Origin: Podarcis pityusensis | Taxonomy: Eukaryota | DNA length: 64,000 bases | Assembly: GCA_964106645.2 (NCBI GenBank) | Contig: OZ067047.1 | Direction: 5' to 3' (one strand) | Shown: positions 1-64,000 of the stretch, piece after piece | Layout: every line of letters starts with the position of its first letter | How positions within the stretch are numbered: position 1 is the stretch's first letter | The notes under the pieces: model-generated | Seen by the model: only the letters and a program-made list of their open reading frames with translations | The model's database searches: none | What the model was told of the DNA's origin: nothing | Translations under genes and position numbers: made by a program

Positions 1-2289
1 AGAGCGGCGAGTAAGACATTGAGTCCAACCAATGATTTGGGCGTAGCAAGGCTCGCTTCCCTCACACAGTATAACTATATGGCTGAGCCCCACACAGCAG
101 AATATAACTTTTGTGACTAAGTTTATTTCACACTGCACAAAGACAGCTGGAGAAAGGCCATGGCTTGTGCTTCAGTGCTGCTACTAGTCAGTACAGATCC
201 TGGGCTAGGCAGACTCAGTATAAACATCACGTATTCAAACCCACTGCAAGATAGGTTGGAGCCACCACACATCTCAAAGGGTTGTCCTCTTATCCATCAC
301 CTTTGGAGAGCAGCGCTCTTTTTGTTACAAGGAGGTCAAATCAATTAAAACTAGGCTTAAAAGTCCCCTCTCAGTCACTGCCCACCAATATCTCAGATTT
401 TTTGTTTCTTTTTCTCATTATATTTAATCTCTTTCCCTTTTTAAACCTAGCCTGCTTTCATGGAAGATTCAGTCATATGGTGGTCCACATCTCTGGCTTT
501 TTCTACCATTCATCCTTTCTGTATCTCACTTACATGGTCGTACTTTCCACACCAGCATGTATATTTGCCTATCTGGACTGAGCTGGTTTATGACTCAGTA
601 ATTCCATGTAAGTATTGGTCAGAAGGTGAATTGTACAAACTCCTCTCACACATTCTCCTCTCCCCACAAACTCCAAGGCAAGTCGTTGTTTAAGTTTCAA
701 CTGGGCCAGGAAGCAATGCATTGACTGGCTCTCACATTTTCCAATCATGTGCTGTGCAGATGAAATATTTTCCTGTTTGTGTTGATTAAATGCTCTTGCA
801 GCATTTGTGCAAGTCTGGAGTGCATTCACTGTGCATCCAGCCTCAGCAATCTGCAAATGCACTGCACCTCTCTGTGCTGCAGGCACAGCATTGCAGTAGA
901 GGCAGTGATGGGCTGGGCTTGCGGCTCACTACACTTTTACAAGAATGACTTCCTCTCGCTTCACTGTGATGGTCTGGCTTGTCTGGGAGCAACACAGCAA
1001 GGTGTTTTCTGAAAAGCTGGAGTGTCAGTGAAGTTTTTACCATCTCCTCCCTAACTCCCACTGCTTTGCTGGGATCCCTTTGTTAGGAAAGGTTACAATA
1101 TTTGAGGTCTTAGGTTGTTGTTGTTGTTGTTGTTGTTGTTTTAAATGAGAGTAAAGGGAGTGGGAGACACATACAATAGAGGTGTATACAATTATTCATA
1201 GTGTAGCAAAAATTGCCAGAGAAACATATTTCTCCCTCTCTCATAATATTAGAATCTAGGGCCAGAAGATTCAGAACAGACAAGAGAAGGAACTTCTGCA
1301 AACAGCACATTATTGAATGATGTCATTTATTCCCCACAAGAGCAAAAACTGCAGGTTGTCTGTCAGCAAAGCCTCTGGCTTCCTCAAGGTGTAGACCCAC
1401 CCTCGACACCATGCAGTATACTGTAGGTTTGGGAATGGTACTCACTGTGTAAGGAAACCTTGCAATGGGTCTGTCCTAATACCAGCAAGCAGCTGGAGGT
1501 ACGAAACCTTCAATAGCTGTATTTATTTGTGACCAGCAGATCAACAATTCCCTTTGGACGTGTATGAGACTCATGCTATTACAATGATTTTGAGCTGCAA
1601 TTCAGCAGCAGCAGCAGCAGCAGTGAATCTTGCACACACCCCAGACCTTGCACCTGGTGTTGGGACACTGTTTGCACCCCCATAGTCATGCTACTGAGTG
1701 AGGGATGCTCTTCTCAGACATCCATCTTTTCACTAAAGTATGCTTGGTTAATAACAAAGTTTGCCAAGGTAGATGAAGGATCTGCAGAGGAAAGGAAGGG
1801 AAGAGGCTTTCTGGCAGAGCACAGCTAATTGTACATGGAAAGGAAAGAAACCATTGGATATGGGGACACGGTCCCATTTGCTCCATAGGGTCGAGTCAAA
1901 AGACAAAGCTTCTGCTTCAAGCATTGTTCAGAATAGCACTAATAACAGCCCAGCCTCGGTAACTTGCTGTTCCAGAGGATGGAGCCAAGCAAATCGGCTG
2001 TCTTCCATTTTCTCTCCAGCTGTCTCTTTTCCTCTCTGGATTCCAGTTCTGCAATCTGAGCTTTCCCTACATGCTCCTTAGAGGCAGTAGCCAGGGTAGT
2101 GGCTTGGCCTTGTCTAACACCCTCACTGCCACTTTTGGAACTGCTACAGCTCAGCAGCAGAACATGCTGTTCCTTTAAAGTCCTTGTGCTCTTGCTGTGT
2201 GCGATGCCACGCGATGAGTCAGATCAACAGGGAATGGCCCTCACACAAGGATCAGCTGCAAAGCCATTTCCCATTCCCAGGGAAATGAG

Positions 2290-3005
2290 GTTGCAGGCTG
2301 GGAGCAAGCCCTTCCCACACGCATGGGGCGGTGTAGCCCCTGTGCCATTGGATGGTCCTCGGCCACGTCATCCTTAGGCTGTCCAATCCGCAGCTGAGGA
2401 CTCGCCCCTGTTTTCTCCCTGCTCGGTCAGTTCTCCCGCCCTTAGGCTAGGCTCTTTATTTCTTGACCTTGCTATGGACCTCGGTTGCTTGCCTTGGTTG
2501 TCCAAGGAGCCTGGTAGGAAGTTTTCCCCACTTGGCAAATTGGCACCGGCCATTTGGTTTTTCACCTACCTTGTAGCAAATCGTCACAACTTTGTAAGGT
2601 TTGGCGGTTAGGCATTGGAGTATTAGGTTGAAGGTGAGGGAAGGTAGTGGCTATCACCTACCCCTCCTAATTCAAGGGTATTCTGTTAAAGGAATCCAGG
2701 GGGGCATGGTCTCTGTCCGAAGCCCCAGACGGGGGGCTAGGGCCATGGCACGACCCCTAGCAGTGACCCTGGGGGAGTTCCTAGTTGATGTGCATCAGCA
2801 GGGCTCCCCCTACTGGTGGTTAACCCTTCTAAGACTCCTGCAGATGGGCAGGAGTCAGATATAGTCATGTGGTTTCCAATGCCTAAGCCAATACCACTCA
2901 CATTCTGTAACCAACAAAGTTGTGGCCTTTTCGCCCATTAACCTAAAATACTGTTTCATGTGTCTTTATTCCACTTCCTGGGAGGGTTTGGGACCTTGCC
3001 ACGCA
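2290..3005. mobile_element. Probable LTR-like element remnant
   Basis: GC/CpG-richer block ending in CA, with a variant AACAAAGTTGTGGCC polyA-like motif. Boundaries are uncertain. Confidence 0.35.
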
Positions 3006-4722
3006 ATGCTTCTCCCAGGAAGGATATCTGGAAATGCATGTGCCATTGAGCTGTGGTGGTGGGGAGAACCATTTCTCATTGCCCAATATTAGTATACTTA
3101 TTTCTACCCTTTCCCACTGTTATTTTGATTTGCTCATTTGTTCACAGAGTTTGTACCTGCTCTTCCTCGGAACGGCTCTCAGACAACCACCCCCAACACA
3201 ACCCCTGTCTTCAGAAAAGACACAGCACAAGATGAAAAGTAGATGGGGAAGGAAGAGGAAAACAAACCCAGGCACAAAATTCTTCTGATTCACTTCCGCT
3301 TTCACCCCTACTTTTCTGCCAAGATTCCTGGTACTGCAAGATTATGACAAGTAACTGACTCCATCATCATTCACGGGGGCTTCAAGGCTCCTACAAATAT
3401 AATCAATCAAGAACAATCTTGAAGATATCTGCGACTGTCCTCTGCTGTGTCACCAGCACTTTTCAATTCAAACATTTTAAAAGACTCACTGGAAGTTGTG
3501 AACTGACTGCCAAGTCTATGGAAATGAAATAGCTATCTGGAGGAATGGACTGATAATGTGCAGATTAATCTTTTGAGCAGAGCCAGAATGAGCGCAGATT
3601 TCTTGACTAGCTTGCATTTTGCCATTCTAGTCCCCACCTTCTCGTTACTGATCTTCACAAGAAGGACAAGCATCAGTAGGAATGCCTGAGTGGTTCATTG
3701 CAGACGTGAGTTGATCTAATCTGCACCTCCAAAACTAAAGTGCAGAGTCTAATTTGCAATTCTCCAAATTTTGCATTTTCAATTCAATAAATGTATCAAA
3801 ATGCATGGGAAATGCATATTTTAAATTACTTTAGTACAATATTTCAATACATAGCAGCACATTTTGTGAACATTTTTTAAAATGCAGATTAATGTGGAAA
3901 TGAATTATGGATGATTAATTATGAACACATATGAAAGAGACGGATCTGTCCATCGCTTGAAGCATGTGTCCACTGTCCTAGTCAAAACTTGTTCCTTGCA
4001 CACTCCCAAGCACCCTCATACATTTGCAGGAGATTGTAGCAGAAAATTATCTAAAAGGGCATGCACACACAACACAAGGCTGAGGCTCATTTTCACACTT
4101 GCCATACTTATAATGTGGGTGTAAAGGTCATATTAGCTAGAATGTTTATTTGCATTACTAATTACCACTCTGCTTTCTCTTCTGCATCAACAATGACCAG
4201 CCACCAGTGCAAATCATGTGAGAGAGGCTCAAAAGCAATTTGAAGCTGCACGGTTGTACACAATGGAACTTCTGAGCAAACGGGGATAGGATTGCCCTGA
4301 AAACATTACATGTGATAATGCTCAAAATCTCTGCCGTTTTGAGAACATTTTCACAGGAGGCTTACACAAGCCTAGAATGCAAATGTAAAATCTAGAACAT
4401 ACAGTAGATTTTCTTCTGCTATCCATGCCCCATTAGCAACGTCCATGCATAGCACAAATAGGGGAAGAAAACTGACACTCTTTTGGTGTCACGTGCGAAA
4501 TTCCCGAAAAAGCACCTTCACATATTCCAAGTGATGGTGTGGGAAACACGGGTGTTACTTCAGTTTTCCCTACAACAACAACAAAAATTAACATATGGGC
4601 ATCATACAAGTGCATTTACATGCTTCTGGATCAACTGGATCCACCAGATTCATTGACATAGATGTTTTGAGATATATATATATATCACATATCATGTCAT
4701 GTCTTGGTTACAGGAACCAGTA

Positions 4723-4950
4723 CAGTGGTACCTTGGGTTAAGTACTTAATTCGTTCCAGAGGTCCATTCTTAACCTGAAACTGTTCTTAACCTGAAGCAC
4801 CACTTTAGCTAACAGGGCCTCCTGCTGCTGCACAATTTCTGTTCTCATCCTGAAGCAAAGTTCTTAACCCGAGGTACTATTTCTGGGTTAGCGGAGTCTG
4901 TAACCTGAAGCGTATGTAACCTGAAGCGTCTGTAACCTGAGGTACCACTG
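4723..4950. mobile_element. Tigger-like Tc1/mariner MITE
   Basis: CAGTGGTACCT...AGGTACCACTG TIRs, TA TSD, internal TAACCTGAAG repeats. Confidence 0.88.
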
Positions 4951-5463
4951 TATTTCCTACAGCATTTGTAATGGAGAACTGTCCCAAGTCTAACCCAAAA
5001 GGAGGTGCAGAATTAGGGGCAATCTCCTCACAATGAGCTGAAGCTGACTTAGTGCAAAGAGCGTGCACATGGCCATTGGGCAGGTGGAATAGTTCTGCAA
5101 TACCGTACCTCCATTTCTGCAAGAACACGAGTGCTATGGACGTTGGGCAAAAACCCTTCTCTAAAAGAAGCAGCCCCAGGACATAGACACCCCAAAGAAC
5201 AGTTCACAGTGCTAGATATTAGACTGCAAAATACATAGCTGATATATCTATAAATGACATACATCATCGCTTAATGCCCCCGCTTGTGAGCTTTCCAGGG
5301 CTATCTGGCCACTGGTGGAGGCAGCAATCCAGCTCTCATGATTCAAGAGGTAGACTTGAAGGGCCATTAGAATATATGGATCCCAAAAACTGTTTTAGGC
5401 ATTTTCTCCTCTCTCAGAATGACTGACTTAGGCGGGTAAAAGATAAAAGCAAAGTTGAATGGA

Positions 5464-5921
5464 TGTTATTGTACCCCAGACAGGGGGCACAAGAAACAAA
5501 GCCCCATCTTATTGCTATTAGTGTAAATCACATGTCGAGGTCCATCAGGAGAACAAGGCTGGCATTGATGGAACAGGCTCAAATGTTTATTATTCAAGGT
5601 TGTAAAGAGATAAGCAGACTCAGGAACGCATATTGCCGTGGCATGGAGAGGCAGGTGAGGCCATTGCAGGAAAGAAGGGGGGGGACAAGCCCATGTAAGG
5701 ACATAGGAAGTTGCCATAACTTTCGGTTTACAAGAAATCAGGTGGTATTGTATTCTGCAAATCTATAAAAAGGGGGCGCACCCTGACTGGGTGTGCAGGT
5801 TGGGAGCTTATCGCCCTGTACCTTTGTTCTGCATATATGCACTTCAAATAAAATCCTGTTAATAACCTGCAAGGACGTTTTGCCGCTTTGTGTGAATCTG
5901 TGCTCCGGGGACCCAATAGCA
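5464..5921 (+). mobile_element. Solo LTR (ERV/Gypsy-type)
   Basis: TGTTATTG...CAATAGCA inverted termini, TATA (CTATAAAA ~5763) and AATAAA (~5847) in LTR order. No clean TSD. Confidence 0.65.
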
Positions 5922-7617
5922 GATGTGGTTGGTCCTTCAGACTAAACTAACTGAACTAACTGACCCAACATTTTGGGGAAACAATGGAGGACACAGAGAT
6001 AAGCATCTTCAAACAGTAATGAACATCCTATTTTAAACAAGGAGCTCATGTCTGGGGAGTGGTTTTTTTTAAGCAGCCAAAAAAAACCCTTATTATATAA
6101 CGGACAGCCACTAGCACAACTGAAACAAATTAATAGAAGCAGATCTTTAGTGCATTCCATAAGGAAACTCACATTTCTTATCTCCTTTATGAGGAGATGG
6201 AAGCCTTGTGAGCTCTGGGGTCTAGTTAGCCAAGTGAGTTTTATTAAACAAATAAAACAGCATGCATACGAAAGCAGCAATTAAAAATACAGTTTACTAC
6301 CAGGGCTGGAGAAATGCTTCAAAATAATTATCTCAAGTATTTGCTCGAATAAATGAAAAAGCAGGATTTGCTGCAACTGTATTTGTGTCCCATTGGACCT
6401 CACTGCTAGAAACGTCCACCAAAGAATTAACTGGAGGGGGGGAGGTAAAATTTAGACTTCCGCAAGCACACATAAGTGCTCAAAAGCTCAGAACAAGAGC
6501 TTCTGTGATGCAGTTGTAAACAGCACTGGACTTAAAGTAGTTCTAGAACACAGGGCTGGGTTTGAATTTTAAATATCAGGCTCAGGTCAAAGGATTTATA
6601 CCTTAAACAGTCAGGACTGGCTTATGAGATTTTACCGTCGGAGGCAGAACAGCAAATGTTGCCCACCCCATTCCACAAGTAAAGAGGCATAATATTCAAG
6701 CCTAGCTAAGATACTTAACAACCTGGGATGGGGCTACAAAAAAATACAACTTTATACCCCTGCCCAGCCACTACAATGCATGGTAGAGCGTCTCCTGTTG
6801 GTGCCAAAGGTTTTGGCTCTTCTCCTTGCGTCTACCAGTAGCAGGGCTTTCAGTGTTGCGGCCCCTTTAATGTGGAATTTATTCCCATCTAAGATACGGC
6901 ATGCCCCTACTGAGTGCCATTTCAGATTCATGCTTAACTCTTATTATATACACAAGCCTTTTCTGACTGAACATTTTAATTAATGACTGTTGATCATCTT
7001 CTGGCGTTGTATTGTTATTTTAACTTCATTACTTCTGGTGAGTGTTTTATACTTATTTTTCATTTTCTGTACATTTCTGATACTTTATAATGTTTATAAA
7101 TCTTTTAAAATAAAATAAAATACTTCTGGGCTGAAGCCATGACACTTTGTACAGCACCTTACAAACACTGTTAGACAAAATCAGTATTATTTAACAGTGC
7201 CTTGCGGGCACAGAACAGATTTGCAAAAGAATAGCTGTGTCTCTGAACTAAAAAGACCATTTACTCTCGCTCTGTGGCATGAATGGGGCATCGGTTTTTG
7301 CTGCTTCTAAAAGATAGTTCACGCCCCCACCAATGCGGCCATCTTGAGTGCACAATGTGGCATTGCGCTTATGTACTGTGTACTATGGGAAGTGAGTTGT
7401 GTGTGCACATAATCTATCTTGGCCTGGTCACGACTAGAGCAGGAGTGAGGAATCTGTGGCCTGGCAGCCAGAAGGGGAATTTCAGGTTGAGGGCAAAGGC
7501 ATCCCTCTAGTCTCCTCTATATGGCTCTCAGGATTCTCCCAGTCTACACCCCTGCTCTGCCTTCTCCTTGCTTTTGTCTGGCTGAAGTGCATCCTTCAAC
7601 TGGGATAATGCTGTGCA

Positions 7618-7620
<3 letters not shown>

Positions 7621-7654
<34 letters not shown>
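7621..7654 (+). repeat. (TG)n microsatellite
   Basis: Direct reading of the sequence. Confidence 0.95.
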
Positions 7655-7657
<3 letters not shown>

Positions 7658-8415
7658 ATGTGTAGCAGCCACTAGAAGGCAGCCTACTGTACAAAGGTAG
7701 GCGTCACCTCCATTATTCCACTTACCTTTGTCTCTGAGCAGCTCCTGGGGAGAATGTGGCCCTTGAGATAAAATTGGTTCCCTATCACAGCTAGAGGGTG
7801 GCAGGGCAGGGTGGGAGATGCTGGACACTCCCCGCCCCCAAGGTTAATGAGAAGCTCACTGAGACAATTGGAAGATACCGGACATTCAGTAACCCCCCCC
7901 AAAAAAAAGCTTTAATGAGAACCTAGAAGAAGGAACAAGAAAGACCCTCACTGTCACCTTGTGAGTCAGATCAAAACCAGCCAACACACTTTGCATTTCA
8001 CAGAAGTATTTGTAAGGGCTGCCTCGCAGCTGAACAACAGTCCTAGGATTATTCATACGACTTGCTTGAATTATTATGAATAATGAGTAAATCTGAAAAC
8101 ATGGCAACATTTGCATAGACCACAGTTCCCAAGAGACAATTATGATGGGGAGAAAAGCTTTCCCCCTCTCACCTCTGTTCAGTTCTTTGCATGTCACTGC
8201 ATCCCTTCCAGATAGTGGACTTAATCATCCGTTTTACATTTGGCAAATATGCATATAGTAAAACTCATATATTTTAGAGACAATTATGCATTAAAGGAAC
8301 AGTAAGTAAAGTCTCATTTTAGTGACCACAAATGAGAACTGAAAAATAAATACTACTTGTTAAAGGTGAAAGATTTATATGATCTGAAGAGAAACCAGAG
8401 TATAAATACTGCTTG

Positions 8416-9215
8416 TTTTTTTTTTAAATGATATTTATTAAAGTTTCAAAAAAATACAAAAAACAGAAAAAAGAGTAAAGTTTTTAAAATATAACAAAAA
8501 AGTAAAGAATAAAAAGGAAACATACAAAATAAAACAGTTAAAAAGACTTTAATTTTCCAAACCTATCTTCCCTACACTTACCGTATTTTTCGCTCTATAA
8601 CACGCACCAGACCATAACACGCACGTAGTTTTTAGAGGAGGAAAACAAGAAAAAAAATATTCTAAACGAAATAGTGGATATATGATTTTTGTGGTTCATG
8701 CTGTGGCCACAGACATGTGATCTGACAGTGAGTTTGGAGTAGCCCAATGCAAAAATCCTGAGGATCCATGTGGATCCATGCTTTGTAACCACGGAGGAGG
8801 GAAGGAAGGGGAACCATGGATCCTCTGCTCACGACTGCAGCAGATCCCCCCCGCCACCCGCAGGCATTTGCTCCATAACACGCACAGACATTTCCCCTTA
8901 CTTTCTAGGAGGAAAAAAGTGAGTGTTATGGTGCAAAAAATACGGTATTTCCCCGGACCTCCTCATACCTCCCTTTTTTGTATTCCAGTTCAGTTTGTTA
9001 GTTCAGCAAATCCTTACCATTAAACTTTTACCCAATTGTAAACCTTTTTTCATATCTCTTAAAGCATTACAGCTAAAAACCTCTTAGTTTCTATCCAACA
9101 TCCTTCTAAGATTCCTTAATTTTACAATATTTCTGTAAATAGTCTTTAAATTTCTTCCAGTCTTCTTTCACCGACTCTTCTCCCTGGTCTCGGATTCTGC
9201 CAGTCATTTCCGCCA
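8416..9215 (-). mobile_element. 5'-truncated L1 (ORF2 C-terminus + 3' UTR) with nested MITE
   Basis: Poly-T at 8416-8425. 9140-9215 is homologous to the ORF2 end of the full-length L1. TSD TATAAATACTGCTTG at 8401-8415 and 9216-9230. Confidence 0.9.
8581..8945. mobile_element. Tc1/mariner (pogo/Tigger-type) MITE inserted in L1
   Basis: TIRs CCGTATTTTTCGCTCTATAACACGCAC / GTGAGTGTTATGGTGCAAAAAATACGG, flanked by TA on both sides. Confidence 0.88.
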
Positions 9216-10946
9216 TATAAATACTGCTTGTTAAGTCCTCACCATCTGTTCAGGGCACAATAGGCTGTATGCGTGTTCAGAAGTCTGGACACAATCCAGT
9301 CCCAATTTCAGTCCCATGGATTTTCAAGCTCATTTCTAAACCATTTGTATTGAACAACTCTTAAAATATGCTTAACTGTGGCTTCATTAGGCCCTATATT
9401 TTACAAAAAGAAAATAAGAGAAAAGTTTTGACTGTCTCAAAAACCAAATCATAGCTCCAGGATACTGGATAGATCAATATATATCCTACACTTTCTATGG
9501 CCACCAGAGTTCAATATGTATTCTAAATGGAAATATAGCCATATTATCAGTAATTTACATTTGTAGCACACATGTTCAGTTTAAGATGCACTAGTTGAAC
9601 AACAGTCTTTGAAATTTTAAGAAGCAGCTCTTGAATCGTGTACATAATGCCTGATAGAAGATAGAAGATGGAAGCTATTTCAGAAACAAATCTATTTGTG
9701 ATCGCAAGATTCCAAATAGGAAAGACCTAATTTCATTTCTTTGATCATCTGGTCTAGTGCTTACATTTGCTTTGCTGTGTAAAGTCCAACTATGATTTCT
9801 TTTGAGTTGTTCTGGTTTCTTTTTTCAGCTTGTGGTTCTCGTTAGGCATCTGCAGTGGCACAAGTGGGTTCTCCACCCAGCGGAGTCATCAGCCTGACCT
9901 CCCTTACCTACACCCCAAAAGCAGGGCTAGAAACTGAGATATGAAAGAAAGCTAGGAGCTAAATGGCACCTTAACCTGGGTTATGGGCACAACTACGGAA
10001 TGTCTAGGTTCACTTTTTAAATAACAAGAATATAAAGCTGAAAATGAACTGCAGCTAAAATACTATGTTCATTTTTCACTTGTCCTTCCCCTGCCCACCC
10101 CCCTAATATTCTTAAGAGGGTCTCTTCTCCAGTCTTCAGAAAGTAGCTGGAAGTGGGGAGGCAGAAAAAGGTCCTCCTTTCCTTCCACTCTGCAGTTTTA
10201 ATCTGAAATCTTGGGTGCAATACTGCACCCAGAACTCAGAAACTAACGCTAATTAAATTCCCTGTTGCAAAATGCGCCTAGAACAATGGGAGTTTCGAAC
10301 ACTGCCCAAAAGCCTTCCTTTGAGATTCTGCAGTGTGTTGAGGACTGCCTGTATGTTTCACTTTCTTAACAGCTTTACCTGTTTTCTCTCCATCTTTCCT
10401 TGGCTCCAAGGTAGCCACCTCCTCTGTTCAACTCGGCTACTCAAAGTGGATTTCAACTGCCTTCTAACCCATCCAAACTTTTTGAAAGCTTTGCTTTTGA
10501 ACAGGTAGGAATCTATTAGCATCACCGCAAGCATTTGGGGACCACTGAAATTGGCTAGGAAACATATCCTTTTTAATTTCCATATATTTGCGAGTTTAAC
10601 AAGATGACTTCTGGTTGCAGTGACCTCGCCATGGAAATACTGCTGCAAGTCATACTGCTGTTTTCTGAAACGTGAAAAAATCCCCCCCCCCCCGTCTAGT
10701 CTTGACTTGCCCTACAACCCTAGGCATTAACAGGGAACAATGGATATTGAAAACCATTAGGCTGCTCTCAGGTTCTGTTGGAATATACATATATTGATTC
10801 CCATCCAGCTGGAAGGTAGTTGAAACCAGTTTTGCTTGAGAGAATGTACACAAGAAGAGCTCAAACCTTCGGGGTCCCTTCCAACTCTACAATTCTATGA
10901 AAAGCAAATGCTTTGGGATTTGGCCTGGGATATTGTTTAATATCCC

Positions 10947-13333
10947 AGGATTGGAATGCTAAAGTAGGGAGTCAAGAGATAAAAGGAACAACTGGCAAGT
11001 TTGGCCTTGGAGTTCAAAACGAAGCAGGGCAAAGGCTAATAGAGTTCTGCCAAGAGAACAAGCTGGTCATCACAAACACGCTTTTCCAACAACACAAGAG
11101 ACGACTCTACACATGGACATCACCAGATGGGCAGCATCGAAATCAGATTGATTATATTCTCTGCAGCCAAAGATGGAGAAGCTCTATACAGTCAGCAAAA
11201 ACAAGACCTGGAGCTGACTGTGGCTCAGATCATCAGCTTCTTATAGCAAAATTCAAGCTTAAACTGAAGAAAGTAGGAAAAACCACTGGGCTGGTAAGAT
11301 ACAATCTAAGTCAAATCCCTTATGAATACACAGTGGAAGTGAGGAACAGGTTTAAGGATTTAGATTTGGTGGACAGAGTGCCTGAAGAAGTATGGATGGA
11401 GGTTCGTAACATTATACAGTAGGCAGCAACTAAAACCATCCCAATGAAAAGGAAATGCAAGAAAGCAAAGTGGCTGTCCAACGAGGCCTTACAAATAGCA
11501 GGGGAGAGAAGGCAAGCAAAATGCGAGGGAGATAGTGAAAGATACAGGAAATTGAATTCAGATTTCCAAAAAATAGCAAGGAGAGACAATAAGGCCTTCT
11601 TAAACGAGCAATGCAAAGAAATAGAGGAAAACAATAGAATGGGAAGAACCAGAGATCTGTTCAAGAAAATTGGAGATATGAAAGGAACATTTCGTTCAAA
11701 GATTGCCATAATAAAAGACAAAAATGGAAAGGACCTAACAGAAGCAGAAGACATCAAGAAGAGGTGGCAAGAATACACAGAGGAATTATACCAGAAAGAT
11801 ATGGATGTCTCGTACACCCCAGGTAGTGTGGTTGCTGACCTTGAGCCAGACATCCTGGAGAGTGAAGTCAAATGGGCCTTAGAAAGCACTGCTAATAACA
11901 AGGCCAGTGGAAGTGACGATATTCCAGCTGAACTATTTAAAATTTTAAACGATGATGCTGTTAAGGTGCTACACTCAATATGCCACCAAATTTGGAAAAC
12001 TCAGCAGTGGCCAGAGGATTGGAGAAGATCAGTCTACATCCCAATCCCAAAGAAGGGCAGTGCCAAAGAATGCTCCAACCACCGCACAATTGCACTCATT
12101 TCACATGCTAGCAAGGTTATGCTTAAAATTCTACAAGGCAGGCTTAAGCAGTATGTGGACCGAGAACTCCCAGAAGTGCAAGATGGATTTTGTAGGGGCA
12201 GAGGAACCAGAGACCAAATTGCAAACATGCGCTGGATTATGGAGAAAGCTAGAGAGTTCCAGAAAGACATCTACTTCTGCTTCATTGACTATGCAAAAGC
12301 CTTTGACTGTGTCGACCACAGCAAACTATGGCAAGTTCTTAAAGAAATGGGAGTGCCTGATCACCTCATCTGTCTCCTGAGAAATCTCTATGTGGGACAA
12401 GAAGCTACAGTTAGAACTGGATATGGAGCAACTGACTGGTTCAAAATTGGGAAAGGAGTACGGCAAGGCTGTATATTGTCTCCCTCCTTATTTAACTTAT
12501 ATGCAGAATTCATTATGCGAAAGGCTGGGCTGGATGAATCCCTAGCCGGAATTAAGATTGCCGGAAGAAATATCAACAACCTCAGATATGCAGATGACAC
12601 AACCTTGATGGCAGAAAGTGAGGGGAATTAAAGAACCTTTTAATGAGGGTGAAAGAGGAGAGTGCAAAATATGGTCTGAAGCTCAACATCACCTCCTGGC
12701 AAATAGAAGGGGAAGAAATGGAGGCAGTGAGAGATTTTACTTTCTTGGGCTCCATGATCACTGCAGATGGTGACAGCAGTCACGAAATTAAAAGACACCT
12801 GCTCCTTGGGAGAAAGGCGATGGAAAACCTAGACAGCATCTTAAAAAGCAGAGACATCACCTTGCCAACAAAGGTCCGTATAGTTAAAGCCATGGTTTTC
12901 CCGGTAGTGATGTATGGAAGTGAGAGCTGGACCATAAAGAAGGCTGATCGCCAAAGAATTGATGCTTTTGAATTATGGTGCTGGAGGAGACTCTTGAGAG
13001 TCCCATGGACTGCAAGAAGATCAAACGCATCCATTCGTAAGGAAATCAGCCCTGAGTGCTCACTGGAAGGACAGATCATGAAGCTGAGGCTCCAATACTT
13101 TGGCCACCTCATGAGAAGAGAAGACTCCCTGGAAAAGACCCTGATGTTGGGAAAGATGGAGGGCACAAGGAGAAGGGGACAACAGAGGACGAGATGGTTG
13201 GACAATGTTCTTGAAGCTACAAACATGAGTCTGACCAAACTGCGGGAAGCAGTGGAAGACAGGAGTGTCTGGCGTGCTCTGGTCCATGGGGTCACGAAGA
13301 GTCGGACACGACTAAACGACTAAACAACAACAA
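10947..13333 (+). mobile_element. RTE-BovB LINE, 5'-truncated, 2.4 kb
   Basis: Motifs DWNAKVG, NQIDYIL, CGSDH (EN); QGCILSP, YADD (RT); ends GVTKSRTRLND* with a (CAA)n tail. One in-frame TAG (11420-11422) and a frameshift at about 12625. Probable TSD ATTGTTTAA at 10932-10940 and 13334-13342. Confidence 0.96.
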
Positions 13334-13458
13334 ATTGTTTAAGAGAAGAATGGGGAAGCTATGGCGCTATAGAAGCTATTGGACCAAAGCTTCCAGCATC
13401 CCTGACCCCCGGCCTAGCTGGATGGGGCTGATGGGAGTTGGAGTTGAATGCTGTAGGA

Positions 13459-13594
13459 CAGGCATAGGCCAACTCGGCCCGCCAGATGTTTTGGGACTAC
13501 AACTCCAATCATCCCTGACCACTTGTCCTGTTAGGTAGGGATGATGGGAATTGTAGTCCCAAAACATCTGGAGGGCTGAGTTTGCCTATGCCTG
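13459..13594. mobile_element. Palindromic hAT-type MITE
   Basis: CAGGCATAGGC...GCCTATGCCTG, near fully fold-back. Perfect 8-bp TSD CTGTAGGA. Confidence 0.88.
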
Positions 13595-13782
13595 CTGTAG
13601 GACCACAGGCTCCCTATTAATGGTGTAGGGCTTTGTGTGCTGGAATTACATTGCCTTGGGTGGAGGGCCTGTGTGCATGCTTCTGCAGCCCAATTTTATA
13701 GTCTATACATTTATAGAGAAGCAGATTATTACAAAATGTGATAACTTCCCTATGCTTTCTCCTCCCCCCAAATGAAAGAAAG

Positions 13783-13841
13783 AAAGAAAAGAAAAGAAAA
13801 GAAAAGAAAAGAAAAGAAAAGAAAAGAAAAGAAAAGAAAAG
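13783..13841 (+). repeat. (GAAAA)n microsatellite
   Basis: Direct reading of the sequence. Confidence 0.95.
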
Positions 13842-14327
13842 ACCATGTAAAGCAAGGATGAGAAACCTGTCGCTCTCCAAAGGTTTCTGGAGTAAACTCC
13901 AACTAGCATGGCCAATGACAAGGGATGGTTGGGATTATAGTGCAACAGCATCTGAAATGCCACAGGTACACCATTCATGGTGTAAAGCTGTGAACTTTCT
14001 TCAGCTTGGGGAAGTGCAAAACATTAACTTCTGACTGATGAGAAATTACGGAGGCAGTGCTATGGCGTTTTGCTTTCTTTTGGATTAGAGTGCACTGCAG
14101 ACTTGCATTTCTTTCTTTTTAAAAGTTCTTTATTTTATTTTGACAAAGTAATAATCATAAATAAATAAGAATAAAAATGTGCACCCCACCACCAATACCA
14201 TTCCATTATAATTATCCAACCTCCCAAAATTTCAACACCTCTTGCCATGGTTTGAACCCTTTCCGTTTTAACAGTATAAATTCTACAAACACCCTCCATA
14301 TCTACTCAAAATCATTTCGCATGCATA

Positions 14328-14503
14328 CAGTGGCGGAGAGCAGGCAAGGGTGGGGCTGGCACACATCCTGGGGGCGGGGCACGCCACCTGCGGGGGTGGG
14401 GTGTTCTGGGGGTGGGGGGCAGCCACAATGGCACCCTGCCGGGATCGTGCTGCCAGGGGCGGTGCGCTCCCCCTCCACTCCTCTTTCTCTTCCTCTGCCA
14501 GTG
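14328..14503. mobile_element. hAT-type MITE nested in L1
   Basis: CAGTGGCGGAGAG...CTCTGCCAGTG ends. 8-bp TSD CATGCATA / CCTGCATA. Confidence 0.75.
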
Positions 14504-14703
14504 CCTGCATATTCCCCCATCTTGCCTTGATGGCACGTGTTAATAGCTATATTCCACACCTCTTTATACCATTCTTCCATTTCATATTCTGCTTGCCCCT
14601 TCCACTTCCTAGCTATAATAATTTGTGCAGCTGTCAATAAATTTGTGAGCAGGCCTTTCATAGCCTGCAAACCTTCCACCCCATCGTAAACTGATAATGA
14701 TGC

Positions 14704-15123
14704 TGTCAGGAGCTCATCCTACACTCGAGTAGGACCCTGGCAGAGATACATGCCCAACTGGCATGTTCTCTCCCTCCTGGTCAGGAGCTTCATTAGCTTT
14801 CTTCAGCCCAAACATCACAGCGACCAATGCCAACAGACACCGGCACACTTAGGGATCCACAGAGTCTTCGCAGCTTGCGTGACAGACCTCAGCATTTTGG
14901 TTAATCTACATATAAACACACACGGAGCACTGCAACATGGCTCCCTCTCTCTCTAGCATCAGATAGCAAAGAGAAAGAACAAAGGACAATAGTCCCCCTT
15001 CACGGAACACAGTAACACAAACATTCTCTCTCCGTCACTTTCCACTCTGTGGAGTCAAAACACACACAGTCATGTGATAGATAAAAATCCCATGACTGCA
15101 ATCATGGAGCAGGAATTCTAACA
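14704..15123. mobile_element. Solo LTR (420 bp) nested in L1
   Basis: TGTCAGG...CTAACA termini. 5-bp TSD GATGC / GATCC. L1-like sequence resumes on the far side. Confidence 0.75.
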
Positions 15124-17447
15124 GATCCTACCTCTGAACTTTTTGACAGCTTTAACCCAGTGATTTCTGTTATCTCCCTTAAACACCAGACTTGCATTTC
15201 TGTCATATTTGCTTTTACTTACAAATATATAAGCAGGACAAAGTGGAAAGTGAATGAATTCTCTCACAGCAGGCACCAGATCCTCAGAGAAATCTCCTAC
15301 ATCCCAAGATTCTTTACCTTTAGCCAGTTCACAGCTCCCCCAGGATACACACTGTCTTGTTCTCTCTAAATTCAAACTGCCTTTACCTCTTTCTCTGTCT
15401 TCTTCTCACAGATGCATATCCCATTCCAAATATTGGATAGAGATTTCTAGTTACCATCTTGGGTCATAGTTCCCACTGATCAACCCATCACTCTGGATTA
15501 CTAGGTAACAACCACACTAACAGAGGATGGTTAGTCAGCATCCATGGCAGTATACATGCAAAAACAAGCCTCTTTTAACCTTGTTTTAAGTGAGCTAAAT
15601 ACATCCAGATGCTTAAGCCTCTCAATGAAAGGCTTGGGGGGGTATTTTTAAATCATGCCTACATCCCCAATACCCTCTTGATATGTATTTGAGCTATGTA
15701 TGAATCCACTGCTAAACCAGGAATTGAGAGTAGTGATAAGGAGACTCGGTGGAGATAACACACTTTTATGAAGCTTGAAGCTGCGCCTGGACAGATGTAG
15801 ATTGTATTGTATCTACCTTGGCCAGAGTCTCTTGGGCTCTGCCTCATTCATTTAGAAAGTTCAGCAGCATTGCTCTGTCTTGGCAGTGGGAAATAAAGCC
15901 TTTTGGATGGGAATCCGAAATGTAGGCTACTTTCCAATTACAGCCAAAAGCCATCCCTGGAGCTTCAGCATGGCCTGTGCTGTAAGGGCTGCTAAGAGCT
16001 TGTTTGTTTCTTCAGTCCAATTAAACAACAGCTCTTGATTTTAGAAATGAATAAATGAAACACTTCATCATCTCTGTGAGTGCTTGTCTTTGGTATCTAC
16101 TGGCAAGGGTCTTCCATTTGCCCGGGAACAGATTGAAAGGAGACCATGAGATCTTTTGAGATTCAGAAGTTCAATTTACTCTTAATTGTTTAAGTTGCTT
16201 TTTATATAACTGTTGTGCTGAGCTATGGGATGTTTTTAGTTTTATTGGAAAGAGGTGTTTGAATGTTTGTATTTTATCTGTTTATGTAAACAGCTTGTCC
16301 TGAAATGTAGAATTCTATCCTGAAAGGATAGAATTTTTTAAATAAATTAAAATATGGGATGGGGTTAAAAGGAGAAGAATGTAAATATCTTAAGATCATT
16401 CTATTTAGGAAGGATTTTTTTAATCACACTTGCACAAAGAATACCTGTACAAATGTCTCTGAATTGAACCGGGGGTGACCTAGGTGACTCCCGAAGTCCT
16501 TTCCACTCTAAATCTGTTTTGATGATTGATTTATAGTATTTTATAGTATGTTTTATGGCATCATTTGTTGCGTTAATATGCTGCTCACCGCTTTGGGGGA
16601 CTGTGGGCCTAAAAATGATATATAAATATATCTATAAAATAGCACAATATAATCCTTGAGACAGCCATTTTATAATGCGCCTGCTGAGTATTGCTCACGT
16701 TCCTCTTATTATGGTTGGATAGGACTCTTTAAGCTGAGCACGGTGGGTAACTGCCATTTTTTTGGGGGGGGGGGAGATATGGCACCCAGATTCTTCTCTG
16801 AAGAGTGTTGCTTCTTCCTCTCTTAGAAAATCGCGCAGGCCAGGTGCACCAGCTCTGGGGCCAACATGTCTCTTGTCCCCTCAATCTTTGTCATAAGGGG
16901 GTTTGGCCACCTCAATGCTGAGGGGGCCTGGTGCGCGTTATGCACATTGCAAGTTGCATGTCACAGCTTCACAACCAGCTCCTACAGAGCGCTCAGCCTT
17001 TTCCAGATGACACAACATCATTTGCATGCAACGCATGTGGTATTACACATGCACAATGTGAGTCACTCACTTGACGCTATGCGCACACAACGTGTGCCCT
17101 CACCCCAATATTGGGGGCAGCCTGGCACTTCTAGGTCAGGCCATGATGGTTAAAGCTTCACCTACTTAATCTCTGTATGTCAGGCCACTATCAAAGGCAC
17201 AGAAACAGGCGGGGAAATGGCTCTATTACTACAAGTGTACCTTGGTGCTTGTGTGGGATGGTGCTTGGTGTTGACCTGTGACTGGAAAGAGTGGGGCAAA
17301 TGCTAAGTGTGGAAAGGCCCATAGTATGCACGGCAAGTTCTATAAGCAACATTTACAGACAAGGCAGAAAACAGCAGTGCCAATCTGCTTACTAGTCTTT
17401 AAACCGAAAAATGTTAAAACTGCTTTCATGTTTTTAACAAGTAGCTC

Positions 17448-17488
17448 TGTGTGTGTGTGTGTGTGTGTGCGCGCGCGCGCGCACGCAC
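17448..17488. repeat. (TG)n(CG)n alternating purine-pyrimidine tract
   Basis: Direct reading of the sequence. Confidence 0.95.
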
Positions 17489-17747
17489 CCCCCCAAGCCA
17501 TCAAAAAACAGAAGCGAAAAAGGAAAGGATATTACAGTAGTTGTGGCCCTGTTGTCAGACATCTGCTTTAGTGCTCTTGCAACTGAAATGCAGACAGGGA
17601 TTGGATAATGCTGGCTCCTAAACCTATGGAGAGGTCCCTTGTCCCTTTTCAAAAGGCGACTGATTAATTGCTCATTTTGCCTGATGACTCTCTGAGGCAG
17701 GCACTAATGCTGACTTCAAGAGGGCAATTCAACCCCTTTCTTCCATC

Positions 17748-17791
<44 letters not shown>
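17748..17791 (+). repeat. (GA)n microsatellite
   Basis: Direct reading of the sequence. Confidence 0.95.
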
Positions 17792-20417
17792 CGCACTAGC
17801 TCTGTCACTTCCCTTTTCAGAATCACTCTGGGGTTTCCACTGCTCTTCTGCGACGACAAGCATGTCATTTTGAAGTTTGTCAATCACAATTTAATCAACC
17901 AGCCGCTACATCTGAAGCTTAACGGGTATCAGATCATAATTTGCTTGCTGATTATACCTCTGTGGCAATTTGTCTCTGACTCCATTTAAACGTTCAATGT
18001 AAAATGCAGCCAGGTTGTTTCCTCTTCAGCTGATTCAAAGTGCAAGGTACTATCTGGCAAACTTACAAGAATTTGAGAACAGATGTGAAGTCCCCTGCCT
18101 TGGCCCCAAGGCTTCACGCCCAGTGCGACCGGACCAGTCATGCTCCCTTAAATCCACCTCTGACAGATCTCTAAACCAAAAAGCAGTCTCCTTTCAGATG
18201 CATCTTCCACAGTACCTGCCCTAGTCAAGGATATATTCCACTCTTGGCTGGGTATAATCCCTACCCCCTGGATATGCACTTGCAACAACTAGGTAATTAG
18301 GGTACCATCTTTTTCTGACTCCTACTCAAAGGCAGGCACAGGGCAAGGTGATCTGACAGCCACAAGCGACACCGTTTGGGTGCTATTTAAGGGCAGAAGA
18401 GCAGGGGAAACAGTTTTGACCCATAGGGCACAGTCCATCATCATGCCAGGCTCCTGTTCATTTCAGTGAGGCTTGTGCAGGCATTTCCGGGTTGAATATA
18501 CCTCAGAAAGTGACATTCTTTTCGGTTATTTGGCCTCACAGCTCTGAGCAGACTCGTGACCTTTCACAGCAGCCTGCTACAGTCTTTTGTCGACTGGCAA
18601 CTGCCAGTAAGGAGATATGTATCACATTTGAGGAATCATTGAAATAGGGGCTACAGTGATCTTTATTTGTCATAGTTATGCAGTCATTTCATTGTGGTAG
18701 AAACCTCTGGATCAATACATTTGTTCACATTGCTAATATACCCTCACGAGTAAGCATGCTCCTATGTACATTTGTGTTCTTGGCTGAACCCCTGATTAAC
18801 TGGGCATCTAAGATGACCCAATCCTTCTCTTTATGGTCGTCTGTCAATTGGATGATGCTGACAGCAGTGCCTGTTGGAAAATCCAGGCTTTGCTCATATT
18901 CAAAAGACTACAAAGCAGAAAAGGTATTCTCCATCTTGGGGGGTGTCCCCCTCATCATTTCAAGACTTTAAGAGCAGTAAGGTTTGAGAGATGGAGATGG
19001 TTCTCTCACACATCTTTTTTTACATATGTTACAGTGCACGGGTGCAGTTGTGGTCTGAGACTAACACCTCTTCTTTGGAACAGTTAGAAGAAAATATAGC
19101 AAAAGTGTGAAACCTTCAGCAGCAGAACCTATCTCCTTCCCAAGGAAATAAACGTTTCCAAGTCTTGATCGTTTTTATAACTGCCTTGTAATTTATGGTT
19201 TGCTTACACCAGGGGTAGGGAGCCTGCACTCCAACAACATCTGGAGGACCACAACTCTCATCGTCCCTGACCATTGGGCATGCTGGCTATTGTGAAGGCA
19301 CTCTCATGAATCATTAACATCCTCTACCACTCCACCTAATAGAAAATCACAGAAAGAAATATTTAGCCACATTCCCAAGCTCATTATTAAAAAATCTTCT
19401 GTTTGCATTGAATTCTACATGCTCAGGATAATTACTATACTATGTGGTCCAATATTAAAAACAGGCCAATCAAGAGATACAAATTAACCAGGACCTGTTT
19501 TCTTCACTTTCATCTTATTTCTCTTTCTACTCCTTGTTAATCTCTCAACTGCACAAGTAGAACAGCTGAGGCTCCCAATCAAATATCCATGTCTAAACAC
19601 AAACAACGGGCAAATGCCACAAAACACTAATGCAGAAGGCTTTTCCAAAACAGACTATTTTCAGGGTTGCTTTTTAAAGCAACTACATATGGATTGTATC
19701 CACTGCCAGCCCTACTCAGAGTTGACCCACTGAAATTAATAGCCATGGCCAAGTTTTCTCCACTGTCAGTGTGTTTACTCTGAGTAAAACTTAGTAAGAA
19801 GATTGAGGTGATATACAAGATTCCTGCTTCCCCACCCAGAGACACACACAGAAAGACTGGCCCAAAATCACTCAATGACCTCAATACTCAAGTGAGAATT
19901 TAAACCTGATACCCCCTAGTTCCAGTCTTTAATTCTAACCACAATACCACACATTCAGTCATCAGTATTTTTTCTGCAGAAATGTATATTCAAAAAGGAT
20001 TAAACCTGAACTATTTGCTTCAGTGGTGCAGACCTTACCATTGATATGCACCCAGCCTTCTAAAAATCCCACTTCCAATAGGGGCTTCTATCAAAGCAGC
20101 TCAGTAGCAACAACAAGAGTTTTTTTTTTTTTTTTGAAAAATATTTATTGGGGTTTACAATAAAAATGAACATAATAAACAGTATAACAAATCTTAACAT
20201 AATTTCACATTTTCTTTGGACTTCCTCACATCTCCCGCTCCCACTTTCATCATTATAACTTTTTACCAGCAATTTATTATCTTATTTGCATTCTTATATC
20301 TCATTTATGTCTTTATAATCTTATAATTCTCAAAAAATTTATATTTTCTCAATCTCACTTATTTTCTTAAGTCATCTAGGTTAGTGGTGCTCGATTATTT
20401 ATGATCTAGCATCCTGC

Positions 20418-23400
20418 TTAACATTCACTCAAATTACAATACTTTTGTAAATAATTCTTAAATTTCTTCCAATCCTCCTCCATCTTCTCTTCTCCCAGGT
20501 CACGAATTCTGCCAGTCATCTCGGCCAGTTCCATATAGTCTATCAGTTGCATCTGCCATTCTTCCAGTGTGGGTAGATCTTGAGTTTTCCAGTGCTTTGC
20601 GAGAAGTATCCTTGCTGCTGTTGTTGCATACATAAAAAATGTCCGGTCCTTCTTTACCACCCCTTGGCCGACAGTACCCAAAAGAAAGGCCTCTGGTTTC
20701 TTGGTGAAGGTATACTTAAATACCTTTTTCAATTCATTATAAATCATTTCCCAGAACGCCTTCACTTTAGGGCAAGTCCACCAGAGGTGGAAAAATGTTC
20801 CTTCACACTCTTTACATTTCCAACACTTATTATCAGACAGGTGGTAAATTTTTGCAAGTTTGACTGGGGTCATATACCATCTATATATCATTTTCATTAC
20901 ATTTTCTTTCAAAGCATTGCATGCAGTAAATTTCAGTCCGGTACTCCACAACCTTTCCCAGTCCTCAAACATAATATTATACCCAATGTCCTGTGCCCAC
21001 CTTATCATAGCCGATTTGACCATTTCTTCTTGTGTATTCCATTTTAACAGCAAGTTATACATCCTTGAAAGTACCTTAATCTTTGGTTCTAACAATTCTG
21101 TTTCTAGTTTCGATTTCTCCACCTGGAACCCTAATTTCTTGTCATTTTTAAAGACTTCTTTAATCTGAGCGTAATGTAACCAGTCTCGCACTTTATCCTT
21201 CATTTTCTCCAAGCTCTGCAGTTTCCAATTGTCTCCATTTTTTTCTAGTATTTCCCAATATTTAGGCCATTTAGCCTCCATATTGGGTCTTTTTCGGGCC
21301 TTAGCTTCCAAAGGTGAAAGCCACCTTGGAGTTTTATTTTCCAGCAAGTCTTTATATTTTAACCAGACATTAAACAGTGATTTTCTGACAATATGGTTCT
21401 TAAAGGCCTTATTTGCTTTAACCTTGTCATACCATAAATATGCATGCCATCCAAAAGCATTGTTAAACCCTTCCAAATCCAACACGTCAGTGTCCTCAAG
21501 AAGTAGCCAGTCTTTTAGCCAGCAGAACGCTGCGGCCTCATAATACAACTTTAGATCTGGCAGGGCAAAGCCCCCTCTTTCTTTCGCATCAGTTAATATC
21601 TTAAACTTAATTCTGGGCTTTTTGCCCTGCCAGACAAACTTAGAGATATCTCTCTGCCACTTCTGAAAGCACTCCGTCTTGTCCAAAACCTGAAGTGTTT
21701 GAAACAAAAACAACATCTTTGGCAATACATTCATCTTGATAGCAGCAATTCGGCCCAACAAAGAAAGTTTCAATTTTGACCAACTATCCAAGTCTCTCTT
21801 AATTTCTGCCCAGCATTTTTCATAATTATCCTTAAAAAGACTTAGATTTTTTGCTGTTATGTTTACCCCTAGGTATTTTACTTTTTTAACCACATTAAGT
21901 TCTGTCTCTTTCTGAAACCGTTATGACTCTGTATCTGTCAAATTTTTCCCCAAAACCTTGGTTTTCTGTTTATTTAATTTAAATCCAGCCACCCGACCAA
22001 AATCATTAATCAGTTGTAATACTCTTTTCGTACTAGACTCTGGCTCCTGCAAAGTCAAAACCAGGTCATCTGCAAAAGCTTTTAGTTTATATTGTTTCTG
22101 TCCGACCTGAATTCCTTCCACCAACCGGTCCCCTCTAATCATATTCAATAGCACTTCCAGAACCGAAATGAATAACAAAGGGGAGATAGGGCAACCTTGT
22201 CGTGTTCCTTTTTCAATTTTAAACTCTTCTGTAACCACATTATTAACTATCAGTTTCGCTTTCTGCTCTGAATATATCGCCTCAATCCCATTCTCAAAAC
22301 CCCGTCCCACTCCCATCCCTTTTAAATTTCCCATCATAAATTTCCAGGAGATGTTGTCAAAGGCCTTCTCCGCGTCTATAAAAATTAAAACTGCTTTTGT
22401 ATTTATATCTGTTTGCAAAAGTTCCAAAATGTCAATAATGTTCCTTGTATTAGCAAACAAATGTCTACCTGGGAGAAAGCCTGCCTGGTCCTTATGGATT
22501 ACTTCATTTAAAACTTTTTTAAGTCTACTTGCCAAAATGTCTGCAAATATTTTGTAATCCACATTTAAAAGGGAGATGGGACGATAGTTCTTAAGTTGTG
22601 TCTTTTCAGCTTCCGTCTTTGGTATTAATGTGATAAACGCTTCCTTCCACGACTCCGGTGCCCTCTTTCCCTCCAAAATTTCATTGCTGACCTCCATCAA
22701 AGGTTGTATCAAGTAGTCTTTTAATGTCTTATAGTACTTGGAGGTCAGCCCATCTGGCCCTGGAGATTTGCCCAGTTGCATGTTCTGAATGGCTTGTTCA
22801 ATCTCCTGTCGTGTTATTTTAGAATTCAGGATTGTCCTATTTTCTTGTGACAATTTGGATAGTCCATTTTTTGCCAAAAATTGTTTAATCTCAACTTCGT
22901 CTTGCGGCCCTTGGGTGTATAATTTTTTGAAGTATCTCTGGAAACACTTTCTAATGTCCACAGGATTCTGAATGTTTTTTCCTTCAACCTCTAAGTTTGT
23001 TACCGTATTTAATCTTTGTCTCCTCTTCAACTGCCAAGCTAGCAGTTTTCCACATTTATTCGCCGACTCAAACGTTTTTTGTTTCATTAATTTAACCTTC
23101 CATTCTATTTCCTGATTTATCAATTTAGAATATTGTGTTTGGTAAAGTTTAATTTCTCTCAGAGTTGGCTGTGACTTCGGATTTGATCTTAACTTCTTCT
23201 CTAATTCTTTTATTTTATCCAGGATCTTATCTTTTTTCTCATTTTGTATCCTTTTCTTTACGGCATTCTGTTGTATCAAGAATCCCCTCATTTACAGCTT
23301 TACTTGCGTCCCAGACGATTCTTTTTTCCACCTTAGTGTTCATATTTATCTCAAAGTAATCCTTCAGAACTTTTTGGGCCTTCTTGATAATTTCCTGATC

Positions 23401-24159
23401 TCTGAACAAATTGTCATTCATCTTCCATCTAAAGGATCCGGTTGGTAGTAGTGTCATATCCATCTTAACTGCGTTATGGTCGGAGCAGGTCTTTGGGCAA
23501 ATTTCCACTTTTCTGGCCTTAGGTGCCAGGCCTCTAGATATCCATATTTGGTCGATTCTTGTCCAGGTCAGTTGGGCTTCAGAAAAGAATGTTCCCTCTC
23601 TTCCTAGTGGGTTCTTTGTCCTCCAGATGTCGATCAAGTCCATATTGTCTGTCATTTCAAAAAAAGTTTTAGGTAGTCTGCCGTCTTTTGTGACATTTTG
23701 ACTTTGTGACTTGTCCATGTTAGTTGATACGACCCCATTCATATCTCCCATCATTATGATGTTGTTGTAGTCCAGATAATCCAGCATAGTCTCATGCAAC
23801 TTCTTGTAGAATTCCGATTTCCCTTCGTTAGGTGCATAGATTCCTAATATCAACAATTTCTCTCCTTGGTGTTGTATCTCAATAGCCAAAATTCTTCCAT
23901 GTTCATCTTTAAATAAGAATTTAGGTGACAGGCTCTCTTTTGCATATATCACCACACCTCTCTTCTTGACTTTGTCCGAAGATATAAATTCCTGGCCCAA
24001 TCTTTTATTTATTAACACTTTTCTGTGGAGCCTTGTCACATGTGTTTCCTGTAGGCAAATAATGTCCAATTGTTCTTTTTTTAATATATGAAATATTTTC
24101 TTCCTTTTTTCCGGAATGTTACAGCCATTTATATTCCAGCTCAACAGTTGCAGAGACAT
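20418..24159 (-). pseudogene. L1 ORF2p (APE endonuclease + RT + CCHC), disrupted by one frameshift (~23290) and one in-frame stop (21921-21923)
   Basis: Motifs SWNING, LQETH, GDMN, SDH (EN); GTRQGCPISP, FADD (RT); CWKC-x8-H-x4-C. The three ORF pieces join to about 1246 aa. Confidence 0.93.
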
Positions 24160-24174
24160 CCTGAATTAATCTGG

Positions 24175-25212
24175 TTATTTTTCCAGGGGTGGTATCTTGT
24201 TCACAGGATCTTCAGGTTCCACAGGTGCTGGTGCTGGTACTGGCGTTGCCCCAGGCTCAGGAGGTAGTTCAATTCCTTTTTGAAGGTCCTCTCCGTATGA
24301 AGACAGAAATTTGTCTCTCTCTTCCGATGTTCTAATTTTGACCTTTCTCCCTCTAAAGGTAAAGGATATTCCTTGGGGGAATTCCCACCTAAATGCAATT
24401 GCGTTGCTCCTTAATAATTTGGCAAGTTCAGAATAGGCGGCTCTAAGGTCCAACAGTTGTCTAGGAATATCTTTGTAAATTTCAGTTCTTCTGTCCAAAA
24501 TGTCCAGTGACTTTCCGTAGTGTAGGCCCAAAATCTTGTCCCTTTCCTCCTTTGATCTCAATGTTATCAGACAGTCTCTGGGCCTCTCCTTCTTTATAAA
24601 TCTTCCAAGTCTGAAAGCTGACACAATTTTGAAGTCCTTTTCCTCCAAATTCCAGAACTTGGAGAATTCTTTGGTTAAGAACTCAGCTAAATTTCCTTCT
24701 TCTGCCTCTTGTAGCGACCTAATCCTCAAATTATTCTCACGATTTCGCAGTTCTATCATAGAAAGATAAATCTGATGTTCCCCAACTTGTTTGGTGAGTG
24801 GTCTTACCTCTTGTTCTAAATTTTCTAATTTTTGTCTGGTATCCTCAGCCAATTTCCGATTTTCTGCTGTGGCCTCCGTCAACTGTCCAATTGCCTGTGT
24901 GTTCTGTGCCACTTGTCCAGTTAATTTATTTAAGCATTCTGTATTTTGGTCAATCTTTGCTGTTTGCTCATCTGCTTTCTTGTCCAAAGCTTCCAATTTT
25001 TCAAAAATTTTATCTAAAATAGAAGCAGATGCTCCTGAGGCCATATCTTCCAATTGTAACTGCTCTATTTCTCCCTCTTTTGCCTGTGACGAGGCAACTT
25101 CTTCTACTTCTGAAGGCAAAGTAGGTACAGATGATCTACGTGTCTGTGGGGCTGAGGTTAGAGTTGTCAAAGTTGTTTGTCTAACTCTTCCTCTTCTTCT
25201 TGTGCCACTCAT
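24175..25212 (-). CDS. L1 ORF1p (345 aa, coiled-coil plus RRM-type), intact
   Basis: Heptad-rich region followed by RENNLRIRSL and AFRLG motifs typical of L1 ORF1. 15-nt spacer before the ORF2 ATG. Confidence 0.9.
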   Translation of the reverse strand: MSGTRRRGRVRQTTLTTLTSAPQTRRSSVPTLPSEVEEVASSQAKEGEIEQLQLEDMASGASASILDKIFEKLEALDKKADEQTAKIDQNTECLNKLTGQVAQNTQAIGQLTEATAENRKLAEDTRQKLENLEQEVRPLTKQVGEHQIYLSMIELRNRENNLRIRSLQEAEEGNLAEFLTKEFSKFWNLEEKDFKIVSAFRLGRFIKKERPRDCLITLRSKEERDKILGLHYGKSLDILDRRTEIYKDIPRQLLDLRAAYSELAKLLRSNAIAFRWEFPQGISFTFRGRKVKIRTSEERDKFLSSYGEDLQKGIELPPEPGATPVPAPAPVEPEDPVNKIPPLEK

Positions 25213-26502
25213 TCCAACGTTATCTATCAGTCAAGGTCACACTGAGTTATTCCCATGGGAATAGAAAGGCCCAGCGAAAGCAAACAGCCAGGGAATCGAA
25301 AGTAAATGTAAAGTCACTGTTTTAATCCAATCCTCTAGAGGGAGCCTAAAATGTCTTTCAGAGTCTAATTTAATGTCCAAGAACCTTCAAGTACAAGTAT
25401 TTAGCAGAGTTGATATTAATAATCACTTTGTTACAAACAGTGCTTTCTGGTCTCCAAGAAAATGTTTCAAGTTAGAAGGTCTAAATACCCTCAGATTGTT
25501 GCAAGTTCCAATATACAGTATCCAAATCTGCAGTACTGACAGCTCAGTCTCTCAAAGCTCAGGCAGCTCCGGACCCTGGGTTTCACCTTTTAATTGTAAT
25601 CCAATAAAAGAAGGAAAGTCAAATACAAATGGTGATTCCAAATCATTAACTTAAAGTCTTTACTTTAGATTACAGGTTCAGTGGATGCTTAGATCAGTAA
25701 GGTTAAAAGTTCTTTTTTCAGCCTCCACTCCTCCAGCTCTTTGCTTTTTCAAGTTCAGTGGCAGCGGAAGACGGACTTCCTGTTTCCACGTCTCTCCGCT
25801 CTCAGCCAAGTTCAAATCTTTTAGTTCAACTTTTAGTCTCTAATTTAAAGTGATTCAGTCTTTACTCACGAATAGGTTGGTTTTAATTCCGGATCCAAAT
25901 TTCACAGGAAAAGGGATCAGCGCTCACCGGCAGCAGCAGCGCGGCTTCGCTCCGCAGATTGCGAAACGGCTCACAGCGCCGCCACCCCCCTCCACGCTCC
26001 GGAGCCCCTTACGGGGTTCCTTTGATGTTTGGAGGGTCGCTTTTGGCGCCCACCGAGCCTCAAGGCCACAGGCTCTTGCCGCCTGTGGTTTTCCAGAGTG
26101 GGTCTCCGCTTCGCCGTAGCGGACGACCCGGTGTCTGCGGAGCCTCCTCTTCCCGGTTAGAAGAGGACCGCCATTGCCGTTCGCGCCGCCCCCGGAAGTC
26201 ACAACAAGAGTTTTGGATGCACAAACATTAGAGTACAGCAAGCCCTGTATCGTGCACTTGGAAAAACTAATCCGAGTTACACAATTTTCACACAGTAGTG
26301 TGCATCTTCCTCTATTAAGGAAAGTTCACAAGGATCTTGCACCCGGCTTGGAATATCAGTGGCTTTACATTCCACAACATGAATCAAAGAGTCAATGCAT
26401 GATTGCGCTTACACCAAGTGTACAACAACTCCCAGCTGCACAATGCACAAATCGGCTGGGAAGAAAGGACCATCCATAAACAAGACAGTGTGAGCTGATC
26501 TT

Positions 26503-26693
26503 TAGGGTAAATCCACACTGCACCTTTAAATTCAATTTAAAGCACATGACTTCTCCCAGAGTCCTGGGAATTGTAGTTTGTTAAAGGTGCTAGAAATGGT
26601 AGGAAACGACAGCTCCTAGGATTCTTTGAGGGAAAGAACGTGCTTCAAATGCACACTGAATATGCTTTCATTGTGTAGTGTGGATCTGCCCTT
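26503..26693. mobile_element. PIF/Harbinger-like MITE
   Basis: GGGTAAATCCACACT...AGTGTGGATCTGCCC inverted ends in a TTA/TAA context. Confidence 0.55.
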
Positions 26694-29600
26694 AATCTAT
26701 CTAGGATCTGTTTTGGAAAGAAGCCAAACTTGCCCTGAGTTGAGATGCAGGTATTTGTTACTGACCTGGTTTTGAATCCGTCTTTCGTTTAAGAGCAGCA
26801 CATTTTTCACCCATCCTGTCAGGGACGCTTTAAGCAGACAGTATAAATAGAGCAGAATTGGGTTGCGTTTTTTAAAAGAGCCTTAAAGCATGCCAACCAT
26901 CTAAATAAGTTTCCGGTTCCTATCAAACTTCTCTTTTTCCTACAATGAAAATGCTACTTCATGAATAGAGCAGGAATTCCCCCCACCCCAACCTTTTTGT
27001 TGTTGTTGCAAACTTTGTATACAAACCCTGGTATAGCTGCACCTTCTCTGTCTCCTTATCTCACTGCACGGTGCTTATGCCAGCCACATTATGCATAACA
27101 GGGGACATCTGTCTGTCTCCCTGTTAATTCAGGTATCCCTCTTCTCAGCATTTTGCACATTGCTGGCGTTCTCGCATAAGTAAATTGCAGGCTGGGGCTC
27201 TAGAGAGACGTTGGGCAGACATATGCATAGCTCTTCCATTGTAAAGAGATGGCCAGAATGCAGCAGTGTATGCATACCCAAGGGAAAGCTGGGGGAAAGG
27301 TTCTGTTTATTACAATTATTTATATCACACATTTCAAGACATTGGTGGTAGACAGACCTGTGGGGTGTAGGGAAGGGAAATTTGACTGGAGCAGGCTCTA
27401 AGGTGGCTTTTGCCTGTGTCCTTCAATGAACTCCATGCTGATCCCTTTCCATGCACACAGCTGAACTGGCAGGCAGTGCTCAACTTACCAGAGGGGGTAG
27501 GGCACCATTAGATGCTGTTTTGCGAAGCTTATGAGGGACACACACACAATTTGACTAAAGTTGGTCAGTGTGGGGTGACCCCATCATGGATTTCATTAAG
27601 GGCTTCCTACTTCCACCTCTCTGCACTCAGTAATGTACCAACTGCCTGCAGGATGTGTGCCATTAATCGTGATTGTACTTTGAGACTGGCATCCAAAATA
27701 GGGAGTGTACTGATTTCACATCATTTTAGAAATATCATGCAATGCCTTTGTCCCTTTGCTTCTGTTCTGTCCATGAACAGAACTCCCTGTGCAGGATAAT
27801 ACTTAGACACAAACCGCCATAAATTAATTCTTCCTTATAATGCTTTCCTAGTCTGGCCACTGATTATTTTGTTCCTTCCTCCCTGCATTTGAAATTCAGC
27901 ATGCGAAACCCGACAGAACAGAAGCACTTGGAACATGCTTCTGTCCTCCAGCAAGTTCAACAGAAAGAGCATTGCCTGAATCTAGCATTTTTCATCTTCA
28001 AAGCATTGCATGGACATTGGCTAATTAATCTTCCCTGCACTCTTGGGAAGGAGGTGACTAAGTACCCAGTGCTATTATGTCGAGCGGCATAAAAATCAAA
28101 GGAATTAAGAGATGGGAAAAGACACGGTCTAGCAGAGTAGGTCATGTTTGTTTCCCATGCGCAATCACCTCTGGCTAATGTGCAGAATTATTCTCTACAT
28201 ATTGTTCTCCAGGGCTCTTGTCGAGTCAAGTTTTAAACAGCTTTAGTAACACGATTTCCAGCCAGCTCCCCTAGGATGCTCTTCCCCAGTCTGCTATATC
28301 ACTCAGTGGGAGAAATGCTGGCTGTTACTAAGGCTCAGAGTTTGCTCATTTTGCAGCTCCCCCACCCCTCCCCTCTTGCTGGTTTTGGTACAGAGTTTAG
28401 CAGGTTTGCCAGAGAGAAGGAGGCCTTTCTTCCTTGTTCCCCTTTCCCTTTCTGGGCTATGTGTCACATCTCAGAAGACTGCTTTAGTTTGGATTACTGC
28501 TCTACCTGGTGAAGTTGCTGCCTATAAATTTCCACCCACCTAGTGACTTGGCAGTTCCATGCTATGGAAATAGAAGGAAGGGTAGAGAGAAACTGAAATC
28601 TCCCTCAGCATGGGTCAATAGGCTGGCTTCTCTGCATGCTAACTTCCTGTAGTCTTATTTTACCCTTAAGGTCATTTTGCTGTTACAAGGCGGTACATAA
28701 GGGACATTGTGAGTCCCTCTAGCTCAGTATTGTCTACCCCATAATGTCAAAATGCATCACCCCAGGGGTTCAGAGTCTTTCCCAGCCATTTCTGGAGATG
28801 CTGGGGATGAGACCGTTTGCTTGCTAAACATGTGTACTATCCTGAGCTATGGTTCTTCCAACAGCAATATTGCAGCTGTCAATCAGCACTAGGGAGCTTT
28901 CTCATAGAAAGGCACTCCTAGGTTGAAAGCAGCAGCACTTTGAAATAAGTCACTGCTATTCCCAGGATTCTGGCTTAGGGGTGCGTGGTGTTAGTTTCTG
29001 TGTGTTGCCACTGTGCAGTGCTCTTGGAGTCACAAGACTCTGTTTACATTCCAGAAACATTCCAGGCTATTGGAAGTCTCACGGAAGACAGGAGACGGAT
29101 GTGATGTTACTGGTTTCCTGTTCCTTTGTTTTTCAGTTGCTCTCTGCTCTCACAGAGAGAGGATGTATATTTCTTTCTGTCTGCGTAGCTTAGTAATAAA
29201 ACCTAGCATGTAGCTCATACCTATCTCATCACTTCCGCGTGCTGTTTTGATTCTCTGCTGAATGGGGGATGTGCCTGGAGCCTTATCAGAGGCTCAGGTT
29301 GTTAATCACGTCGGAGGGCGATTCTGAAGGACTCAGGTGGAGGAAGATGAGCTTTATCAGCTCGGTCGAACACAGATTCCAACACATGGTTCAAAAGCCC
29401 CATAGGAAACACTATGCTTCTGTGAAAAGTGGCATTTTCACTGGGAACTAAGCAATCAACCATGGACAATCAGTTGGCCATACATTATGTTGACAAGGGT
29501 GGTTTACCTACAGACTGCATTCACAAATATGGGGGGAGGGGAATATTTCTTACTTTGATTGCTGCTATGGGTCTCCCACCGTGACACCAAAATGTTTTTT

Positions 29601-30360
29601 GTGTAAAATGCTCATCAATTTTAAAAAATAGGTGGTTTTGTTGTTGTTGTTTTAAAAAAGAACGCTCTTGTGGGTTCCCTATTCTGATTCTGTGATGCAA
29701 AAATGATTGTGACCCCAACCCAAATTTGCCCTTTTAAGAAACACACACACAAAGAAGATCAAATAATTATCCATACCCACTCTTAACCATGAATCAAAAT
29801 GGTCCTCAGCCTGAAAGAGGTTAGTCATGCCCGATATAGTTAATGTTCACCATTTTAGGCCCTGCGATGAAGACAAGATGTAAGCATCAGCATTGTACAG
29901 AATATCAAGTAGAATATATATTATCAGTGTATTTTTACATTTCTCTTTTGGGTTATAATCTCAAGCACACTTACAGTCCAGTTCTAACCCTAAGAAAATT
30001 CCAGTGATAAGTATACATATGCTTGCAGTCCTACCAAGATGAAAGTCCTGCTGAATTCTGTGCGACTTACTTATTAATAAAGCCATTAGGACCGGCCACT
30101 AAGTCTCTAATGGATTGCTACTATACCAAGGCATGAAGTACAAGCTAGCTATTCAGATTTTAAAATTTCACACGTGCTCTTGCATAATAACCCTGCCCAT
30201 GTGCTTTTAACAGTGGAATCATAATGTGACTGTTCTAGTGATTAAACCCTTTTTTAAAAATCAGGATACTTGCTTCATGTCAACTTGACCTAAATAACCT
30301 TTTTTTCTGGGAGGCGGGGAGCACAATTTCAGTAGCTGTGCTTTATCCCATATCTTCTAA

Positions 30361-30605
30361 CGTGGGTAGGCAAACTAAGGCTCAGGGGCCGGATCTGGCC
30401 CAATCGCCTTCTAAATCCGGCCCATGGATGGTCAGCGTGTTTTTACATGAGCAGAATGTGTGCTTTTATTTAAAATGCATCTCTGAGTTACTTGTGGGGC
30501 ATAGGAATTCGTTCCTTTTTCCCCCCTTCAAAATATAGTCCGGCCCCCCACAAGGTCTGAGGGACAGTGGAACGGCCTCCTTCTGAAAAAGTTTGCTGAC
30601 CCCTG
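30361..30605. mobile_element. hAT-type MITE (degenerate 5' TIR)
   Basis: GGGTAGGCAAACT...AGTTTGCTGACCCCTG with GGCCC subterminal repeats. Confidence 0.65.
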
Positions 30606-32749
30606 TTCTAGAATATAAAAAACAGCAATGATAGCAACAATGGAAAAAAAAATACCAACAACACAGGCCATGAAGAGAACCCAGTATTTACCAGATTGAG
30701 TTGGAAGATGTTCTCTCAATAAGATGCCACCTCCCTCTGGACACAACAGGCAGGATCTTCAAAGACTTTTGCCTCCTCCTCCAGGGTGAGGAGTTGCCCT
30801 ACCATCCTTCCCACGGTTCAAGCATGAAAGGTTGGGTCTCTGTTTTGCTCTAAAATCTCCAACTTTTTGAACTGTTTTGTGACTTTGTATCCTCTTCCCT
30901 TTAAGTTATGAGGTGTTTTTGTGTGGGTTTGTGTTTCCCCACCTATCTCAGTCAGCAAAAGGACTTAAAAAGATATCTTTGTATTTCCCCATTTGTGCTG
31001 GGGTTTTCCCTGTTCTTGTGGTTCTTTTCCCAGCACTTGGAGGCTGGGGGAAGGTTTCTTCTAACCCTGACTGACTGATCCCTGGGCACTTTGCATGTGG
31101 CCATTCGTGCACTACTGCATTGAGTGGACCTGCCATTACTAAGAGCTCATAGCACTTTCTTTTTTCTCAGCAATGGGCCCATAATTACTCAAGCAAGTGG
31201 GGACCCCATTTGAGCCAGGTCTAGGGCTTGTTGCTGGATTTGGCAAGTCCCACACTCACCATCTCAAGCAAGACTGCCTTTGAAAGGGAGTTCAGCACCT
31301 GGAATGTAGGTGTTCCTTTTCTCATCTATAGCTGGCCATTCCTACTCTCTGTACAGGGGTGCTAAGTGCATTACATAAATCCTTTGGGACCCCTGCCCAT
31401 TCAGAGCTGGTGTGGAGCAAGGCTGCATTGGGGTCTCACACTTACTCTATTAAGTGGGACTGCCAAAAGGTGGCCAGGTCCTTTCCTACAGGGTCTTCAG
31501 TGTGCCATTGCAGAGGTGTAATTTGCTACATAATTCTCTTGTACATCTCCCCTACACCGCATTTTTCACCTGCTAGTTCTGTCTATTTCATTTGCCTTTC
31601 ATAACCACACAGCGTGTCTGGTTGAGGGGGTTCCTTTGTTGGCATGAGTACTCATTACCAAGATTCCCACCAATTTCTTCTGTGCTTTTGTGGGACAGGA
31701 TTAATGGCTACCCCTGCTGAAATGACAGAGGCGGCCCTTCACCTCTCAGGGGATGATGAAACATCTGACTCAAAATGATTCTGTTGCAGATACAATTGGC
31801 TTTCATGGGCATGTGATCTCAGCTTCTCCCAGTGTCTACAGTGGCAGCAACAGGTATCCTCTTTCTTTCAACCTCCTGCCTTTTCCCCTGCTTCTTTCTT
31901 AAGAAATTTATATCTAAGGAAATATCCTTATCATGGTCTGAGCACAATAGTCAATGTAAGTGCACAGCAAAGTGCACAAATTCTTCTCACAAGGATTCCA
32001 AGCACCACAGGAGTGAATTCTTGCAGTTCTAGCTCTTGGGAGGGGTAGAGGATTCTCCCTTTGGTTCATGTCTCATTATCTTCTTACTCTAGAGACCAGC
32101 TGTCCTCCAAAAGTTCTAGACTAGAGGGCTAAAAGGTCTGCTTCTGTTGCCATTACTCAGGAGCAGGCAATGCTGACATTGGCATCCACATGTCTGGGGG
32201 TCCCTCAGTACAAGTGGGGAGAACTGTCTGATTTGAACCAGTCACAATCTAAAGTTGTAGTGGAAGAGGGGTTGTTGTCCGAGGAGCAACATTGTCTTTT
32301 CTCTTGAAGTTTTATCCTAAGGCACATAGGATTCTGCAATTCACTGGTGATGGGACAGCCTCAGCTGATTCTTCCTCTCTAACAGGTGCTGGGTATGTGT
32401 GTGTGTCCCACTCTTTGACCACCACTCTTTTCCTGCCTCCCCCAACAAGGTCTGAATGAAGAAAAATCGCTGGAGAAAATTGTTGGGCAGGGTTGACCAA
32501 AAAAGGAAGACTTCCAACCCTTAGAGCCTTCTTTCTTAGCCCAAGGCAAGGCTTCTCTCTTACCTTTGTCTAGACCCTCAAATTTCAAAGCCTCCTGATT
32601 CCATAAGGGTGGCCAGAAGTCTTCTTCCACCTGACCATGATTAGTCCAGTCAGGGAGAAAACATCTGATGCTGAATGAGGTGTATGCAATTCAATTTGAG
32701 AGCATGCTTCGTTATCATTATGTCCCTACCCCTTGATCATGGCAATTTG

Positions 32750-33460
32750 TGAAGCATCCAAATTACATGAGGGCTATTCAACACCTAGTGAAGATAAATG
32801 CAATAGCATCTGTTCCCCCCTCAAGAGAGGTCTGGGGTCTAATAATTCTTTTTCTTAGCGTCTCAGAAGCACAGGGCCATTTGGGTTATTTTGGACCTAA
32901 AGTGGCAAAACTAGTGTTTAATAATAGTTTTAAATGTTGTAACCTGCCCTGTGACCTTAGGGTGAAGAGAAGGTAATAAACAAAATAAAAAACAGTAATA
33001 GTACAAGAAAACAAATCATTTCTAAATGGAGACCATGTGGTTCATCAGAGGCACTAAGAAAGGGAGACTGGATGGCCTCCACAGACCTTTCTGAGGCATA
33101 TCTCCATGGTGCTCTCAGCCCGTCACTGGTGCTTTCTACAACAACCTCTACCAGTACCGAGTTTTACCCTTAAGCCTCTTGGTGACACCAAGGATTTTCA
33201 TGAAGATACTGATGGCGGTGGCAGCTCATCTCCAGAGTTGCTCATATCCATCCTTATCTAGACACCTTGGTGAGGGCCCCATTAGTGGTCAGGTGCTAGA
33301 TGGACACCCAAACAATAGATTGCCTTCGCAATCTAGGGTTTCATGTTGAATCAAGAAAAGAGTTCCCTGGTTCTCACTCAGGTTCTCACTCAGCTGGGGT
33401 GGGGTGGAGACCTCCCGGATATGTTCTAGTTCAGGAAAGTAGAATTTCCATTTTCAGAAG
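32750..33460 (+). mobile_element. Decayed DIRS-type (tyrosine-recombinase retrotransposon) reverse transcriptase remnant
   Basis: Broken frames give AIQHLVKINAIASVP, ILDLK, KMET, DWMASTDLSEAYLH, YQYRVLPLSLLVTPRIFMKIL, HPYLD and LRNLGFHV. These match the order of DIRS RT motifs (SIDLKDAYFH; YQFRALPFGL..APRVFTK; YLDD; LGF). Confidence 0.75.
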
Positions 33461-33549
33461 AGAAGCAAACAATATAAATCTGTTAGAAATGGGAACTGGT
33501 CCAGAAGTAAAAGCAGCAGCTTTTAAAAATAAATGTCAAATAAAAGCTT

Positions 33550-33800
33550 GGGAAGTGTGGTGTAGTGGTTAAGAGCAGTAGTCTCATAATCTGGGGAACC
33601 GGGTTCGCGTCTCCGCTCTTCCACATGCAGCTGCTGGGTGACCTTGGGCTAGTCACACTTCTTTGAAGTCTCGCAGCCCCACTCACCTCAGAGTGTTTGT
33701 TGTGGGGGAGGAAGGGAAAGGAGTACGTTAGCCACTTTGAGACTCCTTCGGGTAGTGATAAAGCAGGATATCAAATCCAAACACCTCCTCCTCTTCTTCT
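33550..33800 (+). mobile_element. tRNA-derived CORE-type SINE (Squam3-like)
   Basis: A-box TGGTGTAGTGG, B-box GGTTCGCGTCT, core GGGTGACCTTGGGC, (TTC) tail. Second copy at 48162-48417. Confidence 0.8.
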
Positions 33801-33825
33801 TGGAGTCCATTCAAGCCTTAAACAG

Positions 33826-34150
33826 TAAAGGTAAAGGGACCCCTGACCATTAGGTCCAGTCGTGACCGACTCTGGGGTTGTGGCGCTCATCTCGCTTTGT
33901 TGGCCAAGGGAGCAGGCGTACAGCTTCCGGGTCATGTGGCCAGCATGAATAAGCCACTTCTGGCGAACCAGAGCAGCGCATGGAAACGCCATTTCCTATT
34001 TATCTACTTGCACTTTGACATGCTTTCAAACTGCTAGGTTGGCAGGAGCAGGGACCAAGCAACGAGAGCTCACGCCATAGCAGGGATTCGAACCGCTGAC
34101 CTTCCGATCGGCAAGCCCTAGGCTCTGTGGCTTAATCCACAGCGCCACTA
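33826..34150 (-). mobile_element. Sauria SINE
   Basis: (ACCTTT)-type tail read as TAAAGGTAAAGG, tRNA-like head with GGTTCGAATCC on the minus strand. Confidence 0.88.
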
Positions 34151-36114
34151 ACCTAAGCCTACATTCTAGATTTGAAAAGCAAGGCAGGAATGTGATGCTC
34201 TTACCTCTTACTATAGTATAGAGGCACAAAATTTATTGAACTAGTGATTAAAGATTTTATTTAAAGAGCTTGCCTCATGTAGGCTCCTTACACATTACAA
34301 ACCATGAAGGCAAACCTAGACCAGTAGTGCCCATATTTATGGCTGAACTGCTGATGGCATAGTACTTGATGTAGTGTAGTGACCTTTAAGCTTGTTGCTG
34401 CAATTCCTAAAGAAAAATATATGGAACATGTCAGGCCAAAAAGCTGTCATCAGCTGTTTAATCTTTGTGTAAGTTACCATCCATCATGAGAAAAGGTTCA
34501 TTTAAAGAGATGTGGTAAACAAGTCAAATACCTTACTGCTTCCATCAATCAGATAGAATCGTTTGGCATTTTAACAAGAAGTAGATGGGATTTTCCTTTT
34601 AGATATAAGTGTGATAACAGCAAATTACCAATTAGCACTGATAATTGACCAAACCCAATTAGCTGCCATGGCTTTTGTACCATTCAAGCCAGCAGTGAAA
34701 TAAAAGCAAAATGGAAATTGTAACTTTAAACATTTATTTGTGAACTGCTCTTTAATGCTGTATTTAGGAATTCTGTTTCCTGGATCCGATACCCAACACA
34801 TACAGTGGTTTTATAAGTAGCAGGAAGCTTAGCCTAGCCCTAAAGCTTCTGAGCATGATTGGTATTTAACAAAGGTCTTGCTACCATCTTGTGGTTACAC
34901 TGACAACTGCAAGGAATCACAAAGGAAAAAACACTAGCTACATACAGTACAAGGAAACAGCACAGGCAGCCTCTTGCATTTCAGGGCCACTTGGTCACAC
35001 GATTTACATTTTTCTCTATAGCTGTGCAGATGTATATCATGTATGAAATTAATTACATTTGAAATAGTTCTTGCTTCCCTTCAGCTGTTCTCCAGACCAA
35101 GTATGGTGATATCAAAATGCAGCAATAATAAATAAAGTAGTCTCTATTTTCCATATTGCATGAATTTAACCTACAAATATTTTCCACAATCAAGACCGTA
35201 ATATAGTAATGTTTACCTTTTCATACACACCACATATGTAAGCATATGTTGCACACCATCCTGCTCTCAAGAACAAAAAGGCAAGCCTTCATTTGCCACT
35301 GAAGTAGCAATGTTTCTAAAACTATCCATAATAAGGATAATTAATCTCAGAACTTGGGTAGGAAAACTAACCCATCGGGGAAGGGACAGGAGTACTATAG
35401 TAAAAAGAGCTGTGCTATTTGCAGCTTCTTCCCAACTACTCAATGTTCAACATAACATGTCTCTTCATGCTCATTCTACCCATACTCTGATACTAGACTG
35501 ATATGACCTACTTTGCTGTCAGTACTATATTCTGGAGACCTATTTTTAACTAGCACAAACAACAGATGTGTTTTACAATCTGACTGGACTCTGTGTGCCT
35601 ATCCATCAAAAAGGCCATTAATGTTCTAGGGCTGGTCAAGTTACCCATCCTCTTTTTGCGCAGATTGTCATTAAGGCTCTGCTTTACTCAACAAAGCATA
35701 ATTGCTAAGAGTCCACTAGACACCAGCATAAATGCACAGGCATGTAAGAGACACTTGCACCATTTTATGCTTGTATTAGAATTCAGAGGCAATTCTTCCA
35801 CTTAACTGTAGTTGCCAACCTGCAGCTGAATTTCTGGAATTAAAAGCCTTGTCCCATCAATTAGTTCTGGAAGCACAACATAGATTTACATTTAACTGCC
35901 TTTCCACGTTGACCTGCTGGCCATTTGACTGTCTGACTAGTTTCCAAACACAGAGTATTGGAAACCCCTCACAAGGCCATACAGACATACTGGATAAACC
36001 AAAGATGCCTATCTAGAAAGCCCAAAAGGTGGCTTTTCAGTCCTTGGACCAATTTGGCTATTTTGAAGCTATGTAATCTCTGCTTCTAGTGCCCCTGTCT
36101 TCTATTCAGTATTA

Positions 36115-36134
36115 TTTATTATTTAAACTTTATT
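36115..36134 (-). terminator. Candidate CENPM polyadenylation signals (two AATAAA)
   Basis: TTTATT on the + strand at about 36115-36120 and 36129-36134, 115-135 nt downstream of the stop codon. Confidence 0.5.
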
Positions 36135-36249
36135 TCTGAAACACACACAAACACACGCACGTATCATTATTAACTATAAATGACATGTGGCATCATTTTT
36201 AGTTTTTTAGTTCACCCAGAAATCACTGATAAGTGAAAAATAGAAAACT

Positions 36250-36390
36250 TTATTCCATGATACTGGAGTAATCAATGTAACTTCCCATTAACGAACTGAA
36301 GGAGAGTGCAGAAACTCCTGACACGTGACCAGCACATATTTGCAGCATCCGGAGCAGCTGTCGAGCTGTGGAAATCCTGGTACTCTCACA
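36250..36390 (-). CDS. CENPM: CENPM terminal coding exon ([46 protein letters not shown])
   Basis: 141 nt. Acceptor ctccctcttttag|, [14 protein letters not shown] motif, TAA stop. The six exons sum to 549 nt = 182 aa + stop, with consistent phases. Confidence 0.95.
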
Positions 36391-37327
36391 CTAAAAGAGG
36401 GAGAGAGAGAAATCTAATAGTTGTAAGGAAGCTAAGGCCGATGCTGAGACAGAAACAGTCATCAATATACATTTGCTTCATATAACTGATAAAAACCAAA
36501 AGGTCACTAAAACCAAACCTAAAAGATAGGACTACCCCACTTATACTTAGCCTGGAGTTGTCCCAGTGTGCTAGAAGTCAAAAGGAGGTAGACTGCAATA
36601 CAGAAAGTATCTGAACAATGTCACAGGTAAATAAAACAAGCATCAACTCCAGTTCTACAACAGATGGGAGTTCTAAACCAAGCAAGAAGAGATGAGCCAT
36701 GTCCCACCTAAAAGTGGTGAGTGCAAACATGCCTGTATTTGAGACCTGGTTTGCTAACACAACCATAACTGAGAGCAAGAAAGGAAGGAATTAAAGGATA
36801 ACTGGATTAAAGCAGCATCCTGCCTTTCCCCAACATTGGAGCTGAAGAAATGGACGGGACCATCCTAGCAGTTGTCCGGTGATCCACCCGTCTTCTCCTA
36901 GGATTGGGGGGGAGGGGGCAGATGTTGTTTGACTGATATGTTGCCAAGGACCATAGAACAAATTAGCAAGCTCTCTGGCATGCTTTTTGCAGAAAGGTTG
37001 GTGGGGTGCTTCCTTGACCCAGGCACACAGTACATACTTAGGACAAAAGAAACACCCGATGACCACAATTTTAGCTCAGTGAGTAAGGAACTGTGGACCC
37101 CTGGTCAAACAACGTTGACAATTAGCTGTTTATCTCTCTTGTTTATCATTCTAGGTTTTCCAGACCCATACCTCTCTCCACGTCCTTTTAGTCATGGCCG
37201 GTGCCAATGGCCACAGTAGCTGAGAATGGAACAAGTGTACAAGCCCGGATAAGATACAAATTTGCAGTATTGGTTCACACTACAGTAAAAAAATAAATCA
37301 CACAGCAAAACCCCCAAGAATTCTTAC

Positions 37328-37419
37328 TTTCAGTTCACAGAATAGAACAGGGCTGCAGTAACAATCTGCCAGCTTCAAGACAGTGTCCACGTCCACACTG
37401 ATTTGATTCATTTCACATG
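37328..37419 (-). CDS. CENPM: CENPM coding exon 5 (CEMNQISVDVDTVLKLADCYCSPVLFCELK)
   Basis: 92 nt. Acceptor ctctttcatag|, donor |GTAAGA. Matches TVVKLAHTYQSPLLYCDLE. Confidence 0.95.
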
Positions 37420-37899
37420 CTATGAAAGAGAACAAAAAGAAATATATGTTCAGTCCTGTTTTTCCTGATACAACAGTATTTTTCTTGTGATTTATGCATA
37501 TTTATTTTCAGTGTGCATTCAAATACCAAAAATATTTTTTTTAAAAAAAACCACCTTCAAACATTAAAGCCAATGCTTTCTAGTATAATTGTGTAACATT
37601 AGTCTTTTAGTGGATGTAGACCACAATTTGGATATCGGACCCACTACAGAAGATCAAACTTGTATTTTAAAAAATGGTTCAAGTCATCTCTTAATAACGA
37701 AGCAGGAGTGCACCATTTTGAGGACTGAAGAGGAAGAAAACAATGTCAACAGCAAAATTCAGATGGAATCCTGTTACATTTGGGGCAATGCATCAGCTAC
37801 ACAATAAAGTTGTAGCTATGATGCTTTAAAAGCTTTAAATAATTAGCGAAAAACATTTGAAGAATAAAATGTGGAAGAAGAAATGTATTTTATACATAC

Positions 37900-37979
37900 C
37901 ACCTATGACCAGAAAGCACACTTTTCCAAGGAAAAAGTTGGCATCTACATGTAGCAGTGAAGATTCAATATCCTTAAAA
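37900..37979 (-). CDS. CENPM: CENPM coding exon 4 (FKDIESSLLHVDANFFLGKVCFLVIG)
   Basis: 80 nt. Acceptor tttttcaaccag|, donor |GTATGT. Contains the HVDxxFFLGKVCFL motif. Confidence 0.96.
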
Positions 37980-38182
37980 CTGGTTGAAAAACAAATAAAA
38001 AAGCACCCAGTGTGATAGTTGAAGCTGAAATATAGAAGTTGTGCAACACTAATCTGTGAGCTTCATGGCTATCAAGGCATCTCTGTCTTTGTTTGCCACA
38101 TCCATACCCAACACTCTAGCCACACTGACATTAACATTTTTAAAAGAAGAACTTCCTTCATACCCATCTTTCCTACACATAC

Positions 38183-38281
38183 CTGTATTTGCTTTTTACA
38201 TTAATCATAAAAACAATCAGATCAATTCGAGGCCGGATGTGATCTCTCTCTGCAGGTAAAGGAAGAGACCTTGTCAAGTGG
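38183..38281 (-). CDS. CENPM: CENPM coding exon 3 ([32 protein letters not shown])
   Basis: 99 nt. Acceptor ttctttcag|, donor |GTATGT. Contains the SLPLP...RPRIDLIVF motif of CENP-M. Confidence 0.96.
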
Positions 38282-38502
38282 CTGAAAGAAACCAAGGTGC
38301 ATTTTTAGTTAAGGCTACAAAACAGATAGATTTAACCTAAAGCTTTATAGGAAGGGGGAAACAGATATCACAAACACAGATTCATTCAACTAAACCACTT
38401 CAATCAGGAAGGTTGAAATCTTATAGAACATCTAACTGAACATAAGAGATCAAGCCAGTTGCAGTTTTAAATGGCTCTCTCTAAAGTCTGAATATGTTAA
38501 CT

Positions 38503-38633
38503 CAGGCTTCCTCAATCTCAGCCCTCCAGATGATTTTGGCCTACAACTCCCATGATCCCTAGCTAGCAGGACCAGTGGTCAGGGATGATGGGAATTGTAG
38601 TCTAAAAAAAATCTGGAGGGCCAAGGAAGCCTG
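38503..38633. mobile_element. Palindromic hAT-type MITE in CENPM intron 2 (related to 13459-13594)
   Basis: CAGGCTTCCT...AGGAAGCCTG. Perfect 8-bp TSD TGTTAACT. Confidence 0.88.
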
Positions 38634-39126
38634 TGTTAACTCTACAAGCTGCTGAACAATGCAACAGCACTATTACATTAGTGAAGGCTATACACTTTAG
38701 GCTCTCCAAACTGAAGAGAGTATCTACCACTGCCGAGTCCAGAGTGAACTGTGCCCCAGAAAACAGACACAGAAACATAGAATTGTAAAATTGGAAGGGA
38801 CCCTGAGGATCATCTAGTCCAACCACCTGCAATGCAGGAATGTGCAGCCATCCTATATGCGAATCGAACCTGTAGCCTTGCTACATGTATAAATAAAATC
38901 AAGAACTCAGTATTGCAAGGACCATTAATGGGTTGTAAGATTCTGCTTGTTTTAGAACATAACACTTTCTCCACCATCATAACAACCTTGCAGTAGAAAA
39001 CAGTTCACTACCGTAGAACAATGGTGTTCCATAGTAACCTCAAAACAGAAAGGAGAACAAAAAACTAGTATCTTTCAAATGGTAGTTTCCAGATTTGAGA
39101 GAAATTTAAGTTCTCTCACCACTTAC

Positions 39127-39206
39127 ATATTTATTTTAAAATCTTCTTTTTCCTTAAGCATTGTCTCTGCTAGCTGCTCTTGGAAATCTTCATTTGTTCC
39201 CACCAA
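39127..39206 (-). CDS. CENPM: CENPM coding exon 2 (LVGTNEDFQEQLAETMLKEKEDFKIN)
   Basis: 80 nt. Acceptor tttctttaatag|, donor |GTAAGT. Matches CENP-M LVGTEDALLQQLADSMLKED. Confidence 0.95.
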
Positions 39207-39340
39207 CTATTAAAGAAAAATAAAATTTGGCTAATAGCTGAGAAAAAAAGGAATTATGAATAAGAGATCAATTAACGAGTTACCTGCCCCAAAGTCCCCA
39301 TCTCCCTCCACACCTCATTTTTCAAGTCCAGCCCCTATGC

Positions 39341-39588
39341 CAGAGGTCAGCAACCTAAGGCCCATGGGCCGGAAGTAGCCCACGGAGGTCATTTGACTGG
39401 CCCATGAGCCGCCCCTGAACCGAGCTGCCTGCTTGCACGCTGTGCTAAACCGGCGCAGCACTGTGTGGGTACTTGCTTCCATGGCGCTGGAAATCCCGTC
39501 TGCGCAGATGCAGGAATTCGCAGGCGCACGCAGAGGAATCTCCGCGGGACCAATCCAGCCCAGGCAAGATAAACCTTGCCAACCCCTG
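39341..39588. mobile_element. hAT MITE in CENPM intron 1
   Basis: CAGAGGTCAGCAA...TTGCCAACCCCTG. Perfect 8-bp TSD CCCTATGC. Confidence 0.85.
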
Positions 39589-39692
39589 CCCTATGCCCAA
39601 CTCTCTGTTTGTCTTAAGCTGCCTTCCGGGATCTGACACCCTCAGGAAGTTTTGGGCTGCAGTTTTGCTGGCAAGGAATGATAGGAGTTGTA

Positions 39693-40015
39693 AGGTAAAG
39701 GACCCCTGGATGGTTAAGTCCAGTCAATGACGACTATGGGGCTGCGGTGCTCATCTCACTTTCAGGCCGAGGGAGACAGTGTTTGTTAACAGACAGCTTT
39801 CTGGGTCGTGTGGCTAGCATGACTAAACCGCTTCTGGAGCAACAGAACACCATGACGGAAACCAGAGGGCACGGAAATGCCGTTTACCTTTGCCCCACAA
39901 TGGTACCTATTTATCTGCTTGCACTGGCGTGCTTTCAAACTGCAAGGTTGGCAGGAGCTAGGACAGAGCAATGGGAGCTCACCCTGTCATGGGGATTTGA
40001 ACCGCCGACCTTCTG
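39693..40015 (-). mobile_element. Sauria SINE, 5'-truncated, in CENPM intron 1
   Basis: Similar to 33826-34150. TSD GGAGTTGTA at 39684-39692 and 40016-40024. Confidence 0.85.
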
Positions 40016-40380
40016 GGAGTTGTAGTGCAAAGCAGCTGAAGGGCACGAGGTTGGCGAAGGCTGGTCTTCAGTTACCCGAGTCAACAGTGGTTCAGCTTTA
40101 CCATTTCACTGGATGGGAGAACTTTAGCAGATGCGGCTCCCATCACCAAGCCTAAGGAACTCCATGTCTGACGTATTAAAATAAGGGGCTCAAATTTCAT
40201 CCATCCTTCCTTCTAGCTCAAGAGGGGAAAGAACTGATGGGGAAATGAGAGGGCAAATGAACTCTGTACATGGCCTGGGACTCGAACCCTCCACCCAAAG
40301 CAGCTCAGCAGCTAAGCCAACAGAAGCACTCTACCATTTAGTGACGGTAGAGAACCAAAGCATGGAAGTAAGCAAAATAG

Positions 40381-40833
40381 TCCGTATAGTTAAAGCTATG
40401 GCTTTCCCAGTAGTGATGTATGGAAGTGAGAGCTGGACCATAAAGAAGGCTGATCGCTGAAGAATTGATGCTTTTGAATTATGGTGCTGGAGGAGACTCT
40501 TGAGAGTCCCATGGACAGCAAGAAGATCAAACCTATCCATTCTCACGGAAACCATCCCTGAGTGCTCACTGGAAGGGCAGATCGTGAAGCTGAGGCTCCA
40601 ATATTTTGGCCACCTCATGAGAAGAGAAGACTCCCTGGAAAAGACCCTGATGTTGGGAAAGACAGACAGAAGGGGACGACAGAGGACGAGATGGTTGGAT
40701 AGTGTTCTCGAAGCTACCAGCATGAGTTTGACCAAACTGCGGGAGGCAGTGGAAGACAGGAGTGCCTGGCGTGCTGTGGTCCAGGGGGTCACGAAGGGTC
40801 GGACACGACTAAATGGCTAAACAACAACAACAA
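40381..40833 (+). mobile_element. RTE-BovB 3' fragment in CENPM intron 1
   Basis: Highly similar to 12875-13333, with a (CAA)n tail. TSD AAGCAAAATAG at 40370-40380 and 40834-40844. Confidence 0.95.
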
Positions 40834-40849
40834 AAGCAAAATAGAAAAC

Positions 40850-41460
40850 CAACGGGAAAGCAGCAAGGGAACCAATGAGAAGCCGGAAGGCGGGCTAAAA
40901 AAACCTTAAGGCGTCGTATTGCTTGGGAGCTCACTTTTCTAAGTCAGAACAACCAGGACCCCGGCCAAAAGCAAGCGGGGAAATAACGAAAAGAAACTGC
41001 CCGTTTGCGCTCCCGGTTGCCGCCCTCCCCCCCCCCGTCTCATAAATACGCACCAAAACAGTGGCAGAGTTGATTGCTGGGAGCTTGGCGAAGGCAGCCA
41101 ACGCCGCCATAATCACCAATTACAGCAACGCGACCTCAGGTTTCAAACTGCCGCCAGTACCTACGTCACCAAAGCGTCTTTATACGCGTCGCTGCTATAA
41201 AAGGAGGTCGGGGGTGTGGCCTCAATAGTAGATGCATTGCGGAGTCCGGTCTTCTCTGCGCATGCGGAGTTTTGGCTCTTCCCCTGCTGGAGGGAAGAGG
41301 GCGCACGCGCGGGCAGCAAGCGTTTTCTTTTCTGGTGTCTTATGTAGGGCACTTTGCGGGGGTGGCCGTTGGCACCTGCGCGCGCTGTGTGACGTCATTG
41401 CTCGTGAGAGGCTCGTGAGGGAGGGGGCGGGGTGTGAGGCTATAAAGAGAGAGTCTTGCC
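40850..41460. promoter_or_regulatory. CpG-rich bidirectional promoter (CENPM minus / SMIM45-direction plus)
   Basis: Dense non-TE CpG cluster. Motifs: CHR TTTGAA (minus, 41142-41147) preceded by TGGCGG; TATAAAG (minus, 41178-41184); TATAAAA (plus, 41196-41202); NRF1 TGCGCATGCG (41257-41266); CRE TGACGTCA (41390-41397); GC box about 41424-41432; second plus-strand TATAAAG at 41441. Confidence 0.85.
41054..41110 (-). CDS. CENPM: CENPM coding exon 1 (MAALAAFAKLPAINSATVL)
   Basis: ATG at 41110-41108 in a CpG-rich region. 19 codons resemble the N-terminus of human CENP-M as I recall it (MSVLRPLDKLPGLNTATIL). Donor TTG|GTGCGT, phase 0. Confidence 0.93.
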
Positions 41461-44400
41461 TTGGGGTGTTAGTGAAAGAGGCTTCCTAGCAGCGCTCATT
41501 CTAAATAAAATAATAAGCTGGAGGCAAATTTGTAGAAACGTAGCCTCTGGAACGACACTGTTTTTATTTTGTGTGGAGTGGTTCTGCAGCAGTGCTAGGT
41601 TTATTATAACCTTTCATGTAAACCTTATAGATGCCTAGGGAATGAACGCTATTGTTTGTTTTAATGATATATCTACCGGTATTTAATTTTTTTTGTCTTC
41701 TCAGGGGAGAAGTTCAGGGGTTTGTTTGCACCCATCTAGGAAAATTGATTTAATTGAGCAATTTCTTTCCTCTCCCTCTTCTGCTGCCTGGTAACTGGCT
41801 AAAAATAGAGATAAAGCACATGTTCCAAATTTCTTTGCTCAGACATTGTATTAAGCCAGTATTTTCCAACCTGCAGGTTGCAAAGCCTGTGCAAAAGGGT
41901 AGCAGGCTTTATAAGTAAACCCAAAGTAATTACTGCTTTCACTCCTTAACTGGTATGATGATCACTCTTAAAACTGTGTTGTTGGCGTATTGTGATGCTG
42001 TACTGACTCATGTAAGCAAACACTAAAGTGTAGGACTTGAGCATTTCCAACATTCACTAACATGTGTCAGGACAGCATTGAAATACAGCTGGGAACTGGT
42101 GGTTGGCTGCAGACGAAATGATGGTTTGCCACAACAGGCTCATACAGGGTGTTTTGAGTGACTAGTACGGCTCTTTCTGTGGAGGAGAGTGGCTTTTGTC
42201 TCTTTCAAGCATGTCTTGGTTGACAACTTCTGGGATCTGGGGAGTTCCCACAACACACACACACTTTGTGCATTTGGATATAGGGGGATCCCAGGGCCAC
42301 AGTGAGGGGTGCATAGGAGGAACTGCAAGGCAGGAAAGTGCGGAGATGCCCAGATTCCCAACCAGTTACTGGTTGGACAGAGAAAGGAAGAGTTTATATA
42401 AATAATAATATGGAAGATCATGGGTGATGAGCAGACAAGACCTTTATCCCATAAGTGGTGGCTTATGCCACTAATTCATATTGGAACCCCCACAACACCC
42501 ACATTCTTCAGATAGAGCTATCTAGGTCATTCACCACAATATATGAACCAAGGAAGAGCCTTGCTGAATCAGGCCAGTGGCTCATTTAGTCCAGCATCTT
42601 GTTCATATAGTTGCCAAGCAGATGACCGAATGGGAAGTCTGCAAGCAGGACCTGAGAGCAAGAGGTTTCTACATATATTTACTGTATGTTGAACAATTTA
42701 TATACCGCTTTTAATTAGACAAACCTCCTTAGCTATTTCCTTCTCCATACATTTGGACTTGTGGGTTGCCACACCAAAAAAGTTGGAAACTTCCGTTATT
42801 AAGCCACTTGTGTTGCTGAGATGTTGCCTGCTGAAATATGTGGCCGCACTGTGGTTGGACATGAACACTTAACAGTGGCCAATAAGCCCACCTACCATAG
42901 AAAAGATATCTAGGTCTCTGATTTAGGTTCTCATGTTCAAACCCTGACAGAATTATGCTAAATGACCTACAAAGAAGCAAAAATTAATAGTTTTAAGTTT
43001 AAGACTTGTGTGTATGTAACTCATGCCATCTCTCCAATAGTCCTGTTCGCTTATATTTAAAATTTAGAATCTGTTATATAGTATTGCTGTGTTCACAATG
43101 GCTTGCTTTTTGTAATCAGTTTTGAAAATGAAAAATGGAAAGATCAAACCTTTCTCCATATTTCCTATGTCTAAGGAGTTTTTTTTATTACTAATATTTA
43201 TGGAGCAGCAGAACTTTGTAAGCAGATGCTGATAGATAAATGAGCAACTAAACAGGAAAAATACTGACTTCAAGATCAATCAACCTTTTGTGGCTACAAG
43301 GACAAACCAATCTAATTTGTTTGCTGTTTCCTTTCATAGTACAACTCAATTTAGCAACATTTTATACTTGGATAACATGTTTCCAACTTGTTCTTGTGCT
43401 TGAGGACTTTTTTGTTGTTAATAATAGTCTATTTTACTGTGGAGGGAAGATGATGTAATGGTCTAATACAAAATATGAACAGCATCGTGGGCAGTAACTG
43501 GTTTTGACCACATCCTGTGTGCTTTTCTTTTTTGAAATACCATAAAGCACAGACCATGCAAAGGCTGTGTGTGTTAATGCAATCTGACATCATTTTTTAA
43601 AATCCTAACAAAGGTTGACAGTTCAGCACATTGCCAATGCTAGACAAATTGCAAGTGAAGTGGAAGAACTCTAGAAATATTTTTGTTCTTCATCAGATTC
43701 AGTTAGGGTTCATTGAGAATTATTCTGAAATAGGCTCATTGTAAAGGTATGAGAACAAAAAATAAATAGAACATTAAATCACCAGAAACTGCTGCTGGGA
43801 ATTTTAATTTTTAAAAAAGTGCAATGCTACATTTTGGAGATAAAAGAAATTGGGGGATGTCTTCTTTTATCTCCCATTTGTCACTTCTCTATTTATATAA
43901 AGCAGTTAGAGCTATTGCCTGAATTGATGCTATTGTGAAATCTAGGTCACAGCTTCTAACTAGTCTGAATGCATTTCCCAGTGCTACATATTGATCTTCT
44001 TCCACAATTTGATAATCATTTAAGGAATTTCAGGCAGACATCACAAGGCACTTTACAAAAGATCATTACAACAATAGCTTTGATTTTAAAAATGTTGCAA
44101 CAAAATGGAGAGGATACCCGCTTCTTTAGAAGAAGCTATAACTACTTCTCTCTTCAGGGCAAGATGTTCTGCAGAAACCCCTGTGGTGACAATTGGACTA
44201 GCAGTATGTTTGGTAACGTCCAGAAAAAAGCATCACTGGTATTAGTACCCTACAAGGTGGGATCTCTTATTGAGGCCCAAAGGCTGATAAGGGCTCACCA
44301 AACTGGAAAAAACCCTATCATCCCCATTTCACATGGGGCATCCAATAAGATTTCCCCCAGTTTCCCAACCCAGAGCTCATGCTCATACAACACTGCTACA

Positions 44401-47400
44401 TTACAACACTCCTGACTTTAGTAAGGGAGGAAAAGATAGAAATTCCCTGCATTCTCCAATCCCTTTTCTTGCCAGCATTCTCCATGCCCAACTACATCTT
44501 CACTGCTGATTTCCTGTCCTCCATACTCACTTCTCACTCTGTAATGTGGATCATGCCCATAATTTTCTGCCAGGATTATTGCCCTGATTTGTTTGCACTA
44601 GCTTCGGTTAAAAATATATACTTATACATAACTAGTTGTGTCAAAATATACACAAGGATGGTCAATAGAATGAATATCAGAATCCATCCCATTGAAAGCA
44701 ATGTAGCACCAGATGCAGATCTAATGTGCATTAGTTTATGGGGTGTGGTTCCTGTTCAAGTAAGTGATGCACATGCAGAAACCTGTTTACAGGTGTTTGG
44801 AAAAGCATGGAGTCAAAAGTGGCAACTTTAAGTGTTGCTGGGGTGGGCATAATATGTGTCTCTGTTGATGCTCACACATCACTATACTGTATTTGCAAAC
44901 ATTTATCCAATTTAAAACTGACTTCCTCAGCTTAGAGCATCTATCTCTCTCCCAATTCTGCTTGCTTATTCTCTGTACCACGTGCACTGGAGATCTTTCT
45001 AGGCTTGTTGCTATGACAACAGCTGATAGTCTGGCTGTGGTGTTTTGATTGGTTGGGGAAGGTCTTGCCTCTTTTGTGAGGGTGAAAGGGAGGGGGCCAC
45101 CAAAATGGGAGCAAGATGGAAAGAATCCAAAGCCGATCCATTTATGCGAGCAATGGGGGGGGGGGGAGAGCGGGGAAGCAGTCCTCGGCAGCTTCAGATG
45201 ATGAGGCAGTGAGCTTGACTGTGTGTCATTTACAATTGCATACGTGAGCATGCGTACATGCAGGGCAAGCAGCACTTCATTTCTGTCCATGCTATTGACT
45301 GCTCTGACACTTTGACGTGCTTGGACTGCATTCCATTGGAGAAGCACTTTGTCCCTTCCTCTGACCCATACAGCAGAGAGCAGCATCAGATGAGCAGAAT
45401 GCTACTGTTCTGTTCTGGGTAACAACAGATCACAGAGCAGTAGTCTGAATGAAGCATGTATGTGGATCGAGGTAGGTGATGCACCGTGCCCGGTATTGTA
45501 CATGCATGACTTCTTGTGTTGAGGGATCTCCTTTGAATTATGTCTATATGTAATACATCTTCGTTTATTTGGGCACTGTGAAGAAAAACAGAGCTATGGA
45601 AATTGAGGTATGGAAGGGAGCACATGGGTCATTTGTTCTGACCAAGCCCATAGAAGAAAATCCTTTCCTAAAGAAGAGAAGAAGCTAGACTTTTCTTTAA
45701 AACCTTCAGTGATGGAGAGGCATGACATGTTCTGTGATAGAGACTGGATGAGAGGAGGATATAGATGCGTACCATGGGACTTAAATGTATTTATTTTATC
45801 TAGAAAAAAGTATAGACCACTTAATCATAAAGCTCTATAAGTGGTGTAATTAAGAATAATATAAAAAACCCACCATGCATAAGTATGAGTCTGAATAGTG
45901 TTCTACAAGGCTGACCTAATGATGATTTTATATAAAGTCTACAACAACAATCTTAGGCTGTGCTGTCCTTATTCTTTTGCAGAAGTGCAGTGATTTTAGG
46001 CAGGTGAAGTTTTACTTTCAGTTCCTCATACCATTTTAACAACATTTAATTTCATAAACTAGCATAAAATAAACAGAATCTCAAAACAGACATATGCAGA
46101 CTCCAGATATCACATATGAAAAAAATGGGGAGATGCAAGAGACTGAATGGAGAAGATAAATAAGGTTTGTGGATTTTTAAAGGAATTTGAATAACCCTAT
46201 TTGGGGTCAATATAGTCCCAGTTCAACTGGGTATTGCTGATTTTTAATCTATGTGGCTGCAGTCTAATTGCACTAAGGAATAAGTCCCAATTATGTCTCT
46301 GAGACTTCTGAGCAAAAGTGATTAGGCTTGTGGCAGTAAAGGAGAAGGATAAAAAAGGTGGATAGGATCTTTGCCTATCAAAGTTAATGCAACATTTACG
46401 AGCATCTGAGGATTCACTGGATATTTATTTATTAAAATTACTCATCATATGACTGGCTATTATATTCCACTCTGGTATGAGGTGTCAATGGCACCTGTTT
46501 CTTCCCTTTGCTTGAATCTCTCTCAGTAGATGCACTTTAAGGATGTCTTTTAAGGATTGTGAGACTCACCATATGAAACCAAGGCCTATCCTTGCTAGTT
46601 TGGTTGAGTTGGCATGGGTTGGGTTAATTTCTAGTTGAGGCTGACATATTTTTGTCTGGAAACTGGTAGGGAAAAGAGCTCCTACATTTTTCTTTTTGAC
46701 CTGTTAAGAGTTGTTTGATGTGGTAGACCTTTGGATCCTACTAGATAGTTTCAGCAGCTATGGGAAAGCTGTGGGTTGGTTCTGTTCTTTACTTTTTGTG
46801 CCTAGCTGTAGAGTAAATTTAGGGGATATCTGTTCCACACCATGGAAACTGATCCGTGTTCCACCAGAACTGTTTAACATTTGTGAAACCACTGGGATTA
46901 GATTGTCCAACGACTACAAATGTGGCACCATTGTCATTAAGCTGAAGTTTCCCAGATCTATGTTGTTTAAGCATGCAAGAACAACTAACATTAGCAGCTG
47001 CATCTGGTACCCTGGCTTTGTCACTTCTCAATAATAGGAAGCCTGCCATTTGTCATTTATACGTTTGTGACCTCTGTCGTTTCATTTCTGTGTGCCCTTT
47101 TTGAAGACTCCTTCCTTGGACTATATTACTCATTTTTGCTGTAGTAAGAAGGGGTAGGGAAAACAAGTTCTAGTCATGTGGCATCTCTTCCCTTCTCACC
47201 TCTGCTCATTCAAGATGCATCAGCAAAAGTAACCCACAAGTTGCTTGCTGCCATCTGCTTTATGGAGTACACAGTTTTATATAACTTTATATATTTTTTA
47301 AATATCTGCCAGTGTTTTGCCTAATGGATTTGGCCTCTGTACAATTATGGCAATACGTTGTCAGAATATGTGAAACGGCACTTTTGTGCCTGGTTTAAAT

Positions 47401-47505
47401 TTAAAAATCTGCTGCCATGATCAGCTCTAAATGAAATTGGGGCATTACTTCTGAAGTCTAAATGAGAGATAGAAGTGTCCTCCCAAATGAGAATATGCTT
47501 GTAAC

Positions 47506-47684
47506 CAGAGGCGTAGGAAGGGGGGGTGCAGACCGCCCCGGGTGTCACCGCTGAGGGGGGTGACATTTGGCGCTTTGCTCACCTGCCACTCCCAAGCCTA
47601 CCCCAAGCTGTCAATGGTGGGGGCGGGGGCAGTTTGACAAAAAAAAAATTGCACCGGGTACCACCTGACCTTGCTACACCTCTG
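47506..47684. mobile_element. hAT MITE
   Basis: CAGAGGCGTAG...CTACACCTCTG. Perfect 8-bp TSD CTTGTAAC. Confidence 0.85.
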
Positions 47685-48161
47685 CTTGTAACTTCCTAGT
47701 TCTTATACCAAGGATCATTGCTCATGCTGCACCCCAAATTGCTGGGTGCTCTTTTTGCATACTGCATATTCATGTAATGATGAGCTGAAAGTTATCCTGT
47801 GAAGTTATCCAGAAAGATTTGCCCCTAAAAGTCATTGAAATGTCTTCACATGCATTGGCCGATACACCCTTGAGACCCCAGGGAGAGCTGTACTTTGAAG
47901 AGCAACTCCTAATAACTCTAGCAGCTTATATTAACCAAATCCTGAAGTTCCAAAATAGAGTCAAAATAGGGACAGTGGATTGCGGATACCAGAAAATAGG
48001 GACTATCTCTGGCAAAAAGGGACAGTTGGAATGTATGTGTAGCTCTGAAATGCTCCCATTGAGTTCTGTGGGACTAAATAAATGGACTGCAAGTATCTGA
48101 AATGTAGTTGAGAAGGTGCAACATTTCCTCCTTTCTGGGATCGTGTTCTATTTGCCTCTCC

Positions 48162-48417
48162 AGAAGAAGAAGAAGAGGAGTTTGGATTTGATATCCCGCC
48201 TTTCACTCCCTTTAAGGAGTCTCAAAGTGGCTAACATTCTCCTTTCCCTTCCTCCCCCACAACAAACACTCTGTGAGGTGAGTGGGGCTGAGAGACTTCA
48301 AATAAGTGTGACTAGCCCAAGGTCACCCAGCAGCTGCATGTGGAAGAACGGAGACGCAAACCCAGTTCCCCAGATTATGAGACTACTGCTCTTAACCACT
48401 ACACCACACTGGCTCTC
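48162..48417 (-). mobile_element. tRNA-derived CORE-type SINE (Squam3-like)
   Basis: Reverse-complement copy of the 33550-33800 element. Confidence 0.8.
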
Positions 48418-50407
48418 AGTCATGACCCTGAGCTCAAGCTTCGAATTCCTACCTTAATGGGAGCAGTGTTGCAGTACATCATCCCTGATGCAAAGTAGCT
48501 TAGCCTTCCACACCAAGGATCCCACAAGGAGAAGGACAGTAAAGCAGAATGCTTTTGATGCTTCTCCACATATCAGACATCATATCTGAGAAGGGGAGAC
48601 ACTGTAGAGCAGTGCCTCCCCACCCCTCTGCTGCAACTTCTGCTTGGGAGGGCAGAGAAGGATCCTTGGAGCATCTTCTGTTTTAGAGGTCAGGACCAGA
48701 TTTGGAAGTATAGGTCTGGTCTCATTCTTGACTCTCTGATGCTGCTGTGGTGGCTGGGGAGTGGCTGAATGGGGTTGAATAGGAAAGAGAGAGCAGTGGT
48801 GGAAAGTACTGAGATGCTCCTTCCTTCATCCATCAAATTTGAAGCATTGTTGGTTAGTTATTGTTTTGTCTAGCAGCATCATATTGGTTCACGGAGTAAC
48901 CAAAAAGCAGGGGAAGAGGATTCATACAGTTTGCATTTGGACAGTTAGAAAAACAAAAAAGGGAGGAACAGAAAGATGCAAGGACAACACAGAGACGGGG
49001 GAGAGGACAAGGAATGATTGTGAGGAAGTGCAGTTGTATATATTTTAAACATTTTGTTTCAGCTAGGGATAAAGACGGAGTGGTTAAGATAATAAAGAAC
49101 CAAATTATGTGAGATAAAATGGGAAGGAATCAGTGGATTCACAAAATATGTCATTGCTATAGTCAATATTAGAAGCAAAGAACGATTGAATAATGAATAA
49201 AGGCCACTTGCAGACAGAGGATTTTTGAGTGCCATACAGGACTGTGTGTCTTCTCATGCAGATCACTGCAAGTCCACATGACAGGCTGGGATCTAACAGG
49301 GCCAGCAGTGGCTGCAAGGTTGAAAATAATGACTGTAGCAACTATCCCACCCTACTTGGTACATCTTCTGTACTTCAGGTTCAGCAGTTTAGTGCTAACT
49401 TGTCAGTGGTGGCAGAAGCTGCCAACTGGATGCAGCCTGAGTGGAAAAAGGAAAGAAGCTGAAAAAAGCAGGAAATGGAGCTCATCTATATTGAATGGCT
49501 AGCTGGTCTAAGAAGTGGAAAAGTAGTGGAATATAGAGTTGAGGAAAATGTGTTATCAGTTGAGGTATGGCTGGGATAAAAGGGGGAGTGAAGTCAGCAG
49601 TCTGGGACCAGTTAGTACCATTTGAAGGTGCCTTTGCCATCCAATCAACAACATAAGACTTGTTATCTAGCATCCCTGCTGTGTGCAAAATGATGTGTGG
49701 GAACATGTGGCAAGGCTTTGTTGTAGGGGCTAGTTTTAGCTCTCAGTAGGGATCAGCTTCAGGTTATTGGTAGCTGCTGCATTGAGCAAACAAGACTGAG
49801 TTCTGGATGAGGCAGATCAGGATCAAAGGGGCCAGAGTTTCCAGAGGAAGTCAGGGTTAGGTTGTAGGTTGAGTGGCAAAGGCACCTGGACTATGCACTG
49901 CTACTCATGGCAACACATAGATGAGAGTTAAGGAGCAAGGAGAAAGCAGGAGTTGGCCTGTGGGATCAGCTGACAACTCAGGTAGGCCAGTACTTCAACC
50001 TTGAGGTAAAGCCCAATCTGCCAGGTTTACAGAGGAGACAGAACACAATGGAGCAGAAGGCTAGGTTCTAGATCCTGACACTAAATTCCTAAAGATACCA
50101 ACTTGACTACTTCATAGCTTGACAAGCACCAAATATTTTACTTTGTAAACAGACATTTGGACTGGAGTACTGTAATAGAAGTTTTATTAATTGATTGCAC
50201 CCTTGTTGTTGTCGCCACCTATATGTTGTTTTATACTATATTGTTTGCGTTTTTATTATTAGGTTATCATTGTTTCTATCTGGATGTTAGCTGCCTTGGA
50301 TAAAATATTTTAATTTAAAAAATCCAAATACTGCCAAAAGATAAAGGAAATATGTGCATATTGGCTTGCTTTATTATGATTTGTTATTCCTCAATTTTCT
50401 CTCTCAG

Positions 50408-50475
50408 GGGTATAGCAACTTTACAAAGCACTTCTTAACAAGCAATCTGAGAGAGGAAAAAATCAGTTGCTCAAG
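50408..50475 (+). other. Probable non-coding 5' UTR exon of SMIM45
   Basis: Acceptor aattttctctctcag| and consensus donor AAG|GTAAGC. 68 nt long, 644 nt upstream of the coding-exon acceptor. Confidence 0.55.
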
Positions 50476-51124
50476 GTAAGCTATTGTGTGGATTTAGTAG
50501 ACTTGCATTATTCTTTGGAATCATAGTATAATTATACTGCATTAAAAGAGACAATATATTAAGTGAGGCATGGATTAAAGGAGAAAGTGGGGTATCAAAA
50601 GTTGCAATCAGCCTAGTGGGATAGTTGGGGCTAGAGAGCACATTAGGAATTTTGAGACAGTAAGTACAATGGGTACCAGTCACATAAGAGCTGCTGTGGG
50701 ACCATAGCATAATACAAAATGGCTGCCACATCCAAAAGAGAGAGAGAAAAGACAGGATCATAAAATTGTGTGGGCATGTTCCTTACCACCCTCCCATCCA
50801 TGGAAGAAAGGCACCTTACATCAGCCACTGCTGCACTTGCTCACAGAGCGCACCTCTCCAATGTGGGCATGTCTAAGGGTTCATGTTCACTGTAAGAAAG
50901 GCTGAACCAATGCAAACAGGAACTGAACAAGGAGGGCAAACCTTCTCATGTATTGTGGATTTTTGAGGAAATATTTACTGAGACCTGTGGGTTCATAGGA
51001 AATACGCTGGCACTCATGGCTACTGCGCTAGTGTCTATATAAATATATATATGTTTGACAGTGATTTTGATACTCATCAACCAATACCAACTGCATATGT
51101 TTACCTTTTCTTTTTCTAGCAATC

Positions 51125-51331
51125 ATGCCTCATTTCTTGGATTGGTTTGTGCCAATGTATCTGATGATCTCCATTCTTATCTTGGTGGGCTTTGGAGCTT
51201 GCATATACTACTTTGAGCCAGGACTTCAGGAAGCGCACAAGTGGCGGACACAAAGGCCAATCATGGAACGAGACCTTCGGAAAACACTGATGATACGAGA
51301 CAACCTTGCATTTGGGGTGCCTGAAGTCTAG
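51125..51331 (+). CDS. SMIM45: Small integral membrane protein 45, 68-aa single-TM microprotein
   Basis: MPHFLDWFVPMYLMISILILVGFGACIYYFEPGLQEAHKWRTQRPIMERDLRKTLMIRDNLAFGVPEV has the same length as, and is near-identical to, human SMIM45 as I recall it. Hydrophobic segment about aa 7-30. Strong acceptor ttttctttttctag| at 51119, 5 nt before the ATG. Syntenic with CENPM. Confidence 0.93.
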   Translation: MPHFLDWFVPMYLMISILILVGFGACIYYFEPGLQEAHKWRTQRPIMERDLRKTLMIRDNLAFGVPEV

Positions 51332-53334
51332 TATTCTTCTTGCATAGATGTGTTGGAAGTATCTAGAAGAAAGCCATCCCCACCTGAAGTTACAAATTAC
51401 TGTGCACACTCTGGTTTGCTTAGCACTTCTGCAAGTGATGTGGTCAAACCACTCCTTGCTTGGGTCTCTGATAATGAAGTGTTCCTTTTTGCTATTTAGA
51501 CAAGGCCTGTAGACTCATATCAACTTAGACCCTCTGGTTTTTGAATTTGTTCATCACTCCATCACTTGATATTTTTTATCCTCCATATATAAAGAGCTCT
51601 TTTTACCTTGCTAGGAGTGGTCACACCTGTACGTGAGCTTTAGACCTCTTAAGTATAAGAAAGCAATATTTCTGCATGACCTGTGTATTTTGGTCGAGTG
51701 CCTCCTGGACAAGTGCCCATCTCACAAACCTCACAACAGACACCATTTCATTACTTTATTTAGAGTCTCTTGGGTGAGGCAAAACCCCCAAATTGATTGC
51801 TCAGACTGAATTCTATTCTCATTCCCAACACTGAGCTCAGATATGCAGTAGGACACATTACTAGCCAAGTTGTATATATTTTGATTTCAGATCATTTCAC
51901 TGCACACAAGCGCCTGTCTGGCTCTGAAGTCACTCACTCAAATTTCACTTTTAAAAGTCTGTGCAGATTAATTACCGTTAAAGAATTGCTTTTATTTCTC
52001 CATGATTGGGGAATTTGTTTCTAGATGTTGGATTGCCTGCACTTCTCTATACTTAGAGGATCCAGACTGCTGTCATGCGAAAAGCTTGTATTTCACAATC
52101 CTCTGCTGCTGCAATCTTTTAAAGTGGTCTGATCAGGAGTCCCCTGTTTAGCACTGTTCTTTCTAGATTGTCAGCCAGACTGAAAACTGTGAAACACCAT
52201 CACACAACCTACCTTTCTGCATCCACACCAAAAGCCATGGAGCCAGAGGCAGTCACACTGCAGTTCTAATTTCTATACGTTGCTTCTGGAGCTCCGTTGT
52301 GTGGGGTTATGCAGTAGATATGCTCTCTATCCACACAGTGTTTGCACTTTGATCCACATTTCCTTTAGGGATATGTTACCAAAGTGCTGTATAAAAACAT
52401 TAATGCATGTGAAAATGGGCAGGAACCTCTGCTAATCCAACAGTGTGCAGATTTCATACTGATAATATTGGCAGAATATAGGACCTATGACATGATGGGT
52501 ATTCTCATAGCTGGTTTTACTGTACCTATATTATCTCTCACCTTTGTTTCAGGGCATCAGTTCTGACTGTAGAGTATGTTTCATTCCCTTGTTGGCAGAG
52601 TATGTCATGCTGTGTTAACACATCTGTTCCACTGTGAAGTACTAGTCTTGTGGACATCAGTTTCACCAGTATACATTTCATGTTAGGGACAGGTGCCTTT
52701 GCTTCTCTACCGTACTCATGTGTGTACATTCCATGTTAAGGTAGCACATACTGTTAATATCTACTTCATCCCCCAGTTACAGAGACATGTCTATACGTTG
52801 GATGCCTCATTGGAATGCATTCACTCCCACACCATAGTTTCGTAGAACATAGTTCTTCTCTACATTCCATACTTTCCTCGCCTGTCAAGTGCTGCCTTCT
52901 CATACACTTGGATACATTCTGTTGTTTCCGTGATCTCATTCAGTGCCATAGTCCCTGACAACTGCACAGTACAGCAGGAACTTGGAATCTTGCTGGAAAG
53001 ATGCTCACTCCTTCATTGGATTTCCTCCCCAGTCTGCTCACAATGAAACCACACAGCCAGCCGGAGATCGCTATCACTTGAAAATGTGTGGCATGCTTTG
53101 TCAGCAGCTGCTGAATTTGAGCATAGCCCATTGCATAAGGTGGTATGTGATTTATTGTGTGTGGCTGCCTGAGGACACTTCTAGTGTGAGGGTAGTTTCT
53201 AGCACAAGGTGGGGGTAAGTGTTTTGGTACAGCTGTGTGGAGCTATCTCAAAGCAGGTGTAAAAATCACACTAGGTCTCATTATATGCATCACAAATGTC
53301 CACAGAACTTGTGTTGCTTCAAATATACAGAACA

Positions 53335-53408
53335 GGGTGAGATTCCTGCATTGCAAGGGGTTGGACTAGAGGACCCTTGGGGTCCCTTCCAACTCTATGA
53401 TTCTGTGA
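53335..53408 (+). mobile_element. CR1-type 3' end fragment
   Basis: GGGTCCCTTCCAACTCTATGATTCT 3' motif. Related pieces at about 10870-10900 and 38775-38840. Confidence 0.6.
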
Positions 53409-54627
53409 AGATGAGACACCATTTCCCAGGTGCCCAAAACAGCAGAGCAGCTTTCTGGTGTGGGGTCATGTGTGTTTAGAGCATGGATCTTGGCTAAGTA
53501 TATGCTATTTTAAGCATTCTAATGTATTGAATTGGCTGCCCCTCTCCAGGGACCATTGCACACAGCAACAAGCTGCATCTGGGCCAGTCTTTCCATTAGG
53601 CAGAGTGAGTTGGTTGCCTGAGAAAGCAACTTTTGGATGCGCCCTACCAGGGTGGCAAATTGCTTGTTTGTATTGTGTCTGTATGTGTTGAGTTTGTAAG
53701 GCACCCAAATGTCTTGGTCAGCTGTGAGCAGCATGCTCCAGTGTGCAAAGATCAGATGGCACAGACAGAGCTAACCATCCATTTAGCAAGTGGTGATGCG
53801 CATTATCCTGATCCAACACGTAACATGCATATGTGCAAGGGCTGCAGAATATTTTTCACCCTGCACAGTCAACCCCTCCTTGGAGTCCTCCGTGGACCAA
53901 TACAGAAAGGGACCTGCACACACAAACCTACTTCTGTGTGCACAGATTGCCTTTGCTGGATTGGAGCAATTATATTTTTGTTTGAGGGCATGAGACTAGG
54001 TAAAGGCAGCACCATAACATTCCCAAGTTGTTCTGCTCTAAATGGGCACTTTCCTGTATCCATGACCCATTTGTTACTATATCTACTATAGCCATAGTCT
54101 CTGAGTTTCACTTGGAGACCTGTTTTCTGAGCCTTGATTTCATTTGTGAAGACTAGGCTACCAATGCAAATGAATGGACCCCAGGCTGAGCAATGGGGGT
54201 AGCAATAAGTATCCTATCTGGGGCCAGGAGTTTTAAAGACTTTGTGGACAGGCTGCATTATCCATTGACGGCTAATACATGGGGGGTGGGGGGTTCTGTG
54301 GGACTCATCATGACACACTTTTTTGAACTTAGCCACATAATCTTTGTCCTTCCCAAGTTTCTTTTCTCAGGGTTGCCTCACATGATAAAGAGAAAACGAG
54401 ATGATTCTTCCGTGAATCAGCCACATGACGCTGCCTGCTGCAAATATGCTTTTCATATTATGTCAGGTATCTCTCAGTGTAAGATAATCTCCGTTAGGAA
54501 GTGACTCAGTGACCACACAAGCTTTTTGTACGTATATTGATTTCAGTTGAACTGCAGAATGCGAGTGCAAATAGTCGTTGAGTAATACCCTTGATATTGA
54601 GAAGTGCTGAAAGGAAACAATTTTTTC

Positions 54628-54767
54628 TCTTTTCTGTTCAAAATTAAAATTATTGGGCACATGAACCTGGGTATATAATTTATATCCTTGCCCTCTAGAA
54701 GTGGTTGGGAGTGAGACCAGCTACCCAGGTTCATGTGTCCAGTAATTTTAATTTTGAACAGAAAAGA
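54628..54767 (+). repeat. 46-bp inverted repeat with 48-nt loop
   Basis: Arms 54628-54673 and 54722-54767 are reverse complements except at two positions. Confidence 0.92.
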
Positions 54768-57127
54768 TAAAAATTAACTCTAGCCACGGAGACTGAACAA
54801 TCATCTTATGGTGTACCCAGCCCAAACTGATTCACATTGAGTGCTGTTGAGTGAGAGCTCAGTGGAAGTTTCTCACACTTTTCTATTCCTATCCTTGAGG
54901 ACAATTGAAGAACTGCATTTGCTACCAGCATGAAATCCACAGTATGTTTTCTGTTTCATGAACATAAAACATTTCCGGAAAACCAGCTATATAAACAAAA
55001 ACAAGTCTCTGAGTTTTGTGCCAAAATCTGGGAGTTAGGATAAATGGTTAGAATTATCCCACCTAACTTAGACGGAAGGGGCATCAGCCTAAATTTGTGC
55101 TTGACTTTGATTAAATAGTAACCACATAAATTGTGTTCTTCAGTGACAACCAATAATTATTTTAAAAAGGGGGAAATCAGAATTAGAAGAACCAATGGCC
55201 TGTCTACATTCTGTGTGAAGCCCTGGCCTCTTCTCTTGCTTTGTACTGTTTTGTGTGCCAAGTCTTCAATGGTCTTATCTATCCAATTCTGTATCTTACT
55301 CCATAGGGCTAACTACCTGCAAATGAACAAGAAGTAAAAATATTTTTGTTTGTAATGTCTCTTTTGATTATGGAGCAATCTCATAAGAGAACTGTGGTGT
55401 TTTGGGGATTTGTTGAGAGTTTGTCACTTTTTGTGCTGTTCCTAAACCTACCAGTTTGCCTGTGAAATCTTCAGAATGTAATTGTTATGATAATCTCATG
55501 TGTGAATGTTCTGTTTCAGTGGTGGATTTTTATGCCCATGTGATCTTTTCTTGGATCATGTGCTTTACATGATTGGGCTTTTGTGAGACAGTATGTATTT
55601 TCCATTATTGGAACCAACATTTCAGCAGGGTTTGAATCTGATTAATTAGAATTAAATATCAAATTTCAATCTGCTCAGAATTTAGAAATGTTAAACTGTT
55701 ATTTCTATTTGTAATTCTTTGAGGTGAGAAAGCTAAACTAAAGAAAGTTAAAAAGTTACTCAGTGCTCTGGAACATTCAGTTTACCTAGTTTTGAAGTTC
55801 AAAGTTGTGAAAGTCAAAGACTAATCCTAAACAGACTCATTAAGAAGTCTCATTAAAAACAGTAGGAACTAATTTTCTGAGCAAACATGCATAGAATTTC
55901 TTTGACATTTGGAGCAATTTCAAATGTGTTATGAATTTAACTTAACTGGACATTTGTTTATTTTTATATTTCAGATTTGTTCTGGTTCTTACTATTGTAT
56001 TAACTTGTAACATTTGGAAATAGAACAGCTTAATGGTTCAGAAATCAAAACACACATGAAAATTGCGTTTGAAAAACAACATGGAGTTTGGAAACTTGAG
56101 TCATAAATTGTTGTGCCTTGGATTATCATGGCTATTTTGGACATCTCTCCTAATCCAGAGCCACCAATTAGTGCGCAGAAGGTGGTTTCCTCTCTGTGGA
56201 AGTAGGTAAACCTGCAAGTTGCGCATGGAACCTGGAAAGCTATGGGGAGCACCCAGCTGTCATGTCACCTGCCACAACTAGATGGATACTGAGAGAGACT
56301 TCTTAGGAGCTCCTCACAATAAAGACTTGTTTGGGGGAATGTATGAGGAGTGTTCAGTCTGAATCTGGGATTCCTTTTGCACAGCAACTGTCCCCCCTGA
56401 GAACTAATAGAAGCTAGAAGAGGCATGTAACTCTCCAGACATGATTGCTCTGTGAAGATCAATGAAGCTACATGTCTATGCCCATTCATTCTCTGCATTG
56501 GGGCTGTTAGGTTTTGTTGTCAGCATATGTGGGTAAATTTATTGTGTATATTGTAAAGCACAAAGCAGACGCTCCAGCAGGTTTAGGAAATTTAAAACTG
56601 CAGTAATGCCTCTGAGGTATATACTGAAGTTAATAAGAGGTCCTACTACACTGACCCTGATACAGAGAACTGCAAGCGAATTAGAAGGCTGCAGAGCCAA
56701 CTATGTTGCTTGCAATGCTTATATGGTGACTGGAGTTCCTCACTGTGCAATTTTTTTTCACAGCTCCAGTTCTGCTCCCTGATGAATCAGGAGCAGGGAA
56801 AAGGAGGAATGACCAGACTGAAGTTAAGGGAAAATACTTAATATGGGCAGGGGATGACTAAGCTGTGACCTTGTTTTCCACTACAAATACCTATTTCTCC
56901 CGAACCGCAAAATTTTCTTCCATTGACAGATAGTTCCATCCTGCGAATTTAACTCATTTGCCTCAGAGCTAAGGGAAAACAAAAAGTAACCTCATCCCTG
57001 TCTGATGTTGTGCAAAGTATGTTCTCAGCTTGATTTTTGCACTGTTTGGTCATAGATGCTCCTGATGAAATGCGATTTCATGTTAATTGTTATATAGTGC
57101 TGTATTATGAAAAAAAATTGAAATTCT

Positions 57128-57133
57128 AATAAA
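57128..57133 (+). terminator. Candidate SMIM45 polyadenylation signal
   Basis: First canonical AATAAA I saw downstream of the SMIM45 stop. It follows AU/GU-rich UTR-like sequence and has a TG/T-rich region downstream. ATTAAA variants occur earlier. Confidence 0.45.
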
Positions 57134-57896
57134 CTATGTGGAGTCAATCAAGAGCATGGTGCTTTGTTGACATTGATGCGTGTATGTTAATGTTTTTAAC
57201 AAGCAGTCTACACAACTGCAGTGAGGCTTAGGTTCTTGTTTTGTTTTGTTTTGTTTTGTTTTGTTTGATACACAGAACAAGTGATACAAATTGGCTCAAA
57301 CCAGTTTGCTACTAGCACAATTGTGTCATCAGTTGCTTACCACAAGCCGCACCTTCTGGAGCACATAGCAGCCAGGGTGATATTCTTCAAGAAACTGCCA
57401 CAGGCCCAGGTCTGATCAGGAGTAAATCCCACATTGGATCCTGTGACGGCTTTGTTTTTCTTTCTTCAAAATACAAGTGGTTATTGTAACATGGTTTGGC
57501 CCTGTGCAGATTTTTCTCTCACAACTGGCCTATTGTTTTGCAAGTGATTAGTTCACCAGTGTGTGCAGCTTTTTGAAGAAATGGAAGTGCTATATAAAAC
57601 AAAATGGTGACATGACCATATCTGTACACATTAATACATTTTTAGATTACTTGAAAGGACAATGGGTTGCTTATTTCTGATTGACTGTAATTCTCATCTT
57701 CAGTATCCTTCAAACCCACTTGTGACATGAAAATACACATTTCCAGATATATTTTTAAATGACCAGAAGGAAATGAAATTACTAATATCTTGTCTCAGTT
57801 CCCAAATGGTGAATTCTGGATACTCTGTGCTTGTTCTGCTCAGGGCCGCCCCAAGGCTCATTTTGCTGACTGAGGCAAAGGACAAGATGGCATTCC

Positions 57897-57930
<34 letters not shown>

Positions 57931-58160
57931 TTTATACCCGCCCTTCTGGCTGGGCTTCCCCAGCCACTCTGGGTGGCTTCCAACAAAATATTAAAATACC
58001 GTAATAGATCAAACATTAAAAGCTTCCCTAAACAGGGCTGCCTTCAGATGTCTTCTAAAAGCCCGGTAGTTATTGTTCTCTTTGACATCTGGTGGGAGGG
58101 CGTTCCATAGGGAGGATGCCACTACCGAGAAGGTCCTCTGTCTGGTTCCCTGTAACTTGC
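57897..58160 (-). mobile_element. L2/CR1-clade LINE 3' fragment with (TAT)n tail
   Basis: (AAT)n run followed by a block also present at 61520-61812 (CCCAGCCACTCTGGG...GCCACTACC.AGAAGG). Confidence 0.7.
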
Positions 58161-61100
58161 CATGTACGAAAGCTGATCAGTTTGGCAACTGAATCTTCCA
58201 GTACTGGTGGTGATGGGTCTTTCACTGCACTTGAAGGCAGTAGGGCAACTTAGGGCAAACCATGCAGCACACACAACTATATTCTTCCAACAACTGACTG
58301 CTGCTTTTTGCCACCCCCCCCCCAAGCAGTTGTTGCCTGAAGCAGCTGCTTCACTTGGATAGCTATGCTATTGCTACTAAAGTAGAATGGAGCACAGATC
58401 TTAAGATGTCTTAGTTTCTTAAAAGTGATTTTTAGGCATTTTACATGAAAGTGTTAGAAAAAAGCTCTTGGGGAGACGGCGACCCACCAGGAACTCTAAG
58501 CATCTCCTGGTAGGCACGTCTCAGGAATGGCATGCCCCTTCAACTCCAGAGTGCCCTTCTGCAACACTTTTCTTATGAAAAGTGCACACAAGTCTTCTAG
58601 CATCATACAGCAAGAAGAAAGAAACATCTGTAAATCTAAACTACATTTTATTTACATTCTATACAGACAATCCATAATCACGTCTGTGTTCTCCAAGCTG
58701 TGGCAGAACAACTGTTGCGTACTACAAAAGTGAAATTACAGTACAAAAACACACTCAGACAGAAGAGATAAGACAGTCTTCTGTTCCCACACTCTTCTCA
58801 GACATCTCATGTGATGTATACTAATCACACTAGCAGTATCGATTGCATAAAATCCCAACAGAAAGAGCCACCTAGCAATATGTTCATGTACCTATCCCAG
58901 CATTTCCATGCACATATTAAGGATTTTCAGACTTTCTTTTCTGATTATAAGCTCTTTGCTCTATGACGGAGGTTGCTCTATGGGACCCCATGACTTTTGA
59001 AGTGAGATGTTGCAGTGGGAATTGGACTTCAGAGGTCACACTACACCCCTGGAAGGTTGGACTGGCAGGCATTTGAGTCTATTCCCTATTGTATACTGAA
59101 AATCTGAACACTATGGAAGCAAGTTGTGACCACAAAAACAGATAATCATAACACTTGCAAAAATGTGTTTTCCATTGTACAAAATATGCATTTTTCAAAT
59201 TAACATCTAAAAAAAAAAAATTGGCAGAGCATGGTCCCAAGAAGAGGTGTTTTGTGAACATACCAAAACCTCCTTCCTTACTTTACTTGTTTACGTTAAC
59301 CAATATTCCACTGTCAAATTTGGGAAGGTATGCAATCTGTTCAGTGTTATTGTTCAAAAACCTTTTGAACATCACTCCTGATGCTTCTACCAAGTCTGAA
59401 AGAAATTTTGGGCTGCATGGTGCAACCAAAATAAATGAATTCCAGTCTTGCCATCTCATTACAGTACTGCAGTTGGCATCTTGATAGCCTGGTAGACCTT
59501 TAAATAGCACGGCTGTGGAAATATCACCTATAATTAAGAAAAGTATGCATCATTGGTTTACACCATTTATGTAGACTTGTCTGGGGATGACAGGGTTAGC
59601 GTGGCAAGAATGCGGGAGGGTCAAAGGTCTGGTATGGAAATAATGTTAGGATTCCAGGCCCTTCAAGCTTTCCACAAAAAGCTTATTGTTCTACCTCCTC
59701 CAACTTTTATGCTTCATAAACAAACACTAGATGGAGATGGCAATGGGCATGGTGATGACTGGGTAGATATGTTCTTTACATGTATGGCTTTAAGTAGGTC
59801 ACAGGTAATGATTCAAGAAACTCAAAAGATGCAAAATAGTGAAAATTAAACCACTATGAGGTGGAACGTGAAGTGAGAAACCAAGCCAAAGAGGTCCAGA
59901 AAGGTGCTGTAGAACTATGTTTAGGAAGACTTTTACATGCATTTATAAGGTTGCTGCACTGCATCACTATGATCAGAGGCAGTAGCAACAGGAAGTATTG
60001 AAGAGGAACTTCCTCTTGAGGGGATTTACTGCTCCTGTTGCTCTTCTAGTGCAGTTGTAACCCTGCCTCCTTTGGTGGCCTTGCCCTTCCTTCTAGACCA
60101 GAAGTAACTGACCAGGGATCAATGACTGAACAACTATGTCTACATATAGACACCAGCATAAGAGCATCCATGTTCTGTTAACCCACTGGCCTATCAAGAT
60201 TGTTTGGGGCTGTTAAAATAAAAATGGGAATATGAACATGAGAGAAAAATGAGAATATGAGAGAAATCAACTTTGACAGGTTTATCCAGCCCTACATCTC
60301 ATAGATCTGGGTGATTTTTTTTACAGTTCCAAACTTCTGCAGGGTTGTGGGGTTTTTTGTGGGGGGGGGGAGGGAGGAAGGATGCCTTTTAAGAATAAAT
60401 CCAGTTTATATTTCCACAGGTGAGAGATCCAGGTAAAACTGATTCTATTGTATGTTCAATTTGCCATATTTCAACATAAAGCTCCTTCGTATAGTCAATA
60501 GGAAGCATATTTTGGGTGATAATCTCTTGTCAACACAGCTTATCAGCTCTGTCCGGGGTACTGAAAAACCTGCCTCTGACTGCCCTTGTTTTGCCTGTTA
60601 GCTGCCTGTCCTTTCTCTCTGCCCCAGAACATTTGTCTGGACCTACTATACATCCTCTTGACCTGTTAATGGACTCATCATTGCCAGAACTGGATATCTT
60701 CCTCAGCAAACCTGCCATGCTGCAATCCATTGGAATTCTTACAGGCTCGCACAGAAACAAAGGTTAACTTTCAAAGAGCAACACTGGTGCATTTAAAGTG
60801 TTGTTTGTGCTTTCTGATGAACTGTGAGCTGCTGCAACACACCGCTTGGCTAATCATATCCCACTTTCTCCCCTCCAGTGGAGATACTCTTAGCTGCTAA
60901 ATGGATATAAAAATAAAAAACATGACAAAAATAATAAAGAACAATAATCCGATAATTAAAAGCAATTAGGTAAGGGGTTGCCAATCTTTTGGGACCTATG
61001 GGCTCCTCTACAAGCTGGAGAAACTGCATGGCCACCCAGCATACAGCACTACCTATTCTTTCTATTAGATGTCCTGTAGGGGGCTTATTTCAAGCCCACT

Positions 61101-61519
61101 TTCAATAGGGGGGAGGGGTGGACTGTGGGCACCACAGAACACATCTGTGGACACGTGTATCTGCACGTACCAGAATCAGGACTTCTGAATTAGATCAAGA
61201 ACAAACACATCTCAAGACTGAAAATAACATTCAGGCACTAGTGGTGACCTGGGACCAGATCCATCCCCTCAGGGTTGTTGTGAGGATAAAAGAGAAAGTG
61301 GAGAGAAACATACATGCCACTTTGAGATCTTTGGAAGAAAGGTAAGAATGTAATTTTAAAAAATGACTACAGAATTATTGTAATGGTAAGCTTGAATGGA
61401 AAGATTCCAAAGGAGAGAAGGCCAAAGTCCTTTGCCGTTTGGTAGAGTTGTCTGAGAGGCCTGCGGTCCCACCTCTCTCCTCTTCCCTTAGCCTAATGGA
61501 ATGGCTCCTGTAGATGATG

Positions 61520-61812
61520 ATGATTTTATTATTTATGTCCCACCCATCTGACTGGGTTTCCCCAGCCACTCTGGGCAGCTTCCAACAAATATAAAAATAT
61601 AATAAAACATCAACCATTAAAAAACTTCCCTATAAAGGGTTGCCTTCAGGTGTTTCCTAAAGGCTGTATAGTTATTTATCTCCTTGACATCTGATAGGAG
61701 GGTGTTCCACAGGGTGGGCACCACTACCAAGAAGGCCCTCTGCCTGGTTCCCTTTAATTCACTTCTCGCAGTGAGGGAACCACCAGAAGGTCTTTGGAGC
61801 TAGATCTCAGTT
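61520..61812 (-). mobile_element. L2/CR1-clade LINE 3' fragment
   Basis: Second copy of the 57897-58160 family. Confidence 0.7.
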
Positions 61813-64000
61813 AAGAGCCTGATGGAGTTAGTCTTTAGCAGATGGCAACAACAGACACCCAAAACCTGGAAAATGCTGAACAAGACATCTGAATATGGGA
61901 GTGGACTCATGCTAAGCCAACTGTGACCTTGTCTCCCTTTCCTTTAAGCCTTAGTTGCTGCTGGATTGCAAAGCCTGCAGGGCAAACTTGGGAGAGATTC
62001 ATTCTCTTGCCTTGTCCAACCAAGTCTCCATAATGCATGCCAGATCAGCTTGCTCTATATTGTCATTTCTGAAGTGTTACAGAAGATGGATGTTGCATGA
62101 TGTTTGTAGTTGTTGACATGGTCATGTGCACTGAGACCTTTAGAGTCCACTCGCCCCTGCTTTTTATTTCCTAGTCAGGGCAGTCGATGAGTGCTCTCAT
62201 TCAATGCTCCTGCCCACTCCTTCTGGCTTCTGTGTCCAGCTCCAAGTTCTCCCGGACTCTCTCTCCCACTTACTCTCTTGCAGAGGATGGGAAAACACCC
62301 AACGGTTCAAGAGAAGGGATAAAGAAAGAGAAGAAACTCACCCCATTCACCATGATGTCCAGGAGGTCTGGAAATGGATGTTCCTTCGGAGGACTGATGT
62401 AGTCAAAATATTTTCGTAGAATTAACTGTGATCTATGGGTTGGGGAGCAGCCTGCCTTTGAAAGGTTTGGGTTTCTTTTAAGTTCTGGTACACCAAATGG
62501 TTGTTTGCTGTGGACATTCGGCTGCTTTGCACCTACATCATTCCAGGTAAGCTCCTGATGTGTTCTTTCAATGTAAGAATCCTCTCAGAAAACAAGAGAA
62601 AGATTAGAAAAATCAACAGCTTTTATGAAGTGATTATTCCTTGAAACAGTGCTGGTTGGCAACAGGCAATAGCTTTTAAGAGAGCTGGGAAGGGCATCCT
62701 TCCTGTACTAAATAAACATATGCTTCTTTTATCTCATGGTCACAGGGGCTTTGTGGGTGTTTGAACACTACAACACCCGGTCAACCTTGTTTAACTACCA
62801 GAGGGGAAGGTGGGTTGTGAGTGCACACACCACAATAATCCTTCCCTTCTACAATTCAGTTTTACCTTTCCCAGAGTATTGTCTGTCTCCAGCTGCAGAC
62901 TTTTTATATACAAATTGGAGCAAGTGGATGGATAATAATGTTAATTTTCATATATTATATCTCGTAGCAAGGATTGCAAACATCTTTCTATATCTTAGCA
63001 GGTTGTGAAATTATTTAAACAATAACAATATTCTGGAAAGGTGGAGAAATTTATCTCTGTGTGTCATGGGCGGGGAACATTTCGGGGGCTGAAGGCATTG
63101 CGCTCATGGAAAATTTGAGTGGGGGAGCTAATTCCAGTAGTGGGCAGGGTCAGACCCATGACCAGCATCAGACTCACACACATTCACACACCCGTAACAC
63201 ACCCACACACCATTACACACAAACATCTCTATTTCCCATGGAAACAATGGCATATATTTTATTCTTAGTAACAGCAGTTAAGTTTTGCTTTCTATTTTTA
63301 TAGACTTTAAATACTAATAAAAAGCTTGCTAAACATGGCTTTTTAAAAAAAATCTGGTTGTGCAAAAGGCAAAAAAAGTCAGTAATTCCAGCGCTTATTA
63401 TATGTCTTAATAGCTTTTTACAAAATGTCACAAAGCAACTTATGAAATATTAAGAATGTAAATAATGTAAGTGCCCATCTGAACTGCAAAACCCTGCATT
63501 ACAGCTATTCAACGCCTCAAACTTGGCACACTGAAAATTGCTTACTGGGAATCGCAAAATGAATGGAAACTTTGTTTGTTTCTATGCATTGTTTTAAAAA
63601 AATGTATATGACTTCTCATATTATAATATATCAGAGTGGTGTAAAGAAAACAAAAGATAAACATAAAATATACACCATGTGTTGCATCCAACTGAATTCT
63701 ACGCAGAGTAGATCAACTGAAATTAATGGACATAAGTTAGCCATGCTCATTAATTTCAATGGGTCTACTCTGGGCAGGACTAGCATTGAACACTGTGCCA
63801 AAACTAATACTGTTCAAATGACAGTTCAACACTACAAGTTGATCAGCAGACAATAATTCATTAGGAAAAGCTCACACAAGTAAAGAAGGATGGTATTACA
63901 CATGCACCTGAAAGAGAGGATCGTTGGGGAATGCCTTGTCTCTAAAGGTATAAAATTGCACATTAAATGGATTTAACTCTGAAAGCCTCACTACTGGAGG

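Follow-up and report, generated by a model that had tools for sequence, protein, structure and literature searches.

What allows a membrane protein of only 68 residues to change so little from sharks to mammals, and what does such a protein do? The question is raised by a short open reading frame (ORF) in the window analysed here, a 64,000-nucleotide stretch of lizard DNA, in which a first-pass annotation had recognized SMIM45 (human LINC00634, ENSG00000205704, UniProt A0A590UK83; PMC11011693). The annotation held that the protein has no clear function, and our literature search, in which subscription journals were mostly not covered, likewise showed no functional data on the 68-residue protein among the papers listed. 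The gene and its conservation to sharks are already published, SMIM45 being called an ancient vertebrate gene in a review that covers Leushkin and Kaessmann (2024) (PMC12684174), and in this respect the lizard gene, whose protein is public, adds little. The locus nevertheless offers a handle on an orphan, brain-expressed, ultra-conserved microprotein, and it is central to a dispute over de novo genes. Here, we report that the ORF is a spliced, single-copy, syntenic orthologue of SMIM45 under strong purifying selection (Table 1), and we consider what its membrane helix and its tail may be for.

The reading frame consists of an ATG, 68 codons and a TAG, and encodes the charged tail that had been quoted for it. 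In a search of 5.8 billion proteins, all 53 of the 53 candidates were homologues at E ≤ 3e-10; the ORF is not a chance one. These homologues are vertebrate wherever they are named and are labelled SMIM45, LINC634 or hypothetical; the best of them are SMIM45 proteins of 68 residues matched over the full length, which settles the assigned identity. Identity to the window protein is 97–99% in birds and alligator, 84–87% in most mammals (87% in mouse), 66–90% in cartilaginous fishes and 54–73% in teleosts, in the last case over the N-terminal part only. The protein is of sauropsid type, with one or two differences from those of stork, pigeon and gecko, and exactly the same protein is present in NCBI and UniRef (a cluster of 64 members). 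Near-identity and common length had been claimed for amniotes; the conservation extends far beyond amniotes, to sharks. Only one of four candidates in the lizard's own genome was significant; the three others (E 2.9–7) were rejected as paralogues.

Table 1. Features of the SMIM45 locus, in window coordinates.
Feature	Position	Strand	Basis or remark
First exons of CENPM (start codon at 41110), in head-to-head orientation to SMIM45	37838..41110	-	Pfam PF11111, raw-read introns
CpG island at CENPM start	40751-41500		
Non-coding exon 1, donor GTAGGT; 5' end is contig start only	45196..45471	+	X1, X11 joints
Out-of-frame uORF, 58 codons on spliced RNA, overlapping first 92 nt of CDS	45460..51216	+	weak start context
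Non-coding exon 2, 68 nt, CAG acceptor, donor GTAAGC	50408..50475	+	X1, X11 joints; X10, X12 ends
Polypyrimidine tract and TAG acceptor of coding exon	51095..51119	+	
SMIM45 coding sequence, 68 aa plus TAG	51125..51331	+	ORF read, homologue search
Predicted transmembrane helix, residues ~9-30 including Cys26	51149..51214	+	hydropathy, models
Juxtamembrane residues 31-40, near-invariant in vertebrates	51215..51244	+	
D50..L55-M56, extended acidic dileucine-like element, non-canonical spacing	51272..51292	+	motif count
D59-N60-x-A62-F63, NxxF motif, candidate PTB/FERM (SNX17-type) ligand	51299..51313	+	motif count
C-terminal Pro-Glu-Val, candidate C-terminal-valine export signal	51320..51328	+	not canonical PDZ ligand
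Probable long 3' UTR	51332..56993	+	seven X1 contigs with small gaps, taken as one transcript

A strong splice acceptor had been predicted directly in front of the ORF. Its AG, which lies behind a tract of 82% pyrimidine and a 59-nt AG-free zone, has its last base at 51119 and so leaves 5 nt to the ATG. Transcript contigs show the acceptor in use. Those of runs X1 (study P1) and X11 (P5) join exon 1, exon 2 and the sequence from 51120 onward at GT..AG introns, and contigs of X10 and X12 (P4) start at the acceptor, their loose ends corresponding to the 3' end of exon 2; contigs of X16 and X20 are unspliced across the locus. Thus, in the contigs of three studies the ORF lies in the last exon of a spliced transcript. 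The first-pass description of a single-exon ORF is right for the coding part; the gene as a whole comprises three exons or more in this animal. Transcript evidence comes from 8 of 24 listed runs; the contig runs are from close relatives and none is recorded as RNA, although the splicing of their contigs shows that they derive from RNA. Two raw-read runs cover the ORF at a depth of 0.06–0.43, with no SMIM45 joint among the joints listed. The leader of 349 nt carries ten upstream ATGs, all in exon 1. In mouse, the transcription of SMIM45 reportedly falls and its translation rises after nerve injury, in a study that scored the mRNA in ribosome profiling of sensory ganglia (PMC6428075); translational control may therefore operate.

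The ten upstream ATGs, one of which opens an overlapping frame, together with the very low raw-read depth, would suit an ORF that is untranslated or a by-product, at a locus that acts as RNA or DNA (a lncRNA or a silencer). We consider the probability of this to be negligible. The upstream ATGs are not significantly enriched over shuffled leaders (p 0.09), the frame and its length are kept to sharks, and the human annotation rests on Ribo-seq (PMC11011693). Compared with the human coding sequence printed in the same source (44.7 synonymous and 159.3 non-synonymous sites), 21 of the 68 codons are identical, 38 differ synonymously and nine change the amino acid, as counted by eye; synonymous sites are near saturation, the non-synonymous fraction is ~0.06 and the nine changes are of a conservative type. 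Contig X1 differs from the window at 27 places over 51118–52601, every one of them outside the coding part (P 0.017). Four further organisms have no listed coding difference and six substitution and three indel sites in the UTR, the few counted differences beyond those listed being not all placeable. The codon counts and the X1 differences show purifying selection on the protein, as the claim of strong constraint had anticipated.

The position between CENPM and SEPTIN3, which the first-pass annotation had given for human SMIM45, is confirmed here by CENPM exons upstream on the minus strand and SEPTIN3 exons downstream on the plus strand. Two CENPM exons match PF11111 at 36.7 and 48 bits (cut-off 25), and minus-strand introns are seen there in the raw reads of run X21; the SEPTIN3 exons, ~24 kb past the SMIM45 stop, match PF00735 and have neuronal-specific septin-3 as their best PDB match. 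This order and orientation is the human arrangement (PMC11011693). A swallow SMIM45 (P0008) is annotated as 'neuronal-specific septin-3 isoform X7', which hints at shared SMIM45–SEPTIN3 transcripts in birds, and both genes are up-regulated in the hen shell gland (log2FC 3.73 and 4.44, respectively; PMC13508552).

The wider surroundings show several further features. Four teleost models from distant orders (P0149–P0152) consist of SERHL fused to a complete C-terminal SMIM45; these are most likely merged models of adjacent genes, and would place teleost SMIM45 directly behind serhl. In the window, a second CpG island (25751–26500, o/e up to 0.97) lies upstream of the 3' part of CENPM. A near-full-length LINE at 20421–25230 (minus strand), presumably of L1/Tx1 type from its translations, has an ORF1 and an ORF2, the latter broken into three frames. 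In the LINE fragment at 10901–13320 (plus strand), endonuclease and reverse transcriptase are spread over frames of 173, 402 and 233 codons that we take to be RTE/BovB-like, and short related copies lie near 40334–40816. Together with the sauropsid-type protein, these RTE/BovB-like frames fit a squamate.

The region behind the stop codon bears on the second, 107-residue ORF of the human transcript. The first-pass annotation noted an ORF gap after the stop; we find no plus-strand ATG ORF of at least 60 aa until 53285, the nearer ones being of 54, 33, 49, 35, 30, 36, 47 and 44 aa. Over 51332–52151, ATG frames span 33–54 aa only, and the human-type second ORF, which in human begins 324 nt past the 68-aa stop (PMC11011693), is absent. 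Published marker motifs of the 107-aa region are absent from the six frames of 51332–57200, and the 11-base proto-silencer occurs only with two mismatches, at chance level. Delihas roots the 107-aa region in Afrotheria (placental mammals) and reports the silencer segment to be without similarity even in elephant shrew. Because the region is rooted in placental mammals, and the lizard 3' region is low in GC (40%) and lacks the motifs, a reptile gives no ancestral state for the 107-aa ORF; the suggestion that the lizard could serve as an outgroup is weakened, the animal being too distant.

In the lizard, the coding exon probably continues into a long 3' UTR. Seven X1 contigs tile 51118–56993, intronic bins are without depth, and AATAAA occurs at 56318 and 57128, so that a 3' UTR of ~5.7 kb is likely; a repeat lies at ~53300–53900 within it. 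What is 3' UTR and what is protein matters for the literature as well. The knock-out of An et al. (PMC9911349) deleted 40 bp of the 107-aa frame; since this is 3' UTR for the 68-aa protein, the organoid phenotype is no test of that protein. The phenotype is often credited to SMIM45, for example in PMC12455275; in PMC12606820 and PMC12534706 the subject is the 107-aa protein.

How old is the 68-residue protein? A profile of 20 rows searched against 1.84 billion representatives gave 64 matches, 63 of them at E ≤ 1.3e-17 and one at 4.3e-4. The last is a 208-residue Branchiostoma protein (LOC118419514 / XP_035681820). Related proteins occur in B. lanceolatum and B. belcheri, giving three amphioxus species with proteins of 201–209 aa. 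The 208-residue protein aligns with SMIM45 residues 1–34 ungapped from Met1 at 16 of 34 identical positions, and 13 columns are invariant over the 46 rows that include amphioxus. On a vertebrate-only profile, amphioxus residues 1–45 score 34.5 bits; the shuffle maxima are 15.8 (5000 plain) and 16.7 (5000 pattern-keeping), with 0 of 5000 in each set reaching 34.5. The reciprocal amphioxus profile finds five non-teleosts at E 2e-4 to 4e-3 and two teleosts only at 1–2. A vertebrate-core profile gives the full-length amphioxus proteins E values of 0.03–0.05 for the library size, weaker than 4.3e-4. From these results the amphioxus protein is quite probably homologous to SMIM45, and likely an orthologue; a tree of 22 rows, which has no root and supports only the amphioxus/vertebrate split well, is uninformative on orthology.

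The amphioxus tail is of a different kind. In a post hoc comparison, teleost tails match, over their final nine residues, an amphioxus segment ~20 residues past the conserved Trp (shuffle p 0.001, 0.0006 and 0.07). The tails of P0104, P0132, P0147 and P0148 contain two or three [TV]QT motifs, which we take to be of LC8 (dynein light chain) type (three are reached in 0.13% of shuffles), as well as a Tyr-Asp-Asn-x-Ala-Met motif, and end in a class I PDZ pattern (2.9% by chance); all three features are kept in the three species.

The matches that carry names include no lamprey and, amphioxus apart, no tunicate or other invertebrate; most representatives are nameless, and 50% clusters can hide members. 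A homologue search among proteins of 365–2000 aa gave no invertebrate; sizes of 120–364 aa were covered by the SMIM45 profile search and the amphioxus-relative search only. Both Delihas papers (PMC11011693, PMC13205175) stop at the elephant shark, and their main texts do not mention amphioxus, lancelet or Branchiostoma, while their supplements may list more species. Among the papers listed for SMIM45 with amphioxus terms none contained SMIM45, which is a weak test, and we found no published description of the relative. If the relationship is true, the membrane module dates to the chordate ancestor and is older than the published elephant-shark limit, which would partly answer the question left open by Delihas of an origin before elephant shark.

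The module itself is simple. The single transmembrane helix of the first-pass annotation is borne out by a single hydrophobic stretch (best Kyte–Doolittle 19-mer 2.33 at residues 9–27) and by one confident helix predicted by AlphaFold2. In two runs, with alignments of 20 and 46 rows (pTM 0.39), residues 2–30 are modelled as a confident helix (block pLDDT 77–96) and the tail with low confidence, residues 47–61 forming a low-confidence helix that includes Asn60. We measured conservation in 44 distinct proteins with the standard tail length, taken from 148 fetched: the mean column conservation is 0.96 for residues 1–40, 0.79 for 41–57 and 0.89 for 58–68. Residues E31, P32, L34 and W40 are also present in amphioxus. 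The eight helix positions that are invariant in 46 rows do not lie on one face (resultant 0.34). Lizard, cod and amphioxus have no Lys or Arg before the helix, where the net charge is −1, and two or three among the 15 residues that follow it; in amphioxus, N-glycosylation sequons lie to either side of the helix. An N-out/C-in topology is likely; the charge bias is a weak sign of it, and the LC8-type motifs and PDZ end of the amphioxus tail, both cytosolic signals, are a further hint.

Conservation on all faces fits a helix surrounded by protein. One way to achieve this is self-assembly into a homo-oligomeric pore or a phospholamban-like reservoir, with no obligate partner, and the small residues S16, G22, G24, A25 and C26, kept throughout the vertebrates, could pack such an oligomer. 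Amphioxus, however, has Ile and Phe in place of the two Gly residues and Leu in place of the Cys, so that a Gly-based self-interface would not be ancestral; moreover, S16 and C26 apart, there is no polar face to line a pore. We therefore find self-assembly very unlikely. A homodimer prediction for residues 1–45, made with neither alignment nor controls, scored 0.03 and gave no verdict.

Searches for known families and folds returned little. No Pfam family was found for the lizard, mouse or amphioxus protein (one teleost match lay far below the cut-off), a PDB sequence-profile search gave a single chance match (E 0.66), Foldseek against the PDB gave 0 matches, and VIA-align gave long helices only (Z ≤ 5.1, rmsd 5–11); the fold searches are uninformative because the query is one helix. 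The best two matches in the ESM Atlas are unnamed chordate clusters. Nlp36 (0.85) and adipogenin (0.79) for the lizard protein, and C1orf185, TMIE and stannin (≤ 0.88) for the amphioxus protein, are leads that scored under the tool's mark, and we did not adopt them.

Two candidate sorting signals stand out in the variable tail. The first is the NxxF motif: [DE]Nx[AG][FY] occurs in all 44 shark-to-mammal sequences, which are kin and not independent, and [DE]Nx[AG]F in 51 of 58 HKWR-bearing sequences, models with other tails included. In gerbil and pocket gopher, position 61 is Pro, which turns the motif into NPxF. The residue two before Asn60 is Arg, and classic PTB/FERM ligands have a hydrophobic residue there. 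SNX17 is known to bind NPxY/NxxY and, weakly, its own NxxF (PMC11772769). The second is an extended dileucine-like element, [DE]xxxxL[LIM], in 38 of the 44 tails of the 68-aa type. The canonical acidic dileucine [DE]xxxL[LI], the AP-1/2/3 consensus (PMC5297682), occurs in none of these 44, lizard included, and in one of four amphioxus proteins. Of shuffled lizard tails, 3% contain NxxF/Y and 8% the extended dileucine by chance.

Teleost tails cannot be aligned with the 68-aa-type tail (lizard tail versus teleost tail profile, p 0.21). They end in [DE][DE]xxxL[LI] in 26 of 26 normal-length sequences, which again are kin, models with other ends (e.g. P0049, P0050, P0094, P0098–P0100, P0102 and P0103) being left out. 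In unnamed records a Trp extension runs past the teleost Leu-Ile end, presumably through a mis-called TGA stop.

The extreme C-terminus had been proposed as a PDZ-type ligand. Expanded into a function, this would make SMIM45 a PDZ-anchored microprotein whose tail serves mainly to tie its final three residues to a PDZ scaffold. The terminal residue is indeed hydrophobic almost throughout, being Val in 40 and Leu in one of the 44 sequences, while all 29 teleost ends counted carry Ile or Leu, and the class I end of amphioxus is unchanged in three species. The PDZ patterns of classes I, II and III, in the form that we take to be standard, are nevertheless fitted by 0, 1 and 0 of the 44; Pro occupies position −2 in 42 of them, lizard included, three end in Ala (two) or Thr (one), and conservation is lower over the last three residues than at N60, at F63 and in the helix. 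The proposal of a PDZ ligand thus does not hold in its usual sense, and PDZ anchoring as the main function of the tail is improbable. A bare C-terminal valine is, however, an ER-export signal and is accepted by the PDZ domains of GRASP55/65 (PMC11470877). From the pattern of residues, an atypical C-terminal-valine signal is the one candidate that remains for the lizard tail end. We found no published description of the tail motifs as sorting signals.

These observations can be combined in one reading, in which SMIM45 would span the membrane once, N-out/C-in, as an accessory subunit whose tail directs trafficking; we see the balance of probability for it as even. The N-terminal hydrophobic stretch would insert as a reverse signal anchor, and residues 4–40, which are conserved on all helix faces from shark to teleost and partly in amphioxus, would be buried against a conserved membrane partner. 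The variable tail would then set the destination of the SMIM45–partner pair, the C-terminal valine serving ER exit and the NxxF motif, alone or together with the dileucine-like element, serving endocytosis or endosomal recycling. In teleosts a canonical acidic dileucine would fill the same role; in amphioxus it would fall to a longer tail that has a class I PDZ ligand at its end.

The membrane part of this reading would equally suit a subunit that resides in a complex of the ER, the Golgi or mitochondria, either with tail motifs that are incidental or with a lumenal tail: any buried subunit would be conserved on all faces, the charge bias is weak, and a review of mitochondrial microproteins (PMC12455275) includes SMIM45, by name only. 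It is the tails that speak against residence, since tails that cannot be aligned between the three lineages contain, in each of them, a motif of the post-Golgi sorting type; the protein also lacks a basic N-terminal presequence. We regard a resident subunit as unlikely.

The accessory-subunit reading has a broader form, which we advance only tentatively: comparison of the sequences suggests a chordate-old family, not one that arose in jawed vertebrates, in which a module of 34–40 residues that amphioxus also has may bind one conserved membrane partner and the cytosolic tail may be a swappable endosomal sorting module. Under it, the tail is of the NxxF and C-terminal-valine type from sharks to mammals, of the acidic-dileucine type in teleosts and of the long LC8/PDZ type in amphioxus. 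If this is true, a trafficking signal fixes the C-terminal codons, which the literature holds to be fixed partly for an 'exonic silencer'. In either form, the tail motifs define exact point mutants for cell-biology testing.

The lizard shares with human and mouse SMIM45 (mouse 1500009C09Rik, NP_001382884) the length of 68 aa, with 59 of 68 residues identical to each, the neighbours and orientation relative to CENPM and SEPTIN3, and a coding sequence that lies wholly in the last exon behind the acceptor. The human leader also has upstream ATGs (four in the printed mRNA, by eye). In contrast, three exons are seen in the lizard and two are reported for human; the 3' region is probably ~5.7 kb and 40% GC in the lizard but ~1 kb and GC-rich in human; and no 107-aa-type ORF was seen in the lizard. 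Within the protein, the lizard has Met at position 11, where 36 of 44 sequences have Val. The amphioxus proteins (LOC118419514, P0104, P0147 and P0148) resemble SMIM45 over residues 1–34, and their acidic Leu-Ile element ~20 residues past the conserved Trp resembles the teleost tail end. They differ in their long low-complexity tail with LC8-type motifs and a class I PDZ end, and in the residues at the Gly and Cys positions of the helix.

With the cargo signals of the SNX17/PTB and AP-1/2/3 systems, the likeness is one of sequence match only, and the dileucine spacing of the lizard is non-canonical. The closest parallel to the proposed role is MAP17/PDZK1IP1, an accessory subunit of SGLT2 whose helix binds the transporter and raises its surface expression and activity (PMC12605011). 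The two proteins have no sequence, Pfam or fold match, and SMIM45 lacks a canonical PDZ end; the likeness is architectural, and MAP17 thus serves as a small membrane protein that carries out the role which SMIM45 may play.
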